Part shown: in pieces, positions 1-64,000 of the stretch
How the letters are laid out: each line of letters begins with the position of its first letter
How positions within the stretch are numbered: position 1 is the stretch's first letter
Virus record (IMG/VR): IMGVR_UViG_3300027295_000004
DNA from: a virus
Lineage: Duplodnaviria > Heunggongvirae > Uroviricota > Caudoviricetes
DNA: 64,000 bases
Direction: 5' to 3' (one strand)
Notes under the pieces: model-generated
Told to the model about the DNA's origin: nothing
Database searches by the model: none
The model's input: the letters and a program-made list of their open reading frames with translations, nothing else
Position numbers and translations under genes: made by a program

Positions 1-275
1 CCTACTTTCTCTGGTGACCCTTTCAGGGATGTGAGCGAGTTGTTGTGACAATAGAAACTTCCACCTACTTTCTCTGGTGCCCCTTCCAAGGAAGCGAGAG
101 AGTTGTTGTGGCAAAAGAAATGACCCTCTACTTTCTCTGGTGCTCCTTCTAAGGAAGTGAGGGAGTTGTAGGAGCAATAGAAATATCCCTTCACTATCAC
201 ATCTTCCAAGAAATCTGGCAATCGGTCTAGGTACAAATCACTAAGATCGACATTTCCTTGAATCGCTTTGATCAT
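1..275 (-). CDS. LRR-like repeat protein paralog (partial; N-terminal portion, continues beyond window start)
   Basis: Start codon is the reverse complement of cat at 273-275 (MIKAIQGNVDLSDL...); same repeat units as the downstream copies. Confidence 0.6.
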   Translation of the reverse strand, partial: MIKAIQGNVDLSDLYLDRLPDFLEDVIVKGYFYCSYNSLTSLEGAPEKVEGHFFCHNNSLASLEGAPEKVGGSFYCHNNSLTSLKGSPEKV

Positions 276-298
276 ACAATACTATAGATTAGGGCGTC

Positions 299-865
299 TT
301 AGGCATCAAGGATATAAACTTTCCCTTTGATCTTAGATACTTTTCTGATTTCCTCTTCTGTGAAATGGATCTCTTTTGCAAAAGAGATATAAAGATCTTC
401 ACCAATCTCTTTAGGTAAACCTTCTAAGGAAGTGAGGGGGTTGTAGGGGCAATAGAAATACCCACCTACTTTCTCTGGTGCTCCTTTCAGGGAAGTGAGA
501 GAGTTGTAGGGGCAATAGAAACCACTTCCTACTTTCTCTGGAGCACCTTTCAGGGATGTGAGAGGGTTGTAGGTGCAAGAGAAATCACGACCTACTTCCT
601 TTGGTGCTCCTTCTAAGGAAGTGAGGGAGTTGTTGTGGCAAGAGAAATCACCACCTACTTTCTCTGGTGCTCCTTCCAAGGAAGTGAGAGAGTTGTAGGA
701 GCAATAGAAATCACGACCTACTTCCTTTGGTGCTCCTTCCAAAGATGTGAGAGAGTTGTCGTTGCAAGAGAAATCACCCTTCACTATCACATCTTCCAAG
801 AAATCTGGTAGTTTCTCGAGGTACAAACTCCTAAGATCGACATCTTCTTGAATCACTTTTGGCAT
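299..865 (-). CDS. LRR-like 22-aa repeat protein paralog (188 aa)
   Basis: ORF carrying six repeats of xNSLTSLEGAPxxVG[GR]xFxC; conserved N- and C-terminal caps. Confidence 0.7.
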   Translation of the reverse strand: MPKVIQEDVDLRSLYLEKLPDFLEDVIVKGDFSCNDNSLTSLEGAPKEVGRDFYCSYNSLTSLEGAPEKVGGDFSCHNNSLTSLEGAPKEVGRDFSCTYNPLTSLKGAPEKVGSGFYCPYNSLTSLKGAPEKVGGYFYCPYNPLTSLEGLPKEIGEDLYISFAKEIHFTEEEIRKVSKIKGKVYILDA

Positions 866-888
866 ACAATACTATAGCTTCGGGCGTC

Positions 889-1329
889 TTAGGCTTCACT
901 GATATAAACTTTCCCTTTGATCTTAGATACTTTTCTAATTTCCTCTTCTGTGAAATAGATTCCTTTTGCAAAAGAGATCCAAAGATTTCCACCAATCTCT
1001 TTAGGTAGGCCTTCTAAGGAAGTGAGAGAGTTATGGTCGCAATAGAAATCACGACCTACTTTCTTTGGAGCTCCTTCCAAGGAAGTGAGAGAGTTGTTGT
1101 AGCAATAGAAACTTCCACCTACTTTCTCTGGTGCTCCTTCCAAAGATGTGAGGGAGTTGTTGGAGCAAAAGAAATGCCCACCTACTTTCTTTGGTGCTCC
1201 TTCCAAGGATGTGAGGGAGTTGTTGTGGCAAGAGAAATCACCCTTCACTATCACATCTTCCAAGAAATCTGGTAGTTTCTTGAGGTACAAATCACTAAGA
1301 TCGACATTTCCTTGAATCGCTTTGATCAT
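889..1329 (-). CDS. LRR-like repeat protein paralog (146 aa)
   Basis: Paralog with four repeats. Confidence 0.7.
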   Translation of the reverse strand: MIKAIQGNVDLSDLYLKKLPDFLEDVIVKGDFSCHNNSLTSLEGAPKKVGGHFFCSNNSLTSLEGAPEKVGGSFYCYNNSLTSLEGAPKKVGRDFYCDHNSLTSLEGLPKEIGGNLWISFAKGIYFTEEEIRKVSKIKGKVYISEA

Positions 1330-1352
1330 ACAATACTATAGCTTAGGGCGTC

Positions 1353-1856
1353 TTAGGCATCAAGGATATAAACTTTCCCTTTGATCTTAGATACTTTTCT
1401 GATTTCCTCTTCTGTGAAATGGATCTCTTTTGCAAAAGAGATATAAAGATTTCCGCCGATCTCTTTAGGTGCTCCTTCCAAGGAAGTGAGAGAGTTGTTG
1501 TGGCAAAAGAAATTACCACCTACTTTCTCTGGTGCTCCTTCTAAGGATGTGAGAGAGTTGTTGTAGCAAGAGAAATCACCGCCTACTTTCTCTGGTGACC
1601 CTTTCAGGGATGTGAGCGAGTTGTTGTGACAATAGAAACTTCCACCTACTTTCTCTGGTGACCCTTTCAGGGATGTGAGCGAGTTGTTGTGACAATAGAA
1701 ACTTCCACCTACTTTCTCTGGTGCCCCTTCCAAGGAAGCGAGAGAGTTGTTGTGGCAAAAGAAATGACCCTTCACTATCACATCTTCCAAGAAATCTGGT
1801 AATCGGTCTAGGTGCAAAGCACTAAGACTGACATCTCCTTGGATCACTTTTGGCAT
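1353..1856 (-). CDS. LRR-like repeat protein paralog (167 aa)
   Basis: Paralog; internal near-identical 66-bp repeats at 1576-1705. Confidence 0.7.
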   Translation of the reverse strand: MPKVIQGDVSLSALHLDRLPDFLEDVIVKGHFFCHNNSLASLEGAPEKVGGSFYCHNNSLTSLKGSPEKVGGSFYCHNNSLTSLKGSPEKVGGDFSCYNNSLTSLEGAPEKVGGNFFCHNNSLTSLEGAPKEIGGNLYISFAKEIHFTEEEIRKVSKIKGKVYILDA

Positions 1857-1879
1857 ACAATACTATAGCTTCGGGCGTC

Positions 1880-2257
1880 TTAGGCTTCACTGATATAAAC
1901 TCTCCATTTGATCTTGGATACTTTTCTAATTTCCTCTTCTGTGAAATAGATTCCTTTTGCAAAGGAGATATAAAGATCTCCACCGATCACTTTAGGTAGA
2001 CCTTCTAAGGATGTGAGAGAGTTGTTGGAGCAATTGAAATCACTGCCTACTTTCTCTGGTGCCCCTTTCAGAGTAGTGAGAGAGTTGTATTCGCAATAGA
2101 AACCACCACCTACTTTCTTTGGAGCCCCTTCCAAGGAAGTGAGAGAGTTGTTGCAGCAAAAGAAATCACCCTTCACTATCACATCTTCCAGAAAATCTGG
2201 TAGTTTCTCGAGGTACAAATCACTAAGATCGACATCTTCTTGAATCACTTTTGGCAT
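1880..2257 (-). CDS. LRR-like repeat protein paralog (125 aa)
   Basis: Paralog with three repeats. Confidence 0.7.
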   Translation of the reverse strand: MPKVIQEDVDLSDLYLEKLPDFLEDVIVKGDFFCCNNSLTSLEGAPKKVGGGFYCEYNSLTTLKGAPEKVGSDFNCSNNSLTSLEGLPKVIGGDLYISFAKGIYFTEEEIRKVSKIKWRVYISEA

Positions 2258-2280
2258 ACAATACTATAGATTAGGGCGTC

Positions 2281-2721
2281 TTAGGCTTCAATGATATAAA
2301 CTCTCCCTTTAATATTTGACACTTTTCTTATCTCTTCTTCCGTGAAATAGATTCCTTTTGCAAAGGAGATATAAAGATCTTCACCAATCTCTTTAGGTAG
2401 GCCTTCCAAGGAAGTGAGAGAGTTGTAGGAGCAAAAGAAATACCCACCTACTTCCTTTGGGGCTCCTTCTAAGGATGTGAGAGAGTTGTAGGGGCATAAG
2501 AAACTTCCACCTACTTCCTTTGGTGCTCCTTCTAAGGATGTGAGAGAGTTGTTGTGGCAATAGAAATCACCACCTACTTTCTTTGGAGCACCTTTCAGGG
2601 ATGTGAGAGAGTTGTAGGGGCAATAGAAATCACCCTTCACTATCACATCTTCCAAGAAATCTGGTAGTTTCTCGAGATGCAAACTCCTAAGATCGACATC
2701 TTCTTGAATCACTTTTGGCAT
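2281..2721 (-). CDS. LRR-like repeat protein paralog (146 aa)
   Basis: Paralog. Confidence 0.7.
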   Translation of the reverse strand: MPKVIQEDVDLRSLHLEKLPDFLEDVIVKGDFYCPYNSLTSLKGAPKKVGGDFYCHNNSLTSLEGAPKEVGGSFLCPYNSLTSLEGAPKEVGGYFFCSYNSLTSLEGLPKEIGEDLYISFAKGIYFTEEEIRKVSNIKGRVYIIEA

Positions 2722-2744
2722 ACAATACTATAGCTTAGGGCGTC

Positions 2745-3248
2745 TTAGGCATCAAGGATATAAACTTTCCCTTTGATCTTAGATACTTTTCTAATTTCCT
2801 CTTCTGTGAAATAGATTCCTTTTGCAAAAGAGATCCAAAGATTTCCACCAATCTCTTTAGGTAGGCCTTCTAAGGAAGTGAGAGAGTTATGGTCGCAATA
2901 GAAATCACGACCTACTTTCTTTGGAGCTCCTTCCAAGGAAGTGAGAGAGTTGTTGTAGCAATAGAAACTTCCACCTACTTTCTCTGGTGCTCCTTCCAAA
3001 GATGTGAGGGAGTTGTTGGAGCAAAAGAAATGCCCACCTACTTTCTTTGGTGCTCCTTCCAAGGATGTGAGGGAGTTGTTGGAGCAATAGAAATGCCCAC
3101 CCACTTCCATTGGTGCTCCTTCCAAAGATGTGAGAGAGTTGTTGGTGCAATAGAACTCACCCTTTACTATCACATCTTCGAGAAAATCTGGCAATCGGTC
3201 TAGGTGCAAACTCCTAAGATCGACATCTTCTTGAATCACTTTTGGCAT
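2745..3248 (-). CDS. LRR-like repeat protein paralog (167 aa)
   Basis: Paralog; 2745-3060 is nearly identical to 889-1200. Confidence 0.7.
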   Translation of the reverse strand: MPKVIQEDVDLRSLHLDRLPDFLEDVIVKGEFYCTNNSLTSLEGAPMEVGGHFYCSNNSLTSLEGAPKKVGGHFFCSNNSLTSLEGAPEKVGGSFYCYNNSLTSLEGAPKKVGRDFYCDHNSLTSLEGLPKEIGGNLWISFAKGIYFTEEEIRKVSKIKGKVYILDA

Positions 3249-3271
3249 ACAATACTATAGCTTAGGGCGTC

Positions 3272-3898
3272 TTATTCTTCAAGGATATAAACATACTCTT
3301 TGATCTTAGATACTTTTCTAATTTCCTCTTCTGTGAAATAGATTCCTTTTGCAAAAGAGATCCAAAGATTTCCACCAATCTCTTTAGGTAGGCCTTCTAA
3401 GGAAGTGAGAGAGTTGTAGCACGAGAAATCACCGCCTACTTTCTCTGGAGCACCTTTCAGGGAAGCCAGAGAGTTGTTGTAGCAATAGAAATCACCACCT
3501 ACTTCCATTGGTGACCCTTCTAGAGAAGTGAGAGGGTTTTGGTCACAAAAGAAATCGCCTTCTACTTTCTCTGGAGCACCTTCCAAGGAAGTGAGAGAGT
3601 TGTTGTAGCAATGGAAACTGCCTCCTACTTTCTCTGGTGCTCCTTTCAGGGAAGTCAGAGAGTTGTTGTAGCAATGGAAATAACGTCCTACTTCCTTTGG
3701 CGCCCCTTTCAGAGAAGTGAGGGAGTTGTTGGTGCAAGAGAAATGACCTTCTACTTTCTCTGGCGCCCCTTCCAAGGATGTGAGGGAGTTGTTGTAGCAA
3801 AGGAAATTACCCTTCACTATCACATCTTCCAAGAAATCTGGCAATCGGTCTAGGTACAAAGCACTAAGATCGACGTTTTCTTGAATCACTTTGATCAT
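3272..3898 (-). CDS. LRR-like repeat protein paralog (208 aa)
   Basis: Paralog with seven repeats. Confidence 0.7.
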   Translation of the reverse strand: MIKVIQENVDLSALYLDRLPDFLEDVIVKGNFLCYNNSLTSLEGAPEKVEGHFSCTNNSLTSLKGAPKEVGRYFHCYNNSLTSLKGAPEKVGGSFHCYNNSLTSLEGAPEKVEGDFFCDQNPLTSLEGSPMEVGGDFYCYNNSLASLKGAPEKVGGDFSCYNSLTSLEGLPKEIGGNLWISFAKGIYFTEEEIRKVSKIKEYVYILEE

Positions 3899-3921
3899 AC
3901 AATACTATAGATTAGGGCGTC

Positions 3922-4299
3922 TTATTCTTCAATGATATAAACTCTCCCTTTGATCTTGGATACTTTTCTGATTTCCTCTTCTGTGAAATGGATCCCTTTT
4001 GCAAAAGAGATCCAAAGAATTCTACCAATCTCTTTAGGTAAACCTTCTAAAGATGTAAGTTTGTTGTCGTGGCAAAAGAAATTACCACCTACTTTCTCCG
4101 GTGCTCCTTCTAAGGATGTGAAAGAGTTGTAGGGGCAATAGAAATTACCACCTACTTTCTTTGGAGCCCCTTCTAAGGATGTGAGAGAGTTGTTGCCGCA
4201 AAAGAAATCACCCTTCACTATCACATCTTCCAAGAAATCTGGTAGTTTCTCGAGGTACAAATCACTAAGATCGACATCTCCTTGGATCACTTTGATCAT
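3922..4299 (-). CDS. LRR-like repeat protein paralog (125 aa)
   Basis: Paralog. Confidence 0.7.
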   Translation of the reverse strand: MIKVIQGDVDLSDLYLEKLPDFLEDVIVKGDFFCGNNSLTSLEGAPKKVGGNFYCPYNSFTSLEGAPEKVGGNFFCHDNKLTSLEGLPKEIGRILWISFAKGIHFTEEEIRKVSKIKGRVYIIEE

Positions 4300-4334
4300 A
4301 CAATACTATAGCTTAGGGCGTAGTCGATCTCAAC

Positions 4335-4835
4335 TTATACATTGATGATTCTGCCTTTAATATTTGACACTTTTCTAATTTCCTCCTTCGTGAAATAGAT
4401 CCCTTTAGCAGAAGAGATATAAAGATCTTCACCAATCTTTTTAGGTAATCCTTCTAGTGAAATGAGAGGATTGTAAATACAACTGAAATTTCCTCCTACT
4501 TCCTCTGGAGCACCTTCTAAGGAAGTGAGAGAGTTATAAGAGCAATCAAAATATCCATATACTTTGGCTGGAGCTCCATTTAGGGTCTTGAGACTGTTAT
4601 ATGTACAGTTGTAATTTCCACCTACTTTCTCTGGGGCTCCTTCTAAGGATGTGAGGGAGTTGTTGTAGCAATAGAAACCACGACCTACTTTCTCTGGAGC
4701 ACCTTCTAGAGAGGATAGGAAGTTGAAAGCGCAATGGAACATGCCATGTACAACCATAACCTCTTTCATGAAGTCTGGTATTTTAGTGATGTATAATTTA
4801 CTAACATTAACACTTCCATGAATTTCTTTCGACAT
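4335..4835 (-). CDS. Divergent LRR-like repeat protein paralog (166 aa)
   Basis: Same repeat architecture at lower identity; the upstream spacer differs. Confidence 0.65.
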   Translation of the reverse strand: MSKEIHGSVNVSKLYITKIPDFMKEVMVVHGMFHCAFNFLSSLEGAPEKVGRGFYCYNNSLTSLEGAPEKVGGNYNCTYNSLKTLNGAPAKVYGYFDCSYNSLTSLEGAPEEVGGNFSCIYNPLISLEGLPKKIGEDLYISSAKGIYFTKEEIRKVSNIKGRIINV

Positions 4836-4850
4836 ATAAAAATATTCGGA

Positions 4851-5480
4851 TTACCGGTCCTTAATATATTTAACAAACCCTCGGATTTTCGACCGTTTCC
4901 TAATTTCTGTTTCTGGGAAAAATTCTTTCAATTTCAAAGGAATATAAAAATCTTCGCCAATTTCTGATGGTATGCCCTCTAATGAAACCAGAGGATTGTC
5001 AATGCATGAAAATGAATATTTTACTATTCTCGGTGCACCTTTCAAAGAGGTGAGATTGTTGTTATAGCAATAGAAATCCCCACCTACTCTCTTAGGAGCT
5101 CCCTCTAGTGTAGAAAGTTTATTATCATTGCAATAGAAAATCCCATCTACTTCATCGGGGGCTCCTTCTAATGACACGAGTGAGTTAATACCACAATCGT
5201 AATCTGTCCCTACTTCTATTGGACCTCCTTCTAGAGTAGTGAGAGAGTTGCAAGAGCAGTCAAAGGATCCTTTTACTTTCTCGGGGCCTCCTTTTAATGA
5301 TTTAAGCCTATTTGAATAACAATCAAATGTTTGTACTACTCTTGGGCTATTCTCTAATGTATAAAGATAATTTTCTATACATGAAAACATCCCATTGACT
5401 ACAGCACCATTGAGAAATTCCGGCAATTTAAAAAGAACCAATTCATCAAGAATTACATTGCCGTTAATAACCTTCTCCAT
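4851..5480 (-). CDS. Most divergent LRR-like repeat protein paralog (209 aa)
   Basis: NxLxSLxGxPxxVxGxFxC repeats retained; C terminus IRKRSKIRGFVKYI resembles the family cap. Confidence 0.6.
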   Translation of the reverse strand: MEKVINGNVILDELVLFKLPEFLNGAVVNGMFSCIENYLYTLENSPRVVQTFDCYSNRLKSLKGGPEKVKGSFDCSCNSLTTLEGGPIEVGTDYDCGINSLVSLEGAPDEVDGIFYCNDNKLSTLEGAPKRVGGDFYCYNNNLTSLKGAPRIVKYSFSCIDNPLVSLEGIPSEIGEDFYIPLKLKEFFPETEIRKRSKIRGFVKYIKDR

Positions 5481-5510
5481 AGTATATTATAAATCAGTGC
5501 TCTCTATTCA

Positions 5511-5846
5511 TCAAGCGTTATATTCGTCATTCCATCGTTTGATTTGTGACTCTCGAAAGATATTAGTACTTTTGACTAAGTTTAGGAACTGAGGCCAATT
5601 CTCCTTTGGTCTTTTGCTCTGTGCTAAATAGTCTACTGCTTTTGCTAATACGTATTCGTGTGCAGTTGGTTCGGGTGGAATAACGGCTGGATCGTGGTCG
5701 TACCACTTATACCCACAATTGCTACACTGACCTTTTGGTTCGCCCATCGAATCACAAATGAATGGATCTTCTACGTAGTTCTTACAATTTGTCTTCATTG
5801 TGTTGCTTGGGCTTTTCCCAAAAGACAATAAAGTCTTCCGCGGCAT
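5511..5846 (-). CDS. Hypothetical Cys-rich (zinc-ribbon-like) protein
   Basis: ORF containing CDS..CSNCGYKW; overlaps the next ORF by 65 nt in a different frame. Confidence 0.4.
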   Translation of the reverse strand: MPRKTLLSFGKSPSNTMKTNCKNYVEDPFICDSMGEPKGQCSNCGYKWYDHDPAVIPPEPTAHEYVLAKAVDYLAQSKRPKENWPQFLNLVKSTNIFRESQIKRWNDEYNA

Positions 5847-5985
5847 CTACCCCATCTTGAAATTTATCCCAATACTCTGCACCATATTCTTTTTCATTCT
5901 TTTCGACATAAACGGCAACCATCCGTTCGATCAAATGGAAAAAATGGTTCTTTTTAAATTTACTGTCTAAAGTGCTGGACTCCAT
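5782..5985 (-). CDS. Hypothetical small protein
   Basis: ORF only. Confidence 0.3.
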   Translation of the reverse strand: MESSTLDSKFKKNHFFHLIERMVAVYVEKNEKEYGAEYWDKFQDGVDAAEDFIVFWEKPKQHNEDKL

Positions 5986-5990
5986 ACTTC

Positions 5991-6848
5991 TTACTTGATC
6001 ATTTTTTTGATTTTCTCGAATGCCTCATTTTGGCGAGGAATAATTTCAGTCTCGTAAACCTTCGCAAATTCTTCGGAATTTTTAAAGTAGTACACATTAT
6101 CAAAAGAAACCATTCCAAGGTTCTCCCCATCACGGGTGACCTTATATTTCTCGCTCTGGATGAAGTCAACGATATATTGTTTATACTTTTCAACTGGCGC
6201 CCGGTTTTGTTTGCCTTTGATTTGCACAATGGTCTTTGAGGATGGTGGGGAGAGTTCCATAGTAACGTGAGGATTATTACCTCGATCCCATAGGCTGATG
6301 ATTGAAGTTGGCTTGACTTTGTACGATTCATTTTTCGCACAGTGGCCCATTGACTCTCCCTCATATTGACACACCTTTGCGGTAAGAGCACCGATGATCT
6401 TATGTCCGTTTTCAAACACATGGATCACCTTATAGTCGACACCCTCGACCAATTGATTCTTATCGACAGACGCCCCGGAGTTAGCCATCTGCTCGTCCCA
6501 GACTTCAATCTCATTGCAGTAGATATCTTCTGGAGTCTTCTTGTAGAGCTTCGACAAATATTTTTCATCTTTGGTCAAGAGGAAGTCGCACACATGAAGA
6601 AGGAAATCAATGCGACCATTATCATATACCACGACATAAGCATTCTTTTTCCAATCCTCGTCGCCTTTCGCTGGATTGTATTTACGTACAATGTTTTGCA
6701 ATTCATGTCGGCACATTTCGCCGGAACTTTCGAAGAAGCGCTTCTCCGCCTTGACCAGCCATTGAGTGATCACTTCATTGTCAATGCCTTTGATTTTGGT
6801 GACTTTATTAACTGCTTCGATGATTGGCTCGATTGAGATAAGATTCAT
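5991..6848 (-). CDS. Hypothetical protein (285 aa)
   Basis: Long ORF; no recognisable motif. Confidence 0.5.
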   Translation of the reverse strand: MNLISIEPIIEAVNKVTKIKGIDNEVITQWLVKAEKRFFESSGEMCRHELQNIVRKYNPAKGDEDWKKNAYVVVYDNGRIDFLLHVCDFLLTKDEKYLSKLYKKTPEDIYCNEIEVWDEQMANSGASVDKNQLVEGVDYKVIHVFENGHKIIGALTAKVCQYEGESMGHCAKNESYKVKPTSIISLWDRGNNPHVTMELSPPSSKTIVQIKGKQNRAPVEKYKQYIVDFIQSEKYKVTRDGENLGMVSFDNVYYFKNSEEFAKVYETEIIPRQNEAFEKIKKMIK

Positions 6849-6910
6849 AATTAAGTGCGTTGGTGTTTATAACTATACCACTTGGTGTTTGTTCGATCAA
6901 CCGATATGTG

Positions 6911-7429
6911 TTACTGATTTGCTAAAATAAATTTGCGAACTTCGTCGTCGATGATTGGTTTGCCTTCGTGAAGAATACTCACAATGATTTTGTATAATTC
7001 AAATGCTTTCTTTTCGAAAAAGGCGGTCGCTGCTTCGAATCCCATTGTCTCGATCCAACAATTCATTTGAGGATATTGAGGCGCAAAGTGTGCTATTGAA
7101 CCATTATGGAAATTACCAATCCAGCAGAGAAGAAATATCGCTCCTTTCACATTCTTGTCACTAACCATGTATTCGAAGAACACTGCTCTTTCTTCCGGGG
7201 CCTTGCCTACATATCTATTAAGCTTCGTGATATACTCGCCGTCGAGAAAGACAATAGATCTTCCTTTGGTGGTAGCATGTTCTTTCAGTGCATCTACATT
7301 CGCATCATTAAGATATGCCTTGCGAATTGTTGGCCATTTAACATTAGTACCTCTACAGGCAAAGATAGAAGAAGATTTCAAAGGTTGCCTATTCATAGAC
7401 ACCTTAGTGTTCTTACGCAGATCGATCAT
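6911..7429 (-). CDS. Hypothetical protein (172 aa)
   Basis: ORF. Confidence 0.45.
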   Translation of the reverse strand: MIDLRKNTKVSMNRQPLKSSSIFACRGTNVKWPTIRKAYLNDANVDALKEHATTKGRSIVFLDGEYITKLNRYVGKAPEERAVFFEYMVSDKNVKGAIFLLCWIGNFHNGSIAHFAPQYPQMNCWIETMGFEAATAFFEKKAFELYKIIVSILHEGKPIIDDEVRKFILANQ

Positions 7430-7508
7430 AGTTATTATATGCTTTGGTTGTTAATAACTATACAACGTGGTGTTTGTTTACTCAACTGCTTATGTTAGTG
7501 ATATGGTA

Positions 7509-7580
7509 GGGGCGGAGGGATTCGAACCCACAATCAACCGATTATGCTTACCACTACGGCTTTCGCCGCCTGTATAGTTT
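7509..7580 (-). other. tRNA-like fragment (T-arm, 3' acceptor strand and CCA intact; 5' half does not fold canonically)
   Basis: Minus strand reads ..gtgggttcgaatccctccgcccctacca; no complementary 5' acceptor strand is present upstream; sits in a 300-nt ORF-free region. Confidence 0.25.
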
Positions 7581-7804
7581 GTGGTCTGGACTATCCCTTA
7601 ATCTTCGACATGACTCGGTAAGATTGAACTATTATAGTCTCTGCACGTTCCTCTTTCGAGGCTTCGCTCAGGATTGGCATCGGCATTATCCGTTAAGCGT
7701 TCCCTGAATTTAAGTTCTGCTAACTTACTATTTCTAATAAGAAGACCCGTTAAAGTCGGCTGCTTTGACCCTTAAGCTACACCCCCATAAATTTTTTCTA
7801 AAGA

Positions 7805-8311
7805 TTACTCAAACTGGATGCTTTCAAATTCAACAATGTATCCCCCGGATTTATTTTGGTTTTCGTTCAACACTACCTTATATTCATCACCCCTGATCCC
7901 TACTACATACATCCCCTTATATGTTCCACTGGTAATGCACTTACTTCCTACAATATTTTCCGGTATGATTAAATTGTTTTCAGTGGTCCACTTGAGAACA
8001 GCAGCCCGATGATGTGACCGTGCAATATCTGGTGCATCATCGAGGATTTCTACTAGATTAGAATCTCCTGTTAAATATAGATGGTCTTCCATGTACTTAG
8101 CCAGACTGAAGCCATCATCAGTAAATACCCCATATCTTGAGATCCTTCCGAAAACCTTTTTTATATCAGAGATGCATTCTTCATCAGAAGAACCTTCATT
8201 GCAAGCATCTAGCCAATCACAATACCTACCAATGAGCCTCTGAACATCAGGGGCAGTATAATCAATTTGATCTTCGCTGAACTTTGGTCTCTTGATTGTG
8301 GTTGCTTGCAT
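7805..8311 (-). CDS. Hypothetical protein (168 aa)
   Basis: ORF. Confidence 0.45.
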   Translation of the reverse strand: MQATTIKRPKFSEDQIDYTAPDVQRLIGRYCDWLDACNEGSSDEECISDIKKVFGRISRYGVFTDDGFSLAKYMEDHLYLTGDSNLVEILDDAPDIARSHHRAAVLKWTTENNLIIPENIVGSKCITSGTYKGMYVVGIRGDEYKVVLNENQNKSGGYIVEFESIQFE

Positions 8312-8345
8312 ATATTATTATCAATGATGGTGTGTATAGATTCAA

Positions 8346-8377
8346 CAAAAAAGCACACTGTTTTAGTGTGCTTTTTT
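8346..8377. terminator. Bidirectional rho-independent terminator hairpin
   Basis: Sequence aaaaaagcacact-gtttt-agtgtgcttttttg: 8-bp stem flanked by A and T runs. Confidence 0.6.
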
Positions 8378-8412
8378 GCTATGAAATATGATTCGGAAAA
8401 TGAATTTGAATC

Positions 8413-8937
8413 TTATGGTGTTCTCATTGCATTCATCGCGCCTTTAGTAAAGCCGTCTGCCTGGGCTGCGCCTGCTGACGCTGCGGTCGATCCTACAATA
8501 CTTGATGCTGCGTCATTCAAATCATCAAGAGAAAGACTTGTATTTAGAAGACCTTCCCAATTACTGTCAAGACTCACTAATTTTTGAATAATTTGATCTG
8601 CTTGTGTTAAAAGTTTGGTCAGTTGTCTTGCCTGTGCCTTCGCCTCTGCTGCAGCTGCCCCCGTCTTGGCAATATTGCTAATGTTTGCACCGACTTGCGC
8701 AGCACCTCTTCCTACTGCCTTCGCCGCGCTCCCTACTGCACTTCCTGCAGCACTTCCCAAGCCACTAACAGCGCCCTTGAGTTTATCCCACCAAGCTTCA
8801 TCGATTCTTGATGGATCAGCAATGTATTGCTCAATGAGTTGTCTAATTTGTCCCGCATAAAGCTCTCTTGCTTCTGCGATCTGTACAGTCTGGGAGTATG
8901 ATTCCCAAAGACGATTGTTCTCGGTATAATGTCTCAT
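8413..8937 (-). CDS. Hypothetical Ala/Gly-rich protein (174 aa)
   Basis: ORF with low-complexity AAGSAVGSAAKAVG segment. Confidence 0.45.
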   Translation of the reverse strand: MRHYTENNRLWESYSQTVQIAEARELYAGQIRQLIEQYIADPSRIDEAWWDKLKGAVSGLGSAAGSAVGSAAKAVGRGAAQVGANISNIAKTGAAAAEAKAQARQLTKLLTQADQIIQKLVSLDSNWEGLLNTSLSLDDLNDAASSIVGSTAASAGAAQADGFTKGAMNAMRTP

Positions 8938-9104
8938 GGATAATACTTACTTATGTTTATTCGTCGTGCTGTTCGAATAATTGCTTTTCAATTTTTTCCC
9001 GGATGTCATCTTTGAGGTTTAACGCAAGAAGTGCAACGATTGCAATCCATTCTTTAACGGGCAAGCTAATTGAAATTTTATTTTTCATGTGATAAGTATT
9101 AATA

Positions 9105-9293
9105 ATGATTACTGAATATTGGATTGAACGACGAGATCACATGGACGATTGGAAACCTATTGACAAGGCTTATAGCCATCGTGAAGCAAAAGAATTATAT
9201 GATTCACATGCATCAAGAGTTTGTGGGGAGCTTGGTAGTAGCAGTGACATTCGCGTACTTAAAGTAACTTGGGAGGTTATATCGTTTCGATAA
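9105..9293 (+). CDS. Hypothetical small protein (62 aa)
   Basis: ORF only. Confidence 0.3.
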   Translation: MITEYWIERRDHMDDWKPIDKAYSHREAKELYDSHASRVCGELGSSSDIRVLKVTWEVISFR

Positions 9294-9294
9294 A

Positions 9295-9370
9295 TGGTAG
9301 CCACGGTCGGACTCGAACCGACACTCTACGGATTTTAAGTCCGTTGCCTCTGCCATTGGACTACGTGGCC
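9295..9370 (-). tRNA. tRNA with anticodon UAA (Leu-type), but with a 4-nt variable loop (class I architecture)
   Basis: Minus strand: ggccacg-ta-..-acgga-cttaaaa-tccgt-agag-tgtcg-ttcgagt-ccgac-cgtggct-a-cca. Confidence 0.55.
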
Positions 9371-9388
9371 ATGTTTCGTGTGATAGAT

Positions 9389-9814
9389 TTATTTATTTGA
9401 GTCGAGAAGATAAAGCAATGATTTCATATACTTTAGTACTTGGTCCTCTGTTGGGCTATCACTAAGATTTGCTAGCATGTCTGCAATTTTGACTTCTGTT
9501 GCGAATCGGTTCGACGCAATGGTTTTAATATACTCGTCGTATGGAATGTCTTTCTTTTTTGTCAACATGATGACGATATCGATGATTTGGTTCGAAATCC
9601 CTTGATCTCGTAGATCTTCGACTGTCACTGACGTATCTTCCAGAACATCATGAAGCCATGCCACTGCTTCGACACCTGGATTGTCTGTGAGTCTCGATGC
9701 AACAGCTTCGGGATGTTTAATATAAGGAGTAACACCATCTCGCCGAAATTGCCCTTCGTGAGCCTTTATTGCAATGCGTTTGGCAATCTCTACGATATCG
9801 TTTGTTGGTGTCAT
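9389..9814 (-). CDS. HD-domain (p)ppGpp hydrolase (Mesh1/SpoT-hydrolase-like small alarmone hydrolase)
   Basis: Motifs HEGQFRRDGVTPYIKHPEAVA ... AWLHDVLEDT match the RelA/SpoT HD-hydrolase signature. Confidence 0.65.
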   Translation of the reverse strand: MTPTNDIVEIAKRIAIKAHEGQFRRDGVTPYIKHPEAVASRLTDNPGVEAVAWLHDVLEDTSVTVEDLRDQGISNQIIDIVIMLTKKKDIPYDEYIKTIASNRFATEVKIADMLANLSDSPTEDQVLKYMKSLLYLLDSNK

Positions 9815-10051
9815 GTGTATAATACAATACCTCGTGGTTGTTATCTAATCAAATATTGTTTAGTTTGTCAGATAATATTTCTTGAGGATTTTATACCATA
9901 TCGATTCATCGTCTTCACTCAGCGAGAATCTAGATTCCAACCAAGTTCTTTCGAAATCAGTAAGATGAAAGGTTTCCATTAAGAATTGGCTTATGCTTTC
10001 GTAATCCATATACTGTTACTTAACAGCATGGCGACTAGCTAAGCACAATTC

Positions 10052-10354
10052 TCAATCTGACGATTTCGTCAGCGGCCTCCACCCGACATTCATGCAGAAG
10101 TATTTAACGCCATTGACCACTACAGCATCGCCAATTGATACCGAACGCAACGGACGATACTCTCTCGCGATCGCAGCCCATTCCTCACTTAGTGCATCTT
10201 CGGGTGCATTAGTAATGGCAAATGCAGCTTCGCAAGCGTCTTCTCCATCATATTTGGCAGGAAGATTAAACTCAAATTCCTGCGTCACAATCTGGTAGTC
10301 TCTTTGATTTTCTTCGTAGACTTTGTTGTTGAGAATGATGCGGATGTTTGTCAT
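10052..10354 (-). CDS. Hypothetical protein (100 aa)
   Basis: ORF. Confidence 0.4.
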   Translation of the reverse strand: MTNIRIILNNKVYEENQRDYQIVTQEFEFNLPAKYDGEDACEAAFAITNAPEDALSEEWAAIAREYRPLRSVSIGDAVVVNGVKYFCMNVGWRPLTKSSD

Positions 10355-10384
10355 GTTATATTATAATAGTGGGTTGTGTTTTAA

Positions 10385-10756
10385 TCAATCCTCATCTTCT
10401 GTTTCTTCGTCGACAGCTTCATTTGTGATTTCTTGCATGTCATCGTCATCAGTAACGAGGTATGAGTACGGGTCCATAAAGGTTACCATCATGAATTTAA
10501 GATCTGGCATTGCATCTCGAAGCCATTCAAAGAATGGATGGCGACGATACTTACTTTCTTTTAGGGTTTGTGGATCACAATAGAGTGTTCCTGTTTCAGC
10601 AAGATGGTTAATAAATTTGCGAGACATTTCATCTCGACCAATTGTCGGCACTGGATCGAAAATGGTGTAAGCAAATTCGCCATTTACCTTTTGACCGAGA
10701 TAACGAAATGCGTTATCGACACCGTCTCTAGCATAATCAACAGGATCGTATTTCAT
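10385..10756 (-). CDS. Hypothetical protein with acidic C terminus (123 aa)
   Basis: ORF. Confidence 0.45.
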   Translation of the reverse strand: MKYDPVDYARDGVDNAFRYLGQKVNGEFAYTIFDPVPTIGRDEMSRKFINHLAETGTLYCDPQTLKESKYRRHPFFEWLRDAMPDLKFMMVTFMDPYSYLVTDDDDMQEITNEAVDEETEDED

Positions 10757-11007
10757 ATTGGATTGGCTATTACCGCTTCGTATGTTTGGATTTCGACTGG
10801 TTCTATATTAACGACATCTACTTCACCAGAGCGGATCATCTCGAGCATGTTTGCGTTTATCAAAGTCAGTAATGCCCACTGCATGATCTGGTCTGCCTTC
10901 TCACCTCGAATCTCGTATTTATCAATGTCCTTCTTGAGTTTTGTCGTAAGTTCTTTGCCTATCAATTCCTCAGTTGTAAACACCTTTGCATCATTCATAT
11001 TATTCAT
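10753..11007 (-). CDS. Hypothetical protein (start trimmed to MNNMNDAK...)
   Basis: ORF 10753-11196 trimmed so that it does not overlap the upstream zinc-finger ORF. Confidence 0.35.
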   Translation of the reverse strand: MNNMNDAKVFTTEELIGKELTTKLKKDIDKYEIRGEKADQIMQWALLTLINANMLEMIRSGEVDVVNIEPVEIQTYEAVIANPI

Positions 11008-11011
11008 ATTA

Positions 11012-11266
11012 TTAAATACTGGCTGTGGATCTAGAAACACGGTGAAGCCCCGATCCACGACCAGTATACCGACCACAAGGATTATACTTTCGATAATCCT
11101 GAAATGCCTCTTGAGAGACAATCTGGATTTCTCCGGCGGTCTTGTGACCGTACAACATAATGCCGCGAGGTCGCTCTTGAGGTTGACTTCGAGCACATCG
11201 GACGCAGGTGCTCAATTTGAATTCAAGACGCTCTTGTTCGATTGGATTGCCGCAGTTGCATTTCAT
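11012..11266 (-). CDS. C4 zinc-finger protein (TraR/DksA-like)
   Basis: CNCG...17 aa...CVRC pattern. Confidence 0.4.
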   Translation of the reverse strand: MKCNCGNPIEQERLEFKLSTCVRCARSQPQERPRGIMLYGHKTAGEIQIVSQEAFQDYRKYNPCGRYTGRGSGLHRVSRSTASI

Positions 11267-11297
11267 ATAACAAATATACTACGTGGTGTGTTGTTGC

Positions 11298-12365
11298 TCA
11301 ACTATCAAATTGGCGACCACAATCTTCTTCCTCTTCCTTCATGCTATCGATGATAGCACGGAGGGGATTCTTATCGCATTCAGCTGTAAAGATTTCCTTG
11401 ATCTCATCCGAATCCAGTGTAATGAGCATCTGCTGAAACGCTGGGACCACGTATTTCAATTCGTCTTCCTTGATATATTTGCGGAACAGGTTAGCAATTT
11501 CAGGCCCCACGATGATATCGTTGATTTCCGAAGCTACATCTCCTTCTTCTGCATCACGCAATCCATCCGTCAAAGAAACATATTGATAAATACCTTTGAC
11601 AATTTCTTGAAGGAGTACTGGGAAGATCACACCACGGGCTTTGATCACATACGTCCCTTCTTCATCTTCTGCCACATCGACTTGACCGCCTTGTTCGGCT
11701 CCCATAGGAGGCATTCCATCTGGCATGGTGTAATACAGCAGTGTTGCGTATGACATGACAAACCCATATACATTCGGTGAAGCACAACCAAGCCGTTCTA
11801 GTTCATCTTCAACCAAGTGAAACGCATATTGTGTATTGAGTGCTGAGCCTTGAGCAATGCTGTTTGCGAGGACTTTCCGAGCTTTCCGCTCATCATCATC
11901 AAACATCACTTCCGCCAGACTAAACCGAATCTCCGGATCTTCTTCTTTCTCCGGAAGTTCATCCATGTCAGCATTGATATCGAGTGCATCCATATCTACA
12001 AGCTTCGCATCGATCTTGAGATCTCCATCCTGAATCATATCCCGAATGAACTTGAACTCTTCCATGTTTAGAATCGTATTCAATGCAAGTCGAGAAAGCT
12101 CATCACGATGTTCCTTCTCTCGATCGTAAGCGATCTTGACTCCATTCTTCATCTGGAAAAGCATTTCCATGAGATTGATGCTTGGAGCCTTCGAGTAGTG
12201 TAGAACTTTATTGACGAGATCGGTGTAATGCTTCGACGCCATCAGCATAGGATCAATCCCGTAGCGCTTGGACTCGTGTTCGGAAACAAGAGCCAGCCGC
12301 TCGCTGTTTGCATAACTATACTTGACGTTAGTGGTCATCGACTCAAATGTATTTTTAGTATTCAT
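11298..12365 (-). CDS. Hypothetical protein (355 aa)
   Basis: Long ORF, acidic; no motif recognised. Confidence 0.55.
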   Translation of the reverse strand: MNTKNTFESMTTNVKYSYANSERLALVSEHESKRYGIDPMLMASKHYTDLVNKVLHYSKAPSINLMEMLFQMKNGVKIAYDREKEHRDELSRLALNTILNMEEFKFIRDMIQDGDLKIDAKLVDMDALDINADMDELPEKEEDPEIRFSLAEVMFDDDERKARKVLANSIAQGSALNTQYAFHLVEDELERLGCASPNVYGFVMSYATLLYYTMPDGMPPMGAEQGGQVDVAEDEEGTYVIKARGVIFPVLLQEIVKGIYQYVSLTDGLRDAEEGDVASEINDIIVGPEIANLFRKYIKEDELKYVVPAFQQMLITLDSDEIKEIFTAECDKNPLRAIIDSMKEEEEDCGRQFDS

Positions 12366-12527
12366 TACGCTTTTGGTTTCGGGTGTTGCCCTGGGCTTGG
12401 TTTACGGATTGGATTGAACGGTTTCGCTGGTTTAGTTGGTGCCGGCGGCTTTGTTGGTATTGTGGTTGGCATTGCTTTTCTGTTTAATACAATACAATCG
12501 GGTTTGCTTATCAGCAAACATTTATGC

Positions 12528-13553
12528 TTATTTGTTTGAGTCGTAATCGAGATTGATGATCTTGAACGAACCTTTGCTGTGTCGAACTACTACACCTTCA
12601 AAGGGTTTGCCATCGATTTGATTGATTCCTTTTTGGTAGAAGTTAATCATATCTTCGGATAGCAACGGCCTCACAGAGTGTTCAAAGTCAACAGTGTAAT
12701 TGTCGTTTACAAACGGCACATGAGGAATTTGTAATACAGCCGCCACGTTCGGGGAGTAATCAGCGTCGCCTTCCTTTTCATACTTCAGGGTATTAAGATT
12801 GAAGACACTGAATACGGCAAAGTCCAAGGGACCTTTGCTGTGTGGGTTCTTGCTGAAATTTTGGATATTGCCTCCATAGATTTCACCTCGAAGAGCAAGT
12901 GATACGTCGTTCCGTTTGCAATACTCAAGAAGCTTCTCGAGAATATTGTATTTCTTCACGATCTTGGTATAGTTGTTATTAGTTTCTGGTTTGATTTCTA
13001 GATTGCGACTAGTAACACCAGTAGACCATTCTCCGGTCGACGGATCTTTGCGTGCGTAGTAAGTAGCACTTTGCCCATCAATCTTCAGGGTGACATCAAC
13101 CTTTTCACCATACGGGAGAAACCCGATAAGGTTCTGGAATCGTTCTTCGTCAGTCTTCACCAGACTATACGGCAGATTCCCTTTAGCATCCAGAGAGGTT
13201 GGAGCAGGTGGGTCGTACTTATATACCCCAATATGGGAACTAATCTCAGTACCAACTTCGACATTTTGAAGATCGAATAACGAGTCTACTTCGGTAAGTC
13301 CCATGATAATACCAAACGACCATTCGCCTCGAAGCTTGATAGCTTTGACTCGCGACGACTTTTTCTTAAAGATTTCAGCCCAGGGCTTATCTGGAAGAAC
13401 AGTATCGGGCTGGATAAAGACTACACGATCACCTACCTTATATTTGTCTTTAAGAGTGATGCATTCATATCCTAGAACTCCAACGAGATCCAACGAATCT
13501 GCATTGGGATGATGTTTGACAGCAGCGATGGTTTCAATAGAGGCGAGCTTCAT
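12528..13553 (-). CDS. RNA ligase (Rnl2-type nucleotidyltransferase) with an N-terminal tRNA-binding OB-fold (Trbp111/EMAP-like) domain
   Basis: N terminus MKLASIETIAAVKHHPNADSLDLVGVLGYECITLKDKYKVGDRVVF resembles the tRNA-binding arm of Trbp111/MetRS; ligase motif I is LKIDGQS, motif IV is EGVVVRH, motif V is FKIIN. Start moved to the internal Met at 13553. Confidence 0.6.
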   Translation of the reverse strand: MKLASIETIAAVKHHPNADSLDLVGVLGYECITLKDKYKVGDRVVFIQPDTVLPDKPWAEIFKKKSSRVKAIKLRGEWSFGIIMGLTEVDSLFDLQNVEVGTEISSHIGVYKYDPPAPTSLDAKGNLPYSLVKTDEERFQNLIGFLPYGEKVDVTLKIDGQSATYYARKDPSTGEWSTGVTSRNLEIKPETNNNYTKIVKKYNILEKLLEYCKRNDVSLALRGEIYGGNIQNFSKNPHSKGPLDFAVFSVFNLNTLKYEKEGDADYSPNVAAVLQIPHVPFVNDNYTVDFEHSVRPLLSEDMINFYQKGINQIDGKPFEGVVVRHSKGSFKIINLDYDSNK

Positions 13554-13593
13554 GTAGTTAATATAGCTCGAGGTGTGATGTGTATCAACTATT

Positions 13594-13944
13594 TTAGCAT
13601 TTAAGCCAGCGCCATCTTTTATGTCGAACTGCCCATTTTCGTGGGATCCATGACAAAATTTTATTGACAAACGACATGACAACTTTGTTGTATTTATACT
13701 CAGTTGCATCCCCTTGTTTCCATACGACGATATGGTCGGGCACCACTGTTGGTCTGTTATTGCCTATGCGATAGACTCGATTCCAATATACAATATCTCT
13801 ATATGGAGACACCCAGCCTTGGAACCTATCATATCGTGCTGTTAATGTGTCGTAGCTTCTTCTGGAGAAACTTCGTTCGGCATAGTGCCCATCTTCATGA
13901 TAGACATATATCGTTGCATTTCCGAAATCATTAAGGGGATTCAT
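13594..13944 (-). CDS. Hypothetical protein (116 aa)
   Basis: ORF. Confidence 0.4.
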   Translation of the reverse strand: MNPLNDFGNATIYVYHEDGHYAERSFSRRSYDTLTARYDRFQGWVSPYRDIVYWNRVYRIGNNRPTVVPDHIVVWKQGDATEYKYNKVVMSFVNKILSWIPRKWAVRHKRWRWLKC

Positions 13945-14116
13945 TGAAGTATTTAATTATTTGTATTTTTTCATTATGGTGAAAATTGTCATTCAAACAA
14001 TCGTAAACCTGTTTGTTTGTTTCAGACAATTTGTTGTATTCCATTTTATGGATAGCACTACAACTGGTTAGGAAAAATAAAATCGAAGCAAGGAAAAGTT
14101 TCATTATAGAAACTAC

Positions 14117-14572
14117 TTACTTCCGTCGAATCTTGGATAATATGCGTTCGTACATTATTCTACAATGTCTATATCTAAGGCGTGATTTCAGGATATCTGC
14201 GGATGCTTTTAGGCTACCCCATTTAAGCACTTTGATATTAAAGAACTTTACACCCCATCGGCGCATAGCACTTTTTGAAGGCTGATAGATATCAACCACT
14301 GGCGTTGCGCCAACAGGCTTTACCAATGCAGACCCATAGTCGGTGATGACATATCTTTTATTGTCAATCAATAAAATAGTTCCTGCTGGAAAGACAGACC
14401 AGTCAGATGCAGCAGATGTAACGCCAAGAGGAGTTCCTAATGCTGTTTTACTTTTGTACCTAATATGATCCTTTTCTGTATGAGTATACGCAGTCGTCTT
14501 AATGTGGATATCAGCTCCGTTGCATGACAGCGAAGATATCGCCAACACTAATGATAATAATATACTCTTCAT
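14117..14572 (-). CDS. Secreted protein or lipoprotein, possibly with a 3D/DPBB-like cell-wall-binding domain
   Basis: Signal peptide MKSILLSLVLAISSLSC; weak similarity to 3D-domain proteins. Confidence 0.4.
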   Translation of the reverse strand: MKSILLSLVLAISSLSCNGADIHIKTTAYTHTEKDHIRYKSKTALGTPLGVTSAASDWSVFPAGTILLIDNKRYVITDYGSALVKPVGATPVVDIYQPSKSAMRRWGVKFFNIKVLKWGSLKASADILKSRLRYRHCRIMYERILSKIRRK

Positions 14573-14577
14573 AATTT

Positions 14578-15114
14578 TTAATCATATTTGAAATCTGGAG
14601 ACGTTTCATTAAACAGTCTGTAGCTGCGGATAGGTGCTATGTCAGTTAACGTAACTGCTTGAACCTCAACACCCCATTTCTTTGCTTCTGACGCTGCATG
14701 TTTTGTAAGCTGCCGATCAATAGTATTACTGAAACATTCGTCTAGATTCGATTCTGTAAGAACTCTTTTAATAATACCTTGTGTCACATCAGCGAGTGCA
14801 TCCTTCGCGGCGTTCGCTGTTAAGAAGAATGTTTTGCCATCGACAATTTTATATTTTATAACACCCTTGACAACTAAATTTGTTTTACTTTTTTGAATGA
14901 AAAGGGATTGGGGTGGCAAACTAATTGTAGTGATGACAGTGTAGTACTCATGTATTTCATCAATTACGGGGAACTTAAAGTGTATTCCGGGTTTGAGTGT
15001 TCTGTGATATTTCCCTAAACGAAATACAACTGCTTCGCTGTACGCAGGTATAACTACCGCTGGCTTTAGATAATACCAGCAACTTATTAGGGCGTCAATT
15101 AGGCGTTCTAACAT
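14578..15114 (-). CDS. SPFH/band-7 (stomatin/prohibitin-like) domain protein
   Basis: N-terminal hydrophobic segment followed by VIPAYSEAVVFRLGKYHRTLKPGIHFKFPVIDEI, typical of SPFH. Confidence 0.55.
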   Translation of the reverse strand: MLERLIDALISCWYYLKPAVVIPAYSEAVVFRLGKYHRTLKPGIHFKFPVIDEIHEYYTVITTISLPPQSLFIQKSKTNLVVKGVIKYKIVDGKTFFLTANAAKDALADVTQGIIKRVLTESNLDECFSNTIDRQLTKHAASEAKKWGVEVQAVTLTDIAPIRSYRLFNETSPDFKYD

Positions 15115-15158
15115 TTATTTATTTGCACCTGTCATCAAATGTCTTTATAACATTTAAT

Positions 15159-15434
15159 TCACTTGGTGGGAAGTGGAAGCGGATCTTCTGGCAGAGGGGT
15201 GATTGCTTTTGGAATCCATGAGAACCCAATGCCGATATTAAAGTATGGCTTGACCCGATAAATCTTTGTAGATGCACCAACTGATGCACCGTATCCATTA
15301 TCTGTCTGTCCTATCTTCGCATCGATCGATCCGTTGACCTTTGCTTCGTCGGCGAGTCCCTCGACTGTTGGTTTAATAGTGTTACAACTTGACAATGTCA
15401 GTGCAGTGATTAGCATCAGAATTAGCTTGCTCAT
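15159..15434 (-). CDS. Small lipoprotein
   Basis: Signal peptide plus lipobox LTLSSC. Confidence 0.45.
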   Translation of the reverse strand: MSKLILMLITALTLSSCNTIKPTVEGLADEAKVNGSIDAKIGQTDNGYGASVGASTKIYRVKPYFNIGIGFSWIPKAITPLPEDPLPLPTK

Positions 15435-15484
15435 ATGTTTACTTACTATAAATTGTGGTTGTTTTCAAATCAACAGGTGTTTGC

Positions 15485-16243
15485 TCAGTCCTCAACAACT
15501 TTGCCATCTGCATTTTTGATGGTAGCCCCCTTGCTTGTTTTGAATGGAATCCGAACATTATTGTATGTGTTACTATCCTTTACTTCTAGAATTCCTTTGG
15601 AAACATTCCATGCAGTATCCGTGCCAATAAACGTGTTCTTACTGCATGTAGCTAAGCTATCGCTGTTCGCCCAAGACGATTCATGAACTCGAACTCCAGT
15701 GATACCACCATAGATTATGTTGTTGTTAATCACTGCACCATCTGCCTGGTTGAGTTGAATTGACTTATCTCCTTTGTTGCTGTTCATGAATTCACAATAA
15801 GATACTTTGAAGTTCTTTGCTTTGATGCTTGTAGAGACCGCATCTTCGCCTACATTAAGAAATGTCACATACTCAATACCTGAATTTGGTTTAGCAAACA
15901 TCGCCGCATTCTTATTGTTTCGGACGAATCCGTTTTTAACAACAAGAGGGATATTTGCTACAAATAGCGGTTCCTGTGTTTCACTTTGTCCTCCATCTCC
16001 TCGTTGCTTAGTCCCATCTAAGATACCTCCTTTCAAGTCTAGAATGTATACACCGTCTTTGTTAATTGCTTTTGTGTCTAATGTTTTTTCTGCTTCTTTC
16101 AAATCCCTCGAATCATTAATATGCCACGATGTTGGTTTGTACACCTTCGCTGATGGTGAGGGTGTACGATACTCTGGTTTTGGGCTTACTGTGCTGCAAC
16201 CTATTAGAAGCGAGCACAGAAGAAGTGTGAATGTTGATTTCAT
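15485..16243 (-). CDS. Lipoprotein with a right-handed beta-helix (pectate-lyase-like) region
   Basis: Signal peptide with lipobox LLIGCS; repeats such as NNNIIYGGITGVRVHES. Confidence 0.45.
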   Translation of the reverse strand: MKSTFTLLLCSLLIGCSTVSPKPEYRTPSPSAKVYKPTSWHINDSRDLKEAEKTLDTKAINKDGVYILDLKGGILDGTKQRGDGGQSETQEPLFVANIPLVVKNGFVRNNKNAAMFAKPNSGIEYVTFLNVGEDAVSTSIKAKNFKVSYCEFMNSNKGDKSIQLNQADGAVINNNIIYGGITGVRVHESSWANSDSLATCSKNTFIGTDTAWNVSKGILEVKDSNTYNNVRIPFKTSKGATIKNADGKVVED

Positions 16244-16476
16244 TTAGGAATAAGCAAATTTGTGAGGTTCTTTAATTGATCGTTTGTCATGTGAATATAT
16301 TCAATATCATCTCCATAGTATTCGACATCATTCACCTTTGCTATTTTGATATTTGACAAAATAAGATCACAAATGGATGCAGATTTTGGATCTGTGTGGT
16401 CAATGCGAATTTGTTGAATAATCGCTTCTAACCGATCCAAAGTATCTGCATTCCATTTGTGAAGTGTGTTTAGCAT
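16240..16476 (-). CDS. Hypothetical protein (78 aa)
   Basis: ORF. Confidence 0.35.
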   Translation of the reverse strand: MLNTLHKWNADTLDRLEAIIQQIRIDHTDPKSASICDLILSNIKIAKVNDVEYYGDDIEYIHMTNDQLKNLTNLLIPK

Positions 16477-16576
16477 ATATAAATCGTGTCCAACATCTTA
16501 TCCATGATGGGACCGAAGATACTAATATCCAGAGGACATAGTTGCAAGAGCACGTTCAGTGTTAGTTCAATCATAA

Positions 16577-17281
16577 TTATTCAGTGTAGTGGTACATATA
16601 CGCTTCATGGCAATCAACGCAGCGGAATTTGGTATTCTCAACGAATGCGGTTGCTGATTCATGGAAGTGACCAAAGAACCAATGCTTTGGTTTAGTTAGT
16701 TGATACAGCTTATCCATATCTTCATTTTCAATCTTGAGATCCTGTTCCAGATCTTTATCAGCCACCATCATCGATTTGACAAAGTTATTAATACCAAAAA
16801 GACCCGAGATCGGGGGGCGGGTATGAGTTACTACAGCATCGTATGTTTCGTATGCAAAATTCTCATTAAGATAGAACGTTTCATTTTTCCACCAAGTAGG
16901 AATGCTAGTATTATATCTATCAATCCGATCAATCGATACTGCACCGCCTACAAGAAGAATTTTCTTACCAAGCAATTCAAGAACAGTATAGTCGGGGAGC
17001 AATTCGATATTGTCATACCCTCCTATTGTCTTCCTAGTATTAAAGTATCCTGGGTCATCATGGTTTCCACGAATGACATACAAGTGACTATTCGATTCAG
17101 CAAGGAACTTGTGAAGTGGTTTGAGTAATTTTGGGTACTCATGATCCTCAAAGAAACCAATACCAAAATCCCCCACATGGATGATATGAGCATTCTCGAT
17201 TTGATTTCGCTTAAGCTTAATAGCAAAAAGACCAACATCTCCGTGAATGTCTCCAGCAATAATAATTTTATCTTTTGTCAT
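16577..17281 (-). CDS. Calcineurin-like metallophosphoesterase
   Basis: Motifs GDIHGD, GDFGIG, GNHDD and GHFHE (binuclear metallophosphatase signature). Confidence 0.7.
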   Translation of the reverse strand: MTKDKIIIAGDIHGDVGLFAIKLKRNQIENAHIIHVGDFGIGFFEDHEYPKLLKPLHKFLAESNSHLYVIRGNHDDPGYFNTRKTIGGYDNIELLPDYTVLELLGKKILLVGGAVSIDRIDRYNTSIPTWWKNETFYLNENFAYETYDAVVTHTRPPISGLFGINNFVKSMMVADKDLEQDLKIENEDMDKLYQLTKPKHWFFGHFHESATAFVENTKFRCVDCHEAYMYHYTE

Positions 17282-17282
17282 A

Positions 17283-18074
17283 TCAAGCAGCCAGATTAAG
17301 TCGTTTGAAGTTGTTTTTCTTTACCATATCATATACACCGTATCTGTCGAGGATGAGGCGTTCAAGGATTTCGATATCATGGGCATCCTCGAAATTCCAA
17401 AGCATCTTTGAGATGACAGGGCACTCTGCAATGAAAAGATCCCGGATGGCTTCTGCTACTTCACGGCATTCTTTTTGTGTAGTCTTGTATAGGCGTTTGT
17501 TGAGTGTCGTAATCCAATCTCGCACTTTGCCATTGAAGACAATCTTTGTCTGTGTTGCCTCTGGCATCACCATTCGTGCACATTCCTTCGCTACTCCATT
17601 CTTAATGAGTTCCTGGTATAGCTCTCGTGTTTGGTTGAGATGATCTTCAATCGCTTCTGACGCATGTCTACTCTCATCTGTATACATATCATCTGCACTC
17701 TTAAACAATACTGGATTGATGAGATCCGTCGATGATTGCCTATTGTTAGTGCATTGCGCTCTAATCTCGATTGGTTCGAATTCAGAGACTGCCTTATATC
17801 GCTGGCTGAGCTCTTGTGGTTGAAGACTCCAATGACGAAGTAGTTCCCGACCGATTGCTCTGCTGGTGATGATTTCGATACCCAAGTTTGCCATTGCGAA
17901 TACCGACCAATGACCTTCTCGGAGACAATGCCTTAGGAGCTTGTGCGGCTCCGTAAACAGTTCATTGACTTCTCTTGAAGAGGAGATTCTAGCAATCCCG
18001 ACAAGGATCTCATCGATGCTCTTGTCTGTGAATTCGGCGACGCCTGTTGTTTTTGTTACAAGTCTGACTTCCAT
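17283..18074 (-). CDS. thyX: Flavin-dependent thymidylate synthase
   Basis: ThyX signature LLRHWSLQPQELSQRY (RHRx7S/SQRY-type) and GHWSVFAMA. Confidence 0.8.
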   Translation of the reverse strand: MEVRLVTKTTGVAEFTDKSIDEILVGIARISSSREVNELFTEPHKLLRHCLREGHWSVFAMANLGIEIITSRAIGRELLRHWSLQPQELSQRYKAVSEFEPIEIRAQCTNNRQSSTDLINPVLFKSADDMYTDESRHASEAIEDHLNQTRELYQELIKNGVAKECARMVMPEATQTKIVFNGKVRDWITTLNKRLYKTTQKECREVAEAIRDLFIAECPVISKMLWNFEDAHDIEILERLILDRYGVYDMVKKNNFKRLNLAA

Positions 18075-18124
18075 GAATTAATATAAAATAGGGTTATGTG
18101 TGAATCAACAGTTTTTATCATACA

Positions 18125-18367
18125 TCACCAAGCAGATGGATTGCATATATTCCGAAACAGATACTGAATATAGAATCGACACTTCAGATATGTGTTGAAT
18201 AAGAGTTGTTCTTTTTGACTATAGATTTTGTAATCGTCTGGTATTGTATACCAGAAACCATACTTCAGGAATGAGTCACTGTCGATATGTTTTCTGATCT
18301 TGCGAATTTGTTGGAGGCGAGGATCTTGTGTCATTGTGACATTATTTATTTTACGAACATCTGCCAA
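18125..18367 (-). CDS. Hypothetical small protein
   Basis: ORF only. Confidence 0.3.
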   Translation of the reverse strand: MADVRKINNVTMTQDPRLQQIRKIRKHIDSDSFLKYGFWYTIPDDYKIYSQKEQLLFNTYLKCRFYIQYLFRNICNPSAW

Positions 18368-18945
18368 TCATCACGCAAAATATCAAATACTACACCATCT
18401 TTTGGTTTGGTGGGTTTCCATAGCAACTTCAACCCACATTCAGACGGAGTCCTATCTGCTTTAGCGTTATTCACTTCGCGATCACAGCAGACCAAATTAT
18501 CCCAAGTGTTGGTACCACCTCTGCTAGAAGGAATGATATGATCAACACTGAGTTCACTCTTTTGTAGTTTCTTTCCGGTGTATGCACAAGTATAGTTATC
18601 TCTCCGAAAAATGTTTTGCTTAGTAGGAAATTTGCCCTTCTTAATGACCATTCGGTCGAATCTGCTACAGATCACAATGGAGGGCAACCGCACTGGTCCT
18701 TTGGATGTTTGTACATAATCATCACAAGGACGAATAGGTAGCTTGATCCATTGCTTCCAGTCCTTGATTGCGATGAACGATTCTATTTGCGTAGTATCGT
18801 ACGACCCATCCTCATTCTGGGTGTAGCTAATATCCAGTGGGACAAAAGATTTGGAGAAAATACCAACCATGATATCAGACCAACTAGCCGGTTCTAGTGG
18901 TTGATAGTTAGCATTGAGCTTTAAAATTGGTCTCTTTGAGATCAT
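18346..18945 (-). CDS. HNH endonuclease (free-standing, homing-type)
   Basis: CAYTGKKL..SVDHIIPSSRGGTNTWDNLVCCDREVNNAK matches the HNH motif. Confidence 0.7.
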   Translation of the reverse strand: MISKRPILKLNANYQPLEPASWSDIMVGIFSKSFVPLDISYTQNEDGSYDTTQIESFIAIKDWKQWIKLPIRPCDDYVQTSKGPVRLPSIVICSRFDRMVIKKGKFPTKQNIFRRDNYTCAYTGKKLQKSELSVDHIIPSSRGGTNTWDNLVCCDREVNNAKADRTPSECGLKLLWKPTKPKDGVVFDILRDDWQMFVK

Positions 18946-18982
18946 ACAATATTATACAGTGTGGTGACATTTTAATCACTCA

Positions 18983-19951
18983 TTATTTGTTGATTGGGAA
19001 TTTCCAAACAGCATCCGAACCCGAACCGATCTTCACGAGTTTGTTTTCCTTATTGAGCTTGTAAAGCATCTGCCGAGCATATGCTTCGCTGACATTCAGT
19101 TCTTGAACCACGCGATCGATCGTAATGTTCGGCGGTTCCTTCATAGAAAGGATCTGGTCTTCCTTGCGTGATTTTTTCGATTTCGCGGACGCGGTAGTGA
19201 ATGCAGACATATCAGCGAGCGCAGACAAATCGTATCCGCTTGGACTGATTCTCAACACACCACTATACGGGGTACCATAACGGTTTTTCGAGGTTTGGAT
19301 GTCTCGATGATCATCAGATTCATCATTGATGCTGATTGCGATATTACAATCAACCGCATGAGTAATCACAGTGCTTCCTTTGAAGTTTCCGTTTTTGGTT
19401 TGATGGAGGATGATACCAACCGCACATTCGCTCTCTTTGGCTGCGGAGACGATTTTGTTAATTGCGTCCGCATCTCCCATGCGCTTATCATCGAATTGAA
19501 GTGTAGCAAAGCTGTCGACGATCAGAAAGTCCATTTGCTTCATCATCTTGCAGATTTCTTCCACATCCGTCTCGTGACATACTTGAACGGATTTCAAACC
19601 CAACCGGCGGCAGCTGTACGCGAGCATCGTGGTAGTTTCTTCACCAGTCACGTATCCCGCTTCATATCCTTGATCGGCGAGAGCCTCGCAGATTTGAAGC
19701 ATCAGCGTAGTCTTACCAACTCCTGCGGCGGCGGATAGAGTGAATACCATGCCCGGAAGGATTCCCTCACCACCAAAAAGTTTATCAACCACTTCAATGC
19801 CTGTGTGCATCCGACGGAAGAACACATCAGGAATTTTGATTTCAGAAACACGAACCATGCTGGACTTTTGATAACTAAGCTTCATATATTGTTTGTTTGT
19901 GTTTGGTGTTTGATTACTCTTTAATATGGATGTGGGTTGTGCTGCAATCAA
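18983..19951 (-). CDS. RecA-superfamily ATPase (DnaB-C/KaiC/RadA-like) with a C-terminal HTH-like region
   Basis: Walker A AAGVGKTT and Walker B FLIVDS; C-terminal ITIDRVVQELNVSEAYARQMLYKL. Confidence 0.6.
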   Translation of the reverse strand: MIAAQPTSILKSNQTPNTNKQYMKLSYQKSSMVRVSEIKIPDVFFRRMHTGIEVVDKLFGGEGILPGMVFTLSAAAGVGKTTLMLQICEALADQGYEAGYVTGEETTTMLAYSCRRLGLKSVQVCHETDVEEICKMMKQMDFLIVDSFATLQFDDKRMGDADAINKIVSAAKESECAVGIILHQTKNGNFKGSTVITHAVDCNIAISINDESDDHRDIQTSKNRYGTPYSGVLRISPSGYDLSALADMSAFTTASAKSKKSRKEDQILSMKEPPNITIDRVVQELNVSEAYARQMLYKLNKENKLVKIGSGSDAVWKFPINK

Positions 19952-19976
19952 CTAGCTTGTGCTTGATGTTTAACAA

Positions 19977-20008
19977 CAAAAAAAGCCGGAGGTCTCCCTC
20001 CGGCTTTT
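19977..20008. terminator. Bidirectional rho-independent terminator
   Basis: Sequence aaaaaaagccggagg-tctc-cctccggctttttg. Confidence 0.7.
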
Positions 20009-20026
20009 TGCTTACTTCCGTATGTG

Positions 20027-20347
20027 TTAGAGTGCGTAAATTCCACCCTTGCGCTTGACGTCAGATGCAAGGTCTCTAACGTCGATCCGCTGACAGATTT
20101 GTTCGTGCTGGTTAATGACATTGACAATCTCTGCACCCAAAATTCGATAACCACCATTCGGGGTTCGTTCGACCTCGAGGTGGAACGTCTTGGGGCGGAC
20201 GTCGTTGCTATTGTACCATTGGCGATTTAGGTTCTTTCGTGTTTTCATATGTGTTTTAATGTAAAGTGTGGTGCTGTGTATATCAACTAGCAATTGCTGT
20301 ATTTTTGATTTCTTTAACTGCCTCACCGAGATCAGAAGGTAGTTCAT
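20027..20347 (-). CDS. Hypothetical protein (106 aa)
   Basis: ORF. Confidence 0.4.
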   Translation of the reverse strand: MNYLLISVRQLKKSKIQQLLVDIHSTTLYIKTHMKTRKNLNRQWYNSNDVRPKTFHLEVERTPNGGYRILGAEIVNVINQHEQICQRIDVRDLASDVKRKGGIYAL

Positions 20348-20540
20348 TCACCCTATCAAAACTATATGCAATACCAAGAATGTCATTTCGCAATGCTGAT
20401 AGATAATCTGCTTGATATCCAATAATTTCATCTTTGCTGAAAGCATTAGACGGTAGTTGTAATCCTTTGCGATACTCTGCAAGTGTCTCAAGTCCATTAT
20501 TCCATTTTTGGATTTTGCTTTTGAGTGTTTCAATATTCAT
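20283..20540 (-). CDS. Hypothetical protein (85 aa)
   Basis: ORF. Confidence 0.35.
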   Translation of the reverse strand: MNIETLKSKIQKWNNGLETLAEYRKGLQLPSNAFSKDEIIGYQADYLSALRNDILGIAYSFDRVNELPSDLGEAVKEIKNTAIAS

Positions 20541-20896
20541 ACTTCAATTGTTTCAATTTGTTCTTTGATGTGTCCGGTGCTGCTTGGTTTGTTTTCAATC
20601 TCAAAATCTTCAACTAGAGTCTTCCCTTCAAGGAGACTCAAGTAATAAGGCCAGATGGGGGTGCTGATTGGATCTTCCAAAAGAGCATGGAAATTTTGAA
20701 CATACGCCAATGCTTTGTCGGCGCTAAGATCATTTGAAACCATAACCTCCTTAATCTCTTTTAAGCCTTTTTTGGAGATATAGTTATATTTGGCACCTTC
20801 GGCTGTGGTTCCCATTTTCTCAAATCTTTTTTCCCATACATCAGGCCTTGCTGAAACCTCGTCGCCAGTAGCTGCACAATGAATTTTGTACTTCAT
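20537..20896 (-). CDS. Hypothetical protein (119 aa)
   Basis: ORF. Confidence 0.45.
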   Translation of the reverse strand: MKYKIHCAATGDEVSARPDVWEKRFEKMGTTAEGAKYNYISKKGLKEIKEVMVSNDLSADKALAYVQNFHALLEDPISTPIWPYYLSLLEGKTLVEDFEIENKPSSTGHIKEQIETIEV

Positions 20897-21126
20897 GAAT
20901 ATTTAACTTCGTTTGTTTGGACGATTTGCACGATGCTTTCCTTCATGATTTTTTCTGGGAGAATCACCATGTCACCATCTTCATCGATTACTGAAAAATT
21001 GCCTTCACCAATCGCCTTGCGAAGATCGAATCTAAATTGGGCATATTTTTCTGGTTCAATTTTCTCAAGCCGAGAAACGATTACAGCACCTCCTGGCGTC
21101 GTGACTTTAATTGCGAATTCAATCAT
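20893..21126 (-). CDS. Hypothetical protein (77 aa)
   Basis: ORF; overlapping stop/start with the upstream gene. Confidence 0.4.
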   Translation of the reverse strand: MIEFAIKVTTPGGAVIVSRLEKIEPEKYAQFRFDLRKAIGEGNFSVIDEDGDMVILPEKIMKESIVQIVQTNEVKYS

Positions 21127-21164
21127 AATTGAATATCGCGGGCGGTGTGTATGTAATCAAGTGG

Positions 21165-21632
21165 TTACTCTGAAAAATCTTTAGCCGAATTCAAAAAGAT
21201 TTGCGTAAGCTGTTCATCCATTTTAAAGCGAATGGTATTTTTCTCAATGCTTGTTAAAATGTTCCCATTTTTTGTGCGCTTAGTTGCTGCAACCCAGTCA
21301 GCGAACATTTCAATAATATCCACCAAATTCATATCATTTACACCACCAGCGAAGTGTTCTGGGTGATGCCTATTGTTCTTGTAATGGTGATCAATCGCCA
21401 GTTTTACTTTGCCTTTCAGTTGGTCGTATTCTGGGGTGCCATATTCGACTTCTTTCAACTCGCCTTGTGTTGCAGCAAATGCCTCTAACTCTGGTGAACA
21501 TAGTTTTGATTTGTCGTGATCTAATGCTCTGCCACTTAATTGATTTATCAAACCATAAAGAACATTTCGGACTTGATTGATATGTTCATTGGTCTCATTG
21601 ATGGTTGCCAATTCGTTTGATATTTTGTTCAT
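21165..21632 (-). CDS. Hypothetical protein (155 aa)
   Basis: ORF; His-rich HHYKNNRHHPEH. Confidence 0.45.
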   Translation of the reverse strand: MNKISNELATINETNEHINQVRNVLYGLINQLSGRALDHDKSKLCSPELEAFAATQGELKEVEYGTPEYDQLKGKVKLAIDHHYKNNRHHPEHFAGGVNDMNLVDIIEMFADWVAATKRTKNGNILTSIEKNTIRFKMDEQLTQIFLNSAKDFSE

Positions 21633-21751
21633 ATTATCGCAGATTGATCATGTAAAAGTACCAGCTGTAGACCACCAAGATAAGCAAAATTATAAATGGT
21701 GGGAGTATCGGCGGTGGGATTAAGTTGTGCCAGTGTGTTATATTCATCTCA

Positions 21752-22123
21752 TTATTCGTTGTTGTTTAGTTCTTTCCAAGCATCCCTTACCTCTTCTCTG
21801 AATTTAGTAATGTCAGGATGATCAATAATGCCAATGCGAAATCCTGACGACGTAACATAATTAAGAACTTGGCGAACCTTGATGGGATCTTTCATATTAC
21901 CTACATACCGTCGCATCGTCCTAATATTTTCTTCTGGCGTATTATTCCATGTGCCGATAAAGCTATGTCTAATTTTTTGCCACTCGGGTTGTGCGACAAC
22001 TACTTTAATGTTTGCCGCTCTTACTTCTTTCGGTGTTGGATCTGATTTGCGAAATTCTTTGTGTTTGTCCCCATACATTCTGAGAGTAATCTCCATTCTT
22101 TCCTTTTGAGATAGCTTTTTCAT
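21752..22123 (-). CDS. Hypothetical protein (123 aa)
   Basis: ORF. Confidence 0.45.
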   Translation of the reverse strand: MKKLSQKERMEITLRMYGDKHKEFRKSDPTPKEVRAANIKVVVAQPEWQKIRHSFIGTWNNTPEENIRTMRRYVGNMKDPIKVRQVLNYVTSSGFRIGIIDHPDITKFREEVRDAWKELNNNE

Positions 22124-22134
22124 TGCTTAATATA

Positions 22135-22659
22135 TTAATTATCGTCTTCGACGCCGGTTTTCACAAAGGTAACATACCCATCGTACGTTTCAACCATTTT
22201 TCGTTGAACCGCTGGCAGTCGGTACAATGGATGTCGAAACCAGTAATTGATTGATCCATCAGGCATCCTCCCCAGGCTCTCTATAGGAATTGGGTTGTTG
22301 TTGTTTGCTTGTGATACGATCGCTGGTGTTGAATTTTCTTTAATTGGGGCGATTTGCTTATTTTTTCGACAGTCTGTACAAACATAGTTGGCGTACAGTT
22401 TATCGATGCTCCCGTACGATTTGATCCTAGTATTAAAAATTTCCATTGAGGTGTTCCCGCAGAGTTTGTTGCATGAAGAACATGGAATCTTGTATGGGAA
22501 TTTACCTTTTTGGTGATCGGCTTTGACTTTGTCAATGTCCAACACGAATGGTTTTGCTTTTTTCGGCATGCAATAAAATACTATCGGGTGTTGCTGGTGA
22601 CAACTACATTTTGTGATTTGGTGTTTGATATAATCAGTTGCGGCTTCCAACACCCGCAC
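22135..22659 (-). CDS. Hypothetical Cys-rich (zinc-ribbon) protein
   Basis: Multiple CxxC pairs. Confidence 0.45.
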   Translation of the reverse strand: MRVLEAATDYIKHQITKCSCHQQHPIVFYCMPKKAKPFVLDIDKVKADHQKGKFPYKIPCSSCNKLCGNTSMEIFNTRIKSYGSIDKLYANYVCTDCRKNKQIAPIKENSTPAIVSQANNNNPIPIESLGRMPDGSINYWFRHPLYRLPAVQRKMVETYDGYVTFVKTGVEDDN

Positions 22660-22674
22660 GTAATATATTAAATC

Positions 22675-23118
22675 ATGGTCTCACAAATCAATAAAAACAT
22701 CTTGACTGTTAAAGAGGGAACAATTGTTCATTCCGTCAACTGCATTGGTGCCGTGGGAGGGTTGGCTGGTGCAATTGGTCGCCTATGGCCTACCAATGTT
22801 CGTGTCTATAAAGAAAAAGTCAAACGAGAAGGAAGATCAAAGAGTCTTCTTGGTGATGTCTTGTGGGTGCAAGTTGCGCCTAAACTTCATATTTGCAATC
22901 TATTTGGTCAATATAATATTGGTCTGGGGTCGAGACAAACTGATTACATCGCCCTTGCTAAGGGATTCCAGCTGATCGAAAAGTCCGCCCATCGTGATAT
23001 CTACATCCCATATCGGATTGGTTGTGGGCTTGGTGGTGGAGACTGGGATTATGTTCTCGAAATGATCACCAAGACATTCGGATCCAGTGGTAAGCAAGTA
23101 TATATTTGCAGTATCTAA
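22675..23118 (+). CDS. Macro-domain-like (ADP-ribose-binding) protein
   Basis: TIVHSVNCIGAVGGLAGAIG resembles the macro-domain N-terminal Gly-rich motif. Confidence 0.4.
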   Translation: MVSQINKNILTVKEGTIVHSVNCIGAVGGLAGAIGRLWPTNVRVYKEKVKREGRSKSLLGDVLWVQVAPKLHICNLFGQYNIGLGSRQTDYIALAKGFQLIEKSAHRDIYIPYRIGCGLGGGDWDYVLEMITKTFGSSGKQVYICSI

Positions 23119-23119
23119 T

Positions 23120-23626
23120 ATGGCTTTTATCAAACTTGAAAATTGCTCTCAGCAAATTTTAAAGGGGATGCAGGTGTCTGCACCAGAGGGTGCATTTGTA
23201 TTTGATGCGGTCACTGATGAACCAATTGAAATTACGCAAAGAACCATCTTTCATACAACTGGCAATAACCGAAAAGGCATTGGTCGTTATCGTATAAATA
23301 TGACAGGTCCTGATGGTCGAAGTGTCTATTGTATGAATTATATGATGGACGACAATAAAAAGAAGTATCATGCCATTTGGCGATTAGAACAAGAACCTTA
23401 CACTGCTGCTGATATATTTCGAATTTATGGGTATCAGGTTACTGATGACCATCAGCGGGCTAAGAAATATAAACTCACTGGGCGAGTGCGAGCGCACAAA
23501 ATTGCGAAGGCACTTCGTGACAATAATAGACACGATGAAGCAGATCTCATGATTGACGATATGAAAGCAGCCATATCTAAGGGCAAAAGATTTATATGCC
23601 ACTGGCCAAAGGATTTAGTCCATTGA
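23120..23626 (+). CDS. Hypothetical protein
   Basis: ORF 23087-23626 trimmed to the ATG at 23120 so that it abuts the upstream stop. Confidence 0.45.
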   Translation: MAFIKLENCSQQILKGMQVSAPEGAFVFDAVTDEPIEITQRTIFHTTGNNRKGIGRYRINMTGPDGRSVYCMNYMMDDNKKKYHAIWRLEQEPYTAADIFRIYGYQVTDDHQRAKKYKLTGRVRAHKIAKALRDNNRHDEADLMIDDMKAAISKGKRFICHWPKDLVH

Positions 23627-23645
23627 ATGGACTAAATAAAGGTAT

Positions 23646-23999
23646 ATGAAATATCGTGAAAATCAATTAATCTTTGAGCAATATCGTAAAGTTCTAAACG
23701 AAAGCAACGGCATGTCTGAGCAATATGAATTTGTAGTAGAGGAAATTCCTGGAATGTCTGGAGGTCCTTTCTATGTAGAGGGTACTGTCGAATACTCCTC
23801 TTATTCTGATGAAGGTGGTGGTGGCGAACCATTGAGTGTTCCTGAGTGGCAAGATGGTTCTATTGACAGGGTGTATTACTTCGATGATAGTGATAACCCA
23901 CAAGAGGTAGATGTCACAGGACAAATTACTCCGGAAGTAGAAAAATTTCTACTATCTGAATTGAAGGATCAATTTGACAACGATCAAGATCTTTACTAA
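23646..23999 (+). CDS. Hypothetical acidic protein (117 aa)
   Basis: ORF. Confidence 0.45.
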   Translation: MKYRENQLIFEQYRKVLNESNGMSEQYEFVVEEIPGMSGGPFYVEGTVEYSSYSDEGGGGEPLSVPEWQDGSIDRVYYFDDSDNPQEVDVTGQITPEVEKFLLSELKDQFDNDQDLY

Positions 24000-24032
24000 T
24001 AGGAATAATTAAGCAATCGAAGAACCATCCTT

Positions 24033-24086
24033 AAGGGGGCTAGATGAGATATTTTTAGGCAATTCTCATCTAGCCCCTTGATTTTT
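24033..24086 (+). terminator. Rho-independent terminator (15-bp perfect inverted repeat plus T-run)
   Basis: Sequence aagggggctagatgag...ctcatctagcccctt gattttt. Confidence 0.7.
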
Positions 24087-24159
24087 AGATTTCTGTAGTG
24101 ATAGTAACGATGAAGTCGCTAGGTTCTAAAGCATATGGATAGTATTTTGTTTGTAACTA

Positions 24160-24167
24160 TATAAATA
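24160..24167 (+). promoter_or_regulatory. TATAAATA motif (T4-type late-promoter-like) upstream of the ORF at 24173
   Basis: Exact TATAAATA 6 nt upstream of the ATG. Confidence 0.25.
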
Positions 24168-24172
24168 AGTAT

Positions 24173-24469
24173 ATGAGCAAATCCAAATTCGAAACAATAC
24201 AGCGCCAGTATCTAGGAACAATCAATGAGGAGGTGGATCTCCAATCCTGTGCCGCCAATGTAGCTAGCCTTGAAACGACACTCAAGGACGCAATTGACAA
24301 CACCCAATCCTCTTTGAAACAAATGATGAACCTTTATCAAGACACTGGCGACGGATCCATTGATGCCGTTTGGGAAACTTGCACCCAGATGTATAATTTG
24401 GCAATGACTACCTTTAATTCTAATAGTGAAGCCTTAAAGAATTTTGAAAAACTTTACTATAAAGAGTAG
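24173..24469 (+). CDS. Hypothetical protein (98 aa)
   Basis: ORF. Confidence 0.45.
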   Translation: MSKSKFETIQRQYLGTINEEVDLQSCAANVASLETTLKDAIDNTQSSLKQMMNLYQDTGDGSIDAVWETCTQMYNLAMTTFNSNSEALKNFEKLYYKE

Positions 24470-24486
24470 AAATAGTAAATCTCGAA

Positions 24487-24494
24487 TATAAATA
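24487..24494 (+). promoter_or_regulatory. TATAAATA motif at the start of the noncoding leader preceding the tRNA array
   Basis: Exact match. Confidence 0.25.
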
Positions 24495-24867
24495 ATTTTA
24501 ACGTGAATACACAGACGCCAGAGATTAATTTCTTTTATACAACTCCAACAGCCAATCGAATGGCTGCGGGTGGTTGCAAGTGGCGTCTCCTCGATGCTCA
24601 GCGATCATCCGCGAGTTGAAAAAAACTTTAAAAAAGACTTGCAGGTGTAACACGCCGCAGTTATAATAAAAAAGTTAAAATAAACAACGAGGTTCACGAC
24701 AAGGGAGCACCTGAAGCGCCCAAGCGATCACAGAAAGTGACATCAGTTAAAAGCTGATAGTGTATGAAGTATTTTTACAGATATCAAATGTCTTGATATC
24801 AAGGGTCCAGTAAAGCAAATGCTTGATGTTTCCTAGTGTAGTACACTGAATAACATATCTTTTTTTA

Positions 24868-24956
24868 GGGTTCTTTTCCTGACGGTGGACTGTAAATCCA
24901 TTGCCGTGTTATGTCAGGCGGTTCGGCAGAAGGTTCAACTCCTTGAGGACCCACCA
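24868..24956 (+). tRNA. Atypical tRNA-like gene (GUA Tyr-type anticodon hairpin; truncated D-arm; ~27-nt variable region)
   Basis: Acceptor gggttct/aggaccc-a-cca; T-arm gaagg-ttcaact-ccttg; anticodon hairpin gtgga-ctgtaaa-tccat. The D region is only 8-9 nt and can instead pair with the variable region (cctgac/gtcagg). Confidence 0.35.
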
Positions 24957-24965
24957 ATTTCAAAT

Positions 24966-25042
24966 GGGGGTGCATGTACTAAGGCTAGCGAGACTGATTT
25001 GCAATCAGACTGTTGTGGGTTCGATTCCCACCATCTCCACCA
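24966..25042 (+). tRNA. tRNA (anticodon probably UGC, Ala); D-arm pairing is poor
   Basis: Acceptor gggggtg/catctcc-a-cca; T-arm gtggg-ttcgatt-cccac; anticodon loop tttgcaa. Confidence 0.45.
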
Positions 25043-25046
25043 ATTT

Positions 25047-25139
25047 GGATGATTAAGCAGACAAGCGTGCTGCATCTGTTTGGAAGACAGATTGATCTAG
25101 TGATCCTAGGTTGGGGTGCAAGTCCTCATTCATCCGCCA
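25047..25139 (+). tRNA. tRNA-Ser (GGA), class II, with a non-canonical T-loop TGCAAGT
   Basis: Acceptor ggatgat/ttcatcc-g-cca; anticodon tctgt-ttggaag-acaga; long variable arm; D-loop lacks GG. Confidence 0.55.
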
Positions 25140-25145
25140 CTTTCT

Positions 25146-25221
25146 GGTGTTGTATTTTAATCGGCAAATTGCTATCCTGTCACGATAGATGATGCGGGTT
25201 CGAATCCCGTCAGCACCGCCA
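25146..25221 (+). tRNA. tRNA-Asp (GUC)
   Basis: Acceptor ggtgttg/cagcacc-g-cca; anticodon ctatc-ctgtcac-gatag; T-arm gcggg-ttcgaat-cccgt. Confidence 0.65.
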
Positions 25222-25227
25222 ATTTAT

Positions 25228-25320
25228 GGGTAGCTAAACAGACAAGCGCGCTGTAACCGCCTTGAAAGCGGATTGATCTAGTGATCCTAGGTTGGGGTGC
25301 AAGTCCTCAGTTACCCGCCA
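25228..25320 (+). tRNA. tRNA-Ser (UGA), class II, non-canonical T-loop TGCAAGT
   Basis: Acceptor gggtagc/gttaccc-g-cca; anticodon loop cttgaaa. Confidence 0.55.
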
Positions 25321-25464
25321 ATTAAGCATCAACTATCCACACTTTATGAGGAAATCCTCACAAGCTATCCCTTATATGGCTCTGGTCAAACATGGGCTTG
25401 TGCATGTTTGTAGATGATAACAGTGCTCACTGGAAAATAGCTAACTCTTAGTGGAGCACATTTC

Positions 25465-25538
25465 GGTCTTTTAGTTTAATGGTAAAACGACGCACTTGTA
25501 ATGCGTTGATTCCGGTTCGACTCCGGACAGGACCTCCA
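25465..25538 (+). tRNA. tRNA-Thr (UGU)
   Basis: ggtcttt-ta-gttt-aatggta-aaac-g-acgca-cttgtaa-tgcgt-..-tccgg-ttcgact-ccgga-caggacc-t-cca. Confidence 0.65.
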
Positions 25539-25547
25539 TTTCTTTTT

Positions 25548-25623
25548 ACGTGCTAATGTCCCAAGGCAGGCGAGTTGGACTCCAAATCCGACTGGGTCAG
25601 TTCGATTCTGACAGCACGTGCCA
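25548..25623 (+). tRNA. tRNA-Trp (CCA)
   Basis: Acceptor acgtgct/agcacgt-g-cca; anticodon ttgga-ctccaaa-tccga; T-arm gtcag-ttcgatt-ctgac. Confidence 0.55.
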
Positions 25624-25628
25624 ATTTC

Positions 25629-25702
25629 GGCCTATTAGTTTAGTGGTAAAACAATTTACTCGTAATGAATAGTCCCCAGCTCAATTCTGGGATAGGCCTC
25701 CA
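25629..25702 (+). tRNA. tRNA-Thr (CGU)
   Basis: Acceptor ggcctat/ataggcc-t-cca; anticodon attta-ctcgtaa-tgaat. Confidence 0.6.
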
Positions 25703-25708
25703 TCTTAT

Positions 25709-25785
25709 GCGGTTGTAGCTCAATTTGGTAGAGCGCATCCTTGCCAAGGATATTGTCGCAGGTTCGAATCCTGTCAGCCGCACCA
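25709..25785 (+). tRNA. tRNA-Gly (GCC)
   Basis: Canonical: gcggttg-ta-gctcaatttggtagagc-..ttgccaa..-gcagg-ttcgaat-cctgt-cagccgc-a-cca. Confidence 0.7.
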
Positions 25786-25787
25786 AT

Positions 25788-25880
25788 GGGTAGTTAAGCA
25801 GACAAGCGTACTGCAACCGTCTCGAAAGCGGATTGATCTAGCGAACCTAGGTTGGGGTGCAAGTCCTCAGCTACCCGCCA
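25788..25880 (+). tRNA. tRNA-Ser (CGA), class II, non-canonical T-loop TGCAAGT
   Basis: Acceptor gggtagt/gctaccc-g-cca; anticodon loop ctcgaaa. Confidence 0.55.
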
Positions 25881-25888
25881 TTTTATAT

Positions 25889-25962
25889 GGTCCTTTAGCA
25901 TAATGGTAATGCATCGGATTTTGATTCCGACTATGATGGTTCAATTCCATCAGGGACTTCCA
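25889..25962 (+). tRNA. tRNA-Gln (UUG)
   Basis: D gcat-aatggta-atgc; anticodon tcgga-ttttgat-tccga; T gatgg-ttcaatt-ccatc. Confidence 0.6.
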
Positions 25963-25972
25963 ATTTCTTTTG

Positions 25973-26047
25973 GCTCGAATAGCACAATGGTGAGTGTATT
26001 TCCTTGGTATGGAAGGGATGTGGGTTCGATTCCCACTTTGAGCCCCA
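25973..26047 (+). tRNA. tRNA-Thr (GGU)
   Basis: Acceptor gctcgaa/tttgagc-c-cca; anticodon tttcc-ttggtat-ggaag. Confidence 0.55.
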
Positions 26048-26050
26048 CAC

Positions 26051-26122
26051 GCCTCTGTAATTCAAAAGTAGAATGGTTGTTTCATAAGCAACACGGTGAA
26101 GGTGCAAGTCCTTCCGGAGGTA
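26051..26122 (+). tRNA. tRNA-Met/Ile2 (CAU), non-canonical T-loop TGCAAGT, D-loop without GG; CCA not encoded
   Basis: gcctctg-ta-attc-aaaagta-gaat-g-gttgt-ttcataa-gcaac-acggt-gaagg-tgcaagt-ccttc-cggaggt-a. Confidence 0.5.
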
Positions 26123-26131
26123 CTAATTTAT

Positions 26132-26800
26132 ATGCCAAACACTGCAATTTTATTCACAGGAAACGTACACGGTGACACCATTGATGTTCTAATTGAACAG
26201 ACCAAAAATCAGACAAATAAAATAGCATCAATATGGGAAAATGAATCACCTGAATATGTCGACAAATTAAAAAACAACAATTTTAAAATCATTTACAATA
26301 GTGTAAAACAACAAGAAATATATAAACCACAGTTTATTACTGTACATAATGGGTTGAAGTATCTTAAAGAAAACGGATATGAATATGTATTAAGGACTCG
26401 TTTTGATATACTATGTCAAGATTATGATAGATATTTAGAGATACTGGCGAAGTCGTATCGCGAAAAGCTAACAGCTATCGCTGGCATAGAGACATCTACC
26501 ACTTATTTTTTAGATATTATTATAGGTGGGAAAATTGATGAGATGCTTAAATTTTTCGCATTGCAGCCAAACTATGATGTTAGGTACTATGAAAAATTTT
26601 TAATAGAAAATTACTCAAATAAAACAAATCTAACTAAAGAAGAAATAAGAAATATATTGAATTTCTCGTTAAGTGATTGTGTCAATAACAACATTGAATT
26701 CATATGGTACAGGCCAATTTCGTGGAAGTCGCAAACGATCACGTGGCCAGACATGAGAGTAATTAATGAGTATTGCAAAAATAATTTTATCTGGATGTAG
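26132..26800 (+). CDS. Hypothetical protein (223 aa) encoded by a markedly AT-rich ORF inserted within the tRNA array
   Basis: ORF 26096-26800 trimmed to the ATG at 26132 to clear the tRNA; K/N/I/Y-rich composition unlike flanking DNA; its stop overlaps the 5' end of tRNA-Pro. Confidence 0.45.
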   Translation: MPNTAILFTGNVHGDTIDVLIEQTKNQTNKIASIWENESPEYVDKLKNNNFKIIYNSVKQQEIYKPQFITVHNGLKYLKENGYEYVLRTRFDILCQDYDRYLEILAKSYREKLTAIAGIETSTTYFLDIIIGGKIDEMLKFFALQPNYDVRYYEKFLIENYSNKTNLTKEEIRNILNFSLSDCVNNNIEFIWYRPISWKSQTITWPDMRVINEYCKNNFIWM

Positions 26801-26867
26801 TTCAGCTTGGTAGAACATTTGATTTGGGATCAAAAGGTCGTGGGTTCGAATCCCACCATCCAGACCA
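26791..26867 (+). tRNA. tRNA-Pro (UGG)
   Basis: ctggatg-ta-gttc-agcttggta-gaac-a-tttga-tttggga-tcaaa-aggtc-gtggg-ttcgaat-cccac-catccag-a-cca. Confidence 0.65.
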
Positions 26868-26870
26868 ATT

Positions 26871-26878
26871 TATAAATA
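26871..26878 (+). promoter_or_regulatory. TATAAATA motif (T4-late-promoter-like) between tRNA-Pro and the second tRNA-Met
   Basis: Exact match. Confidence 0.25.
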
Positions 26879-26924
26879 AACAAGTTGATAACAACACAAC
26901 CACGTGTTAATATTAACTACACAT

Positions 26925-26999
26925 TGCGGGATAGAGCAGTAGTAGCTCAACTGGCTCATAACCAGGAGGTCGGTGGTGCAAGTCCATCTCCCGCAACCA
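26925..26999 (+). tRNA. tRNA-Met/Ile2 (CAU), second copy, non-canonical T-loop TGCAAGT, D-loop agtagta
   Basis: tgcggga-ta-gagc-agtagta-gctc-..-ctcataa-..-ggtgg-tgcaagt-ccatc-tcccgca-a-cca. Confidence 0.5.
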
Positions 27000-27013
27000 A
27001 TTTCAACATATGT

Positions 27014-27109
27014 GCTCCTGTAGCTCAATTGGTAGAGCGGAAAGCTTATACCTTTCGTATGCCCCAGATTAGGGCGCGGTTGTCGGTTCGAATCCGGCCA
27101 GGAGTACCA
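27014..27109 (+). tRNA. Atypical tRNA with anticodon UAU (Ile-type) and a ~25-nt variable region
   Basis: gctcctg-ta-gctcaattggtagagc-g-gaaag-cttatac-ctttc-[25 nt]-gtcgg-ttcgaat-ccggc-caggagt-a-cca. Confidence 0.4.
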
Positions 27110-27127
27110 ATTTCAACGAAAACAAAA

Positions 27128-27451
27128 ATGACTAAAAAAGATCGCAACAAACCCACATATGAGTGGATTGATGTAAATGCTGGTGAAGCATATTACTCTT
27201 TATATGCATATTGTTTAGACAACGCCGATCAACTAAACGGCCATCCTGGAATTCAAATCGGGTGTTATCATTACGCCATCAGCAGAAAGATGACACCAAA
27301 AAAACCATTCAAAGTACATGCTAGGAAAATGAATCAAGGGCATATATGGAGAGGCTGGGGTAGATCTTACATTAAAGTAGATCGCGACATTCAGGTAGAT
27401 AACAAAAAAAGATTCTGGCCTACACACAATCAAATTTCAATAGAAGTTTAA
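27128..27451 (+). CDS. Hypothetical protein (107 aa)
   Basis: ORF 26885-27451 trimmed to the Met at 27128; the upstream part overlaps two tRNAs. Confidence 0.4.
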   Translation: MTKKDRNKPTYEWIDVNAGEAYYSLYAYCLDNADQLNGHPGIQIGCYHYAISRKMTPKKPFKVHARKMNQGHIWRGWGRSYIKVDRDIQVDNKKRFWPTHNQISIEV

Positions 27452-27460
27452 CCTGCACAT

Positions 27461-27535
27461 GCCTCTGTAATTCAATGGTAGAATAACAGACTTTTAATCT
27501 GAAGGTTATGGGTTCGAGTCCCATCGGAGGCACCA
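27461..27535 (+). tRNA. tRNA-Lys (UUU)
   Basis: gcctctg-ta-attc-aatggta-gaat-..-cttttaa-..-atggg-ttcgagt-cccat-cggaggc-a-cca. Confidence 0.6.
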
Positions 27536-27604
27536 ATTTATACAGTCAACGCTCTGATATATTGCTATAGTATATAAGTAATAATTTAATTTAATTTTTA
27601 ATAT

Positions 27605-27679
27605 TCCTCAGTGGCAGACTAGCAATGCACCCGACTGTTAATCGGGATTATGAAGGAGCGTAACCTTCCTGAGGAGCCA
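27605..27679 (+). tRNA. tRNA-Asn (GUU) with an aberrant T-loop (AGCGTAA) and a D-loop without GG
   Basis: Acceptor tcctcag/ctgagga-g-cca; anticodon cccga-ctgttaa-tcggg. Confidence 0.45.
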
Positions 27680-27743
27680 ATTTATAACTGCGATCAAAAC
27701 ACAAAGCAGTTGCTAATAACAACACCCGATGTGAATATATAAC

Positions 27744-27992
27744 ATGAAGAAAACTCAACGCCAATGTGCAGACGACTTAGTCAACTACATCATTCGTAAA
27801 GAACTTATTCACATCAAGTCAGAATATCTTCTTCGCATTGAAAATAGTGAATGGATGGCATGTGGCACAGAGGATAAAACCAGAATTGAAGAATTGCAAC
27901 GGGACATTCAAAGTGCTCGAGAATATATTAGTGTACTGGATGAGTACATCACTAAATTTGAAAAAGTAGAAACCTCGCCATTGTTCAATTAA
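27744..27992 (+). CDS. Hypothetical protein (82 aa)
   Basis: ORF inside the tRNA array. Confidence 0.4.
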   Translation: MKKTQRQCADDLVNYIIRKELIHIKSEYLLRIENSEWMACGTEDKTRIEELQRDIQSAREYISVLDEYITKFEKVETSPLFN

Positions 27993-28280
27993 ATGGAACA
28001 ACTAATAGAACCATTCTGCTACATTGCAAATGTCAAAGTTACAGATAAAAATGGCAAACAAGGGAATAGACCGTTAATTAGATTTCAAGCACCTGACTCG
28101 GGATTAAATTTTAATACTTATTACGTTGCGTGCGCATGTGCTTCTGTATACAACATGTTCCTTGATTATATTGCCGAGAAAGATCAAATAGAATTTGAAA
28201 AACAATTCAAAGAGATATTCAATAAGCTTATCGATGAAGGTCTAATAGAAATCATGAAAGACAAACCAATTTCGGGTTGA
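27993..28280 (+). CDS. Hypothetical protein (95 aa)
   Basis: ORF; its stop overlaps the 5' end of tRNA-Phe. Confidence 0.4.
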   Translation: MEQLIEPFCYIANVKVTDKNGKQGNRPLIRFQAPDSGLNFNTYYVACACASVYNMFLDYIAEKDQIEFEKQFKEIFNKLIDEGLIEIMKDKPISG

Positions 28281-28349
28281 TAGCAATGATGGTTCATGCG
28301 TCTGTCTGAAGAACAGATCATCTCGGTTCGAATCCGAGTCAACCCACCA
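28274..28349 (+). tRNA. tRNA-Phe (GAA)
   Basis: gggttga-ta-..-tctgt-ctgaaga-acaga-tcat-ctcgg-ttcgaat-ccgag-tcaaccc-a-cca. Confidence 0.65.
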
Positions 28350-28354
28350 CTTAT

Positions 28355-28429
28355 GTCGCCGTCGTCTAATGGTTAGGACGGAGGATTTTCATTCCTCAAA
28401 TGGGGGTTCGATTCCCCTCGGCGATACCA
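28355..28429 (+). tRNA. tRNA-Glu (UUC)
   Basis: gtcgccg-t-cgtc-taatggttag-gacg-gagga-ttttcat-tcctc-..-ggggg-ttcgatt-cccct-cggcgat-a-cca. Confidence 0.65.
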
Positions 28430-28439
28430 ATTTCAATAC

Positions 28440-28534
28440 GGAGTGTAAACCAAACAGGCGCGTTGGAACTGTTTGCTAAACAGATTGTGGTTTTGCTAAA
28501 AAGCCATCTGGTTCGAGTCCAGTGCACTCCGCCA
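28440..28534 (+). tRNA. tRNA-Ser (GCU), class II with a long variable arm
   Basis: Acceptor ggagtgt/gcactcc-g-cca; anticodon loop ttgctaa; variable-arm stem ggtttt/aaagcc. Confidence 0.6.
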
Positions 28535-28540
28535 CTTTAT

Positions 28541-28615
28541 TGTCTCGTAGCTCATCGGTAGAGCACTTCCCTGATAAGGAATAGGTAGCTGGTTCGATTC
28601 CAGTCGGGACAACCA
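28541..28615 (+). tRNA. tRNA-Ile (GAU)
   Basis: tgtctcg-ta-gctc-atcggtag-agc-..-ctgataa-..-gctgg-ttcgatt-ccagt-cgggaca-a-cca. Confidence 0.6.
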
Positions 28616-28637
28616 ATTTCAATAACCAATACTAAAA

Positions 28638-28865
28638 ATGAAAAGATATCTTTTGATAGCAGGCCACGACTATTATCCTGGTGCGGGTACAAGCAATTGG
28701 GTTGATTCGTATGATTCATACGAAGAGGCTCTCAATATGGTTGAAACAATGGAAGAAAATAACTACGGTAGGTGTGGTTATACTATTGGAGATATGCCAT
28801 GTGATTGGTATGAAATAGTAGATTTAAACGAATGGAGTCCTCGCAATTCAATTTCAACATATTAA
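28638..28865 (+). CDS. Hypothetical protein (75 aa)
   Basis: ORF. Confidence 0.4.
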   Translation: MKRYLLIAGHDYYPGAGTSNWVDSYDSYEEALNMVETMEENNYGRCGYTIGDMPCDWYEIVDLNEWSPRNSISTY

Positions 28866-28870
28866 ATCCA

Positions 28871-29968
28871 ATGCAAACACTTTACAAATACAGTACCAAA
28901 GGCGCACCTCTTCAGTGGAGCATTGAAGTAGAAGGTGACAAGTATCGAACGATTGAAGGGCAAGTAGGAGGCAAGCTGACTACTTCGCAATGGACTATTT
29001 GTTTCGCAAAGAATGTTGGTAAGGCAAACGCAACTACGGCAGAAGAACAAGCTCTGAAAAAGGCTGAATCTATCTATCGCAAGAAAAAGGACGCCGGATT
29101 CAGCGAGACATTGGAATCATCTGGTGCGAATTTCTTTGAACCGATGCTTGCTCATAAATGGGATCAGCACCCTCTAGCACCTGGTACACCATTGGCTCTT
29201 CAGCCCAAACTAGACGGACATAGATGCATTGCGTATCTTAAAGATGGTAAAGTATATCTCCAAAGTCGAAAGGGCAAACAGATCACTTCATGCACCCATA
29301 TTGAAAATGCTCTTGAAGATTTATTCAAAGAAAATCAATCTTTTATTCTAGATGGTGAGCTTTACAATCATACCATTCCGTTTGAAAAGATTTCGGGGTT
29401 AGTTCGTCAAATTGAACACACTGCGGAATGCAAAGATATTCAATATCATGTTTATGATCTTGTTGATCTAAATAACCGACAACTAACTTTCGACGAAAGA
29501 AATTGGCAATTGGTTACAAAGCAATTACGGCTTTGTAATAATGAGCATATAAACATGGTTACTACATTGTTCGTAAATGGCAGCGATGCTATTGCGGAGT
29601 ATGAAAGTGAGTGTGTGGAAGATGGATATGAAGGTATCATGATTCGTGATACTACATCTATCTATGAGAATAAAAGATCGAAAGGACTTCTGAAACTCAA
29701 ACAATTCCAAGACGAAGAATTCAATATTGTCGAAATCAAAGAAGGTCAAGGTAATCGCACCGGACTAGCCACAGAAGCAGTATTGGCTCTTGAAGACGGT
29801 AGAGCTTTTTCTACTGGAGTTATTGGCAACGAAGAATATGCACGTGGCTTATTTAATGACCGCGAAAAAGTCAAAGGGATGCTAGCCACAGTAAAATACC
29901 AAGGAAAGACTGCACAGGGGATTCCTAGATTTGGTAAAATGAAAATCGTAAGATATGAAGGATTCTAA
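28871..29968 (+). CDS. ATP-dependent DNA ligase
   Basis: Motif I KLDGHR, motif III ILDGELY, motif IV EGIMIRD, motif V LLKLK; start set to the Met at 28871 after the upstream stop. Confidence 0.85.
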   Translation: MQTLYKYSTKGAPLQWSIEVEGDKYRTIEGQVGGKLTTSQWTICFAKNVGKANATTAEEQALKKAESIYRKKKDAGFSETLESSGANFFEPMLAHKWDQHPLAPGTPLALQPKLDGHRCIAYLKDGKVYLQSRKGKQITSCTHIENALEDLFKENQSFILDGELYNHTIPFEKISGLVRQIEHTAECKDIQYHVYDLVDLNNRQLTFDERNWQLVTKQLRLCNNEHINMVTTLFVNGSDAIAEYESECVEDGYEGIMIRDTTSIYENKRSKGLLKLKQFQDEEFNIVEIKEGQGNRTGLATEAVLALEDGRAFSTGVIGNEEYARGLFNDREKVKGMLATVKYQGKTAQGIPRFGKMKIVRYEGF

Positions 29969-29970
29969 GT

Positions 29971-30363
29971 ATGAATATATCTTTTAATCATTTCCATAAA
30001 CTATTATCAGATCCAAGGTTTATAGTAAAATACAAGCATCCTGACTGTACTGATGTTCGGGAGTGTAGATTCAAACAAAACCTTCTTAAATTTTTTAAAG
30101 GCACAAACACTCTGTATGTTGATGCTGATCTGTGGTTTCTGGAAGAATACAACAAAGCAATATCTTATGACGAAGAATCGGGTTCTTTCATTCTTCGCAA
30201 GAAAGAATATGACATGGAAGAAACTGATGAATTTGAAGTAGTCGAGGGGTGGGACGGATATTGTGAAACGAGACCGATTATAAAAGTACTCGACACATGG
30301 AAACTAATTCCGATTACGTTCACATTTTACGCAAGAGCATCAACAAAAGACTTGATAGGCTAA
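29971..30363 (+). CDS. Hypothetical protein (130 aa)
   Basis: ORF. Confidence 0.45.
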   Translation: MNISFNHFHKLLSDPRFIVKYKHPDCTDVRECRFKQNLLKFFKGTNTLYVDADLWFLEEYNKAISYDEESGSFILRKKEYDMEETDEFEVVEGWDGYCETRPIIKVLDTWKLIPITFTFYARASTKDLIG

Positions 30364-30387
30364 CAGCCCCGTTGTATAATTGTTTAC

Positions 30388-30463
30388 GCGGTAGTAGCTC
30401 AATTGGTAGGGCGTCTGACTTCCACTCAGAATGTTGCAGGTTCGAGTCCTGTCTACCGCACCA
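30388..30463 (+). tRNA. tRNA-Gly (UCC)
   Basis: gcggtag-ta-gctcaattggtagggc-g-tctga-cttccac-tcaga-atgtt-gcagg-ttcgagt-cctgt-ctaccgc-a-cca. Confidence 0.65.
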
Positions 30464-30492
30464 CATTCAACCAAATCAACCAAATCAACATA

Positions 30493-30627
30493 ATGGATAT
30501 AGACTCAATTATCACTACAATACCAAAATTGATTTATTTCACAAGCATTGGATTTTTAGTTATATTGTACTTTGCATTGATTATCAAAGCATTGGTTATC
30601 GCACTCGATGCAATCATTGATTTCTAA
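30493..30627 (+). CDS. Small hydrophobic (membrane) protein (44 aa)
   Basis: ORF 30403-30627 trimmed to the Met at 30493 downstream of the tRNA. Confidence 0.3.
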   Translation: MDIDSIITTIPKLIYFTSIGFLVILYFALIIKALVIALDAIIDF

Positions 30628-30630
30628 AAT

Positions 30631-30927
30631 ATGAGTGGAGGGCATTTTGATTACAATCAATTTCGATTGACTGACATTTCGAGGGAAATCATGTCCCTTA
30701 TTAATAGCAATGAAGTTCCAAATGAATTCAGGCAGGCTCGGAAGTATCCTACTGATATTTTAGATAAGTTTGAAGTAGCAATGATTATATTAGATACTGC
30801 TGCAGATATAGTACATCATATCGATTATCTTGTTGAAGGAGATATTGGAGAAGATACATTCAGGGAACTATATAACAAAGCAATCAAGGATTTTTGTACC
30901 AAACTTGCAGAACATCAACTTACTTAA
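30631..30927 (+). CDS. Hypothetical protein (98 aa)
   Basis: ORF. Confidence 0.4.
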   Translation: MSGGHFDYNQFRLTDISREIMSLINSNEVPNEFRQARKYPTDILDKFEVAMIILDTAADIVHHIDYLVEGDIGEDTFRELYNKAIKDFCTKLAEHQLT

Positions 30928-30941
30928 CCTTAAATACTCTT

Positions 30942-31415
30942 ATGCCCACTAACGACCAATCTCTCATCTGTGAAGCGTACGCAGATCAAATCGCATCAAA
31001 TGCATCCGACTCTGAAGAATATTCGATTTTTATCGAAGCAGAACTAACTGCACCAGCGAAGACATCCAAAGCAATTCAAGCATTTGAAAACATTCTCAAA
31101 CGATATGATCGAAATGGTGCAATAGCATTAACTCCCGGGGGTGTATATACACGACCTTCAGGTGACAAGACTGTAGTTGAATATGATGCATATATTAAAC
31201 GAGGGCGAAGATACATCAATCCAGAAGAAGACAATTCGCGTTATCTTCCGTCATATATCGAATCAGCTATCTCTGACTTGTATGATGACCTTGAAGGTTA
31301 TAACGGTACAGATGACATCGAATTGGAAGGCGAAGATGGAGATCCTCCAGAACACGTCTCAAGCTTCGAGATTCCTGGTGAGAGGGTGACTATCAGATAC
31401 GTATTGAGCTACTAA
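30942..31415 (+). CDS. Hypothetical acidic protein
   Basis: ORF 30894-31415 trimmed to the Met at 30942. Confidence 0.4.
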   Translation: MPTNDQSLICEAYADQIASNASDSEEYSIFIEAELTAPAKTSKAIQAFENILKRYDRNGAIALTPGGVYTRPSGDKTVVEYDAYIKRGRRYINPEEDNSRYLPSYIESAISDLYDDLEGYNGTDDIELEGEDGDPPEHVSSFEIPGERVTIRYVLSY

Positions 31416-31506
31416 TTTAAATTTGGCATGGACGACTAGACGGACGCATGTCGAGGATATCCAACATCAGTTCAACTAGTGACTGCGGGAGAGAACCGCA
31501 CAATTT

Positions 31507-31582
31507 GGATGGCGACCCGGCTAGTGAAGGGCTACGTCTGCAAAACGTTTGTTGTTGAGTGCGATTCTCAAGCCATCCTCCA
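31507..31582 (+). tRNA. tRNA-Cys (GCA) with a non-canonical T-loop TGCGATT
   Basis: ggatggc-ga-ccc-ggctagtgaa-ggg-c-tacgt-ctgcaaa-acgtt-tgttg-ttgag-tgcgatt-ctcaa-gccatcc-t-cca. Confidence 0.5.
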
Positions 31583-31709
31583 ATTTTAAAACATGCACAC
31601 TATACATACAACCACTACAAACAATCAATCTAAACAAGAAGAGCCCCAACGCACTTCTTTGATGGTAGCTCCTACTAAATTCTATATTTGGTGTAAAAGC
31701 AAATTCAAC

Positions 31710-31937
31710 ATGGCACTAATTTTAAGCATCGGGTTCCTTTTAGTGCAGGGAGTTAATGGGCAAAATTCTTTTCGATTAAATACATTAGGTTCTGACGGGC
31801 CTGATGGTATTTGTGTGCGGAATGGAAATCAATGGGATTGCTATGGGCAACATATTAGCGCACCCGAACCAACGAACCCAGGAGTCCTGATGACAGCAGC
31901 GGGGGTAGCAGTTATGATGAAAAGAAAGAGGCATTAA
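31710..31937 (+). CDS. Small secreted protein with a PEP-CTERM-like C terminus
   Basis: N-terminal signal peptide MALILSIGFLLVQGVNG; C terminus APEPTNPGVLMTAAGVAVMMKRKRH (PEP motif, TM segment, basic tail). Confidence 0.35.
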   Translation: MALILSIGFLLVQGVNGQNSFRLNTLGSDGPDGICVRNGNQWDCYGQHISAPEPTNPGVLMTAAGVAVMMKRKRH

Positions 31938-32036
31938 TTTCTTTTGATTTTTAAAAAACAAACAATAAGATGTTGATTTAACACACACCACAAAGTATAA
32001 TATAAACGAAGATAACATCTTCAACAAAATCAAATT

Positions 32037-32525
32037 ATGAAAACAAAACTACTATCACTAGTAATGGCACTCGCAACACAAATGGCATTTGCAGGCTCTC
32101 CTGTAACACCTCCAACCCCTGCTACACCAGAAGTTGGATCCACAGGATGGGTTTCAAAGGCATTCACAACTGTGGTCCTTGACAATGGTGATGAAACAGT
32201 CGGTGGAGGTTTGAGTCTTGAAGCTCCAGTTGTAGGCGATCTGAAAGCAGAACTTACTGTTGGTGTAGCAGATGACCTTTATACCGTAGGTGGTAATCTT
32301 CTCTATTACGTCCCCGTAGGAGAGAAGCTTTCTGTATATGGCTTGGCGGGCGGTGCTTATGAATTCGATACAGATCAATGGACCGTACGAACCGGTGGCG
32401 GTCTAAGTTATAGTCTTACTAATACCCTCAATCTGTTTGCAGATGCAACCTACAATTTCCTTGTAGAGAATGATGCCAAGGATGGCGTCGTTGCAATTCG
32501 AGCAGGTGTTGGGTTTAAGTTCTGA
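32037..32525 (+). CDS. Outer-membrane beta-barrel protein (OmpA-N/OmpW-like small barrel)
   Basis: Signal peptide MKTKLLSLVMALATQMAFA; alternating amphipathic beta strands; C-terminal GVGFKF with a terminal Phe. Confidence 0.6.
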   Translation: MKTKLLSLVMALATQMAFAGSPVTPPTPATPEVGSTGWVSKAFTTVVLDNGDETVGGGLSLEAPVVGDLKAELTVGVADDLYTVGGNLLYYVPVGEKLSVYGLAGGAYEFDTDQWTVRTGGGLSYSLTNTLNLFADATYNFLVENDAKDGVVAIRAGVGFKF

Positions 32526-32597
32526 TTATACTGATCTGAATAGGCGAACGCCACCTGGTAAAGTGCGTGACAGCCGGAGAGACGGCCTCGTTAATTT

Positions 32598-32672
32598 GGG
32601 TGGTTCGTATAACGGATAGTACGCAACGCTACGGACGTTGAGACAGGGGTTCGATTCCTCTACTGCCCACCA
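32598..32672 (+). tRNA. tRNA-Arg (ACG)
   Basis: gggtggt-tc-gtat-aacggata-gtac-g-caacg-ctacgga-cgttg-agac-agggg-ttcgatt-cctct-actgccc-a-cca. Confidence 0.65.
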
Positions 32673-32675
32673 TAT

Positions 32676-32749
32676 GCCCAGTTCGTTCAACGGATAGGAC
32701 AGCGGTCTTCTAAACCGCGAATAGAGGTTCGATTCCTCTACTGGGTACC
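32676..32749 (+). tRNA. tRNA-Arg (UCU)
   Basis: gcccagt-tc-gttc-aacggata-ggac-a-gcggt-cttctaa-accgc-gaat-agagg-ttcgatt-cctct-actgggt-a-cca. Confidence 0.6.
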
Positions 32750-32760
32750 ATTTTCCATAT

Positions 32761-32837
32761 AGCCACGTGATGTAATTGGTAAACGTGACGGTCTCAAAAA
32801 CTGTTTTCTATGGGTTCGAGTCCCATCGTGGCTACCA
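32761..32837 (+). tRNA. tRNA with anticodon CAA (Leu-type) but a 5-nt variable loop (class I architecture), A73
   Basis: agccacg-tg-atgt-aattggtaa-acgt-g-acggt-ctcaaaa-actgt-tttct-atggg-ttcgagt-cccat-cgtggct-a-cca. Confidence 0.5.
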
Positions 32838-32838
32838 T

Positions 32839-32915
32839 GCCCTGTGTAGCATATTTAGTTAATGTCTTCGCCTGTGAAGCGAACGAAGATGGTGCAATTC
32901 CATCCCAGGGAACCA
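32839..32915 (+). tRNA. tRNA-His (GUG) with a non-canonical T-loop TGCAATT, D-loop without GG and an imperfect acceptor stem
   Basis: Anticodon ttcgc-ctgtgaa-gcgaa; T-arm gatgg-tgcaatt-ccatc; the 5' g at 32839 may be the His G-1. Confidence 0.45.
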
Positions 32916-33065
32916 ATTCGCGAATAGTTAATGGTATCGTTCGAAAGATACTAAAGACTAACTGAGACCCCCATTTCGAAGTTTATAGGTTGAACACCGC
33001 AGTTAATCGGTGCGGGAGGTGTGTTCGAGTGCACACGATGGATCAGGTCTCGACAATTTACATAT

Positions 33066-33139
33066 GCCCGCATAGCCCAATCGGTAGAGGCACTTGACTT
33101 AGGATCAAGAGGTTGGGGGTTCGAATCCCTCTGCGGGTA
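33066..33139 (+). tRNA. tRNA with anticodon UAG (Leu-type) but a 5-nt variable loop, A73, no encoded CCA
   Basis: gcccgca-ta-gcc-caatcggtaga-ggc-a-cttga-cttagga-tcaag-aggtt-ggggg-ttcgaat-ccctc-tgcgggt-a. Confidence 0.5.
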
Positions 33140-33147
33140 CTTTTTAT

Positions 33148-33228
33148 GGGAGTGTTAGCGTAGCGGCCGAACGCACCAGTTTTACACACTGGCAATCATC
33201 ACAGGTTCGAATCCTGTCGCTCCTACCA
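33148..33228 (+). tRNA. tRNA-Val (UAC) with an 8-nt variable region
   Basis: Acceptor gggagtg/cgctcct-a-cca; anticodon ccagt-tttacac-actgg; T-arm acagg-ttcgaat-cctgt. Confidence 0.55.
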
Positions 33229-33234
33229 TTTCAT

Positions 33235-33311
33235 GGCTATATGACGTAATTGGTAAACGTATTGCATTGAGGATGCAAGTTTTGCAGGTTCGAGTCCTGT
33301 TATAGCCACCA
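33235..33311 (+). tRNA. tRNA with anticodon GAG (Leu-type) but a 5-nt variable loop, A73
   Basis: ggctata-tg-acgt-aattggtaa-acgt-a-ttgca-ttgagga-tgcaa-gtttt-gcagg-ttcgagt-cctgt-tatagcc-a-cca. Confidence 0.55.
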
Positions 33312-33360
33312 TTTTACTTCATACACTTATATCCTTCTATTTGTGGCATAAGTATTTTAC

Positions 33361-33942
33361 ATGCCATTTATACCAGCAAGCAGACCTCAAATCACGAAGG
33401 AAGAGCTACTAAGCCAAGTAGCTGCAAAGTATCCAGACTTCAAACCAGGAGATAATCTGTGGTTTTGCGGAGTTCGAGGTTACTATAAGAAGACTATGGG
33501 TAATCCATTATCAAACGATCGAGGAATCTATGATGATGCTATTTTCATCATTTCTCCTAATGTATTTGCTTCATACAACGCAAATACTGACCCATCAGTC
33601 TATCGCAAGCAAACACGCACACGTAAAGGGATTGCTGTGCTGCAACCAGGGGTGTGGCCTGTATATGCCTTTGATACACACAATGGAAGTAGACCACATC
33701 CAGCGATCTGCCAACGCAGGGGTGAGGTAACAGTTAAAAGAGATGGTGGTGTATTGGACACTGGATGGTTTGGAATCAACATTCATAGGGGAGGTATTAA
33801 TGGAACGTCATCCGAAGGATGTCAAACATTTCCACCTAGCCAATGGACTGCGTTCTATAATGCGGCCAAAACAGAAGCGATCCGCTTATATGGACAAGAC
33901 TTTGCAAAAGAAACATTTACGTATGTGCTGATTGAGAATTGA
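33361..33942 (+). CDS. Hypothetical protein, weakly YkuD (L,D-transpeptidase)-like
   Basis: GINIHRGGINGTSSEGCQ loosely resembles the His..Ser-x-Gly-Cys catalytic motif of YkuD. Confidence 0.35.
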   Translation: MPFIPASRPQITKEELLSQVAAKYPDFKPGDNLWFCGVRGYYKKTMGNPLSNDRGIYDDAIFIISPNVFASYNANTDPSVYRKQTRTRKGIAVLQPGVWPVYAFDTHNGSRPHPAICQRRGEVTVKRDGGVLDTGWFGINIHRGGINGTSSEGCQTFPPSQWTAFYNAAKTEAIRLYGQDFAKETFTYVLIEN

Positions 33943-33977
33943 GTTGATTGCGTACACGCCAGCGGCGATATTAAAAC

Positions 33978-34994
33978 ATGCAAATCATCGACGACCTCAA
34001 ATCAGAAATCAAATCCTACAACGTTCGGCCATTCAGTGCGGCAGATCTTAATTGCAGCAAAGATGGCGTTTACATCCACGACAATAAGATCAATACGACA
34101 CAGTTCAACGATCTCATGGATGTGATTGGCCTTCGAGCTCGCCTTACTAATGGTGTGCTCAAGGAACCAGATCAAAATTGGAAGCCGTTGCAAGAGGCTC
34201 TGCAGACCATCGATCGCAACAAGCGGTTTGGTTATATTGCGGACAAGAAAGAGAATATTACCTGTGTGATCAAAGACGGACCATCTGAAGCGACCCAGCT
34301 AGACTACGATGATCGTATTGATGATTTGGTGAATAGCATCATCGCCTCTGAAAATAGCATTAGCCGTGCCTATTTCAGTCCAGAGAATGCAACCTTCTTC
34401 ATTGACACTACTGGATCTGATGAAATCAATTGTGGTGATGGTGATCTTTGGAAATTTGGTGTGACTACTCAGATCGGTCTCGTATCACAGAAATATTCAA
34501 ATTATTTCCTCCGTTTGCTGTGCACGAATGGGATGACAACTCGTGAGAATCTTGTTTACCGCCAAGCCCATAAAACAAAGAATGTTGGGCGTCAGTTCCT
34601 TAACTTCATCAAAGAAAACAATGCATCTTCTTTGATTGCCCCGCGGGTAGAAAAGATGAAGAACCATCGTGCATCATTCTACGAAATGGAAGCAGTTGCT
34701 GATGTATTGACTACAGACCAACAAGATGTCCTGATGCCTGATTGGTATCTCGATACTATCATCGAACATAAGAATCGTGGTATCGATCTTAGCGAAATGC
34801 CAGCAAAGCAACAGCGTTTGGTTTATACGAAAGTCAATAACTACGATGTCTTCAATTTGGCTACGGCTCTCTCGAGCCATCACCGAGATGAAATTGGCAC
34901 CAATACCGCGTTGGGTCTTAATAAGGTTGCTGGCGAAATGTTCATCAACGGACCACAACTCCTGCACAATGTGATCAATATTTACGATAATTGA
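33978..34994 (+). CDS. Hypothetical protein (338 aa)
   Basis: Long ORF. Confidence 0.5.
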   Translation: MQIIDDLKSEIKSYNVRPFSAADLNCSKDGVYIHDNKINTTQFNDLMDVIGLRARLTNGVLKEPDQNWKPLQEALQTIDRNKRFGYIADKKENITCVIKDGPSEATQLDYDDRIDDLVNSIIASENSISRAYFSPENATFFIDTTGSDEINCGDGDLWKFGVTTQIGLVSQKYSNYFLRLLCTNGMTTRENLVYRQAHKTKNVGRQFLNFIKENNASSLIAPRVEKMKNHRASFYEMEAVADVLTTDQQDVLMPDWYLDTIIEHKNRGIDLSEMPAKQQRLVYTKVNNYDVFNLATALSSHHRDEIGTNTALGLNKVAGEMFINGPQLLHNVINIYDN

Positions 34995-35044
34995 TATGGC
35001 GAGCCAAATAGTTATCAATACCTTAAATAAGTATTGATAATAAA

Positions 35045-35374
35045 ATGGATACAGAAAAAACTATTGTTGATCGATTCGCCGAAGGCGGTTGGATTGTTTC
35101 TCTCATAGGAGCCGGTGGTATGCTGGCTAGAATCTTACACAGCAATGCAAAGTATAGCATCGGTTCTTATGTGAGAAAAATCCTTGCCGCTGGAATTTCA
35201 AGTAGCATTTCATGGTTCATACTCGAGCAATCAGATTTCAGTAGCTTTACTAAAGCATTAATTTACGGCATAGTTGGGGTTGTAAGCCCCGAGGTAATTG
35301 AAGGAGTGATTTTGATTTTCAAAAAATTCTTCGAAAAGCCCCAATTAATCATTGATTTCATTTTGAGACGTTAG
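35045..35374 (+). CDS. Small membrane protein (holin-like candidate)
   Basis: Two or three predicted TM helices, charged C terminus. Confidence 0.35.
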   Translation: MDTEKTIVDRFAEGGWIVSLIGAGGMLARILHSNAKYSIGSYVRKILAAGISSSISWFILEQSDFSSFTKALIYGIVGVVSPEVIEGVILIFKKFFEKPQLIIDFILRR

Positions 35375-35525
35375 TAATATAACATATGAGCAAATTTCAA
35401 GCAGGCAAAGGACCAAAGCGACGTAAAGGAGAAAATCCTAAAAAGTTTAGCAACGGCTGGGATTTGATTAATTGGTCTTCAAAAAATAAAAAAGACATGA
35501 ATGAACCAGGAGGCAGCGTCAAACC

Positions 35526-36428
35526 ATGACGTTGTTGTTGGGTTCTAATGGTTATGTTGGAAGTGCTTTTGCCCGTTATTTGAGTGATTTAACCCCAGAG
35601 CTCAAAACCTATTCAGCCAGACATCCTATAGTCAAAGAAGAGTTTAGAAAATATCTTCTTGAAAATGGCATAGAAAGAGTGATTAACTGCGCAGCGTACA
35701 CTGGATCTCCAAACATCGCTGCTTGTGAATTGCCTGATGCAAAAACAGAATGCATCGAAGCTAATGCATTCATGCCTCTAAGAATAGCTGAAATATGTGA
35801 TAGTCTCAATGTCAAATTCGGGCATGTTTCTACGGGATGCATATACAGCGATCCTCGGTGTGATATCGGTGAATCACCTACGAAATTATACAACGAAAGA
35901 GACGAACCTAACTTTTGTTTTGATGATGCTAACTCGTCTTGGTATAGTGGAACAAAGGCTCTTGGTGAAAAATTGCTCAAAAATACAGATGCGCTGATAT
36001 GGAGAATGAGGCTCCCATTTAATTCAGTACCGCATCCAAAAAACGTTATCAGCAAATTCATCCTCTTTAAAAAATTAATCAATACAACGAATTCTTATAC
36101 TGATTTATACGAGTTCGTGCGTGCAGCTTACAAGACATTCAGCTTGCAAACGAGCCGTAAAACATTCAATTTAACACAACCGGGTTACATCACAACGAAA
36201 CAAATTATAGACATATTGACTTCTGCTATGGGAGATAAAATTCCCAAAAAGCAATATATGACATTGGAAGAATATAAAAAGATGGACCCAATTCCAAGAG
36301 CAAATTGTGCGTTAGATAGTCAATGCGCTCTCGATCATGGTATATCTTTGACACCAATTAGAACATCAATCCTGCAAACTGCACTTTTGATGAATATTAG
36401 CGAAAATGCACATGCTACAGGTAAGTAG
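35526..36428 (+). CDS. NAD(P)-dependent sugar epimerase/reductase (RmlD/GDP-fucose synthase-like short-chain dehydrogenase)
   Basis: N-terminal Rossmann motif LLGSNGYVGSAF; size and spacing typical of the extended SDR family. Confidence 0.55.
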   Translation: MTLLLGSNGYVGSAFARYLSDLTPELKTYSARHPIVKEEFRKYLLENGIERVINCAAYTGSPNIAACELPDAKTECIEANAFMPLRIAEICDSLNVKFGHVSTGCIYSDPRCDIGESPTKLYNERDEPNFCFDDANSSWYSGTKALGEKLLKNTDALIWRMRLPFNSVPHPKNVISKFILFKKLINTTNSYTDLYEFVRAAYKTFSLQTSRKTFNLTQPGYITTKQIIDILTSAMGDKIPKKQYMTLEEYKKMDPIPRANCALDSQCALDHGISLTPIRTSILQTALLMNISENAHATGK

Positions 36429-36432
36429 ATTC

Positions 36433-36627
36433 ATGGAAGAACTACTTAAACCGCTAATCAACAATCAATATTTCCAAGTATTTTCGGCATTGGTGACATT
36501 TGCTTCTGCGCTTGCTGCCATCATTCCAACACCAAAAGAAGGAACTGGTCTTGCCAAAATATACAAAGTAATTGATTTTCTTGCACTTAACATTCTACAC
36601 GCCAAAGAAACTGGTAAAGAAAAGTGA
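36433..36627 (+). CDS. Small membrane protein (64 aa)
   Basis: ORF 36406-36627 trimmed to the ATG at 36433 after the upstream stop. Confidence 0.3.
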   Translation: MEELLKPLINNQYFQVFSALVTFASALAAIIPTPKEGTGLAKIYKVIDFLALNILHAKETGKEK

Positions 36628-36923
36628 TAGAGATCATCAAAAGACTTCTGGATGCGACTATTCTATTTTTAGAATGGAAGGGCAAGTATTATTACTATGA
36701 AATCCATTCTAAATCTAGAGAGAAGCAAAAAGAATATGCCGATCAAATCGAAATGCTTCGGGGTCAAAAAACAACCGACTCATCGGATATGGCAGATTTA
36801 ATATATTCCTATCTCCTATCGGAGCAAAGGTTCATGACAGATATGAGTGAATACTTTACGCCAAAAAAGAATGAAAACAAAGATAATCCTAATAGCACTG
36901 GCAATACAACTACTGGCGTGTAA
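36624..36923 (+). CDS. Hypothetical protein (99 aa)
   Basis: ORF. Confidence 0.35.
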   Translation: MIEIIKRLLDATILFLEWKGKYYYYEIHSKSREKQKEYADQIEMLRGQKTTDSSDMADLIYSYLLSEQRFMTDMSEYFTPKKNENKDNPNSTGNTTTGV

Positions 36924-37110
36924 ACACTCGCAGCAGGAAAGCATGCCATCGGTAACACCTCTTAAAATTTACCAACCATCGATTCTGACACCGATCAAAG
37001 GCACTCAGATCCCAACCACAGAAGGAATCTACGAAGTTCAGACAGAAGGAGAGGTGTGGCATTCAGACAAAAGATACAGATTGATAGAGAGACGAAACTA
37101 CACCAAATAA
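36871..37110 (+). CDS. Small lipoprotein
   Basis: MKTKIILIALAIQLLAC gives a signal peptide plus lipobox; start trimmed from 36847. Confidence 0.4.
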   Translation: MKTKIILIALAIQLLACKHSQQESMPSVTPLKIYQPSILTPIKGTQIPTTEGIYEVQTEGEVWHSDKRYRLIERRNYTK

Positions 37111-37311
37111 GAACAAAAGGACTTCCATCTTGTTGTAAATAATTTTATATGTCCTCATTTTCATTTGGTTATTACGACTTTCTAGGGTATGGTTTAGTTG
37201 CCATCATTATTATAGCTTTTGCAGCAGCAATGTCAAGATTCAAAGATAACGTCCTTAATAAATTACATCACTTTGAAACAGAATTAAAAAACAACCAATC
37301 AAATAGAATAT

Positions 37312-37542
37312 ATGACATTTCATACTGATTTTATCAGGCAATTATCCGATGACGAGCATTGCCTACTTTTGGCAATTATCAATAACAACAAGCCCGTTCA
37401 TTATCACCTCCAGCATTCTATTGCAGAAGTTGTTATGGGAAAATTGGCAAAGGTGCCAGTTAATGCAGATGGTGAGGAAATTAAAAAATCTATTGTTGAA
37501 AAATATGATCGCTTCGTTGATAATAAAGATCAACAAACCTAG
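37312..37542 (+). CDS. Hypothetical protein (76 aa)
   Basis: ORF. Confidence 0.35.
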   Translation: MTFHTDFIRQLSDDEHCLLLAIINNNKPVHYHLQHSIAEVVMGKLAKVPVNADGEEIKKSIVEKYDRFVDNKDQQT

Positions 37543-37550
37543 ATATATAA

Positions 37551-38090
37551 ATGAGAAATCACGTTTTAGTAGACCTCGAAACGCTATCAACACAACACAA
37601 CGCAGCGATTATTTCTATAGGTGCTGTTAGATTTGATAGCAATGGAATGTATGATACATTCTATACCAATGTCGATCCTTTGGATTCGGTTCAGAAAGGG
37701 GCTACTACTGAAGTGAATACAATGAACTGGTGGAAAAAACAACCAGAAAATATACAAAAAGCGCTGCTTGTTGATCCAGTCACACTAGACATCGCAACTA
37801 CCAAATTCGAGGAGTGGTTTCGAAAAGTGCCAAATAGTTATATCTGGGGACACGGCCCTTCATTTGATTGCTCGATTCTCGAAGATAGCTTTAAGCTTTG
37901 TGGCAAAAGATCACCGTGGCCATATAATAAAGAGAGATGTGTAAGAACCATTCTTCAATTTGATCCTGACAACAAATTCCGAAAAGAAAGATCAGAAAAA
38001 CATCCACTGCACCACGCACTCTTTGACGCGGTTTATGAAGCGACTCATCTTTTGGCCGTCTTGAATCATTTGAATCTCAAACTGCCATGA
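37551..38090 (+). CDS. DEDDh-family 3'-5' exonuclease (DnaQ/RNase T-like)
   Basis: Exo I VLVDLETLS (DxE); Exo III HHALFDAVYEA (H-x4-D). Confidence 0.6.
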   Translation: MRNHVLVDLETLSTQHNAAIISIGAVRFDSNGMYDTFYTNVDPLDSVQKGATTEVNTMNWWKKQPENIQKALLVDPVTLDIATTKFEEWFRKVPNSYIWGHGPSFDCSILEDSFKLCGKRSPWPYNKERCVRTILQFDPDNKFRKERSEKHPLHHALFDAVYEATHLLAVLNHLNLKLP

Positions 38091-38449
38091 ATGATGATTT
38101 CCAATTTGATTCAGACATTAAGTCAATATTTAGAGAGGATATAACAAATTATCTTGTTTTCTATCTCTTCAAAAAATATCTGTCTATGTTTAGTACCAAA
38201 GACATACCAGAAATCGCCGACGCCCTGGCAAAGTCGTGGGCACAAGGATTAATTGATTCTGGTCTTTTGGATAACGAGGAGAGTGAAGACGTTACAAACA
38301 TTGAACTTAATATAATCAATGACTATATGCTAAAAGAGGTTCAAAATGCAGTCCAGATTATTTACAAGATAAGTGCAGACGCACAAGCAGAACGAGCTCT
38401 AATAGATCAGTACGCGGCAAAAAAAGATGTCGATGTAATGCCATTTTAA
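38087..38449 (+). CDS. Hypothetical protein (120 aa)
   Basis: ORF. Confidence 0.4.
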   Translation: MNDDFQFDSDIKSIFREDITNYLVFYLFKKYLSMFSTKDIPEIADALAKSWAQGLIDSGLLDNEESEDVTNIELNIINDYMLKEVQNAVQIIYKISADAQAERALIDQYAAKKDVDVMPF

Positions 38450-38497
38450 TTCAATACATTTCTTGATTTTGCATACACACAATATCATATTATCGAT

Positions 38498-38764
38498 ATG
38501 AGTGTAAAGAAATCATCGAATGATTCAAATGTATTATTTCTCGTTCAATTGTCTGGCGACGACGAAGCATTTGATGTCAAAATTTGCAAAGACACAACTA
38601 TCGAAGAGTGTGCAGTTGCCATCGCATACCTGATTAAGACTGTGGTATCTATGACGGATAATCCCATCGACAGCGAAAAAGCAGAGATGATCCTGTTTGA
38701 TAAAATCCAGGAAATCATTCTCGAAGATGAGACGATTTCGGTCGATATTGAAGACGAAGATTAA
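38498..38764 (+). CDS. Hypothetical acidic protein (88 aa)
   Basis: ORF. Confidence 0.4.
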   Translation: MSVKKSSNDSNVLFLVQLSGDDEAFDVKICKDTTIEECAVAIAYLIKTVVSMTDNPIDSEKAEMILFDKIQEIILEDETISVDIEDED

Positions 38765-38827
38765 TATAAAAATAAATAAACGAATAGTATAGATTCAGCC
38801 ATTATAAGAATCTAAATACTAAAACGT

Positions 38828-41035
38828 ATGCTCGATAAACATTACATGAAAGACATTTTAGTCAAAAAACGGACAGGAGATACAGAAATTTTCGATGCAG
38901 AAAAGGCCAATAGAATGGTCTACCATGCAACAAAAGGCGTAGCAGGAGCATCAGCAATTGATATTCTTATGAATGCCAAGATTAACTTCTACGATGGCAT
39001 CACCTCAGCGGAAATTCAAGACTCATTGGTTAAGTCAGCAGAAGATCTTATTTCTTTAGAAAATCCAAATTATTCAATTGTAGCCGCACGGCTTTTGGTA
39101 TATGGCCTTCGTAAAGAAGTGTGGGGTGGTAATACACCACCAAGACTATATGACCACATCAAGAAATGTGTAGACCTCGGAGTCTATACAGATGAGCTAA
39201 TTAACAAGTTCAGTGAAGAAGAGATCAATAAGATTGGCAGTTATATTGACCACGAAAGAGACGAGACTATGTTCGATTTTGCTGGCATGAAGCATCTCGT
39301 GCGCACTGGCTTAGTTCAAGATCGAGTCAATCATAAAGTATATGAGACTCCTCAATTTGCGTTCATGTGTATTGGTATGTCTCACTATGCAAATTATGAA
39401 TCCAAGAAACGGATTCAATATATCCGCCAATTCTATGACGATGTATCTGAGCGTCGTTTGAATATACCAACACCAATGCTTACAAGATGGAGAACCCCCG
39501 TTAAGACAGGTGCATCTTGTTGCTTGATTCAAGTCGATGATACGGCAGACTCGATCTTTTCGTCTGCGCATATTATGGCGAGGGCTACCAGTTATGGATA
39601 TGGCATTGGATTAGATTTCGGCAAGATTCGTGGTGTTGGGTCTCCTGTTAAGAATGGCGAGACTATTCATGGTGGGGTTATTCCATATCTCAAAGTGTTC
39701 CAAGATGCGATCAAGTCTCAGCAACAAGGTGGTGCTAGACGTGGTGCCGGTACAGCCAATGCACCTATTTTCCATTGGGAGATTGAATCTATTCTCCAAT
39801 TGCGAAATGTTGGTGGTACCGAATATAATCGTGTAAGACATCTTGACTATGTAATTGGTATTTCTAAAATCTTCTATGAACGCTGGAATGAAGGCGGAAA
39901 CATTACTCTATTCTCGAATCATGAGGTTCCTGAATTATTTGATTCGTTTGGTATGCCTGAATTTGACGAGCTTTATCTCAAGGCAGAAGCAAACCCAGAG
40001 ATTAAATTTAAAAAGTCTATTCCTGCAGATGATATCTTTGATTCTTTGATCAAAGAAAGAATCGAAACGAACAGAATTTATATTCTTAATATCGATCTTG
40101 CTAATGATTTTTCTCCATGGACTGAGCGTGTCAACATGACGAATCTTTGTGTAGAAATCCTACAACCAACGAAACCATGTCAATCCCTAGATGATCCTAA
40201 TGGTGAAATTGGTACGTGTTTGCTTGCGGCGGTCAATATGCTCAATATCAGATCGGCAAATGAACACCGTGAGGTATGCCATCAGGCCGTACGCATGCTA
40301 GATGATATGGTAGATCGCCAATTATACTTTGCACCTGCTGCCGAAAGATTCACTAAGAATAAAAGATCGCTTGGTATTGGCATTACTAATCTAGCAGGAT
40401 GGTTAGCGACACAAGGCTTGAATCATGATTCACCAGAAGCACCTAATGCTATCGATGAGTTCATGGAACGCCAGCAATATTACCTAATGGAGGCATCTTG
40501 GTTGCTTGCCAAAGAAAAGGGACCAGCGCCTGACTGGTCTAAATCCAAATACGCTCAAGGATATTCCAAGCTTGATCTATACAAGAAGGATGTGGATGAA
40601 TTTATTACCAGAAAGCCTTCAATGGACTGGGATGCCCTGATGTCAAATATTCGTCGTGACGGCATGAGAAACATGACGGTCTCCTCACAGATGCCGTGCG
40701 AAAAGTGCCTAAAATGGGATACCAAAGTCTTTGTTGATGGCAAACCTATGAACTTCCATGAAATTTGCGAACAACTTGGGTTTTCGTGGAAGAATATTGA
40801 AATGCATGATATGAAAGGCTGGCATGAGTCTGATAAAACTATTACACTCGAAACAAAAGACGGGCCGGTTGAGACGAATAGAATTTATTACAATGGCACT
40901 AGCGAAGTATTTGATATTGAGCTTGAAAATGGTGATATTATCAAAGCGACTAAAGATCATAGATTCCTGACCAAGGATGGGTGGAAGACAGTGGAAGAAC
41001 TTTCAGTTGACGAAGAAATTATGGAAATCGAATAA
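38828..41035 (+). CDS. nrdA: Ribonucleotide reductase class I alpha subunit, N-terminal extein (to 40705) fused to the split-intein N-fragment (IntN, 40706-41032)
   Basis: ATP-cone at the N terminus, catalytic NLCVEI, ..SSQMPCEK then CLKWDTKVFVDG (intein block A) and EVFDIELENGDIIKATKDHRFLTKDG, closely resembling DnaE-type IntN. Confidence 0.85.
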   Translation: MLDKHYMKDILVKKRTGDTEIFDAEKANRMVYHATKGVAGASAIDILMNAKINFYDGITSAEIQDSLVKSAEDLISLENPNYSIVAARLLVYGLRKEVWGGNTPPRLYDHIKKCVDLGVYTDELINKFSEEEINKIGSYIDHERDETMFDFAGMKHLVRTGLVQDRVNHKVYETPQFAFMCIGMSHYANYESKKRIQYIRQFYDDVSERRLNIPTPMLTRWRTPVKTGASCCLIQVDDTADSIFSSAHIMARATSYGYGIGLDFGKIRGVGSPVKNGETIHGGVIPYLKVFQDAIKSQQQGGARRGAGTANAPIFHWEIESILQLRNVGGTEYNRVRHLDYVIGISKIFYERWNEGGNITLFSNHEVPELFDSFGMPEFDELYLKAEANPEIKFKKSIPADDIFDSLIKERIETNRIYILNIDLANDFSPWTERVNMTNLCVEILQPTKPCQSLDDPNGEIGTCLLAAVNMLNIRSANEHREVCHQAVRMLDDMVDRQLYFAPAAERFTKNKRSLGIGITNLAGWLATQGLNHDSPEAPNAIDEFMERQQYYLMEASWLLAKEKGPAPDWSKSKYAQGYSKLDLYKKDVDEFITRKPSMDWDALMSNIRRDGMRNMTVSSQMPCEKCLKWDTKVFVDGKPMNFHEICEQLGFSWKNIEMHDMKGWHESDKTITLETKDGPVETNRIYYNGTSEVFDIELENGDIIKATKDHRFLTKDGWKTVEELSVDEEIMEIE

Positions 41036-41084
41036 TCTACCCAATTTAGTTGCCATAATGCGATAAGTAAAATCTATACGCATT

Positions 41085-42173
41085 ATGGCAACTAAACGTT
41101 CTAATCTAAAGAGTAGTATTATCGATTTTTTAAATGCATTTTCATCGAATATAAATGCCAAAAAAGATGTAGATGAATTATATGGCGAGGGATTTCAAGG
41201 CAAAACTATAAAAGTTTTCGCAATGGCGATAAAAGACAAATGGTCAAAAGATGGATTTTACAAATGGAATACCCGAGTCAAATATTGTCTTCAAAACAAA
41301 ATTCCGGTTATGTATGATCCACTCACAGCATCTCTCAAATTCGGTATTACATTAATTGAAGCGGAATTAAAAATAGCCAATTTAAAATCTCAAAAGACTA
41401 CATCTTTAGAAGGGTTTTGTGCGAGACACGGCAAAGAAAAAGGCGAAGCATTATTTAAAAAATTTCAGTTGTCAAGCAAGAAATCCTCAGTTAATATATT
41501 GAATGAGTATAAACAAAAATATCCACATACATGGAAATGTGAATATAGTAATTACATGCGCCGCAAATCCAAATGGTGCAAAGAGTATTATTTGTCAAGA
41601 CAAGATTGCACCGAAGAGGAAGCTAGTAAATTAGCACGAGAATACTATTTTCAAAAGTGTGGGCTACTGAGCTCTGTATATTACGACAAAGGGTATACGG
41701 ATGAGGATATTGATATTATTTTGGAAAAAATAAATGCCAAACGTATATTCAACAACACAAGAAACCCAACCAATCTCCAACGCATATTTGGTGATGAATG
41801 GCTTGCACATCATCAAGAGATTAATAATAAGTTAAGAGAGACAATGGAAAAAAAAGGTGTGTGGCTAACTCTTGACAAATTAGATGACTGGAAGAAATAC
41901 AAAATGGAAGTAGGATTTTGGACATCCCAATCAATCAATGATAATGAAGTACTTTTTGAAAAAAGAAGCAAGGAATATCATGTAGACCATCGATATTCAC
42001 AGAAGCAAGGATATATAAACGACATATCACCGAGAGTGATTGGGTCTGTTGTCAATTTAGAAATTTTAGAGAGATCAAAAAATTGTTCAAAACAAAGCAA
42101 GTCAAGCATCAGTATTGACGAATTGTATAAAATATATAACGAATATGAAAATCAACAGAATAACAAAATCTAA
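41085..42173 (+). CDS. Free-standing HNH homing endonuclease inserted between the two nrdA/intein halves
   Basis: C-terminal EYHVDHRYSQKQGYINDISPRVIGSVVNLEILERSKNCSK (HNH motif); in a different frame from both nrdA halves. Confidence 0.6.
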   Translation: MATKRSNLKSSIIDFLNAFSSNINAKKDVDELYGEGFQGKTIKVFAMAIKDKWSKDGFYKWNTRVKYCLQNKIPVMYDPLTASLKFGITLIEAELKIANLKSQKTTSLEGFCARHGKEKGEALFKKFQLSSKKSSVNILNEYKQKYPHTWKCEYSNYMRRKSKWCKEYYLSRQDCTEEEASKLAREYYFQKCGLLSSVYYDKGYTDEDIDIILEKINAKRIFNNTRNPTNLQRIFGDEWLAHHQEINNKLRETMEKKGVWLTLDKLDDWKKYKMEVGFWTSQSINDNEVLFEKRSKEYHVDHRYSQKQGYINDISPRVIGSVVNLEILERSKNCSKQSKSSISIDELYKIYNEYENQQNNKI

Positions 42174-42708
42174 CGAAATTTGTCCAACGTACGACGTAGA
42201 ATCTCCAAATGTCCATTCTTATGTAATCGACTCGGGAAAAAGCAAGATTATATCGCACAATAGTTCTTTAACCCAGAATTCGACTAATGGTATGGAACCA
42301 ATTGTCAGTCTCTTCCAATTCAAAGATGATCGTCAAGGAAGTGCGGCATGGATTGCACCAGGTGCAAAGAAATACGGTAAGTATTATAAATCGGCGTATG
42401 ATTGTACAAATGAAGGAATTATCAAATGTGCTGCAGCTATTACGAAATGGCTGTGCATGGCCGCTAGTACCAATCATTACTACAACTACGGCAATTATGA
42501 GAATAATAAACTTGAAACTACAGACGTTGCGTATGATATTCTTTTATCATACAAATACGGTCTGAAGACTCTTTATTATGCGAAGAACAAACAAATAGTC
42601 TCAGCAGACACAAGTCTTGCTGCGGAAGAAGTCTCAGAAAATGATACATCAGAAAAAGCCGAGTCTTCGGACGATTCTGGATGTGCTACCGGATTTTGCT
42701 CACTATGA
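42145..42708 (+). CDS. nrdA: Split-intein C-fragment (IntC, 39 aa, 42145-42261) fused to the nrdA C-terminal extein
   Basis: MKINRITKSNEICPTYDVESPNVHSYVIDSGKSKIISHN followed by +1 Ser; extein SSLTQNSTNGMEP... continues the conserved NrdA segment (MPxExSSxxSNxTNGxEP), then a C-terminal Cys pair. Confidence 0.8.
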   Translation: MKINRITKSNEICPTYDVESPNVHSYVIDSGKSKIISHNSSLTQNSTNGMEPIVSLFQFKDDRQGSAAWIAPGAKKYGKYYKSAYDCTNEGIIKCAAAITKWLCMAASTNHYYNYGNYENNKLETTDVAYDILLSYKYGLKTLYYAKNKQIVSADTSLAAEEVSENDTSEKAESSDDSGCATGFCSL

Positions 42709-43772
42709 AAAGCGTATACAACAAATCTAATATTCCACCACATGAACGTAAAATGTTCTTAGGACCTGAACTCAACCTACAACGGTTCGATGTTTTCAAG
42801 TATAAGAAATTTTATGATTTATATCAAGATCAAAAGTCTGCATTCTGGAATCCAGAGGAGATTGATTTTTCTGGCGAAGCGTCGAAAATTGACACAATGA
42901 GTGCTACAGAGAAATGGATCTTTGAGAATAATCTAATGTGGCAAACGGCAACAGACTCAGTGCTGAGCAGAGGCATTAATGAAATTACCAAATACATTAC
43001 GCTACCTGAATTGGAAGCAGCCTGTTCGTATTGGCAATTCTGTGAAGTTCTTCATAGTGAATCTTATACGCATGCGCTTAAAGGCCTTACCAAGAAGCCA
43101 GAGGAATTTTTTGACTCAATCGTAGTCAATGAAGAAATCAATAAGAGATCTGTCGAAGTAACTAAAGCATTTGATGATCTTTTAGGCACCAAAGATTCGG
43201 ATAGAAATGTTCAAGAGCAAATCTTTAAGACTGTTTTGTCAACGCAGATTGCAGAAGGACTTAATTTTCATGTATCGTTCCTGTTCTCCTTCTGGTTTGG
43301 CAAACAAGGAAAGGCACCTCAAATGGCGAAAATTATTCGCCTGATCAATAAAGATGAATCGCTTCACGTTGCAATTACGCAAAACATCATCAAGCTTTGG
43401 AAGACCAATCCAGATGAAGGTTTCCAAGACCTAGTAGAAAAGAATACTGACTTGGTTTATGAGATGTATAAAACGGCAGTTCAATGTGAAAAGGATTGGG
43501 CTAGCTATTTGTTCTCAAAGGGCAGTTTGATTGGATTCAATGAGGAGAATGTACACCAATATATCGAATGGTTGGCGAATAACCGACTTTCGAGTTTGGG
43601 CTATGAAAAGATTTTTGCTAGCAAGAAAAATCCAATCGGTTCTTGGTTAGTCGAATATCTCGACCCAACTCTATCACAATCAGCTCCACAGGAACAAAAT
43701 CTTACTACATACCAAATCGGTAGTCGGAATAGTACTATTGATAAGTCCCGTTTAAAGAAAATCGCCCTGTAA
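42705..43772 (+). CDS. nrdB: Ribonucleotide reductase class I beta subunit
   Basis: FWNPEEIDFS, CEVLHSESY and DESLHV di-iron ligand motifs; its ATG overlaps the nrdA stop (ATGA). Confidence 0.85.
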   Translation: MKSVYNKSNIPPHERKMFLGPELNLQRFDVFKYKKFYDLYQDQKSAFWNPEEIDFSGEASKIDTMSATEKWIFENNLMWQTATDSVLSRGINEITKYITLPELEAACSYWQFCEVLHSESYTHALKGLTKKPEEFFDSIVVNEEINKRSVEVTKAFDDLLGTKDSDRNVQEQIFKTVLSTQIAEGLNFHVSFLFSFWFGKQGKAPQMAKIIRLINKDESLHVAITQNIIKLWKTNPDEGFQDLVEKNTDLVYEMYKTAVQCEKDWASYLFSKGSLIGFNEENVHQYIEWLANNRLSSLGYEKIFASKKNPIGSWLVEYLDPTLSQSAPQEQNLTTYQIGSRNSTIDKSRLKKIAL

Positions 43773-43978
43773 TGAAATCTCCAAAATACTATCTTTCAAT
43801 CCGAAAAGACAATAAAAAGACAATATATAGCTACGTTCGCAAAAAAGAAAAAGGCAATATGTTAGTTTTCGTTGAGGATAATAAAAAAGAATTCGAAATT
43901 AATGGAGATGACTTAAAAAATTCATTGCTGTGTGATAAAAATTACGATCTTTCTTTAGACCGCAATACTTTAAAATGA
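43772..43978 (+). CDS. Hypothetical small protein
   Basis: ORF. Confidence 0.35.
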   Translation: MKSPKYYLSIRKDNKKTIYSYVRKKEKGNMLVFVEDNKKEFEINGDDLKNSLLCDKNYDLSLDRNTLK

Positions 43979-43981
43979 CAC

Positions 43982-44422
43982 ATGATCAAGCCGCCTCCAA
44001 AGGTACTAAACATATCAAGAAAGGTAGCCGAAAAGTGGAGCCTGAATGTTATTAATTATTCATGGATATCTATCCAAGATGCTACACTTGATACAATTAC
44101 CGCAAACAATATATTGGATCAGTATCCTAAACTGTCTGTGGTGCTAAAAGAAGACTCTCATGAACTGCAATGTGTTGATGCAATTATCAATTTTATTGCA
44201 AATGCAAAGAAAAATATTATTATCGACTGCCATAGTGGCGAGTATAATTCATGCGCGATTGCAAAGTTCTGCGAAGAGTGTTTAGGATATCAATGGCTAT
44301 CTTATTTGTATAAACCACATTCAAGAACCAAATACGAACACGCAGGCCAGTCTATCGCAAACCCAAATGAAAGATTCTATGAAATGCTAGTATCTCACTA
44401 TAAAGTGAAATACGACAAATAA
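43982..44422 (+). CDS. Hypothetical protein (146 aa), possibly rhodanese/phosphatase-like (CHSGEYNS)
   Basis: ORF; weak Cys-loop motif. Confidence 0.4.
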   Translation: MIKPPPKVLNISRKVAEKWSLNVINYSWISIQDATLDTITANNILDQYPKLSVVLKEDSHELQCVDAIINFIANAKKNIIIDCHSGEYNSCAIAKFCEECLGYQWLSYLYKPHSRTKYEHAGQSIANPNERFYEMLVSHYKVKYDK

Positions 44423-44441
44423 TACAGAACGATAACTATAG

Positions 44442-44478
44442 GATGGCACGATAACTTTAGCTAGGTTATCGTGCCATC
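44442..44478. terminator. 14-bp perfect inverted repeat hairpin between convergent genes (probable bidirectional terminator)
   Basis: Sequence gatggcacgataac-tttagctag-gttatcgtgccatc. Confidence 0.55.
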
Positions 44479-44487
44479 ATTGCGTTA

Positions 44488-45225
44488 TTATACAGCTCCT
44501 AGCTTGCGTGCTATGAGTTTAAGGATTGCAGAACGAACAATATCATCCTCAGTAAATTTGAACGAATAAATACCGTTTTCGATACATTCAACATCAGCAA
44601 AAGCCTTTGTAGCACGTGTAAATCCAGAACGCTCGCCGATGTCGGCTTGCTTGGCATCTCCAATAACAACATATTGAGTGTTGTTACCAAATCGTGTTAA
44701 ACAACTGGTCAATTCTTTGAAGTCAAGATTCTGAGCTTCGTCAATAATGACAAAGCTATCGTGGAATGTCATGCCTCTTACAAAGTTAACAGGAACACAC
44801 TCGATTCTATTGTCTTCCATTAAATTTGCGATAGTAGTGCGATCAATTAGCTCTGATAATTTTTCCATTAACGGAATTGACCATGGTTTGAATTTTTCAT
44901 CCAATTCACCAGGCAATGATCCAATACTTTTCGCTGCGGATTCTGCTATGCTTCGAATATATACAATTTTTTCGAAGTGTCTCTGTGATAGGTGCTTTAG
45001 TCCTGCAAGAACAGATAGATATGTTTTACCTGATCCAGCGGGGCCATCTACCATGACCATTTTTGTGTCTACATCGTCTAATAGCTGTAAAAATCTTTTG
45101 TGTGTTTCGTTGAAATCAAATTTGCAATAGATTTTAAAATTTAGACCGTCAATTTCCCTGCCAAAATATACTCTGGCAAGCTCATCAGTTTCTTCGGGGT
45201 GCCGAAGTCGCTTTTTCTTGGACAT
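44488..45225 (-). CDS. phoH: PhoH-family ATPase
   Basis: Walker A VDGPAGSGKTYL, Walker B IIDEAQN; full-length PhoH-like architecture. Confidence 0.85.
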   Translation of the reverse strand: MSKKKRLRHPEETDELARVYFGREIDGLNFKIYCKFDFNETHKRFLQLLDDVDTKMVMVDGPAGSGKTYLSVLAGLKHLSQRHFEKIVYIRSIAESAAKSIGSLPGELDEKFKPWSIPLMEKLSELIDRTTIANLMEDNRIECVPVNFVRGMTFHDSFVIIDEAQNLDFKELTSCLTRFGNNTQYVVIGDAKQADIGERSGFTRATKAFADVECIENGIYSFKFTEDDIVRSAILKLIARKLGAV

Positions 45226-45231
45226 GTAAAA

Positions 45232-45687
45232 TTACTTACACGTATTATCCAAATCTTTATCTGTGATGATAATAAATTTCATGCCGTACTTGTTTGCAAA
45301 GCCTTTTGCTGCTTCCCATTTGGCATTGTTTACCACCCATGTTGCATGCTCATGAATGATAGTTGATTCTTTTTTCTTTTTAGTAATAGTAGGCTGAATG
45401 GTTTGCTTATAAGGCTTGATTTCAATGAGGTATTTGCAGATCTTATCGCGTTCGCGGACTTTAACGTACATATCGACGATATAACGATGAACTGCATTAT
45501 CAATAGGAGAAACGTACGGGACTATCACATTCTCAGAGCCCCATTCAATGACATTGGCGTTCTTATCACACCAGATCATAAATTTTCTTTCCAGAAAACT
45601 ACGGTAGATAATATTACCAGAGTTTGTGCACTTCGCCCTGTTAAGTGGTTTATATACTCCTTGTTTGAATTGTGCGTATTTTTTCAT
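45232..45687 (-). CDS. Hypothetical protein, possibly a PD-(D/E)xK-fold nuclease
   Basis: IVDMYV...YLIEIKP gives a D...E-x-K arrangement. Confidence 0.4.
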   Translation of the reverse strand: MKKYAQFKQGVYKPLNRAKCTNSGNIIYRSFLERKFMIWCDKNANVIEWGSENVIVPYVSPIDNAVHRYIVDMYVKVRERDKICKYLIEIKPYKQTIQPTITKKKKESTIIHEHATWVVNNAKWEAAKGFANKYGMKFIIITDKDLDNTCK

Positions 45688-46163
45688 CAGTTCTCCAAAC
45701 GAGACTGGAAGTCATCCTCTATCTGCTGCTTAGTTACATATGTATGGAATTTTGAATTCTGGTAAAACTTAGCATCCGTTTCTGTTCTAATAAGGAGCTT
45801 TCGGTAAAATTGCAACATTTCTTCCATTGGCTCATCCACCCAAGGCAATTGGTCTTTTTCGTATTGGATCAGTAAGGTGTTGATAATATTCATCAATACG
45901 TATACTGGTTCGAATTTTCGGAAAAAGACATCATACATTTGCTTTTGCAAATCGACTTCCGATATCTTAAACGGCTGTTGGCTTTTGTCTACAAATTGGC
46001 CATCATCATAATCTCCTATCCATTCGTATGCGTCTAGATTAAAGCCTCCCTCTATTTCAATCTTTCGATATAATGAGCCGGGTGGCAAATTTTCACTACC
46101 AATAGAAAAGCATACAAATTTTTTATTTGTTTTATTGAAAAGGGCGTATAAGTTATTATCCAT
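45687..46163 (-). CDS. Hypothetical protein (158 aa)
   Basis: ORF. Confidence 0.4.
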   Translation of the reverse strand: MDNNLYALFNKTNKKFVCFSIGSENLPPGSLYRKIEIEGGFNLDAYEWIGDYDDGQFVDKSQQPFKISEVDLQKQMYDVFFRKFEPVYVLMNIINTLLIQYEKDQLPWVDEPMEEMLQFYRKLLIRTETDAKFYQNSKFHTYVTKQQIEDDFQSRLEN

Positions 46164-46168
46164 AATCT

Positions 46169-46648
46169 TTATTCGGCTATAACTAATGAATATCTTTCAT
46201 AATTGCAAGTGGGTACAAAGTGCACGGCGTCGTATTCAAATTCGATTTTTGCACCCGCTTCGTCGTCTATGCGGTGCAAACGATCGTCCTCAAAGACGTA
46301 GAATCCGTTACTTTGACTTGTGGTAAGGCATACGAGATGCAATTTTTTAATTGCATACTTGTCTTGGTGTGGTGCAATATAATCGCCCGGCATGTAACGT
46401 TGAATTTGAATAAACTGATAGAAGTCCTTCAGGTCTTCATCCCATCCGCCCCCTGAAAAGATTAAATTAACTAATTCTTTTGGCATGTCTTCACTTAGAA
46501 GACTAGAGAATCGTGAGCTATGGCCATAGGTATCTCCGTGAGAAAGATGACCTTCTCTTGGTCTAAAAAGTTCTGCTATATGCGGTTGTTGGACATATGC
46601 CACGATGGCGTCTGCGTTACGTTGAAATTTTGGAATAGTAAGAGGCAT
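46169..46648 (-). CDS. 2OG-Fe(II) oxygenase superfamily protein
   Basis: YIAPHQDKY (HxD) with a distal His in EYDAVHFVP. Confidence 0.5.
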   Translation of the reverse strand: MPLTIPKFQRNADAIVAYVQQPHIAELFRPREGHLSHGDTYGHSSRFSSLLSEDMPKELVNLIFSGGGWDEDLKDFYQFIQIQRYMPGDYIAPHQDKYAIKKLHLVCLTTSQSNGFYVFEDDRLHRIDDEAGAKIEFEYDAVHFVPTCNYERYSLVIAE

Positions 46649-47382
46649 TAGAGTTCTAGTATATGTTGTAATGTATTATCACCAAGCATGATGTCTTTGG
46701 TCGAGTTATAATAGTGTTCAGGTACATTATATCTATTCAGATAAAGAGGATTATCAATTTTATTGTTTGCCACAGATCCACTAATAACAGATTCCGATAC
46801 ATCCGTAAATTCCTTAATGTATTTGGATGGATCTTTAACGTATCTCGCTACATCAAATTGAAGAGCAAACGACAAATCAAAAACACCAGTTCTGCTTGCT
46901 TGTTCGAATTGAGATTTCCAACTTCTTACATGCGAATCATTCGTCAAAATAAACCGATTAATATCCTGAAGAGACAAAGATGCACTTTGCATTGATTCAA
47001 TGGTCTTGTATAGAATATAATCATAAATGCTATATTTCAAATAAATCAATGTATATCGAAAATCTCCAGGAGGCAACTTTGAAAACACAGGCAACATATT
47101 GAGAGGATATGCTGGTAGATATACTGCTGTATGCGGAGATGCTTTGATTCTCTCTTTGATATTGATAACAGTACCAACATCTAATGATTCTGCCGGAGTA
47201 CCAATAATATTAGTAGAACTAGCCACATTGCTTAGTGATCCAAATATGTTTAATATTCGGTCGGACATGTAAGTTGGTAATCCGAAAAATATATATTTCA
47301 TAATTCTGTTGCCTCCTGAATATATTTTAGGGTGTCTGTGTAATATGACTGCGAATATAATCGCGAAACCACCGCACGACAC
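46648..47382 (-). CDS. Hypothetical protein (AT-rich)
   Basis: ORF; N/Y/I-rich. Confidence 0.4.
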   Translation of the reverse strand: MSCGGFAIIFAVILHRHPKIYSGGNRIMKYIFFGLPTYMSDRILNIFGSLSNVASSTNIIGTPAESLDVGTVINIKERIKASPHTAVYLPAYPLNMLPVFSKLPPGDFRYTLIYLKYSIYDYILYKTIESMQSASLSLQDINRFILTNDSHVRSWKSQFEQASRTGVFDLSFALQFDVARYVKDPSKYIKEFTDVSESVISGSVANNKIDNPLYLNRYNVPEHYYNSTKDIMLGDNTLQHILEL

Positions 47383-48026
47383 CTATAAGCGAATCGAATC
47401 AGGTTATTATAATTTTTCTCAACAACGCCAAACAATCCTGCGTAACATTCTTCACAAGGCACAAAATTTTCAGGACCATCCATATTCTTGGTCTTGAAAA
47501 ACAAGCTATTGTCGTCAGTCAAAAATTGCATACTGCCTCCAGAAGGGGATGATAAAATCGGCACAGAAAACATAGCGGCTTCTGCTAGATACCTACCAGA
47601 ATAATTAGTACGATGATTAGAACAAATTAAATGACTATTTTGTAACAGTCCATAATATTCCTCTGTCGGAAGCTTGCCAATATATCTAATATTAGCAATT
47701 GGCATAGTTTTTACAATATTAGGATGCGGATCGTAATTGAATTTAAATGTGACTGTATATTTTTGAGATAAGCCTGATTTTAAAATATATTTAATCAGCG
47801 CCAAAGTGTCGCTAGTGTCGTAATATTCTTCCTTTTGGAATAAAAACGTAATATTAAAGGTGTGCTTAGAGTCGATATAAGACGAATTATAATTTTTTTG
47901 AAATACTGTGGGGTCAAAAGGTTTTATGAGCGTGAAAGAATTGGGATAGTCGGATTCCCAATAGCTAGATGGTATGACATGAATATTTTTTTCTTTTAAA
48001 TATTCTTCATATTGTACGATATCCAT
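47298..48026 (-). CDS. Hypothetical protein, possibly glycosyltransferase-like (AT-rich)
   Basis: ORF; weak GT-B C-terminal-like segment. Confidence 0.35.
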   Translation of the reverse strand: MDIVQYEEYLKEKNIHVIPSSYWESDYPNSFTLIKPFDPTVFQKNYNSSYIDSKHTFNITFLFQKEEYYDTSDTLALIKYILKSGLSQKYTVTFKFNYDPHPNIVKTMPIANIRYIGKLPTEEYYGLLQNSHLICSNHRTNYSGRYLAEAAMFSVPILSSPSGGSMQFLTDDNSLFFKTKNMDGPENFVPCEECYAGLFGVVEKNYNNLIRFAYRCRAVVSRLYSQSYYTDTLKYIQEATEL

Positions 48027-48084
48027 GATGCTATTTAGAACAGCAGGTATACATATTCAAATCAAAATTCTTTTCCAATTTTAG

Positions 48085-49338
48085 TTACAATTTACCTATT
48101 ATTCTTCTACACCATCCTTTTGATTTTGAATGAGGATGAACAGCCCAATATGCGGGTTTTGTGTCTGTTGAAAATTCGCGCCATATTTTACAATACCCGT
48201 CGGGATCTCTTCGCATTAATGCGATTTCATCTATATTGGCATCGCTGCGATAAAGGACGTCGTTATTTGTGCTGTGGAATGTAATCGACCAAAAATCATA
48301 ATCGTCTTCGGCGAACTGACTGCAACTAATATCAATACAATGCTTAAAAATCGATTTAAAGCTATCGAGCCATAATTTCTCACTGATATACTCAGTTGGG
48401 TCTGGTGGATTATGTTTTTCTAAAGTATGCTTCTGTACAGATCTTTTTTCAAAAAGAATACCTGCATATTTTTCATAATCTCTCAGAGTTCTTGATTTGC
48501 CAAATCCGTATACACCATCATGACCTTCTTGCGTGATGCCGTCTATACCAAACAGTTTGCGATTGGTGGCATGTGATTTAATATTCTTTTCGGCCCATTT
48601 TTTATCATCGTCCCAATGCTTTGTTCTTTCTTTTCTCGTATATTCGTGCCATATCAATACCCGATGTGGGTGAAACAAATCATACCCGTGAGTATACGCC
48701 CTTGCTGCTATTGAAATTTCTTCTCCGTGAAAATAGTAATCGGGGTTATGTTGTACTACCTTTGCAAATTCGCCAGACGTGAAGCAAAAATGAGCGGAGT
48801 AAAATCTTGCGGGGACTGGTTCTTTTAGTTTTTCCCAATCAGGCATCACCTCCGGCACGAAGAATACAACACCTTCTGGGGAAAATCTGTCAAATGACAT
48901 TCGCCAAGGCACACGCACTCTTCCCTCAGGGTCATTGGCGGGATTAAATGATGACGCATATGCGGTTAATAGAGGTTTTTTATATCCTCTTTTCTTTAAA
49001 TCTTCTATCATTTCTATCATTTCGAAATCCCAATTCTTTTCAAACCGCATATGAGAATCAATTTGCAAAGTATATTCTTCCGAATCATAAAGTTGCTGTA
49101 CTGAATTGCGCGCCCAGCACACACCCTTTGATTGTTCATATGGAATATCTATAATTTTAAAGCGAGTATCGTTTTTATACTCACTCAAATCATCGAATTT
49201 GTCCGCAGGATGATATTGCCGTGCGATTGCAAATACTAAATTTTCAGGAAATTTTGAATTGTCGATACACGATTTAAGGGTATGGCGCAATTGAGGGTCT
49301 CTATACGACGCTATCTGAATAAAAATGCGACTAGACAT
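48085..49338 (-). CDS. Putative GT-A fold glycosyltransferase (AT-rich)
   Basis: IQIASYRDP...QIDSHMRF (DxH/DxD-like) arrangement. Confidence 0.45.
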   Translation of the reverse strand: MSSRIFIQIASYRDPQLRHTLKSCIDNSKFPENLVFAIARQYHPADKFDDLSEYKNDTRFKIIDIPYEQSKGVCWARNSVQQLYDSEEYTLQIDSHMRFEKNWDFEMIEMIEDLKKRGYKKPLLTAYASSFNPANDPEGRVRVPWRMSFDRFSPEGVVFFVPEVMPDWEKLKEPVPARFYSAHFCFTSGEFAKVVQHNPDYYFHGEEISIAARAYTHGYDLFHPHRVLIWHEYTRKERTKHWDDDKKWAEKNIKSHATNRKLFGIDGITQEGHDGVYGFGKSRTLRDYEKYAGILFEKRSVQKHTLEKHNPPDPTEYISEKLWLDSFKSIFKHCIDISCSQFAEDDYDFWSITFHSTNNDVLYRSDANIDEIALMRRDPDGYCKIWREFSTDTKPAYWAVHPHSKSKGWCRRIIGKL

Positions 49339-49396
49339 GATAGTATATTAAATTATATTCAATATATTCTATTTCACTCTAAATTATTCTGCTGAG

Positions 49397-52012
49397 TTAC
49401 ACGGGCGTCGGGGTAGGTGTCGGCGACGGTGATGTAGTTACTTCTACTGATGTGTATCCGCCAGGACCAACCTCATTTACTGCGCGGACGTAAATCGTGT
49501 ATACACCATAGCTTCCTACATCAATAAGTAGAGGAGGTTCAGTCTCCACTGCATCTGTCCAAATTGTATAAGGATCAAGTGGATCACTTAGTGTGTATTG
49601 GTATATTGTGATCGGCGATCCGCCATCATATGGTACTGTGAAGTAAAGTGCAGCTAAAGTATTGCTAGTATCGTATGTTATTGACGGTATCGTCGTTGGG
49701 ATTGTAGGCACAATTGGTACAATTGGTACAACTGGCGTGGCTGTTGGTGTGGCGGTTGGCGTAATCAAGACATCATTGCAATACGAGTTATATGTTGCGC
49801 TATCGATGATAGTAGTATTTCCTGTTGTCAGGGTTATGATGGTAGCGATATCTGAGCGCAATCCATATGTAACGGCGTAATATTCACCGTTATAAATAAG
49901 ATACTGACCGCTGTATACAAATCCATCTGCTGCATCTACCCCGTATTTGATAGTAGAGCCGCACATTTGCATAACTAAAATTTCACCACAATCACCAAAT
50001 CCAACACTAGCATTGGTTATAGTTGCTGGATATAATGTAACCGGACCGATATAAGCAATTGAATCTGTTTCTTCTCCGTATAATTGGTTTCTTGAACCTC
50101 TCAATGTTTTGCGATACCTTTTAAACTCGACTTCAATTTCAAAATAGAGATTATTTTCTTTTAGGTATGTATCGGTCTCTGATGCAGTTTTACCCATTAC
50201 AATGGATGCTAATTCGTCTAATTGATCGTTTGCAAAATTAAACCACGAATCCCCTACATACCATTCATCTAATATTTTCGAATAATTTTCAACATAGTTA
50301 AAATTCCAGCTTCTTGATTTTTGGGCATCAGCGGCAAATGTTTGTGAGCTTAATACATTAGCAACGGCAATATTCCAAAATGAATATCTGCGCTTACATG
50401 TTTCTACTGGCTTATTAGTATAGTTGATATTAGGACGAACATAATACTCGGCACCTCTAACGCTGTAATCAGGCAGTGCAGATACAGAGAATAGAACAGT
50501 GGCTTGTTTTATTTTTTCGCCTGCTTGATATTCTGGTAATTCATATCCATATTGATATACATCTATTATGGTGACATTTTCAATCAACTGGGATGTTTGA
50601 GGAACTATCGACACATAATAGTAATTTCGATTATCGAGATTGATATATACGACAGATCCTAGATATGGTTTGAGTAATGGATTCTTAGAATACAATACAG
50701 TCTTTGATGTATTAAAACACGACGGTGTTAATTTGTAAAGCAGTGTATCTTTAGGTTTTGGGATTTCTTGTGAATTACAATCTTCATAAAGATCTACAAC
50801 AGTATACTCTTCTGTTATCTGCTGATTATCGTAAACTACCTTTTCAATATACCATCTTACTCCTGGATACTCTGCAAGAGTAACAGCCTTGCCTGGGATT
50901 AAAATGCGTTTATTATCAATGACAAATAATTCTTTTCGAAGAGTTCCGTTAACAACATCTGGGCATGGCTGATATTTCCAACAGCAATTTGTCAATTTGA
51001 TTATAACGGGTGCTGCTCTATTGATTCTATATTCACACCCACATTCGCAATCTTCAGATGATGCTACTACAGTCCAGTCACCAGCAAGACCATCTATTTG
51101 CACTGTAGTATCAGATCCAGCATAAAATTGGAATTCATCATTTGTTGCTACGATTTTTTCCTGAGTAAACGTATTGGTTAGGATATAACAAGTATCACTA
51201 CAACCTTTCTTTGTTGTGAAAATAGGATTAAGATTTGTAGTGATTGCTTTATCTGCAACCGATACTTTACTTACTAAGAATCTTTGATCTGGGTATTTGT
51301 CCAGAACAACCCCAAGACCTACTAAATGGCTATAATCATTAGATGAATAAAAAGCAAGACCAGGAACTGAACAAGATGCAAATTTATAATAATAGCTAAA
51401 ACCTTCTGGTTCTGGTTCACAAACCTCAATGACGGACTCTGGGCAATAAAAAGGATTCATTGTAGGCCAGTATTCCCATTTGAGTATGGGGTATCCTGTC
51501 TTGATAAATCGACCCATTAAGAATCTTTCGTTATTGTTAACCGCATTAAATTTGGATACAAAATACGGTGCCAGGATAGGATTCGGTCTATTTGTTTCAT
51601 CTGCATATTGTCTTAATGCAAATACATATAAATCATTCAAACGGCAGTCTGCAGATTCTGCTGGAAACGTAGTTTCGAGCCATTTTGAAATAGTTGTTGC
51701 GAAGGTGGACCGGTCTGTTATTTTGATTGGGCAAAATACTGTTACAGGCTTTACTGCGAAACATGAAGTCGATCTGGTTATCGACACCATATCGTTTAAC
51801 GATTTGTATTTTTCTTTACCTGTAGATGTATCAAGCAAATATGCAGTTGTTGCTACAATATCCTGCAGAATCGGAACAGCTTCAGATATTTTTTTTGTCT
51901 GTGTGTATATAACACCCGTTTGTTTATCTATCCACTTAAAATGATCATTGATAAGCACAATGGCCGAACCTGCGCTTTCAGTGTCTTTAATTTGTGGATA
52001 CGAACATGACAT
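49397..52012 (-). CDS. Virion structural protein (871 aa) with a C-terminal Pro/Thr linker and fibronectin-III-like domain
   Basis: TPTATPTATPVVPIVPIVPT linker; Fn3-like C terminus. Confidence 0.5.
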   Translation of the reverse strand: MSCSYPQIKDTESAGSAIVLINDHFKWIDKQTGVIYTQTKKISEAVPILQDIVATTAYLLDTSTGKEKYKSLNDMVSITRSTSCFAVKPVTVFCPIKITDRSTFATTISKWLETTFPAESADCRLNDLYVFALRQYADETNRPNPILAPYFVSKFNAVNNNERFLMGRFIKTGYPILKWEYWPTMNPFYCPESVIEVCEPEPEGFSYYYKFASCSVPGLAFYSSNDYSHLVGLGVVLDKYPDQRFLVSKVSVADKAITTNLNPIFTTKKGCSDTCYILTNTFTQEKIVATNDEFQFYAGSDTTVQIDGLAGDWTVVASSEDCECGCEYRINRAAPVIIKLTNCCWKYQPCPDVVNGTLRKELFVIDNKRILIPGKAVTLAEYPGVRWYIEKVVYDNQQITEEYTVVDLYEDCNSQEIPKPKDTLLYKLTPSCFNTSKTVLYSKNPLLKPYLGSVVYINLDNRNYYYVSIVPQTSQLIENVTIIDVYQYGYELPEYQAGEKIKQATVLFSVSALPDYSVRGAEYYVRPNINYTNKPVETCKRRYSFWNIAVANVLSSQTFAADAQKSRSWNFNYVENYSKILDEWYVGDSWFNFANDQLDELASIVMGKTASETDTYLKENNLYFEIEVEFKRYRKTLRGSRNQLYGEETDSIAYIGPVTLYPATITNASVGFGDCGEILVMQMCGSTIKYGVDAADGFVYSGQYLIYNGEYYAVTYGLRSDIATIITLTTGNTTIIDSATYNSYCNDVLITPTATPTATPVVPIVPIVPTIPTTIPSITYDTSNTLAALYFTVPYDGGSPITIYQYTLSDPLDPYTIWTDAVETEPPLLIDVGSYGVYTIYVRAVNEVGPGGYTSVEVTTSPSPTPTPTPV

Positions 52013-52013
52013 G

Positions 52014-52814
52014 TTAGCTACTTAAAGGAGTGGTCGTAACATACTGCCAGCGAGATCCGCTATTGTTTACAAATTTATAGTAATTTTGGTAAACGGCTGG
52101 AATGTAATTCACTATAGATGAATTCAGATTTTCAAGACCTGCAATTTGCGCTAATAATGATACCGAGGTGCCTCCTGCTGCATCAAATCCTGTAGCTTTA
52201 TTATCGCGTCTGCTTGCCACGTTATTGCGGTCATGGCCGATTACTGTTCTTGTATTAGTTACGCAACGACCTCGAATACTGCAGCTACGATAGCTCCAGG
52301 TAACAGCAGCTCGGCACTTAGCTGTCAGGTATCTTGTATCTGGTGCGATTGTTTCTAGATCTTTATAGAACCCCAATGTAAAGACAAATATTTCTTGGCC
52401 TTTGCAATAATTCGTTACTGTATTCGAATCAATAGTAGCCGTAACAGGGAAGTTAGAATTTAACCACGATGAAATGCTGTTAATGAATGTAGTTTGATTA
52501 ATGGCATTATTATCTGGTGTCAATGGGAAAATAAGAGATATTGGTCTTAACCAACAAGCACTATATGAAGATACGGTGGTATACGCATCGTTCCAATTTG
52601 CAGAGTTTGATTTTACAACAGTTGCAACATCCGCCCATGTGCTGGAAGTCTCTTTGGCTATTGTGTATAAAGCATTCCAATATAAATCAGCCGATAGAGA
52701 AATATTGGTTAGCTTGTAATCAAGCAACGCAAAATTTTGATTAATTGTCGACAGGGTATTGCCTGCACAGATGCGCGGGTCAATTGATGTAATAGATTCG
52801 CTAAATGTCGGCAT
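52014..52814 (-). CDS. Structural protein (266 aa)
   Basis: ORF within the structural block. Confidence 0.45.
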   Translation of the reverse strand: MPTFSESITSIDPRICAGNTLSTINQNFALLDYKLTNISLSADLYWNALYTIAKETSSTWADVATVVKSNSANWNDAYTTVSSYSACWLRPISLIFPLTPDNNAINQTTFINSISSWLNSNFPVTATIDSNTVTNYCKGQEIFVFTLGFYKDLETIAPDTRYLTAKCRAAVTWSYRSCSIRGRCVTNTRTVIGHDRNNVASRRDNKATGFDAAGGTSVSLLAQIAGLENLNSSIVNYIPAVYQNYYKFVNNSGSRWQYVTTTPLSS

Positions 52815-53115
52815 AAAATTATAATGGGGATTGTCGGGCGCTCGTGGATAGAGTATTGCTAAGTCGGCTCACCATCTAGTCTCTGCACCTTTCTAATAAT
52901 ACTGGGACTTTTATTAGAGTTGGCTCAAGATTGACTCCGAAGAGTTGTCCCTTGAATTCACCCGATATGGGCCGTGATAACCCTGCGCAGCAGCAAGTAT
53001 TGTTATCGCAAAGCCGTTTAAACTTTGCTTCTACATGTCGCCATGCAGTTCGGACTATTTCTTCAATCCCCATATAACCTATTTACCGGGTGTCTTTATT
53101 TTATTGCCACCTATA

Positions 53116-55389
53116 TTATAAAATTAATTGGTAATATGTTTTCTCCCAAGAACCTACTGGTTTGGCGTTAGTAATCCATGTGCCTGAACTCGTTGATTGC
53201 CTATATCCATTGAAAACTTGACCGGATCCAGACGGAGGATACACCCCAGGTGCAGTAGAAGCAGGAACATATGCAATTCCTCTCGAATATCGACAAATTC
53301 GGCTGTTGTACTCCGCATAATTGCTGCCGCCACCCCCATACCCAGGGATATCAATGCCATATTGTAAATCTCTCAAAAGATATTGAGTATAGCCTGCTAG
53401 GTTAGTTATATCGATAGTCGAAAACTGATTATTAGGATATGTACTGATAAATGCGGCATATTCAAATGAAGTACCGATTGTAACTAATGCACTATATCTA
53501 AATAGGTAAGAACCTAAATCAGAGAAAAATCCATTATTAACAGAAGATAAGTGATTAAGGTATCCAAAAGATTGCTGGGTCATTTGTGTAGCTAAAGGCA
53601 CTATCTTGGATGACAGTGGAATTAAAGCTTGTCTGTCTGTATCAGTCACACCAAAGTCCATCAATCGTTCGCTCTCCAATGAAGCAAGTCTGGTCATTGA
53701 ACCTCCATCGTTTGTTGTTCCTATATGAATACCAGTGCCCATGCCCTCGAAATGGACGCTGTCCACAGACACCCCGTCACCTTGATAAATTAATATTCCA
53801 AATAATGGCCAAGTTCTTATGTATGGGAAAGATGCAGTTAGCGCTGCTGATGTGGTAGAACAATCTATTGTCCCAGTTTTAATATTACAAACTGATGTAT
53901 TTTTATTAATAAAGATAGGTATCGCTCCACGACGGGTTGCTTCTTTAATCCAGAAATTCTGAATTTGCAATCCATTGATAATACCACCATCTTGTTTCGT
54001 CGCGTCGCCAGCATTACGCCAAGTGTCATACATGCCGCCGCCAATTCCCATGCCGGAAAAATACTGAATATCCACATCACGGATAATAGTATTCTCTTCG
54101 ACATTATGTTTCCATGAAATTCCGCTAATTCTTTTAGTTGGATTATTAATTGTAGCCTCCGCAGCAACGATGGTCATGCCTTCTACACCACTCCAGTATC
54201 GCGCCCCGCCCCCACCAGACATCGGAGCTACCCCAGACCAGTAGCTCCCGTTTCCACCCCCAATCCAAAATAGAGAAGAAGCACAGCTGGCTGTTTCCAT
54301 TTCAGTATCTAATGTGATTGGTGTGGCGAATCCTGTAGTTGTACCTACAAATGTAGTCCCAGAAAGAACTATTGATGTTAATGCCACTGCTGCTGTTGTA
54401 CCGCTAACTGTATGGGTGCCGTTATACAGTGGCGAATTTGTTATGCGTGCCTGGCCGCCGCTTAAAAATTCAAATGAGCCACCGGTTGGGGTAATTAATT
54501 TAGTGCCACCAGGGACAGAACATGCAGCAGTAAAGTTGGTAGTCCCGCTGTATTTCATGAAATTACTCCAAAATCTGAATCGGGTCGTTGGTTGCCAAGT
54601 ATCAGATGTCCATAATTTGGATGCGATTATTTTAGTAGCATTAGAACCAGCACCCTTAAATCGAATTGCTAATTCTGTAGCATCTAGCGGCCTTCCGACA
54701 TAATAAATACCAGCAGCAAAGCTGATAGTTCTGCCGATACTAAAGGACGGATCTGATGTACGAATAGCGCAATTTATTGCAATATCATGTCTACCGTCGT
54801 GCACTGTAGACCCCTGTAGACCCCACCACTCCGGAAATATTTCACTATTTCTCATTGTGCCTTTTATAGTACTAGCCGGCCAGTTGCTAAATATTTGCAC
54901 CCGAGGGGCTACCACCTCGCCCTCGATAAACAAAATAGTTAAACCTGTTCTGATGAACTTATATCCATTAAAAATGATAGAACATCGCGCTGGAATTGAA
55001 AGATTGCCCGGCGCGCTAAAGGAAATATCTTTGCCTAGAATTATAGTCTGAATTGATGAGTTGTTTTTAGCTGCTATGAGTTCGTCATACGTCGTAACAA
55101 ATGCCTGCGACCCGCCGGCCCAAAAGCTAGAATTAGAACTAACTAACGAAAATAGAGGCAGACTATTATTTAAATTCAACAATGTAACTCGACCAAATCC
55201 ATCTGCCCCTGGCTGGCCATTATCACGATAAATCAACATCTGGGCCGATGAGGACAAAGACGCTAACGAAGATAGATCCGTAAAATTAACAATACATGCC
55301 ATATAATTGTATTTACTTAATGGATTAGCTTGACAAAGAATAAAGTGACAAAATACTAGAATTACCACCCAAGGAAAGAACAGACCCAT
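53116..55389 (-). CDS. Structural protein (757 aa), Gly-rich beta-helix-like; the true start may be the downstream Met (~55302)
   Basis: Overlaps the giant ORF by 65 nt. Confidence 0.45.
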   Translation of the reverse strand: MGLFFPWVVILVFCHFILCQANPLSKYNYMACIVNFTDLSSLASLSSSAQMLIYRDNGQPGADGFGRVTLLNLNNSLPLFSLVSSNSSFWAGGSQAFVTTYDELIAAKNNSSIQTIILGKDISFSAPGNLSIPARCSIIFNGYKFIRTGLTILFIEGEVVAPRVQIFSNWPASTIKGTMRNSEIFPEWWGLQGSTVHDGRHDIAINCAIRTSDPSFSIGRTISFAAGIYYVGRPLDATELAIRFKGAGSNATKIIASKLWTSDTWQPTTRFRFWSNFMKYSGTTNFTAACSVPGGTKLITPTGGSFEFLSGGQARITNSPLYNGTHTVSGTTAAVALTSIVLSGTTFVGTTTGFATPITLDTEMETASCASSLFWIGGGNGSYWSGVAPMSGGGGARYWSGVEGMTIVAAEATINNPTKRISGISWKHNVEENTIIRDVDIQYFSGMGIGGGMYDTWRNAGDATKQDGGIINGLQIQNFWIKEATRRGAIPIFINKNTSVCNIKTGTIDCSTTSAALTASFPYIRTWPLFGILIYQGDGVSVDSVHFEGMGTGIHIGTTNDGGSMTRLASLESERLMDFGVTDTDRQALIPLSSKIVPLATQMTQQSFGYLNHLSSVNNGFFSDLGSYLFRYSALVTIGTSFEYAAFISTYPNNQFSTIDITNLAGYTQYLLRDLQYGIDIPGYGGGGSNYAEYNSRICRYSRGIAYVPASTAPGVYPPSGSGQVFNGYRQSTSSGTWITNAKPVGSWEKTYYQLIL

Positions 55390-58300
55390 TCGGAGAAAGT
55401 GCCATATAACCTTGATGTATTTCTGGAATGCGTGTGCCGCTAAGTGTTACCACTTCGCAACAACCACTACCAACAGATGACATCTGTTCCCATGTTCTAC
55501 CACCAATACCAGGACTATCTGATCTCAATTCAATAAATGAGATTGGATTTACGATACAATTCTTTTTAACTGGATCATAAGATCCCATCGATGCCCAAGA
55601 CCAGCACCAGCTATTTTTACACATATCAGATCCAATGATTGTGTCAAGAGATACTCTTAGTTTATCAAGATTTGCATACAGATGCTTAATTACCCGATTG
55701 ATAACGTCTGTAAATACAAGCTCATTTTGTCCAATGAAACATTGGCTGAAATCGAATTGCGGTAGTTCTGCTGTCAACATCGGTTCCATATCAATAGATA
55801 TATTACCAGCAAGATCGATGCTTCTCACATATTTGGAATGTATGTTTTTGGCGAGCAATTCGAAATTATCTTTGATTCTGTTAAATACGACATTATATAC
55901 CCAGTCTTGAATCAAATCTTGTTCTTCGATCAAAATATCATCAGCTTTCCATAGTGCACCTTCAATATCATTTATAATGCTCTTGATTGAAACAAAATCT
56001 GTATTTTTATAGATTGATCGGGTGTCGATAATATAAACGCCTCTACCATACTGACAGATGCTATTGAGTTGAGTTACATATGGCGTATATAAAGGCATAA
56101 AATATCCGAGATAATACCCCTGAGACGTAATCTTGGATATGTGTGTATTATATACGATATAAATTATACCATCATCAATATTATTAGCATGTATTTTAAC
56201 AGGAGTGCCTGCAAAAGGATTGGCGATGCCTGATATTGTGCTAACATATTCGCCTGTGTTATTGAATGTGTATATCTGGCCATCTGCTGTTAATACATAT
56301 ACATTCGCTGCAGTATCTGTAGTGATGGATACTAAATTATTCTTCATTACCCATTCCCCGTGAGAAATGTTATAGAAGTATTGCATCTTATCATTATAAA
56401 CTTTAATGACATCATTATTCTTGTCAATCACGTATATCTTGCCTAGATTATAATGGATATCAGTCGGGGTGTTAAATCGATATGGGCGATGAGCATTGCC
56501 CAAACCACCGATTTTGTTTAAAAATGTAAACGTTCCAGTACTATATTCGATGCTGTAGACATATACGCAATGATTCGCGGTGTCTGTTATGTATATTTCT
56601 CCATCGTCATTAATAGCAATGGAGTCTAGCTTCCCTACGTAATCTTTTTCTCCGACGAGATTAGTATCGTTTAATTTTCTCGAAAGTCGATCCAAATCAT
56701 ATATTTTAATACTATCCGTGATTGTATTATCTGTATTCCGATCAATTACAATTAATCTATCATTGTATATCTTGGCATCTTGTACGTCATGAAATTCAGT
56801 AGCGTCGAATTCTGGGAAAACATTAACCCAATCTGATTCGGATACATCATTCCAACGATGGCCTTTGCTATTCTCCGCTCCTAACCATTTATTAAACAAT
56901 ACTGGCAACTTGGTATCATTAAGTTTTGATTTATTGATCAAATAATCAAAATTAGCAAGCAATTTCTTGAGTGAACTATTAATATTATTAGCATTGGCAA
57001 TCTCGTTTGGTGCTACATAGATTTGATCCAAACTATAAGGGAATATTAATTGTTCGTTGTATGTTCGTGCATTTTTGTCAAACGTGTCAAATGCATTAAC
57101 TACATTGATAGCTCTATCATATTTCGATTCAATTGTCGTTTGAATTGATGATAGGAGCCCGTATGTATTCGCAGATACGGAGATAGAATATACACCAATG
57201 TCATTAAGGTTGTTAAACGCAAACGTTTCAGTTGATGCTGGATATACTTGTGTCTGGCCATTAAATGTTATTGATATCGAGCCCAATCCATAATCAGCAC
57301 CACCACAGTTTGTATTTTTGTAATAATTTTTGATTGTCAATGCAGACCCAATAGCATAATAATCTTCATCCCAGAATAGATTGAATGTTGGTATCTTAAT
57401 CGCCGTAATTGTGTCTACTCTTGTAGATGTTGTTGTTTTACCAATTTCTACAGAATTGTACGCATTAGTTACTATTGTATCTGTAGATGTGATAGCCAAG
57501 ACGGCACAGTTGTATGAGTCTGGATCTGTGATGATATTATCAGGAATTGTAATGGTGTTATTGTTAAATCCAGAGACTAAGCTATACTCAATCGGTCCAT
57601 ATGTTATTGATTGTTGTGTATCCAGACTACGAATGTTTACATATGAGGTAGTAGTACCCCCAACAACATATTCGCCTTTATTATTTGAAGTAAATACAGC
57701 TGCATCATATAAACTACTAATTGAATCCGAATAAAAATATACATCTGCAGGCTCTGCTGATATCACAGGCGTTGCCAAATCGATAAATTGCAATGGCTTG
57801 AAATAATCAGACGTGACGCTAGAGTTTGCTGTATAAATTACATTATTGCGATCTTGTAGTAAGTTAATTGCATTTTTAACATTGACATATGCAGTTTTAT
57901 TATCATCATAATCCGCTCTCGATGTAAGAGCAGTTAATGAAGGGACTACATCTAGCTGTAGATAATACCCCTTGACAGATATAGCAGATAATGTACCCGC
58001 AGTTCCTTTGATTGTGGCTGATGCAATTGGTGAATTGGTTACATATTCCTTTTCGTTTCCAATGGTCCATGCATATGTTTTATATCGTGTTCCGAACGAG
58101 CTTAACACAAGTGTTTCTGTATGGCCATTTCCAACGGTTGTTAATTGTGTATTAACTGTTATTGAGTTTAGAGTGTTGACTGCTGACGGTCCTTGGTTGG
58201 TAAATGTATTAACCGTCCACACCTTTGCACTGAGCTCATTGACAGATGCTTGTGGTGATACATATACATAGAGTGGTTTTGACTTCAGAATAGCATACTC

Positions 58301-61300
58301 TCCATTTTGATATGTAAATTTTGATGATAAATTAAACGTACCAATGCCGGCGGATAATCCAGATAGTGTAGAGGATGTAAATACCAATTTTTGCGTCGCA
58401 GATGCGACTGAGTATGTAGTAGATAATGCAGATGTTGATATCCATCCATGTTCGACTTGTGGTACAGTCAACGGAGTTAATTCTGCTGTAAATGGTTGTG
58501 TTATTGAGCTCAATACGACAAGCGTATTAATTGTATCAATATTGCCAATATAGAATGCAGATCCGGCAGTACCTGCGATTGCAATATTAAATTTAGAATA
58601 GAATATATCTTGACTTGGGAAATAATTAACTGGCAATTGTATTACTTGCGTTGGTGCAATACATGCTGGGGTGTGGAATGTTTGAATAGTAAGTCGATCT
58701 TTTTCTGGTGCAACTACATTGAGAGTTTTAGGCATCAATGTTTTGACTTTGTAATAGGCCGTGTTTCTATTGTCAACACCCAAAGGAATTTCTTGCTCAT
58801 TATTTCCGTTATTGTCACATTTAAATAAAAGCGAAACACCTCGGATGCTGTCGACATTAAATGTGGTATTCTCGTATACTGGCGGATTATAGATTCTATT
58901 GTTTTTGATGAAGTAGTTTCTTAATAGAAGACTATTATCAATATCACTATCATATGATACAACACTAAGTCTGCTAACAACAGTACTGCTGTAACTGTAT
59001 TGAGGTGTTAATAGATTTGTTGTGTTGTCTTGACCTAAATCCGGGTAATATATCATTTGCCCTGTCAAGATATTATTAGTAACTCCATAGTTTGACAAGG
59101 AAGCTCCTGTAACAGAAACACTGACAGTTATTGGATTAACTCCAATTTTATCAATTATAATTTCATTAGCATATGTTGCTTGTGTTTTGCTATGCGATGC
59201 AATTGTTTTTACAATTGGTGTTCTGGTGAATGTATTTGGTATTTCTGTAGGCTCGAGCGCATACTCTACAACATTAGTGTATAGAGGTAATGTTTGGAAA
59301 CTTACATATGGCATCGCAGACATATTCACTACATTTGATGTGCCTGCTGCTGCGGTTATTGGTATAAATTTCGTTGTTGCATACGTTCCGTCAATATCTA
59401 AGAATTGAACATTCCAAATAATAGAGCACGCGCTCGCACTACTGGATGCAAGCATATCTTCGATCGCAGGTAATGCTTTAATTCTGACAGAGTCCGTAGC
59501 ATCATCATCTGTTGTATGATAAAAATTCAACACCATTGAATTATATGCTGCTGTTGGATACACAGTAAACGGATCCGCTCTATATTGTAGCTGTCTGCCT
59601 AATTTAGGTGATTTATAGATATATGTTTTTGATTCTTTGATTGGTGTGGTGATATCATCATATTGGCATCCAATAACTTGTGAGTACATCTTCAATTCAT
59701 AATCAACTTCTACTGGCGAATCTGGTGGTGTGATGATGCAGAATTTAGATGATAGAGGGACAAGCGCGGAGGTGAATCGATGTGTTTGTGGGTTGAGTGT
59801 TAAAATTCTGCCGTCATATGGCTCAATAGTCGCGCCTATGGTTTTGTCGTAAATTGTATTGCCTGTCGAATAACGAATATTCAGCATACCGACTTTATTA
59901 TCGATCAGGTTAAAATTGCGGAAAAAGTTATTAAATACAGTCTCATTCGCATTGGTGTTAAATGCATATACATACTCAAACAATGTGCCAAGTTCTTTTT
60001 CTGCAGTTGCAAGATAATACGCAATCGATATGTAATTTGTGCTACTATAATTTGGATTCAACGTCCCTTTGATTAGCGTTGGATAATCAATCGCAGTTTT
60101 GATTAGCGATATCTCATAATTGAATCTAGCGTAGTTTTGATCGGCGTAGTATTTAAGAATTTCGTCATATTTCGTTTGTGTTATGGCACCGCGGCGCAGT
60201 GTGTCTTTAAATGCCTTGACATACAAATCAAATACAGTCTCAAGACCAAGACTGAATATCAATTTAACAATATTCAAATTGGTACCCAAATATGCAGGAT
60301 TACTTAATGTTAATGACGAAGCAACATCATATGCGGCAGGCCAGGCTGCAAAGACAAAGCTCTTGGTCAACAAATCTATGATAACGTTATATTCCTCTGC
60401 AGTAATACTTGTGCTTCCGATTAATTTGCCAATACTGAATAAATCATTTGTCAATACAAAGCTGAGAGTATCATTTCCAGTAGACCCTGCAGCTGCTAGA
60501 GATGAGAGAACGGGGCTCAGTTCCGCACACAGACTTTCAATTGGAGTCTTAAATTCATTCGCAGTACTACTCGACGTCGACTGCAAGATATATGCACGAC
60601 ACTCTTCATTAAACGTGGTCTGTACATTTTTGAAATAATTGCCTGTTGTGGTGAGCTTGTAGAATATTTCAGTATCGAAATCATCCAGGGATATGCTCGA
60701 TCTCGATACTCCAGCCAATTCTTTTATTGTTTGCTGTATGAGATTAATGAATACTTTAGCACCGCCATTAATAAATGATATAGATTGATCAAATATAGAT
60801 GTTTTAATTGCGGTATTTAATCCGTACAATTGTAATGCAATTTTATTATCATCGTATAAATCAGATGCATCTGTTTCATAGAACAATGCAACATCTCTTA
60901 ATGACATTGACAGATCTCCTGACAAGAATGCAGTTTGAGCTGAAATCGCACTAGTTTCGACTTGATATGTTTGGTTTGCAGATCTTCTTAGTTCGTATGG
61001 ATATGTTATGTCATACACATTCATAGACACTTCATATGGTGTTAATTGCCCGTTTGATTCAATTTTATATACAGATAGAGTCGGTGTTTGAGTTCTATTG
61101 TCTACTTTAGTAACCGCACCCAAGCAATTGAATTGCAAGTAGCCATAATATGCATCGCTTGAAGCGAATGGTAGTATTGTAGTGCCGTAATTGCTAACTA
61201 TATGTGGTGTAATAAAAGCAGAATTGCTTGTCACAGCTGTTCTAGCACTTAGGGTGTTAAACACCATTTGAAGCCCGTTGACTTTTGATGTATTGGTATT

Positions 61301-62797
61301 TGAAGTTATTGTACTTGTGTATGTGAATAGCCACAGTGGCGTATTTGTCGAGCTGAATGAAATCGACGAAACGGCATTAAATGAAGTTAATGCATTCAAA
61401 CCAATTTGTATCGATGATGCGTAATTATACGCCTTAATCGATGTGATTGTTGATGGATATGTTGGGTAGTCGTTTCTGTCTACAATCGATGACAAATTAT
61501 ATACGCTAACATCGTATCTTGCAAATACATTATTGCCTACAGTTCGTACACTTTTATCAATCAGGCTCAATTCATGATCGTTAGGAGATTGGCCAATTAC
61601 TTGATACGTAGGATAGCCAGCAAAATCGTCATACTTGTTATCGTAAAATCCACGCAACAGCGCATTTCCTGTAAGTTTATATCCCGTGTTTAAGAAAAGA
61701 GCAAACGCACCAGTTTGATAATTAATAACACTTGTTGCGCTGTTAACAAAATATTCATTGAAAATTGGGTCCCTCCCTACAAGGTTACCAGAGACTGGAT
61801 TAGCTCCCGTCATAGGAATGTCCCGCACAAATGCAGTTCCAGAGCTGATAACAGGGACTGTAACGGATGACAATTCTTTTAGCAATGTTTCGCGATATCC
61901 CGAACTATATCCATATGTTGCAGGTATTTCATCGAACGTATACTCACTATCTTTATAGAGAGGGCTGTCGTATGAAAATTCTAGAACAATGCTACCAGGC
62001 AGCAATTCTTCGCCTAGTGATTGTGACGCACCTGCTACTGATAATAAGTTATTCGAGAAAGACGACGCACCGTCTACTGTGGTTGCTACATTTACATCAA
62101 CATGGCGATATACTTTTGGTGTGTTGATAATAGCACTTAACGCACTGATTTGATTCGTTGTAATTGGTGTATAAGATGCAGGCGAAACTGCATAATTCAA
62201 AAATGCAAAATTATATGGCGATGTATTTGCTTGGCCTGTTTCTAAAGTGCTACTTGTAAATAAGTCATATTCCCAATTTCTTAATCTCGCAGATAAATCG
62301 AGACGACCCGATGCAATAATTGCTGATGGTTCCCTATTGTCTGTATATGTTAAATGCGATGGTATAATGTAATATGCAGACCCTGCCGTTAGTGCCATAG
62401 ATGCCAACTGATCTTGTTGCTGCCCTTCTGTTCCTGAAAATGTAAATATCGATTTATTAAATATTCTACTAGTAAAAGTCGAATGATCGTTAAACGGCAA
62501 ATAAAGCCCGCTTGTTGTTGATTTGATTGTAAACGACGGCACCCCAGATAGTGTTGACTGTGCCAATTCTGTAATAACAGCTTCGACTGTTGCACCTGTT
62601 GTATATGTAAGTCGCGGCACAATTACTGCATTTAAAGATGCGGAATTGTGTATTCCGTCAATATTAATCGCAATCGTAAGAGGCGTATATCCCGCAATTG
62701 AATAAATGGGGCCCGAACCAGTAGTCGATAGTGCTGAATGCGTTACTCTGAACGATTCATTTGGCCAAGCAGTTAATGTCGAAACTTCTACAAACAT
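55325..62797 (-). CDS. Giant structural protein (2490 aa) with NHL/beta-propeller-like repeats near the C terminus
   Basis: Uninterrupted 7.5-kb ORF; YxxD/IYVxD repeat units. Confidence 0.6.
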   Translation of the reverse strand: MFVEVSTLTAWPNESFRVTHSALSTTGSGPIYSIAGYTPLTIAINIDGIHNSASLNAVIVPRLTYTTGATVEAVITELAQSTLSGVPSFTIKSTTSGLYLPFNDHSTFTSRIFNKSIFTFSGTEGQQQDQLASMALTAGSAYYIIPSHLTYTDNREPSAIIASGRLDLSARLRNWEYDLFTSSTLETGQANTSPYNFAFLNYAVSPASYTPITTNQISALSAIINTPKVYRHVDVNVATTVDGASSFSNNLLSVAGASQSLGEELLPGSIVLEFSYDSPLYKDSEYTFDEIPATYGYSSGYRETLLKELSSVTVPVISSGTAFVRDIPMTGANPVSGNLVGRDPIFNEYFVNSATSVINYQTGAFALFLNTGYKLTGNALLRGFYDNKYDDFAGYPTYQVIGQSPNDHELSLIDKSVRTVGNNVFARYDVSVYNLSSIVDRNDYPTYPSTITSIKAYNYASSIQIGLNALTSFNAVSSISFSSTNTPLWLFTYTSTITSNTNTSKVNGLQMVFNTLSARTAVTSNSAFITPHIVSNYGTTILPFASSDAYYGYLQFNCLGAVTKVDNRTQTPTLSVYKIESNGQLTPYEVSMNVYDITYPYELRRSANQTYQVETSAISAQTAFLSGDLSMSLRDVALFYETDASDLYDDNKIALQLYGLNTAIKTSIFDQSISFINGGAKVFINLIQQTIKELAGVSRSSISLDDFDTEIFYKLTTTGNYFKNVQTTFNEECRAYILQSTSSSTANEFKTPIESLCAELSPVLSSLAAAGSTGNDTLSFVLTNDLFSIGKLIGSTSITAEEYNVIIDLLTKSFVFAAWPAAYDVASSLTLSNPAYLGTNLNIVKLIFSLGLETVFDLYVKAFKDTLRRGAITQTKYDEILKYYADQNYARFNYEISLIKTAIDYPTLIKGTLNPNYSSTNYISIAYYLATAEKELGTLFEYVYAFNTNANETVFNNFFRNFNLIDNKVGMLNIRYSTGNTIYDKTIGATIEPYDGRILTLNPQTHRFTSALVPLSSKFCIITPPDSPVEVDYELKMYSQVIGCQYDDITTPIKESKTYIYKSPKLGRQLQYRADPFTVYPTAAYNSMVLNFYHTTDDDATDSVRIKALPAIEDMLASSSASACSIIWNVQFLDIDGTYATTKFIPITAAAGTSNVVNMSAMPYVSFQTLPLYTNVVEYALEPTEIPNTFTRTPIVKTIASHSKTQATYANEIIIDKIGVNPITVSVSVTGASLSNYGVTNNILTGQMIYYPDLGQDNTTNLLTPQYSYSSTVVSRLSVVSYDSDIDNSLLLRNYFIKNNRIYNPPVYENTTFNVDSIRGVSLLFKCDNNGNNEQEIPLGVDNRNTAYYKVKTLMPKTLNVVAPEKDRLTIQTFHTPACIAPTQVIQLPVNYFPSQDIFYSKFNIAIAGTAGSAFYIGNIDTINTLVVLSSITQPFTAELTPLTVPQVEHGWISTSALSTTYSVASATQKLVFTSSTLSGLSAGIGTFNLSSKFTYQNGEYAILKSKPLYVYVSPQASVNELSAKVWTVNTFTNQGPSAVNTLNSITVNTQLTTVGNGHTETLVLSSFGTRYKTYAWTIGNEKEYVTNSPIASATIKGTAGTLSAISVKGYYLQLDVVPSLTALTSRADYDDNKTAYVNVKNAINLLQDRNNVIYTANSSVTSDYFKPLQFIDLATPVISAEPADVYFYSDSISSLYDAAVFTSNNKGEYVVGGTTTSYVNIRSLDTQQSITYGPIEYSLVSGFNNNTITIPDNIITDPDSYNCAVLAITSTDTIVTNAYNSVEIGKTTTSTRVDTITAIKIPTFNLFWDEDYYAIGSALTIKNYYKNTNCGGADYGLGSISITFNGQTQVYPASTETFAFNNLNDIGVYSISVSANTYGLLSSIQTTIESKYDRAINVVNAFDTFDKNARTYNEQLIFPYSLDQIYVAPNEIANANNINSSLKKLLANFDYLINKSKLNDTKLPVLFNKWLGAENSKGHRWNDVSESDWVNVFPEFDATEFHDVQDAKIYNDRLIVIDRNTDNTITDSIKIYDLDRLSRKLNDTNLVGEKDYVGKLDSIAINDDGEIYITDTANHCVYVYSIEYSTGTFTFLNKIGGLGNAHRPYRFNTPTDIHYNLGKIYVIDKNNDVIKVYNDKMQYFYNISHGEWVMKNNLVSITTDTAANVYVLTADGQIYTFNNTGEYVSTISGIANPFAGTPVKIHANNIDDGIIYIVYNTHISKITSQGYYLGYFMPLYTPYVTQLNSICQYGRGVYIIDTRSIYKNTDFVSIKSIINDIEGALWKADDILIEEQDLIQDWVYNVVFNRIKDNFELLAKNIHSKYVRSIDLAGNISIDMEPMLTAELPQFDFSQCFIGQNELVFTDVINRVIKHLYANLDKLRVSLDTIIGSDMCKNSWCWSWASMGSYDPVKKNCIVNPISFIELRSDSPGIGGRTWEQMSSVGSGCCEVVTLSGTRIPEIHQGYMALSPNGSVLSLGGNSSILSLYSLSS

Positions 62798-62822
62798 CTC
62801 TAATATTTAGATGACGTATTGT

Positions 62823-63992
62823 TTATTCCCACACGATTTTGTTTAGTTTAGCACCAACGGGTGTTATCTTCGTCAATGCCTTGCAAATAGCGTCCTCAAT
62901 TGATTCTTTTAAATCTTCACTATCCAAGTCGCTATTCAAAATGCGTATGTTGAAAATATTTGACTTAAACCCAGGAGTCCTGTGCGTATTGAACCTATCA
63001 ATCGTCTCTATATATTGCCTTGTCGGTGCCGTGACGTTAAATTCGACTGGGGTGAATTTAAGTTTCTTTCTAGATAACACCAAGACATCTCTTTCAGATA
63101 GTGCGCAGGAATAAACTCTAATGTCATCGATCTTGCCCACCATAGTTGGTTTTTTATCTAAAAGCCATGTATATTCCTTTGTATCGTGACTATCGTTTGT
63201 GTTGCCAATATAAAATGTATTTTTATTAGTATAATCCAACATGTATTGGCCCTCCGCAAATGAAATACTATCTATTGTTTGCCCATCGACATATAGTCTG
63301 GCGACTCCATTAGCAGAATCAAAAGTAAGTGCTAAGTGGTGCCATCCTCTCGACAATGCGTTTGTAGGTGCTATAAGTTCTTTTGCCGATACGGATGTTC
63401 CGTTTGTAATTTTGAAATTGGCTGTAATATAATTTTTGTCATCCAAGCCAGGATTTAACAATTTGGCATCGCGATAAAAATTATATTTTGTGCAATATTT
63501 TGCGAAAGTCAAATTCAATTTGTTACGATCTCTGCCTGGATAATTGCCTGTGCTGAAATAATCGGTTGGTTTAATTATTTTCTCAAATCTGCCAGACGAA
63601 GAATATTTTATGATCGATTGTTTGTCCATAACCCAAATGAAATCCTTCCAACCAGAATTGGTGAGTTCACGAGTTATTGCTAATTTTTTAGGCCCGGAGG
63701 ATATATACGGGTATGTTCTTTTTAGTAAAATACTACCGTCTTTGTCAAAATGGTAAAGTGTATCATCTTTGATCATCCACAAATTAAGATCACCATCTAC
63801 TTTCAGATCGTCTGGTGATGTAATATGCAAAATGTAATTAATGTTATTTTTGATCAGGTTGCTTCCAAAATGATGCCAGTAGTTCCCGCTTAAATCCTCA
63901 AATGCTGTAGTACCAATATATGGTTGTATATTTGATGCACTGTCTATAAAAAATCCAGTAATATCAAATCCCTGCAGTGTTGATAATGGCAA
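62823..63992 (-). CDS. LamG/ConA-like jelly-roll domain protein (may extend upstream beyond the window)
   Basis: GWHHLALTFDSANGVARLYVDG, a LamG-like motif. Confidence 0.5.
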   Translation of the reverse strand: MPLSTLQGFDITGFFIDSASNIQPYIGTTAFEDLSGNYWHHFGSNLIKNNINYILHITSPDDLKVDGDLNLWMIKDDTLYHFDKDGSILLKRTYPYISSGPKKLAITRELTNSGWKDFIWVMDKQSIIKYSSSGRFEKIIKPTDYFSTGNYPGRDRNKLNLTFAKYCTKYNFYRDAKLLNPGLDDKNYITANFKITNGTSVSAKELIAPTNALSRGWHHLALTFDSANGVARLYVDGQTIDSISFAEGQYMLDYTNKNTFYIGNTNDSHDTKEYTWLLDKKPTMVGKIDDIRVYSCALSERDVLVLSRKKLKFTPVEFNVTAPTRQYIETIDRFNTHRTPGFKSNIFNIRILNSDLDSEDLKESIEDAICKALTKITPVGAKLNKIVWE

Positions 63993-64000
63993 GAAAGTAT

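What the first reader, a model, noticed from the sequence alone, without database searches (positions are those of the whole stretch)
1..5480. Tandem array of 12 LRR-like repeat-protein paralogs with identical 23-nt spacers
Eleven complete and one partial co-oriented genes encode proteins built from 3 to 8 copies of a 22-aa unit (xNSLTSLEGAPxxVGGxFxC, LRR-like) capped by near-identical N- and C-terminal modules. The genes are separated by an identical 23-nt spacer, and the two distal copies are progressively more divergent. This is the architecture expected of a recombination-driven variable gene family (copy and repeat-number variation), not of ordinary phage paralogs. Candidate roles include receptor binding or host range, injected effectors, or anti-defence decoys.
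Basis: seen in the sequence. Interest (0 to 1): 0.8.

Follow-up and report, generated by a model that had tools for sequence, protein, structure and literature searches.

The report
Variable LRR gene array in phage
A roughly 195-kb uncultivated freshwater phage carries a back-to-back array of 13 small genes (10 and a half lie in this window), each encoding a leucine-rich-repeat binding protein with a different predicted binding surface; the array gains and loses genes by recombination and is linked to a neighbouring PcfJ-like gene of unknown function.

Summary
The window holds 10 complete genes and 1 partial gene on the minus strand, not 11 plus 1. The repeat unit is 21 aa, not 22. The 23-nt spacer is near-identical, with 3 variants.

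The spacer carries a sigma-70-like promoter (TTGAnG, 17 nt, TATAGT, 5 nt, ATG). A related phage keeps this geometry with a different spacer sequence.

Otherwise identical genomes carry 9-gene or 13-gene arrays.

New lead: a PcfJ-like gene lies just upstream. PcfJ-LRR fusion proteins are common in bacteria, and PcfJ also occurs fused to ankyrin repeats and to DGR variable regions.

Best model: the genes are interchangeable target-recognition subunits that work with PcfJ, probably early and inside the cell. The target and the biochemistry are unknown.

The parts
1..275 (-). Gene 11 of the array, 5' part only (start codon at 275-273). The full gene is 188 aa in L008.
   Evidence: Frame-2 translation MIKAIQGNVDLSDLYLDRLPDFLEDVIVKG.... 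L008 completes it.
276..298 (-). 23-nt spacer carrying the -10 box TATAGT, 5 nt before the ATG. The -35 box TTGATG lies at 304-309, in the last codons of gene 10.
299..865 (-). Gene 10, a 188-aa LRR protein with 6 units
866..888 (-). 23-nt spacer with TATAGT. The -35 position reads GTGAAG, a weaker match.
889..1329 (-). Gene 9, a 146-aa LRR protein with 4 units. It shares a 325-nt exact tract with gene 5.
1330..1352 (-). 23-nt spacer and promoter (TTGATG, 17 nt, TATAGT, 5 nt, ATG)
1353..1856 (-). Gene 8, a 167-aa LRR protein with 5 units. It shares a 345-nt exact tract with gene 11. The breakpoint of the 9-gene allele lies in nt 58-138 of this gene.
1857..1879 (-). 23-nt spacer with TATAGT. 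The -35 position reads GTGAAG.
1880..2257 (-). Gene 7, a 125-aa LRR protein with 3 units
2258..2280 (-). 23-nt spacer and promoter (TTGAAG, 17 nt, TATAGT, 5 nt, ATG)
2281..2721 (-). Gene 6, a 146-aa LRR protein with 4 units. This gene was modelled: pLDDT 96.3.
2722..2744 (-). 23-nt spacer and promoter
2745..3248 (-). Gene 5, a 167-aa LRR protein with 5 units
3249..3271 (-). 23-nt spacer and promoter
3272..3898 (-). Gene 4, a 208-aa LRR protein with 7 units. This gene was modelled: pLDDT 96.2.
3899..3921 (-). 23-nt spacer and promoter
3922..4299 (-). Gene 3, a 125-aa LRR protein with 3 units
4300..4334 (-). 35-nt spacer containing a whole promoter: TTGAGA, 17 nt, TATAGT, 5 nt, ATG
4335..4835 (-). 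Gene 2, a divergent 166-aa LRR paralog with 5 units
4836..4850 (-). 15-nt spacer with no promoter match of this class. Gene 2 is probably co-transcribed with gene 1.
4851..5480 (-). Gene 1, the most divergent LRR paralog, 209 aa with 7 units
5481..5514 (-). Promoter-like site in front of gene 1: TTGATG, 17 nt, TATAAT, 5 nt, ATG. The geometry matches the spacers but the sequence is unrelated.
5511..5985 (-). Two small ORFs between the PcfJ-like gene and the array (called as 95 aa and 67 aa). The 67-aa ORF is conserved in relative L100, where it is 64 aa.
5991..6848 (-). PcfJ-like protein, 285 aa, with conserved E..MGHC, PHVT.E and Q.KGK.N motifs. It is the proposed partner of the LRR proteins.
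   Evidence: Pfam PF14284, E 1.9e-6, 28.2 bits against a cut-off of 25. Fusions and synteny.

Best explanation
The locus is a tandem multigene family: 13 genes in the full genome, of which 10 complete and 1 partial lie in the window. Each gene encodes a small (125-212 aa) cytoplasmic protein with no signal peptide. The protein is almost entirely a cysteine-ladder leucine-rich-repeat solenoid with minimal N- and C-caps.

Shown:
- The fold is an LRR solenoid.
- Within each 21-aa repeat, five positions (x in V-G-x-x-F-x-C-x-x-N) are hypervariable and rich in Tyr, Ser, His, Asp and Asn. The scaffold is under purifying selection. Each paralog therefore presents a different surface.
- Every 23-nt spacer, together with the last codons of the preceding gene, matches a sigma-70-type promoter ending 5 nt before the ATG.
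- The array changes by homologous recombination between paralogs, giving 9-gene and 13-gene alleles, 5-unit and 7-unit alleles, and mosaic identity tracts.
- A PcfJ-like gene lies immediately upstream in this phage and in its relatives. The same PcfJ domain is fused to this LRR type, to another LRR type, to ankyrin repeats and to DGR variable regions in other organisms.

Inferred:
- The hypervariable positions line the concave binding face.
- Each gene is transcribed on its own as a leaderless or near-leaderless mRNA by host RNA polymerase, which implies early expression.
- The LRR proteins are interchangeable target-recognition subunits that dock, through their conserved caps, onto the PcfJ-like protein. 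PcfJ is the constant module and its activity is unknown. Together they give the phage a germline-encoded repertoire of binders, reshuffled by recombination.
- The targets are variable host molecules, most likely intracellular host proteins such as defence or takeover targets.
For: Fold:
- AlphaFold2 gave pLDDT 96.3 and 96.2 with pTM 0.90.
- phmmer against the PDB hits InlJ (E 4e-12), SspH2 (1.9e-11), SspH1, IpaH and YopM.

Hypervariable positions:
- Entropy is 1.0-2.6 bits at positions 15, 16, 18, 20 and 21, against 0 at N1, L6, G8, P10, V13, F17 and C19.
- pN/pS is 1.32 at those five positions and 0.18 at the scaffold.
- The same positions vary in two independent arrays, L013 and L065.

Promoter:
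- The pattern TTGA-N19-TANNNT-N5-ATG occurs 11 times in the window, against 0.46 expected. Eight of these are in the array and three sit in front of unrelated genes.
- Relative L100 keeps TTGATC, 17 nt, TATAGT, 5 nt, ATG with a different spacer sequence.
- No Shine-Dalgarno sequence was seen upstream of any of the 42 window genes examined.

Recombination:
- Exact tracts of 345 nt and 325 nt link non-adjacent paralogs. The 9-gene allele joins gene 8 to gene 12 inside an 81-nt shared tract.
- The flanks are identical over 9 kb or more.
- Arrays in relatives differ.

PcfJ link:
- Pfam hit to the window gene.
- PcfJ-LRR fusions P0158 and P0183.
- 12 of 77 bacterial LRR loci and 8 of 150 top family representatives carry PcfJ.
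- P0262 is a head-to-tail fusion of a window-like PcfJ protein with an array-type N-cap.
- A second PcfJ gene lies next to a solitary LRR gene in the same phage (L021).
- PcfJ is fused to ankyrin repeats in P0284 and to another LRR type in P0283.
- PcfJ-like motifs lie upstream of DGR variable regions in CPR bacteria (PMC5758913).

Location:
- The array sits in a 22-kb block of small genes, all on one strand, about 40 kb from the tail-fibre-like genes.
Against: - There is no expression, interaction or phenotype data of any kind.
- The PcfJ-like domain has no known activity and no solved relative by sequence.
- Docking of the LRR proteins onto PcfJ in trans is inferred only from fusions and gene neighbourhood.
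- Other arrays of this LRR subtype (L013, L016, L018, L065) have no PcfJ gene within 8-12 kb, so the link is not universal.
- Promoter matches are consensus matches only. Early timing is inferred from the promoter type.
- Members of the same LRR subtype are also fused to a portal protein plus an ADP-ribosyltransferase-like region (P0211) and to lectin domains (P0229). These point to virion-associated roles for some members.
- The 9-gene and 13-gene alleles come from short-read assemblies. No reads were available to confirm the junctions.
Confidence: 0.5

Rival explanations
1. The LRR proteins are accessory adhesins or host-range determinants attached to the virion. In this reading they dock on the tail or baseplate through their conserved caps, and their variable faces bind different cell-surface glycans or proteins. 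The array would widen or shift host range.
For: - The variable residues are rich in Tyr, Ser, Asp, Asn and His, as in surface-binding paratopes.
- Family members are fused to ConA-like lectin domains (P0229) and to a portal protein (P0211).
- DGR-diversified proteins of phages are receptor-binding proteins (established knowledge of Bordetella phage BPP-1 Mtd), and PcfJ occurs in DGR targets.
- LRR domains are reported in likely host-recognition fibres of phage Goslar.
Against: - The array lies in a block of small genes carrying sigma-70-like promoters, about 40 kb from the tail-fibre-like genes at 44-64 kb.
- The proteins have no recognisable virion-attachment domain, only LRR caps.
- Thirteen different small monomeric adhesins would be unusual.
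Confidence: 0.2
2. The LRR proteins are stand-alone stoichiometric inhibitors or decoys of host defence or housekeeping proteins, and act independently of the PcfJ-like protein. Adjacency to PcfJ would reflect only a shared accessory-gene island.
For: - LRR is a general protein-binding scaffold.
- The location and promoters look early.
- Other arrays of this subtype have no PcfJ gene nearby.
- Gene number varies between nearly identical genomes, as expected for arms-race genes.
Against: - PcfJ-LRR synteny holds across relatives whose PcfJ is only 54-80% identical.
- Fusions are frequent, including one direct PcfJ-to-N-cap join.
- There is no PADLOC match, although PADLOC holds defence proteins rather than anti-defence proteins, so the test is weak.
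Confidence: 0.2
3. The array is a neutral or selfish amplification, or an assembly artefact. In this reading the repeated DNA has expanded by slippage and unequal crossing-over with no function for the individual copies, or was built wrongly by assemblers.
For: - Contigs break inside the array at the 325-nt and 345-nt exact repeats.
- One contig (L021) joins the array to a distant locus.
- The copy-number alleles come from short-read assemblies.
Against: - All 13 reading frames are intact. Scaffold pN/pS is 0.18 with pS 0.37, which indicates long-standing purifying selection.
- The sequence is 100% identical across independent JGI and ENA assemblies.
- The 9-gene junction crosses only an 81-nt shared tract, shorter than the k=141 of those assemblies, so junction-spanning k-mers should come from real molecules (inference about the assembler).
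- Relatives keep arrays at the same position.
Confidence: 0.05
4. The repeats are diversified by a diversity-generating retroelement (DGR), that is, by adenine-directed mutagenic retrohoming from a template repeat.
For: - Hypervariable codons are almost all NNT or NNC, with variation confined to the first two bases. This is what mutagenesis of AAY template codons would produce.
- PcfJ-like domains occur in DGR target proteins.
Against: - Many adenines in scaffold codons never vary: AAC at position 1, and GAA/AAA, CCA, GTA and ACA elsewhere. This breaks the DGR rule that every template adenine is mutable.
- Third-base invariance is also seen at many scaffold codons.
- No reverse transcriptase was found among the window ORFs that were scanned.
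- Variation is spread over about 50 units in 13 genes rather than sitting in one variable region.
Confidence: 0.02

Closest known systems
LRR domains of the bacterial type III effectors SspH1/SspH2, SlrP, IpaH and YopM
   Same: - Short (20-22 aa) bacterial-type LRR with LxxLxVxxNxLTSLPxLP-like units and a non-helical convex side.
- These are the best sequence and Foldseek matches.
- In IpaH and SspH the LRR is the substrate-recognition module for a constant catalytic domain. That is the logic proposed here for PcfJ plus LRR.
   Different: - There is no NEL E3-ligase domain. The proteins end 27 aa after the last repeat.
- Any partner would be a separate PcfJ-like protein.
- The context is a phage, not a type III secretion system.
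- The Cys at core position 19 is not typical of IpaH or YopM.
Internalin J (InlJ) and the Listeria internalin multigene family
   Same: - 21-residue LRR with a cysteine ladder (LxxLxCxxNxLT).
- Internalins are also tandem paralog families.
   Different: - There is no signal peptide, internalin N-cap, Ig-like inter-repeat domain or cell-wall anchor.
- The proteins are far smaller.
- They are phage-encoded and presumably cytoplasmic.
Viral multigene families and poxvirus 'genomic accordions' (ASFV MGF360/505, poxvirus K3L amplification, giant-virus ankyrin/FNIP/LRR families such as CroV FGxxFN LRRs, PMC9525666)
   Same: - Tandem paralog arrays in a large DNA virus.
- Copy number changes by recombination between nearly identical genomes.
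- The proteins are repeat-protein binders thought to act at the host interface.
   Different: - Those are viruses of eukaryotes.
- Here the virus is a tailed phage, the genes are about 0.5 kb each with their own compact promoters, and repeat number within genes also varies.
- No link to a PcfJ-like partner is known for those families.
DGR variable proteins and lamprey variable lymphocyte receptors (VLRs)
   Same: - Diversified binding surfaces on a constant scaffold.
- VLRs use LRR concave-face positions and assemble cassettes by recombination.
- Some DGR targets carry an N-terminal PcfJ-like domain.
   Different: - No reverse transcriptase or adenine mutagenesis signature.
- No somatic assembly.
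- Diversity is germline: many genes, reshuffled by ordinary homologous recombination.
PcfJ-like (PF14284) modular proteins
   Same: The window's upstream gene is a member. Relatives fuse this domain to the same LRR subtype, to another LRR type and to ankyrin repeats.
   Different: In this phage lineage the PcfJ-like protein and the LRR modules are separate genes. The function of PcfJ itself, first seen on Enterococcus plasmid pCF10, is unknown.

Membership tests
Leucine-rich repeat (LRR) superfamily | Tandem units of 20-30 aa with the core LxxLxLxxN/CxL | tested here: met
   21-aa units. F17, C19, N1' and L3' fill the L4, L6, N9 and L11 positions. N1, L6, G8, P10, F17 and C19 are invariant in 29 units.
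Leucine-rich repeat (LRR) superfamily | Curved solenoid with one short parallel beta-strand per repeat | tested here: met
Leucine-rich repeat (LRR) superfamily | Match to a Pfam LRR model above its gathering score | tested here: not met
   LRR_4 scores 14.7-17.4 bits against a cut-off of 27. Some longer homologs carry precomputed PF12799 hits. This is an operational criterion, not a structural one.
IpaH/SspH/SlrP NEL effectors | C-terminal novel E3 ligase (NEL) domain after the LRR | tested here: not met
   NCBIfam and PDB matches cover the LRR part only. The proteins end in a 27-aa cap.
IpaH/SspH/SlrP NEL effectors | Delivery by a type III secretion system into eukaryotic cells | not testable with these tools
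   The host is unknown and the context is a phage.
Internalins | Signal peptide, internalin N-cap, Ig-like inter-repeat domain, surface anchor | tested here: not met
   The N-terminus MPKVIQEDVDL... is not hydrophobic. No further domains were found. Only the cysteine-ladder LRR is shared.
DGR variable proteins | Nearby reverse transcriptase and a template repeat, with variation at template adenines only | tested here: not met
   Invariant adenine-containing scaffold codons. No reverse transcriptase among the window ORFs scanned. The rest of the genome was not examined.
Recombination-driven viral multigene family ('accordion') | Tandem paralogs whose number differs between near-identical genomes | tested here: met
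   9-gene and 13-gene arrays with 100% identical flanks. Gene 13 has 170-aa and 212-aa alleles. Relatives carry different arrays. Caveat: these are short-read assemblies.
Recombination-driven viral multigene family ('accordion') | Copy-number change is adaptive under host pressure | not testable with these tools
   Needs experiments or time-series read data.
PcfJ-like plus binder modular proteins | PF14284 domain and a repeat-type binding domain in one polypeptide | tested here: not met
   In the window they are separate genes about 500 nt apart. Fused versions exist elsewhere.
PcfJ-like plus binder modular proteins | Conserved linkage of PcfJ with this LRR subtype | tested here: met
   Synteny in L100 and L102-L105. 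A second PcfJ-LRR locus in the same phage. 12 of 77 bacterial LRR loci are fusions.

The most novel reading that the evidence does not exclude
The phage carries a two-part targeting system that has not been described before. One constant PcfJ-like module, whose activity is unknown, is directed to many different targets by a germline library of interchangeable LRR recognition subunits. The phage reshuffles this library by unequal recombination, changing gene number, repeat number and creating chimeric paralogs. Functionally this would be a phage counterpart of DGR or VLR-type binder diversification. It would also assign a role both to the uncharacterised PcfJ family and to a very large, unannotated LRR subtype.
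Probability: 0.3. Interest if true: 0.85.

Novelty: new variant of a known kind. Interest (0 to 1): 0.7.

Why it matters
Phage genomes are usually compact, and tandem families of a dozen paralogs are rarely described in them. In this case the variable residues, the recombination tracts, the per-gene promoters and the population-level alleles are all visible in sequence. That makes the locus a tractable example of how a virus of bacteria can keep and reshuffle a repertoire of binding proteins.

The LRR subtype is very large: 26,368 clusters at 50% identity with E at or below 1e-3, and 14,133 at or below 1e-10. Pfam hardly captures it. It recurs as tandem arrays in other large phages and in MAG contigs.

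The recurrent pairing with PcfJ-like domains gives a testable handle on two families of unknown function. These small, stable, cysteine-ladder LRR scaffolds, with naturally diversified faces, could also be useful as binder scaffolds.

Tried and rejected
Searches that found nothing or little:
- Near-identity search of INPHARED phages with window 1-6000: no match.
- IMG/VR scans with the LRR alignment, the spacer pattern and the PcfJ protein: nothing usable.
- The single JGI metagenome scan returned only a 1.2-kb fragment.
- tblastn of the 871-aa protein and of PcfJ against cultured phages: no match.
- The RNA ligase is at most 33% identical to any cultured phage, so there is no cultured relative.
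- Vibrio phage TDDLMA shares only a single LRR gene and is not a relative.
- PADLOC: no hit for the LRR or PcfJ proteins.
- PDB profile search with PcfJ: nothing significant.
- Six literature searches aimed at phage LRR arrays found no description of them.

Explanations rejected:
- DGR mutagenesis, because scaffold adenines are invariant.
- A read-through polyprotein, because each gene is shifted by 23 nt into another frame.
- Plus-strand ORFs of 40-104 aa inside the array: I treat these as by-products of the repeat.
- An apparent 144-aa variant of gene 2 in L005 is only a different start-codon call; the DNA is 100% identical.
- The apparent 0.2% divergence of L002 is alignment run-on past the recombination junction, not strain divergence.

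- Model coordinates are not exposed, so solvent exposure of the variable residues could not be measured.

Full report
**1. What is in the window**

The region 1-5480 carries, on the minus strand, ten complete ORFs and one ORF cut by the window edge.
- The complete ORFs are 299-865, 889-1329, 1353-1856, 1880-2257, 2281-2721, 2745-3248, 3272-3898, 3922-4299, 4335-4835 and 4851-5480.
- They encode proteins of 188, 146, 167, 125, 146, 167, 208, 125, 166 and 209 aa.
- The cut ORF occupies 1-275.

Tandem Repeats Finder reports a 63-nt period throughout the region. Each protein has three parts:
- an N-terminal module of about 35 aa (MPKVIQEDVDLxxLxLxKLPDFLEDVIVKGxFxC) that itself looks like an LRR;
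- 3-7 units of 21 aa (N-S-L-T-S-L-E-G-A-P-x-x-V-G-G-x-F-x-C-x-x);
- a 27-aa C-terminal module (FAKGIYFTEEEIRKVSKIKGKVYILDA).

Eight intergenic spacers are exactly 23 nt and come in three variants that differ at two positions. The other two spacers are 35 nt and 15 nt. The core observation stands.

**2. Source and full extent of the array**

The window matches JGI contig Ga0255137_1000001 (195,888 bp) at 100% identity over the 13.2 kb compared. The same phage turns up in dozens of JGI and ENA assemblies as contigs of 193-196 kb.

The window also carries 29 tRNA genes, ribonucleotide reductase, DNA and RNA ligases and tail-fibre-like genes. No cultured phage is close: the RNA ligase is at most 33% identical to any, and there is no near DNA match.

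Locus L008 overlaps the left end of the window at 100% identity over 1,553 nt and extends the array. The complete array has 13 genes of 209, 166, 125, 208, 167, 146, 125, 167, 146, 188, 188, 125 and 170 aa, spanning about 6.7 kb. The JGI contig ends exactly where a 345-nt tract shared by genes 8 and 11 ends. Other contigs end at a 325-nt tract shared by genes 5 and 9. The repeats, in other words, break the assemblies.

**3. Fold**

AlphaFold2 models of the 146-aa and 208-aa paralogs have mean pLDDT 96.3 and 96.2 and pTM 0.90. Short strands recur every 21 residues, and each model ends in a strand-helix-strand cap.
- Foldseek agrees. Its best viral match is a "Leucine-rich repeat" protein of an uncultured Caudovirales phage, TM 0.75.
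- By sequence the nearest solved proteins are InlJ (E 4e-12), which has a cysteine ladder, and SspH2 (E 1.9e-11).
- Pfam LRR models stay below threshold.
- No extra domain was found by Pfam, PHROGs, NCBIfam or PADLOC.

These are therefore cap-only LRR solenoids.

**4. Where the paralogs differ**

Across 29 internal units of the eight similar genes, positions 1, 6, 8, 10, 13, 17 and 19 never vary. Positions 16, 18, 20, 21 and, less so, 15 carry 1.0-2.6 bits of entropy.

In the canonical LRR register (LxxLxLxxN, with F17 as L4, C19 as L6 and the next N as N9), these five positions are x2, x3, x5, x7 and x8. Established LRR structural knowledge places those residues, solvent-exposed, on the concave sheet where ligands bind. 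DSSP puts a strand at F17-x18.

At positions 16, 18, 20 and 21, 85% of residues are Tyr, Ser, His, Asp or Asn (counted). Mean pairwise pN/pS is 1.32 at the five variable positions and 0.18 at the scaffold, where pS is 0.37. This is not a formal selection test. It does show a constrained scaffold and a freely or adaptively changing face. The same positions vary in two unrelated arrays of this subtype.

**5. The spacer is a promoter**

The consensus scan finds TTGA[A/T]G, 17 nt, TATAGT in front of most array genes. The -35 hexamer lies in the last codons of the preceding gene, and the -10 hexamer ends 5 nt before the ATG.

The exact pattern TTGA-N19-TANNNT-N5-ATG occurs 11 times in the 64-kb window, against 0.46 expected; none of 100 shuffles reached 11.
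- Seven occurrences are at array spacers.
- One is in front of gene 1, in unrelated sequence.
- Three are in front of unrelated genes, at 10352, 18072 and 35352.

Two spacers have GTGAAG at the -35 position, and gene 2 has no such site. None of the 42 window genes I examined has a recognisable Shine-Dalgarno sequence.

In the related phage L100, LRR genes are preceded by TTGATC, 17 nt, TATAGT, 5 nt, ATG, with a different sequence between the hexamers. Conservation of the geometry but not the sequence argues that it is functional.

The inference is that each gene can be transcribed separately by a sigma-70-type holoenzyme, with a start at or next to the ATG, giving a leaderless mRNA. In most phages that promoter type means early expression. 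None of this is shown experimentally.

**6. Recombination and variation**

*Within the array.* Paralogs are generally about 82-87% identical in DNA, yet genes 8 and 11 share 345 identical nucleotides and genes 5 and 9 share 325. The edge genes (1, 2, and the 3' end of 13) are much more divergent than the central ones. That is the usual pattern in arrays homogenised by unequal exchange.

*Between assemblies.* Three ENA contigs (L002, L004, L020; 193.3-193.9 kb) cross the whole array and have nine genes. Their eighth gene has the first 138 nt of gene 8 followed by the rest of gene 12. The join lies within an 81-nt tract common to both, and about 2 kb is missing.
- Up to the junction these contigs are 100% identical to the window over 9-11 kb.
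- The shared tract is shorter than the k-mer of those assemblies (k141).
- The 9-gene form lacks both long exact repeats, which would explain why it assembles without a break.
- On these grounds I judge it a real allele rather than an artefact. Only reads can prove this.

*Other variants.*
- Gene 13 occurs with 7 units (212 aa) and, with two different breakpoints, 5 units (170 aa).
- Contig L021 (162 kb) joins gene 5 to a different LRR gene with another C-cap, followed by unrelated genes. This is either a 31-kb deletion variant or a chimera.

**7. Relatives**

I used the PcfJ-like protein as an anchor to fetch syntenic loci with the order RNA ligase, 350-aa gene, small genes, PcfJ.
- L100 (PcfJ 80% identical) carries at least 6 LRR genes of 103-139 aa after PcfJ.
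- L102-L105 (PcfJ 54% identical) carry LRR genes of 217, 107, 268, 155-194, 164/167 and 163 aa, interspersed with a few other genes. The LRR genes differ between these contigs by indels.

**8. The wider family**

A profile of the array proteins finds 26,368 cluster representatives (50% identity) at E no greater than 1e-3, and 14,133 at E no greater than 1e-10. The word-indexed search gave more than 5,889 hits, almost all unnamed.

Tandem arrays of the same unit type, with different caps, occur elsewhere:
- a JGI contig, L013, with six genes;
- the 735-kb megaphage LR756501, with four in a row and 14 places in the genome;
- a contig binned as Ca. Muiribacterium, with ten genes.

The subtype is also truly bacterial. 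It is found in a closed Victivallales chromosome next to arginyl-tRNA synthetase and MalQ, and in Ca. Enterousia next to ClpB and RNase E. The C-cap motif FTEEE[IV]R..[CS]..KG.[IV] is shared across these proteins.

**9. The PcfJ link**

The gene 500 nt upstream of the array (5991-6848, same strand) is a PcfJ-like protein: PF14284, 28.2 bits against a cut-off of 25. I scanned long family members for extra domains and found two with an N-terminal PcfJ domain.

An HMM built from three PcfJ domains gave the following:
- it finds the domain in the same ORF as the LRRs in 12 of the 77 bacterial loci, which had been fetched only for their LRR match;
- it finds the domain in 8 of the top 150 family representatives;
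- it finds a second PcfJ-like gene in this same phage, two genes downstream of the solitary LRR gene in L021.

P0262 is a direct fusion. A protein 37% identical to the window PcfJ along its whole length, C-terminal tail included, runs straight into an N-cap (LKELPDFSDIIVKGLFNC) like those of the array. Other PcfJ proteins end in a different LRR type (P0283) or in ankyrin repeats (P0284). A survey of diversity-generating retroelements notes target genes with a PcfJ-like motif upstream of the variable region (PMC5758913).

The recurring design is a constant PcfJ module joined to a variable binding module. In this phage lineage the two are separate genes, and the binding module is multiplied. PcfJ has invariant residues (E163, H169, C170, D188, H194, T196, E198 and others) but no solved relative by sequence and no known activity.

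**10. Interpretation**

Shown:
- an LRR solenoid family with a hypervariable face on a constrained scaffold;
- a promoter-like site for each gene;
- mosaic identity tracts and structural alleles;
- conserved linkage with PcfJ.

Inferred:
- separate, early, leaderless expression;
- cytoplasmic location, based on the lack of a signal peptide;
- action together with PcfJ as alternative recognition subunits;
- variable host molecules as targets.

I favour intracellular host proteins as the targets, for two reasons. The promoters are of the sigma-70 class, and the array lies in the small-gene block far from the tail genes. A virion-associated role cannot be excluded, however. Members of the subtype are fused to a portal protein plus an ADP-ribosyltransferase-like segment (R...STS...ExE by eye in P0211) and to lectin domains.

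DGR mutagenesis was considered because the variable codons are NNT or NNC. I rejected it because scaffold adenines never vary.

**11. Novelty and score**

The fold and the general idea of viral multigene families are known. Three things I did not find described in six targeted full-text searches:
- a tailed phage with a 13-gene array of cap-only LRR binders that is reshaped by recombination;
- a compact promoter for each gene;
- the PcfJ-LRR pairing.

I rate this a new variant of a known kind, with interest 0.7. It would rank higher if the two-part targeting model holds.

Noticed in passing
window 24966-33311 and 9295-9370: 29 tRNA genes. Twenty-eight lie in a plus-strand cluster interrupted by a few ORFs. 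One is an unusually long (96-nt) predicted tRNA-Ile(tat), at 27014-27109.
   Followed up: no
whole window, for example 10352-10388, 18072-18108, 35352-35388: None of the 42 genes examined has a Shine-Dalgarno sequence. Many have a -10-like hexamer 3-6 nt before the ATG, and several have a full TTGAnn, 17 nt, TAnnnT, 5 nt, ATG arrangement. This suggests widespread leaderless transcripts and a host that translates them.
   Followed up: partly
window 44488-63992, minus strand: A probable tail-fibre or host-recognition module. It includes a 2,490-aa protein with an NHL repeat (55325-62797), a 757-aa protein with a weak, below-threshold match to a pectate-lyase-like adhesive domain, and a 389-aa protein with a ConA-like lectin domain. 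The 871-aa protein has no homolog in cultured phages.
   Followed up: partly
window 18983-19951, minus strand: A 322-aa KaiC/RecA-like P-loop ATPase with weak matches to nSTAND NTPases and to PADLOC mad8 (E 6e-6).
   Followed up: no
L021 11233-12975 (ENA ERZ27251628, 162-kb contig): Array gene 5 switches after three units into a different LRR paralog (C-cap NNTVKFTEEQVRAVCDVKGRIFA). An 81-aa gene and a second PcfJ-like gene (308 aa) follow. The contig is about 31 kb shorter than the others. It is either a large deletion produced by recombination between LRR genes or a chimeric assembly.
   Followed up: partly
L013 8001-12858; L065 895-8991; L018 8986-12531: Independent tandem arrays of the same 21-aa LRR unit with other cap domains. 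There are six genes in a JGI contig, ten in a contig binned as Ca. Muiribacterium halophilum, and four in the 735-kb megaphage LR756501. A DUF5661 gene lies near the LRR genes in both L013 and L021.
   Followed up: partly
protein P0211 (1,200 aa): A phage portal domain (PF06381), followed by a segment with an ADP-ribosyltransferase-like R / S-x-S / E-x-E pattern (read by eye), followed by this LRR subtype with the same C-cap. This suggests a capsid-packaged, possibly ejected, LRR-targeted enzyme in another phage.
   Followed up: no
window 573-4345, plus strand: Antisense ORFs of 40-104 aa run through the array (for example 2889-3203 and 3539-3853). They follow the repeat period and look like by-products of the repeat rather than genes.
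   Followed up: no
window about 22660: A divergent transcription switch. All genes from 1 to 22659 are on the minus strand and genes from 22675 on are on the plus strand. Promoter-like TAATATATTA motifs face both ways.
   Followed up: no

What the first reader, a model, noticed from the sequence alone, without database searches (positions are those of the whole stretch)
12528..17281. Candidate tRNA-repair module: RNA ligase fused to a tRNA-binding domain plus a metallophosphoesterase
An Rnl2-type ligase (KIDG...EGVVVR) carries an N-terminal Trbp111/EMAP-like tRNA-binding OB-fold. A calcineurin-type metallophosphoesterase lies 3 kb away on the same strand; binuclear metallophosphoesterases serve as the 2',3'-phosphatase in bacterial Pnkp-type RNA repair. 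With about 31 phage tRNAs nearby, this looks like a counter-defence against host anticodon nucleases, built from parts different from T4 Pnk/Rnl1. No kinase P-loop was found.
Basis: inference. Interest (0 to 1): 0.65.

Follow-up and report, generated by a model that had tools for sequence, protein, structure and literature searches.

The report
Ordinary phage Rnl5 RNA ligase
The region encodes a standard member of a known RNA ligase family (Rnl5, nick-sealing) and, 3 kb away, an unrelated-looking metallophosphoesterase; they do not form a compact repair module here, although similar genes sit together in RNA-repair clusters in a few other phages.

Summary
Both genes exist at the stated coordinates. 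The ligase is not Rnl2-type. It is a textbook Rnl5-family (DraRnl/NgrRnl) nick-sealing RNA ligase. Its true start is M53 of the ORF (12528-13553, minus strand, 341 aa), and every catalytic residue is conserved. The N-terminal OB fold does resemble Trbp111, EMAP and the PheRS B2 domain. However, it is the defining Rnl5 N domain, noted in the literature since 2004-2007. In crystal structures it holds the ATP gamma-phosphate for lysine adenylylation. tRNA binding has never been shown.

No kinase, Pnk or Rnl1 is present in the 64 kb window. Among 84 phage Rnl5 loci, this phosphoesterase family shows no tendency to lie close to the ligase. A different phosphoesterase family does. Two contigs carry compact Pnk-Rnl5-phosphoesterase clusters, so the repair idea is partly supported in general but weakly for this window. 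This is a new member of a known kind, of low interest.

The parts
12528..13553 (-). Rnl5-family ATP-dependent RNA ligase CDS, 341 aa including the stop codon.
   Evidence: PDB best hit is NgrRnl 5cot, 1.6e-26, across both domains, with the alignment starting at M53. TIGR02306 RNA_lig_DRB0094 5.4e-41. PHROG 968 8e-52. Called as 341 aa on identical ENA contigs.
13188..13553 (-). Ligase N-terminal OB domain (aa 1-122), the Rnl5 signature domain with a tRNA_bind-like fold
   Evidence: Pfam PF21189 1.2e-14; tRNA_bind PF01588 only 0.048, below cutoff. AF2 model pLDDT 90.6. Foldseek: NgrRnl TM 0.80-0.87, then PheRS-B2, Trbp111 and EMAPII. D50, R68 and K112 correspond to Ngr D53, Dra R79 and Ngr K121 and are conserved.
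12528..13187 (-). Ligase nucleotidyltransferase domain (aa 123-341). Motifs: I TLK157IDG, Ia S182-R183, III E224, IIIa F248, IV E319GVVVR, V SFK331. The protein ends 10 aa after motif V, with no C-terminal appendage.
   Evidence: Pfam PF09414. All positions are conserved in 125 aligned Rnl5 sequences including DraRnl.
13083..13085 (-). Codon of Lys157, the predicted adenylylated nucleophile
   Evidence: Aligns with DraRnl K165 and NgrRnl K170; invariant in 125/125 sequences (PMC1807946, PMC4408790).
13554..13709 (-). In-frame 5' extension of the ORF, most likely not translated as part of the ligase
   Evidence: No homologue covers it. It overlaps the 116-aa ORF at 13594..13944.
16577..17281 (-). 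Stand-alone binuclear metallophosphoesterase, 234 aa ('family B' in this report). Motifs GDIHGD, VGDFG, RGNHD, THT, GHFH.
17283..18074 (-). thyX (flavin-dependent thymidylate synthase). Its stop codon is 1 nt from the phosphoesterase start.
   Evidence: Pfam Thy1 1.1e-34; sequence at the junction.
18346..18945 (-). HNH endonuclease, 199 aa. It is the most consistent neighbour of the family-B phosphoesterase in other phages.
   Evidence: Pfam HNH_4/HNH_5. 56-63% identical to the HNH next to family-B MPEs in L093-L095, and 35% to the HNH in the L055 and L091 repair clusters.
13594..16476 (-). Six or seven intervening genes unrelated to RNA repair: a 116-aa ORF, a 57-aa lipoprotein, a 3D-domain lipoprotein, an SPFH/Band7 protein, a 91-aa lipoprotein, a pectate-lyase-like lipoprotein and a 78-aa ORF
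   Evidence: Pfam hits. Lipobox signal peptides are visible in the translations. Gene calls on ENA contigs.
24966..33311 (+). tRNA gene region: 28 ARAGORN calls plus one Rfam-only call at 27605..27676, interspersed with ORFs including an ATP-dependent DNA ligase
9295..9370 (-). Isolated tRNA-Leu(UAA), 3.2 kb downstream of the ligase

Best explanation
Window 12528-13553 (-) encodes a catalytically intact Rnl5-family RNA ligase, the family of Deinococcus DraRnl and Naegleria NgrRnl.

Inferred mechanism, from the family's solved structures and biochemistry. Lys157 attacks the ATP alpha-phosphate with two Mn2+ ions. [quoted passage not shown] AMP is then passed to a 5'-phosphate, and a 3'-OH RNA end attacks to seal the break. 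Family members seal 3'-OH/5'-PO4 nicks in base-paired RNA or RNA:DNA. They need clean ends and cannot use 5'-OH or 2',3'-cyclic phosphate ends directly.

In this tRNA-rich large phage the ligase most likely acts as the sealing step for broken structured RNA. Its physiological substrate is not established for any Rnl5 enzyme.

The metallophosphoesterase at 16577-17281 (-) is a separate gene of a widespread phage family. It has a Dbr1/Mre11-like phosphodiesterase fold. It is tied positionally to thyX and an HNH nuclease, not to the ligase. At most it is a loosely associated end-processing enzyme.

The two genes are not a dedicated two-gene module, and no 5' kinase is encoded in the window.
For: Ligase identity:
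- Pfam PF21189 + PF09414; PHROG 968 'RNA ligase' 8e-52.
- TIGR02306 (DRB0094 family) 5.4e-41.
- NgrRnl is the only PDB sequence family hit, 1.6e-26 over both domains.
- The N-domain model superposes on NgrRnl with TM 0.80-0.87.
- All catalytic positions are conserved: K157, D159, T134/D135/R138, R183, E224, F248, E319, K331, plus N-domain D50, R68, K112.
- 679 homologues all have the same two-domain architecture, many labelled 'RNA ligase (TIGR02306 family)'.

Family properties come from PMC1807946, PMC4408790, PMC7261155 and PMC5397189.

Phosphoesterase as a separate gene:
- 1-nt spacing from thyX.
- Six or seven unrelated genes lie between it and the ligase.
- Family-B distances to Rnl5 in 13 loci look uniform (2 within 2 kb, against about 2.6 expected).
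- Family B occurs in only 7 of 31 ligase lineages.
- Host distributions in INPHARED are nearly disjoint.
- HNH(-thyX)-MPE synteny is shared with L093-L095, where no Rnl5 lies within 10 kb.

General RNA-repair context for Rnl5:
- Pnk and/or Rnl1 lie next to Rnl5 in L055, L091, L086 and L076.
- tRNAs occur within the flank in 24 of 60 loci.
Against: - No biochemical data exist for this protein.
- The TIGR02306 score (140.6) is about 10 bits below the curated equivalog cutoff.
- DraRnl N-domain residues K26 and Q31 are not conserved here (G, E), and NgrRnl R4 aligns with Met1. NgrRnl R4A is tolerated, however (PMC7261155).
- A phosphoesterase of the same family sits 17 bp from Rnl5 in L029 and in an MPE-Pnk-Rnl5 row in L055. 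A functional link between the window's two genes therefore cannot be excluded.
- Only about one third of the genome (64 of at least 193 kb) was visible, so a kinase may exist elsewhere.
Confidence: 0.75

Rival explanations
1. The ligase uses its OB domain to bind tRNA. Together with the metallophosphoesterase, acting as 2',3'-cyclic phosphodiesterase and 3'-phosphatase, it forms a kinase-less tRNA-repair module that counters host anticodon nucleases.
For: - The OB domain has the Trbp111/EMAP/PheRS-B2 fold and a weak pheT/tRNA_bind sequence signal.
- Phosphoesterases recur near Rnl5. Family A lies within 10 kb in 12 of 31 lineages and within 2 kb in 6. Family B lies within 10 kb in 7 of 31 and within 2 kb in 2.
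- L029 has a family-B MPE 17 bp after Rnl5. L055 has the row MPE(B)-Pnk-Rnl5. L091 has Rnl1-kinase-HAD-Rnl5-MPE.
- The window has about 30 tRNAs, and tRNAs lie near 24 of 60 Rnl5 loci.
- The literature already proposes calcineurin-like phosphatases in jumbo-phage RNA repair (PMC7824862).
Against: - The window genes are 3 kb apart with six or seven unrelated genes between them. The MPE abuts thyX.
- Family-B distances to Rnl5 are as expected by chance.
- More than half of the Rnl5 loci have no MPE nearby.
- The MPE is not lambda/Pnkp-like.
- The compact clusters that do exist also carry a Pnk with its own HAD phosphatase. The MPE is therefore not a stand-in for it, and a kinase appears to be needed.
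- No kinase is in the window.
- Rnl5 enzymes seal duplex nicks, and the N domain's shown role is ATP binding (PMC7261155, PMC4408790).
- Classical anticodon nucleases leave 5'-OH ends, which an ATP-dependent ligase cannot join without a kinase (established knowledge).
Confidence: 0.2
2. The ligase serves DNA replication or repair rather than RNA repair. It seals nicks whose 3' end is ribonucleotide-terminated (RNA primers or embedded ribonucleotides) in phage DNA.
For: - DraRnl and NgrRnl join an RNA 3'-OH to 5'-phosphate DNA on a template. Loss of DraRnl delays genome reassembly after irradiation (PMC5397189, PMC4408790).
- The gene lies in a block with thyX, a RecA/KaiC-like ATPase and HNH. 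RNR and an ATP-dependent DNA ligase are in the same window.
- An ATP-dependent DNA ligase is a recurrent neighbour, in 19 of 84 loci, mostly one lineage.
Against: - The phage already has a DNA ligase.
- Rnl5 sits beside Pnk and Rnl1 in several phages, which points to RNA repair.
- The DNA-ligase neighbour signal is dominated by one lineage.
Confidence: 0.2
3. The metallophosphoesterase acts on nucleotides or nucleotide signals rather than on RNA ends. Examples are dNMP or cyclic-nucleotide hydrolysis, or degradation of defence second messengers. Alternatively it works with the HNH nuclease on DNA.
For: - The gene starts 1 nt after the thyX stop.
- HNH-MPE pairing recurs in the window, L024, L055 and L093-L095.
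- Structural neighbours include Rv0805 (a cyclic nucleotide phosphodiesterase), MPPED2, GpdQ, LpxH, Mre11 and SbcD.
- The literature predicts calcineurin-like phage phosphodiesterases against nucleotide signals (PMC7824862).
Against: - The top structural matches are RNA-acting enzymes (Dbr1, CWF19L1).
- The same family occurs inside the L055 repair row and next to Rnl5 in L029.
- There is no direct evidence for any substrate.
Confidence: 0.35

Closest known systems
Rnl5 family of ATP-dependent RNA ligases (Deinococcus radiodurans DraRnl/DR_B0094; Naegleria gruberi NgrRnl, PDB 5COT; phage homologues such as Aeromonas phage 44RR, Pseudomonas PAK_P1-like phages, BcepSauron)
   Same: - N-terminal OB domain followed by a C-terminal nucleotidyltransferase, with no C-terminal appendage.
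- About 340 aa.
- All NTase motifs and ATP-contacting residues are conserved.
- The N-domain model superposes on NgrRnl.
   Different: - Only 25-33% identical to the characterised or cultured-phage members.
- DraRnl K26 and Q31 are not conserved.
- The score is slightly below the TIGR02306 equivalog cutoff.
- The protein belongs to a large uncultured-phage clade with 52-78% identical relatives on 120-225 kb contigs.
T4 Rnl2 family
   Same: ATP-dependent; the same NTase superfamily motifs (KxDG, EGxVxK/R); nick-sealing specificity in vitro (PMC5397189).
   Different: Rnl2 has the NTase at the N terminus and a distinctive all-helical C domain. Here the order is reversed and the accessory domain is an OB fold. 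No Rnl2 hit appears in the PDB or NCBIfam searches.
Bacterial Pnkp/Hen1 and T4 Pnk/Rnl1 healing-and-sealing systems
   Same: The concept of a phosphoesterase plus a ligase. A few phages (L055, L091) place Rnl5 directly beside a T4-type Pnk and a metallophosphoesterase.
   Different: - No kinase, HAD phosphatase, Rnl1, Rnl4 or Hen1 is in the window.
- The MPE is not lambda-phosphatase-like.
- The genes are not adjacent.
tRNA_bind OB-fold proteins (Trbp111, EMAPII/p43, Arc1p-C, MetRS-C, PheRS beta B2)
   Same: The fold of the ligase N domain: Foldseek E 4e-5 to 3e-2, TM 0.43-0.62. There are weak sequence signals. This resemblance was already noted for DraRnl (PMC1807946).
   Different: The domain is below the Pfam tRNA_bind threshold. 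In Rnl5 it packs on the NTase and contacts the ATP gamma-phosphate. No tRNA binding has been shown for any Rnl5 (PMC7261155).
Dbr1/CWF19L1 and Mre11-type metallophosphodiesterases (for the phosphoesterase)
   Different: - 13-19% identity.
- The protein is 234 aa and lacks the Dbr1 C-terminal domain.
- The first metal motif is GDIHG with Asp, whereas Dbr1 has Cys there (my own knowledge, not tested).
- Sequence searches find only weak LpxH and YfcE similarity.

Membership tests
Rnl5 RNA ligase family | Domain order: N-terminal OB module followed by a C-terminal nucleotidyltransferase, with no C-terminal appendage | tested here: met
   PF21189 at aa 3-84 and PF09414 at aa 151-329 (341-aa numbering), both above gathering score. 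The protein ends 10 aa after motif V.
Rnl5 RNA ligase family | Motif I lysine nucleophile and NTase motifs Ia, III, IIIa, IV, V, plus the T-D-x-x-R ATP-binding segment | tested here: met
   K157, D159, G160, S182-R183, E224, F248, E319, K331 and T134-D135-R138 align with the essential DraRnl and NgrRnl residues. They are conserved in 123-125 of 125 sequences (PMC1807946, PMC7261155).
Rnl5 RNA ligase family | N-domain residues that engage the ATP gamma-phosphate and metal (Ngr R4, D53, K121; Dra K26, Q31, R79) | tested here: inconclusive
   D50, K112 and R68 are conserved. Ngr R4 aligns with Met1 (Lys2 is adjacent). Dra K26 is replaced by G and Q31 by E in this clade.
Rnl5 RNA ligase family | Sequence and structure similarity to characterised members across both domains | tested here: met
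   NgrRnl 1.6e-26 over aa 1-285. N-domain model TM 0.80-0.87 to NgrRnl. TIGR02306 is the top NCBIfam hit at 5.4e-41, although 140.6 bits is below the equivalog cutoff of 151.15.
Rnl5 RNA ligase family | Mn2+/ATP-dependent sealing of 3'-OH(RNA)/5'-PO4 nicks in duplexes | not testable with these tools
   Requires enzyme assays.
Rnl2 RNA ligase family | N-terminal NTase followed by the Rnl2-specific helical C domain | tested here: not met
   The NTase is C-terminal, there is no C domain, and there are no Rnl2 hits.
Pnkp-type (Pnkp/Hen1) RNA repair | P-loop 5' kinase domain | tested here: not met
   No kinase-type Walker A ORF and no AAA_33/HAD_PNKP homologue in the 64 kb window. The rest of the genome was not visible.
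Pnkp-type (Pnkp/Hen1) RNA repair | Lambda-phosphatase-like binuclear phosphoesterase | tested here: not met
T4 Pnk/Rnl1 tRNA repair | Rnl1-type ligase and Pnk (kinase + HAD phosphatase) | tested here: not met
   tblastn and phmmer with phage Rnl1 and Pnk queries find nothing in the window. Both occur in related or comparable phage contigs.
tRNA_bind (Trbp111/EMAP) domain family | Sequence membership (Pfam PF01588 gathering score) | tested here: not met
   14.2 bits against a cutoff of 27. Weak hits in 6 of 15 Rnl5 N domains, best E 0.0077.
tRNA_bind (Trbp111/EMAP) domain family | OB fold of the Trbp111/EMAP type | tested here: met
   Foldseek hits to PheRS beta, 3bu2, MetRS-C, Trbp111 (3ers), EMAPII (1e7z, 1fl0) and Arc1p-C, ranking after NgrRnl.
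tRNA_bind (Trbp111/EMAP) domain family | Binds tRNA | not testable with these tools
   Needs binding assays. This has not been reported for any Rnl5 in the papers read.
Calcineurin-like metallophosphoesterase superfamily | D-x-H, G-D, G-N-H-[DE], H and G-H-x-H metal-binding motifs on the MPE fold | tested here: met
   GD11IH13, GD38, GN73H74D, H153 and GH205FH207 are invariant in 24 homologues. Pfam Metallophos. Confident MPE-fold model.

The most novel reading that the evidence does not exclude
Large uncultured phages may carry a loosely conserved set of genes that is an undescribed variant of RNA healing-and-sealing. The set comprises an Rnl5 ligase, one of two stand-alone metallophosphoesterase families, a small HNH nuclease and sometimes a T4-type Pnk. 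In this variant a Dbr1-like phosphodiesterase would process 2',3'-cyclic, 2'-phosphate or 2'-5' ends. In kinase-less genomes such as this window, the ligase alone would reseal 3'-OH/5'-phosphate breaks made by metal-dependent (for example PIN-type) tRNases.
Probability: 0.12. Interest if true: 0.55.

Novelty: new member of a known kind. Interest (0 to 1): 0.22.

Why it matters
As it stands, the main value is to correct the annotation. This is an Rnl5 ligase, and its 'tRNA-binding fusion' is the family's normal architecture.

The physiological substrate of Rnl5 ligases is still unknown in any organism (PMC5397189). One observation therefore has modest use. In several independent phage lineages Rnl5 sits beside Pnk, Rnl1 and a metallophosphoesterase, and often near tRNA genes. 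This gives circumstantial support for an RNA-repair role and points to specific contigs (L055, L091, L029, L007) where a test would be cleanest.

For this window, the ligase-phosphoesterase link is too weak to claim a new counter-defence system.

Tried and rejected
- Megablast of 12000-18100 against INPHARED phages found no match. The phage has no close cultured relative.
- I scanned the window with concatenated pseudo-proteins joined by GS linkers. This produced spurious 'Serglycin' hits from the linkers and lost weak domains (HD_4, macro). I used it only to look for strong kinase or ligase hits, not as a full annotation.
- The promoter and terminator scan of 11000-18500 gave counts equal to the shuffled expectation. 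It says nothing about operon structure.
- An SPFH/Band7 protein looked like a recurrent Rnl5 neighbour (15 loci). It is confined to one ligase lineage and is not homologous to the window's SPFH by BLAST, so I rejected it as coincidence.
- Annotated neighbourhoods in phage K5, BcepSauron, a Jeotgalibacillus plasmid and D. radiodurans MP1 are mostly hypothetical proteins and were uninformative.
- The two unannotated flanking ORFs (355 aa and 116 aa) have no Pfam, PHROG, NCBIfam or PDB match. There is no sign of a hidden kinase, but remote homology was not excluded.
- Burroughs and Aravind 2016 (NAR, RNA repair systems) could not be retrieved. Whether they already describe Rnl5-phosphoesterase neighbourhoods is unchecked.
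- The rest of the phage genome (contigs up to 193 kb) could not be read, so 'no kinase' holds only for the window.

Full report
**What is at the coordinates**

Both are real genes. The first hits Pfam RNA_ligase (PF09414, 3.4e-14) and an N-terminal 'PHA02142 OB-fold domain' (PF21189, 1.4e-13). The second hits Metallophos (PF00149, 9.5e-14). PHROGs files them under phrog_968 'RNA ligase' (8e-52) and phrog_1649 'metallo-phosphoesterase' (2.6e-28).

The ligase almost certainly starts at the internal ATG at 13553.
- Homology to every relative begins exactly there, with MKLA[ST]IE.
- Gene callers on identical metagenome contigs give 341 aa.
- The upstream extension overlaps the preceding 116-aa ORF.

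**The ligase is Rnl5, not Rnl2**

- The only solved structures it matches by sequence are those of Naegleria gruberi RNA ligase, at 1.6e-26 across both domains.
- The best NCBIfam model is TIGR02306 'RNA_lig_DRB0094', the Deinococcus DraRnl family. The E-value is 5.4e-41, and the 140.6 bits fall just under the 151-bit equivalog cutoff.
- I aligned it with DraRnl (taken from plasmid MP1), phage K5 and BcepSauron ligases, a Jeotgalibacillus homologue and 120 metagenome homologues. Every residue shown to be essential or ATP-contacting in DraRnl or NgrRnl is present (PMC1807946, PMC7261155):
  - K157 in TLKIDG (the nucleophile) and D159
  - T134-D135-x-x-R138
  - S182-R183 (motif Ia)
  - E224 (motif III)
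  - F248 (adenine stack)
  - E319 in EGVVVR (motif IV)
  - K331 in SFK (motif V)
  - in the N domain, D50, R68 and K112
- Two DraRnl N-domain residues (K26, Q31) are not conserved. NgrRnl R4 falls on Met1.
- The protein ends 10 residues after motif V, with no C-terminal appendage. This is the family hallmark (PMC4408790).

The enzyme is therefore very likely active. By inference from the family it works through Lys-AMP and AppRNA intermediates. It should seal 3'-OH(RNA)/5'-phosphate nicks in base-paired nucleic acid and prefer Mn2+.

**The 'tRNA-binding domain'**

An AlphaFold model of residues 1-122 (pLDDT 90.6) matches NgrRnl first (TM 0.80-0.87, E about 1e-9). It then matches PheRS beta subunits, tRNA-binding protein 3bu2, MetRS C-terminal domains, E. 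coli Trbp111, EMAPII/p43 and Arc1p-C (E 4e-5 to 3e-2). Weak sequence signals agree: pheT_bact at 0.0095, and Pfam tRNA_bind in 6 of 15 N domains, all below threshold.

This is not a new fusion, however. The DraRnl papers already described the N module as a putative homologue of the PheRS B2 OB fold. [quoted passage not shown] The NgrRnl structures show it contacting the ATP gamma-phosphate and a metal (PMC7261155). No Rnl5 paper that I read reports tRNA binding. The physiological function of the family is described as uncharted, the only phenotype being radiation sensitivity of a Deinococcus knockout (PMC5397189).

**The phosphoesterase**

- Its metal-binding motifs are intact and invariant among 24 homologues.
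- Sequence searches give only weak LpxH and YfcE similarity.
- Its start codon is 1 nt after the thyX stop.
- Between it and the ligase lie six or seven genes of unrelated character. Four have lipoprotein signal peptides, including one with a 3D domain and one that is pectate-lyase-like. One is an SPFH/Band7 protein, and two are small ORFs.
- All genes from 299 to 22659 share the minus strand, so co-orientation is uninformative.

**Is the pair conserved?**

The same phage occurs in more than 100 metagenome samples on contigs up to 193 kb. Relatives with 52-78% identical ligases lie on 120-225 kb contigs. I collected 84 Rnl5 loci with up to 10 kb of flank on each side: four by exact-protein lookup and 80 from IMG/VR. 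I then searched them with motif patterns and HMMs built here.

Two phosphoesterase families recur.
- Family A (about 200 aa, SDTHFGH..., Metallophos_2; best PDB match aq_1665, with a weak PdeM signal) is found in 21 loci.
  - Ten of these lie within 2 kb of the ligase, against about 4 expected if placement were uniform.
  - This includes the window ligase's closest lineage: L007 at 38 bp upstream, L008 and L020.
- Family B, the window's family, is found in 13 loci.
  - Only two lie within 2 kb (L029 at +17 bp, L055 at -1 kb). The rest are 2.4-9.4 kb away, as expected by chance.
- After dereplication into 31 ligase lineages:
  - family A is within 10 kb in 12 lineages and within 2 kb in 6;
  - family B is within 10 kb in 7 and within 2 kb in 2;
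  - most lineages have neither.
- The window has no family-A gene.
- In cultured phages the two families barely overlap.
  - The ligase is mainly in Pseudomonas and Aeromonas phages.
  - Family B is mainly in Streptomyces and Mycobacterium phages.
- Family B's steadier companion is a small HNH nuclease. The window's HNH (18346..18945) is 56-63% identical to the HNH near family-B genes in L093-L095. Those loci also share thyX synteny and have no Rnl5 within 10 kb. The HNH-MPE pairing is also seen in L024 and L055.

**Support for a repair context in general**

Two contigs carry compact clusters.
- L055: HNH, MPE (family B), T4-type Pnk (AAA_33 + HAD_PNKP), then Rnl5 with a 1-nt gap.
- L091: Rnl1, HNH, kinase, HAD phosphatase, Rnl5, then an overlapping MPE of another type.

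Rnl1 lies within 10 kb of Rnl5 in seven loci. tRNA genes lie within the held flank in 24 of 60 loci, with arrays of six or more in 11. Iyer et al. (PMC7824862) already argue that tRNA-rich jumbo phages combine tRNA arrays with RNA ligases, kinases and phosphoesterases, 'in a small number' calcineurin-like, to counter tRNA-cleaving defences.

The clusters that look like real modules contain a kinase and a HAD phosphatase as well, which the window lacks. In relatives L093 and L094 a Pnk sits 6-7 kb from the family-B MPE. No counterpart exists at the syntenic place in the window.

**Verdict**

- The ligase is an ordinary, probably active Rnl5 enzyme (confidence about 0.95 for family membership).
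- I commit to sealing of clean 3'-OH/5'-phosphate breaks in structured RNA as its most likely role (about 0.5). Sealing of ribonucleotide-terminated nicks in DNA is the main alternative (about 0.2-0.25).
- The phosphoesterase is a separate gene of unknown substrate. I give about 0.2 to its cooperating with the ligase in RNA end-healing.
- The finding is a new member of a known kind and of low interest.
- The most useful by-product is a short list of phage contigs where Rnl5 sits in compact Pnk/MPE clusters. These could help assign a function to this still-orphan ligase family.

Noticed in passing
window 299-5480 (-): Tandem array of at least ten paralogous genes (125-209 aa). Each is built from repeated ~20-aa units of the form NNSLTSLEGAP-KVGG-F-C (leucine-rich-repeat-like) and has a conserved C-terminal tail. 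One metagenome contig of the same phage ends about 740 bp past its held locus, which I calculate maps to about window 1790 inside this array. This suggests an assembly break on the repeats.
   Followed up: no
window 38828-42708 (+): The ribonucleotide reductase alpha subunit is interrupted. The N-terminal part carries the RNR barrel to model position 390/523 plus an intein splicing domain. A 362-aa ORF with no Pfam hit follows, in which I found no Pfam family. Then a 187-aa ORF carries the last part of the barrel (458-522). This looks like an intein or free-standing endonuclease insertion, or a split gene.
   Followed up: partly
window 22675-23118 (+): A 147-aa protein with a weak NCBIfam match to the macro-domain antitoxin DarG (7.6e-09, far below cutoff; no Pfam hit). 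It may be an ADP-ribose-removing counter-defence enzyme.
   Followed up: partly
window 9389-9814 (-) and 21165-21632 (-): A small RelA/SpoT-like HD hydrolase (HD_4, spoT_relA 1.1e-12) and a DUF5662 protein. The HD gene and the adjacent tRNA-Leu(UAA) also occur near the Rnl5 gene in relative L008, but in a different order.
   Followed up: partly
window 28832-29968 (+) and 37551-38090 (+): An ATP-dependent DNA ligase (DNA_ligase_A_M 1.1e-23) sits inside the tRNA region. An Rv2179c-like 3'-5' exoribonuclease (7.8e-41) lies a few kb further on.
   Followed up: no
window 27605-27676 (+) and 27014-27109 (+): Rfam finds a tRNA at 27605-27676 that ARAGORN missed, giving 30 in all. The tRNA-Ile(UAU) call at 27014-27109 is unusually long at 96 nt.
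   Followed up: no
window 13931-16243 (-): A run of four ORFs with lipoprotein-type signal peptides: 57 aa, a 151-aa 3D-domain protein, 91 aa, and a 252-aa pectate-lyase-like protein. An SPFH/Band7 protein lies among them. This is an envelope-directed block wedged between the phosphoesterase and the ligase.
   Followed up: no
window 18346-18945 (-); L024, L055, L093-L095: A small HNH nuclease (HNH_4/HNH_5, about 170-205 aa) recurs next to the family-B metallophosphoesterase in several phage contigs and inside the L055 and L091 RNA-repair rows. It may be a functional partner of the phosphoesterase, or a mobile endonuclease that travels with it.
   Followed up: partly
L055 997-4457; L091 6888-11826; L007 9361-11002; L029 10001-11618: These phage contigs have Rnl5 tightly packed with a T4-type Pnk and/or Rnl1 and a metallophosphoesterase. 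They are the best candidates for testing what Rnl5 ligases do in phages.
   Followed up: partly
L093 9530-9961 and L094 9341-9775: A small dual-specificity-phosphatase-like (DSPc, weak) gene lies just upstream of the family-B phosphoesterase in two relatives (immediately adjacent in L093; a 64-aa ORF intervenes in L094). It has no counterpart in the window.
   Followed up: no

Follow-up and report, generated by a model that had tools for sequence, protein, structure and literature searches.

The DNA between positions 24,868 and 33,311 of a 64,000-nt viral window (the whole stretch of DNA that was analysed) is crowded with tRNA genes, and raises the question of whether these genes constitute a functional decoding set and of what kind its members are. 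ARAGORN at default settings, one of the checks proposed in the initial annotation of this locus, finds 28 tRNA genes on the plus strand at 24966–33311, not far fewer than the roughly 31 counted there; Rfam at the gathering score recovers 24 of these plus-strand genes (lowest E-value 3e-14) as well as tRNA-Asn(gtt) at 27605–27676; and ARAGORN with -ps90 adds tRNA-Asn (27605–27679) and tRNA-Cys(gca) (31507–31582). Together with a tRNA-Tyr-like gene at 24868, the total is 31 tRNA genes on the plus strand, 29 of which encode CCA, and one on the minus strand, and their sequences fold as tRNAs. The number and the claimed coverage of all 20 amino acids are both borne out, the latter with Tyr, Cys and Asn depending on genes that the predictors score under their default thresholds. 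The isoacceptor tallies are likewise correct (four Ser, three Thr, two Arg, two Gly, two CAU, Ile GAU and UAU, and 3+1 Leu); the predicted fourth Leu gene on the minus strand is an isolated tRNA-Leu(UAA) of 76 nt (9295–9370; Leu(taa) by ARAGORN default, also Rfam), co-directional with the surrounding minus-strand genes. We confirm the observation of a tRNA array; the array itself is of an ordinary kind, and its members are unusual.

The genes had been described as a dense array with 4–20-nt spacers. Tight packing is indeed found within five or six blocks, where spacers are 1–14 nt, but density is not uniform: about 12 small ORFs occupy eight gaps of 57–1772 nt, two more gaps of ~145 nt each are non-coding, and only ~2.5 kb of the 8.4-kb interval consists of tRNA genes. 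In order along the plus strand, called by both ARAGORN and Rfam unless stated otherwise, the Tyr-like gene is followed by tRNA-Ala(UGC) (24966–25042; Rfam tRNA 30.1 bits), tRNA-Ser(GGA) (25047–25139; ARAGORN), tRNA-Asp(GUC) (25146–25221), tRNA-Ser(UGA) (25228–25320; ARAGORN), tRNA-Thr(UGU) (25465–25538), tRNA-Trp(CCA) (25548–25623; ARAGORN, with 25.4 bits in Rfam, under the gathering score), tRNA-Thr(CGU) (25629–25702), tRNA-Gly(GCC) (25709–25785), tRNA-Ser(CGA) (25788–25880; ARAGORN), tRNA-Gln(UUG) (25889–25962), tRNA-Thr(GGU) (25973–26047) and a tRNA(CAU) (26051–26123). A 222-aa ORF without family match (26132–26800) overlaps with its end the start of tRNA-Pro(UGG) (26791–26867; Rfam 73.8 bits); a second tRNA(CAU) (26925–26999), tRNA-Ile(UAU) (27014–27109), a 107-aa ORF (27128–27451), tRNA-Lys(UUU) (27461–27535) and tRNA-Asn(GUU) (27605–27679; Rfam 47.9 bits, ARAGORN -ps90) come next. 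Two ORFs of 82 and 95 aa (27744–28280), the second terminating within tRNA-Phe(GAA) (28274–28349), precede tRNA-Glu(UUC) (28355–28429), tRNA-Ser(GCU) (28440–28534; ARAGORN structure) and tRNA-Ile(GAU) (28541–28615). Beyond three ORFs (28638–30363: a 75-aa T4 Y07C-like ORF, an ATP-dependent DNA ligase at 28832–29968 and a 130-aa ORF) lie tRNA-Gly(UCC) (30388–30463), two ORFs of 98 and 157 aa (30631–31415), tRNA-Cys(GCA) (31507–31582; ARAGORN -ps90) and two ORFs of 114 and 162 aa (31593–32525), the 162-aa product having an N terminus that resembles a signal peptide and weakly matching an outer-membrane beta-barrel family. The interval closes with tRNA-Arg(ACG) (32598–32672), tRNA-Arg(UCU) (32676–32750), tRNA-Leu(CAA) (32761–32837), tRNA-His(GUG) (32839–32915), tRNA-Leu(UAG) (33066–33140), tRNA-Val(UAC) (33148–33228; 81 nt with an 8-nt variable loop) and tRNA-Leu(GAG) (33235–33311).

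Many of these genes are structurally non-canonical, a point missed in the initial annotation. An A18:G55 swap at the elbow is present in 8 of the 31 genes, compared with 14 of 1,226 tRNAs from other viral arrays: the class-II tRNA-Ser(GGA), (UGA) and (CGA); both tRNA(CAU) genes; tRNA-Asn, with an unusual AGCGUAA T loop; tRNA-Cys, with U73 and a UGCGAUU T loop; and tRNA-His, with A73 and an irregular, possibly 8/4 acceptor stem. The first tRNA(CAU), an elongator Met or Ile2 without encoded CCA, resembles tRNA-Lys(UUU) in its acceptor stem and D arm; the second, with U1–A72, is presumably the initiator, as its acceptor stem and D arm are like those of E. coli tRNA-fMet. All four tRNA-Leu are class I, those with anticodons CAA (77 nt, variable loop of 4–5 nt), UAG (75 nt, no encoded CCA) and GAG (77 nt) having A73. 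tRNA-Ser(GCU), with G73, is of the 8/4 type that Mukai et al. 2017 described, its acceptor stem being 8 bp and its T stem 4 bp long. Several array members belong to non-canonical types seen again in other viral contigs; among them, tRNA-Ile(UAU) stands out most.

By standard wobble rules the set reads 54 of the 61 sense codons, and 60 if U34 reads whole four-codon boxes, CGG being the sole codon covered under neither rule; together with the full range of amino acids, this supports the earlier description of an unusually complete decoding set. In codon usage computed from 68 ORFs (16,468 codons) of the window, RSCU is 1.83 for GCA, 2.00 for CCA, 1.71 for ACA, 1.41 for GTA and 2.17 for AGA, each the Watson–Crick codon of its box's only or U34 tRNA. 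The single U34 tRNAs match the A-ending codons that the phage favours, and only 2.6–6.9% of codons in the window lack a reader by wobble rules. Judged from its sequence, the array is probably a functional phage decoding set.

An alternative main role, which we regard as rather unlikely although it is compatible with codon supply and both can hold, is counter-defence: the array would replace host tRNAs lost during infection to general tRNA decay or to anticodon nucleases (PrrC, RloC, PARIS and retron effectors are candidates), and the odd shapes (the A18:G55 elbow, class-I Leu, 8/4 Ser, rewired Tyr and two-hairpin Ile) would be escape variants to which such nucleases are blind. The set is nearly complete and not confined to codons that the phage over-uses, the A18:G55 elbow is rare elsewhere, and the window also encodes an RNA ligase (12528–13709) and a metallophosphoesterase (16577–17281), typical RNA-repair partners; that phage tRNAs evade tRNA-targeting defences is argued in published work (PMC10264068). 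Against this, most of the genes have canonical anticodon loops.

tRNA-Ile(UAU), 96 nt in length, has an extra hairpin that resembles an anticodon arm: hairpin 1 (GAAAG-CUUAUAC-CUUUC) contains the decoding loop, and hairpin 2 (UGCCC-CAGAUUA-GGGCG) bears GAU and C29–G41. A pattern scan that itself demands YAGAT places this type at a minimum of 119 viral loci, and in bacterial genomes too; 115 of 122 loci examined contain an ARAGORN Ile(tat) of 88–96 nt, with 107 distinct sequences. In a second scan of the same part of the collection, in which AGAT was not demanded and which gave a smaller, unbiased sample of about 56 genes, hairpin 2 carries AGAU in ~50 of 56 long Ile(tat) genes and CUGAUUA, CUGAUUU or CCGAUUA in five; with one gene lacking GAU, the triplet is found in 55 of 56. 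Hairpin 2 has C29–G41 in 86% and C31–G39 in 80%; its 30–40 pair covaries among five pair types with none unpaired; and in register its pairing amounts to 89%, as against 59% in shuffled and 36–48% in slid sequences. C29–G41 is found in 45% of phage tRNA-Ile(GAU), 10% of non-Ile tRNAs and 28% of hairpins 1. With reference to the bacterial Ile identity set (PMC9976931), the two-hairpin tRNAs (A73 in 100%, C4–G69 in 56%, U12–A23 in 77%) are like phage tRNA-Ile(GAU) (63% and 86% for the two pairs) and unlike other tRNAs (33% and 48%).

Hairpin 1 would act as a normal UAU anticodon arm and read AUA without lysidine, and hairpin 2 may be an anticodon-arm mimic that recruits IleRS and confers isoleucine identity. 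The identity elements that bacterial IleRS recognises in the anticodon branch are GAU at loop positions 34–36 and C29–G41, both of which hairpin 2 carries; the proposed role is a tentative reading, a possibility rather than an expectation. Against mimicry, hairpin 2 has U37, although t6A37 is a determinant for bacterial IleRS, and it has mostly A33; moreover, for a side arm to contact the anticodon-binding domain of IleRS, both hairpins would have to exchange positions within the L shape, a purely hypothetical rearrangement. Six possibly related allo-tRNA(UAU) showed no activity in E. coli in the work of Mukai et al.; the reporter used there depended on serine at the position under test, and charging with isoleucine would likewise have given a negative result.

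It is improbable that the extra arm is instead an ordinary class-II variable arm, as in nematode nev-tRNA-Ile(UAU) or allo-tRNAs, with charging by Leu or Ser and AUA recoded or ambiguous, or a mere structural or regulatory appendage. Nematode V-arm tRNAs with a UAU anticodon do receive leucine (PMC3333845), allo-tRNA(UAU) with five-stem junctions exist, mainly in Acidobacteria, the two-hairpin pattern matches many Acidobacteriota genomes, and A73 is compatible with LeuRS. However, Leu, Ser and Tyr tRNAs show no sequence conservation in the loops of their variable arms, unlike the GAU of hairpin 2; the D arm is of class-I type with a 4-bp stem; the T stem begins 5–6 nt after hairpin 2, the spacing of a class-I variable loop and not the 1–2 nt of class II; the SerRS element G73 is absent; and the acceptor and D-stem identity pairs agree with tRNA-Ile(GAU).

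The Tyr-like gene (24868–24956, plus strand), at whose first nucleotide the initial annotation had begun the array, receives no tRNA call from ARAGORN (default or -ps90) or Rfam; its only Rfam match is to tRNA-Sec, at 26 bits and under threshold, and ARAGORN at -ps70 gives just a nonsense call. Its acceptor stem is 8 bp long and its T stem 4 bp, the anticodon loop reads CUGUAAA, and A73-CCA is present; it lacks a D hairpin, and surrounds its anticodon arm with a 6-bp long-range helix (11–16/46–51). Full-length homologues occur in other viral contigs (L027/L032/L040/L103, L210 and L219), every helix being kept via compensatory changes across four lineages. On this comparative evidence, the gene is assigned to a conserved non-canonical tRNA-Tyr(GUA) type.

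The two non-coding gaps lie on the plus strand. Gap A (25321–25464), in the first tRNA block, contains several hairpins and ends in CACAUUU; it has no tRNA or Rfam match and a folding z-score of only −1.1, and may be a candidate small RNA processed out of the tRNA transcript. Gap B (32916–33065) comprises a 5′ hairpin and, after it, a tRNA-like cloverleaf in an extended stem (GAGACC/GGUCUC), ends in ACA-AUUU, and has a central loop, CAGUUAAU, that resembles an Asn anticodon loop; its folding z-score is −2.7 (1 of 200 shuffles folds equally well), and it obtains only a weak ARAGORN -ps70 call and no Rfam match.

We consider it very unlikely that much of the array has decayed, in which case tRNA-Asn, -Cys, -Trp and -Ala, which score low, as well as the Tyr-like gene and both non-coding gaps, would be pseudogenes and the functional set would serve fewer than 20 amino acids. 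Predictors do miss or poorly score these genes, gap B resembles a degenerate tRNA, and the jumbo phage XacN1 too has a tRNA pseudogene; but the Tyr-like architecture is maintained, acceptor stems are intact, CCA is kept, and discriminators fit the anticodon (U73 for Cys, A73 for Tyr). Low scores go together with the systematic A18:G55 swap, for which covariance models impose a penalty.

The context is phage-like: NrdA, NrdB, ThyX, PhoH, a PHROG ATP-dependent DNA ligase, an RNA ligase and the T4 Y07C-like ORF are encoded, and the flanking genes have distant protein relatives in jumbo phages XacN1 and Xoo-sp13. A glycosyltransferase (48085–49338) has as its only phage relatives those of jumbo phages XacN1, Xoo-sp13, CM1 and RAS14 (42–45% identity). 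No close relative turned up at the DNA level; 28274–29969 is matched with 100% identity by a 1.7-kb JGI metagenome contig (3300028085). The closest described analogue is XacN1, whose ORF-interrupted region has 29 tRNA-like genes for all 20 amino acids. Origin from a bacterial chromosome, plasmid or other mobile element is the least probable reading of all: no virion structural gene was identified within the 64-kb window, the ORFs of 871 and 2490 aa are without phage matches, and bacterial contigs also carry arrays with the two-hairpin tRNA, but gene content and nearest relatives are phage-like, the window has dense short ORFs, long co-oriented gene blocks and 39% G+C throughout, and those bacterial-contig arrays may themselves be prophages.

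We propose that the array is the tRNA region of an uncultivated large phage of lytic type, in which tight tRNA blocks alternate with small ORFs of early type and a gene for DNA ligase. The plus-strand transcription unit that includes it would start at a divergent point near 22600. Promoter-like and terminator-like sites are no commoner in the region than in shuffled sequence, the best σ70-like site (30352–30380, upstream of tRNA-Gly(UCC)) agreeing with the consensus at 11 of 12 positions. A CCA-AUUU trailer follows 13 of the 29 CCA-ending genes; by ARAGORN calls, ATTT follows 10 of 27 here and 5% of 1,373 tRNAs from other viral arrays. The tRNAs would be transcribed as polycistronic precursors, with 5′ ends cut by host RNase P and the conserved A/U-rich trailer by an RNase E-type endonuclease, and would be charged by host synthetases. 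Processed and charged in this way, they would give the phage a private decoding set, with which its genes, of 39% G+C, stay translatable regardless of how the host tRNA pool is composed or what state it is in.

Independent gene predictors agree with the initial annotation of the window, which had described a cluster of tRNA genes on the plus strand at 24868–33311 and a lone leucine-type gene on the minus strand. ARAGORN in default mode called 28 plus-strand tRNA genes (24966–33311) and tRNA-Leu(UAA) on the minus strand (9295–9370), so that automated prediction did not return far fewer genes than had been read by eye; a slightly relaxed run (-ps90) gave 30 plus-strand genes, adding Asn(GUU) at 27605, an Rfam match that the default run had missed, and Cys(GCA) at 31507–31582, in which the acceptor stem is clean, the loop is CUGCAAA and the discriminator base is U73, that of CysRS. 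Rfam recovered 24 plus-strand array genes at the gathering score (best E-values, 3e-14). The annotated total of 31 + 1 genes is reached once a tyrosine-like gene at 24868–24956, called by no predictor, is added to the ARAGORN/Rfam set, and the isoacceptor tallies of the annotation are the same as ours. CCA is encoded by 29 of the 31 plus-strand genes, the exceptions being the first CAU-anticodon tRNA (26051–26123) and Leu(UAG). The picture of a dense array with short spacers holds inside blocks of genes, where spacers measure 1–14 nt, but not across the whole interval, which contains eight gaps of 57–1772 nt with about 12 ORFs and two more of ~145 nt that are non-coding.

The genes of the window lie on the minus strand up to ~22570, on the plus strand from 22675 to 44422, and on the minus strand again thereafter; because the plus-strand block spans the array, the array is co-oriented with its transcription unit, and the lone Leu(UAA) is likewise co-oriented with the minus-strand genes around it. 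The array encloses an ATP-dependent DNA ligase (28832–29968, plus strand; Pfam 4e-24, PHROG 4e-75) and a 75-aa ORF with a family match to T4 Y07C; the remaining ORFs inside the array gave no family match. Elsewhere the window encodes NrdA, NrdB, ThyX, PhoH, an RNA ligase, a metallophosphoesterase, a Band 7 protein and glycosyltransferases, and no virion structural genes were seen within its 64 kb. The flanking genes and the nearest relatives are phage-like: matches to the glycosyltransferase at 48085–49338 are limited to the jumbo phages XacN1, Xoo-sp13, CM1 and RAS14 (42–45% identity), and the genomes of these single-protein relatives measure 309–385 kb. These observations support a phage source, probably a large one.

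None of 50,697 phage records matched the 8.6-kb interval in a near-identity DNA search, distant blastn gave isolated single-tRNA matches only, exact words from the Ser body and from the Ile(UAU) arm had no matches, and no comparison locus had more than two tRNAs in common with the array. The only exact match is a 1.7-kb contig of JGI metagenome 3300028085, 100% identical to 28274–29969. Relatives of the DNA ligase were considered as possible markers of homologous arrays and rejected, as they comprise one viral and one metagenome locus (38% identity) with 3 and 0 tRNAs. The region is a phage tRNA array of a known general kind, clustered on one strand, from a lineage without sequenced relatives; the initial annotation was correct in what it found, and its interpretation of the array is supported.

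Several other features of the window were observed in passing. The RNA ligase (12528–13709, minus strand; PF09414 with a PHA02142 OB fold) has homologues in numerous large phages, one of them a 735-kb metagenomic phage, and could form an RNA or tRNA repair pair with a calcineurin-like phosphoesterase (16577–17281, minus strand) in the same window. A run of at least 10 small paralogous ORFs at 293–5273 (minus strand), with exactly 23 nt between neighbours and a variable number of 63-nt (21-aa) repeats at 60–89% identity, is a tandem family of putative repeat proteins. Two large minus-strand ORFs (49397–52012, 871 aa; 55325–62797, 2490 aa) had no protein-level match in the 50,697 phage records, and the 871-aa ORF had no Pfam domain.

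The array encodes a near-complete decoding set, as had been proposed, with all 20 amino acids represented. By standard wobble rules its anticodons read 54 of the 61 sense codons, and, if U34 is allowed to read entire four-codon boxes, 60 of the 61; CGG has no reader under either rule. Codon usage in 68 long ORFs of the window (16,468 codons) favours A-ending codons, which are the cognate codons of the U34 tRNAs of the phage (RSCU of 1.83 for GCA, 2.00 for CCA, 1.71 for ACA, 1.41 for GTA and 2.17 for AGA), and only 2.6–6.9% of the codons in the window are without a phage-encoded reader.

The most unusual member of the array is Ile(UAU) at 27014–27109, a gene of 96 nt with two hairpins between its D and T arms. 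In order, it consists of an acceptor stem, a class-I D arm, G26, hairpin 1 (GAAAG-CUUAUAC-CUUUC, the decoding UAU arm), a GUA linker, hairpin 2 (UGCCC-CAGAUUA-GGGCG, the extra arm with GAU in its loop), a CGGUU segment, a T arm and A73-CCA; the acceptor and T stems are 7/5, the D stem is 4 bp and the D loop is 8 nt. A first sample came from loci that had been collected for another reason; its long Ile(UAU) genes, from five independent lineages, all carried AGAU in the hairpin 2 loop, and its four short Ile(UAU) genes had the plain class-I form. A targeted scan with a pattern that requires AGAT (CTTATA..YAGAT..GGTTCRANTCC) detected the two-hairpin arrangement in at least 119 viral loci; among the matches listed, ARAGORN called an Ile(tat) tRNA of 88–96 nt in 115 of the 122 loci examined, representing 107 distinct sequences. 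Bacterial matches to the pattern were found in Acidobacteriota, Rhodobacteraceae, Pseudoxanthomonas and Planctomycetota, both in tRNA arrays and as single genes.

As an unbiased control, the scan was repeated over the same stretch of the collection without the AGAT requirement. The matches listed contained ~56 long Ile(UAU) genes and 57 background matches outside any tRNA; ~50 of the long genes had AGAU, five had CUGAUUA, CUGAUUU or CCGAUUA, and one was without GAU. GAU at positions 34–36 of the hairpin 2 loop is nearly invariant (55/56 in this unbiased sample), and position 33 is mostly A. The hairpin 2 stem is real: within the family, C29–G41 occurs in 86% and C31–G39 in 80%, and pair 30–40 is always paired, with five pair types occupying it. 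In a MAFFT alignment of 31 sequences, 89% of the cells of the stem are paired, vs. 59% after shuffling (0 of 500 shuffles as high) and 36–48% when the 3′ partners are slid.

Bacterial IleRS recognizes an identity set comprising A73, C4–G69, U12–A23, C29–G41, G34 or k2C34, A35, U36, t6A37 and A38 (PMC9976931). The three acceptor and core elements (A73, C4–G69 and U12–A23) are all present in the gene at 27014–27109. Across long Ile(UAU) genes, phage Ile(GAU) genes and other tRNAs, respectively, A73 occurs in 100%, 97% and 53%, C4–G69 in 56%, 63% and 33%, and U12–A23 in 77%, 86% and 48%. Hairpin 1, with U34 and A29–U41, lacks the anticodon-branch elements, whereas hairpin 2 has G34, A35, U36, A38 and C29–G41, all conserved, and U rather than A at position 37. 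C29–G41 is found in 86% of the hairpins 2 and 28% of the hairpins 1 of long Ile(UAU) genes, compared to 45% of phage Ile(GAU) and 10% of non-Ile tRNAs. Judged by these family frequencies of C29–G41 and GAU against the identity set, the anticodon-branch identity elements lie on hairpin 2; the only loop fit for decoding (C32, U33, A37) is that of hairpin 1. Hairpin 2 is separated from the T stem by 5–6 nt, a spacing like that of a class-I variable loop, so hairpin 2 topologically occupies the normal position of an anticodon arm and hairpin 1 looks inserted.

We propose, tentatively and at somewhat less than even confidence, that these genes form a widespread class of tRNAs with two anticodon arms in which hairpin 1 would decode and hairpin 2 would be recognized by IleRS. 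Hairpin 1 (UAU) would read AUA on the ribosome; hairpin 2 would copy the anticodon arm of tRNA-Ile(GAU) in disabled form, retaining GAU, C29–G41 and A38 but carrying A33 and U37; and hairpin 2, as an anticodon-arm mimic, would give isoleucine identity to an AUA reader that is independent of lysidine. This proposal has two weak points: hairpin 2 has U37, and the two hairpins would have to exchange roles between the synthetase and the ribosome. The comparative evidence on the two-hairpin Ile(UAU) is strong, and the mechanism proposed for hairpin 2, read from sequence comparison, is plausible. The class itself, seen in at least 119 viral loci and many bacterial genomes, is so far without functional interpretation, and we found no description of a conserved GAU-bearing extra arm in the literature searched.

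A published group with a UAU anticodon is allo-tRNA(UAU), an abundant type that includes "five-stem-junction" forms and occurs mostly in Acidobacteria, according to two reports (PMC5389517; Krahn et al. 2020, PMC7609411). Acidobacteria likewise hold many copies of the two-hairpin pattern, and these copies may overlap with the allo-tRNA(UAU) of Mukai et al.. However, allo-tRNA(UAU) is defined by an 8/4 or 9/3 architecture, a long Sec-like D stem and G73 or U73; Ile(UAU) of the window, with 7/5 stems, A73 and a D arm of class I, falls outside this definition, and the available portions of the published text report no conserved GAU loop for allo-tRNA(UAU) (PMC5389517; PMC7609411). The two reports regard the group as serine-type and probably non-translational (PMC5389517; PMC7609411). 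Serine identity was assumed by Mukai et al. (PMC5389517), in whose serine-requiring reporter six species were inactive. A tRNA charged with isoleucine would also fail that reporter. A Ser- or Leu-type variable arm is a disfavoured account of hairpin 2, which lies 5 nt (CGGUU) from the T stem in a tRNA with a 4-bp D stem, outside class-II architecture, where the spacing is 1–2 nt and the D stem 3 bp. Pairing of the hairpin 2 loop GAUU with AAUC of the T loop was rejected, as in the alignment U36 never changes, whereas position 59 of the T loop is free to vary.

Class-I tRNA-Ile(UAU) is also known from Mycoplasma mobile and lactic acid bacteria (PMC3575796; references in PMC9976931), where, as in the window, AUA is read by an unmodified-type UAU anticodon and not by lysidine-CAU. 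Those organisms use ordinary 76-nt tRNAs and an adapted IleRS, whereas the tRNA of the window has a second hairpin with the GAU identity set. The nematode nev-tRNA-Ile(UAU) has a long extra arm alongside its UAU anticodon (PMC3333845), but it is eukaryotic, has a leucine-type class-II scaffold and is charged by LeuRS, and a conserved GAU in its arm is not described.

Ile(UAU) is accompanied by other departures from canonical tRNA structure. All four genes with Leu anticodons are 75–77 nt long with variable loops of 4–5 nt, short of the ~85–87 nt of class-II tRNA-Leu; all four have A73, as class-II Leu does, and their D loops, AAUUGGUAA and CAAUGGCAGA, resemble those of T4 and E. coli tRNA-Leu. 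Of 36 Leu tRNAs sampled from viral arrays, 15 are short, and comparable genes carry a tRNA-Leu annotation in GenBank phage records; on these two grounds the class-I Leu type is recurrent in phages, and no description of it was found in the literature searched. Ser(GCU) at 28440–28534 has, in the ARAGORN structure, an 8-bp acceptor stem, a 4-bp T stem, a 7-bp variable arm and G73, and is of the (8/4) tRNA-Ser type that Mukai et al. (2017, PMC5389517) described, with tRNA-His, from phage tRNA clusters. Three features of the array resemble the types of that study: 8/4 pairing with G73 and a long variable arm in Ser(GCU), A73 in His, and the 8/4 stems of the tyrosine-like gene.

Eight of the 31 genes—three Ser, both CAU, Asn, Cys and His, starting at 25047, 25228, 25788, 26051, 26925, 27605, 31507 and 32839—share a coordinated change at the elbow: the D loop has AG replacing GG and, in 8/8, T-loop positions 54–56 are N-G-C replacing U-U-C, which amounts to a swap of the G18:Ψ55 tertiary contact to A18:G55. 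The other 23 genes have D-loop GG together with UUC or CUC, and the elbow swap accounts for the low Rfam scores of the eight. In viral loci selected without regard to this trait, 14 of 1,226 distinct tRNAs have the N-G-C T loop, and all 14 have AG and none GG; of the tRNAs with UC in the T loop, 1,175/1,180 have GG. Outside the window the swap is present in viral comparison loci (L124–L311), with both changes always together, and no description of it was found in the searchable literature. The CAU tRNA at 26051–26123 and Lys(UUU) at 27461–27535 have a common acceptor stem (GCCUCUG/CGGAGG) and D stem and differ in elbow type, which suggests a recent duplication with a change of anticodon.

The tyrosine-like gene at 24868–24956 has a rewired core. 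Its acceptor stem is 8 bp, its T stem is 4 bp and it ends in A73-CCA; in place of the D hairpin and long variable arm of class-II tRNA-Tyr, residues 11–16 pair with 46–51 in a 6-bp long-range helix that encloses the anticodon arm (5-bp stem, loop CUGUAAA). BLAST against loci fetched for other reasons recovered homologues in L027/L032/L040/L103, L210 and L219, in which the four helices are kept through many compensatory changes—the long-range helix is CCUGAC/GUCAGG here, CUCUGC/GCAGAG in the L040 group and CCCGCC/GGUGGG in L219—and GUA in a canonical 7-nt loop (CUGUAAA) and A73 are kept in all four lineages. A scan for long-armed Tyr found normal class-II Tyr only. To judge from this covariation, the gene represents a conserved non-canonical tRNA-Tyr type rather than a chance hairpin.

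The non-coding interval at 32916–33065 folds better than shuffled sequence (z = −2.7; 1 of 200 shuffles as good) and contains a cloverleaf-like element within an extended stem, with a loop, CAGUUAAU, that resembles an Asn anticodon loop with A33; the interval at 25321–25464 folds no better than shuffled sequence (z = −1.1). Lenient Rfam searches and the mitochondrial mode of ARAGORN gave nothing in either, and neither has a homologue among the loci compared. Both may represent degenerate tRNAs; alternatively, they may be small stable RNAs of the sort present in the T4 cluster.

AUUU directly follows CCA in 13 of the 29 CCA-ending plus-strand genes and also terminates the interval at 32916–33065 (ACA-AUUU); among genes called by ARAGORN in default mode, the trailer is present in 10/27 here vs. 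5% of 1,373 tRNAs in other viral arrays. An A/U-rich site one nucleotide past CCA would be consistent with RNase E cleavage as known for E. coli tRNA precursors. Two hairpins that resemble each other, each followed by AAUUU, end ORF-containing gaps: GCGG-GAGAGAA-CCGC at 31485–31506 (plus strand), directly upstream of tRNA-Cys, and GCCG-GAGAGA-CGGC at 32573–32597 (plus strand), directly upstream of Arg(ACG). These may be processing or termination signals. A scan for promoters and terminators found sites no more common than in shuffled sequence; the best σ70-like site, TTGATA-17-TATAAT at 30352–30380 (plus strand), matches at 11/12 positions and ends 8 nt before Gly(UCC). A weaker σ70-like site with a TG extension (26885–26913, plus strand) precedes the initiator-like CAU tRNA.

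The closest described counterpart of the array is the tRNA region of the Xanthomonas jumbo phage XacN1 (Yoshikawa et al. 2018, PMC5852040), where ~29 tRNA-like genes, some of unusual length, lie on one strand with interleaved small ORFs and together account for all 20 amino acids. Both phages have a Band 7 gene near the region, and the glycosyltransferase at 48085–49338 of the window is 44% identical to its XacN1 counterpart. There is no DNA similarity between the two, however, and the XacN1 genes are spread over 20 kb inside a 66-kb terminal repeat. Unlike those of the window, Leu (85 and 87 nt) and Tyr (87 nt) of XacN1 are normal class II, and XacN1 alone has two CUA suppressor tRNAs and class-II-shaped Lys, Gly, Thr, Cys and Asn, and is without Ile(UAU). 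The class-II-shaped set of XacN1 (locus L005) comprises Lys(CUU), Gly(UCC), Thr(UGU), Cys(GCA) and Asn(GUU), at 30563–30651, 39053–39138, 42569–42659, 45202–45290 and 45979–46067 of that locus; these genes measure 86–91 nt, and the loops of their long extra arms are mostly GNRA-like and are not anticodon mimics. Forms of Lys(CUU), Cys and Asn similar to those of XacN1 occur in IMG/VR loci L007 and L015.

The tRNA clusters of T4 and T5 are polycistronic, have very short spacers and are processed by host RNase P and 3′ nucleases. T4 encodes 8 tRNAs only, among them a class-II tRNA-Leu and an AUA reader with a CAU anticodon that needs lysidine; its cluster also contains two small stable RNAs without assigned function, a possible parallel to the two non-coding intervals described here.

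As a gene set, the array is one more near-complete phage decoding set, and it shows how far a phage can be free of the host tRNA pool. Its composition matters more: an elbow swap in a quarter of the genes, Leu tRNAs without a long arm, a rewired Tyr, and Ile(UAU). The G18:Ψ55 elbow contact is near-universal, and the extra arm of the AUA reader looks like a spare GAU anticodon arm. The main interest of the array lies in this concentration of non-canonical tRNA architectures, above all the two-hairpin Ile(UAU). If IleRS reads hairpin 2, the tRNA would be a natural separation of identity and decoding onto different hairpins; AUA would be decoded without lysidine synthetase in any host, which bears on TilS-free AUA decoding; the "inactive" allo-tRNA(UAU) group would be reinterpreted as isoleucine tRNAs; and the arrangement would have a bearing on orthogonal tRNA design.
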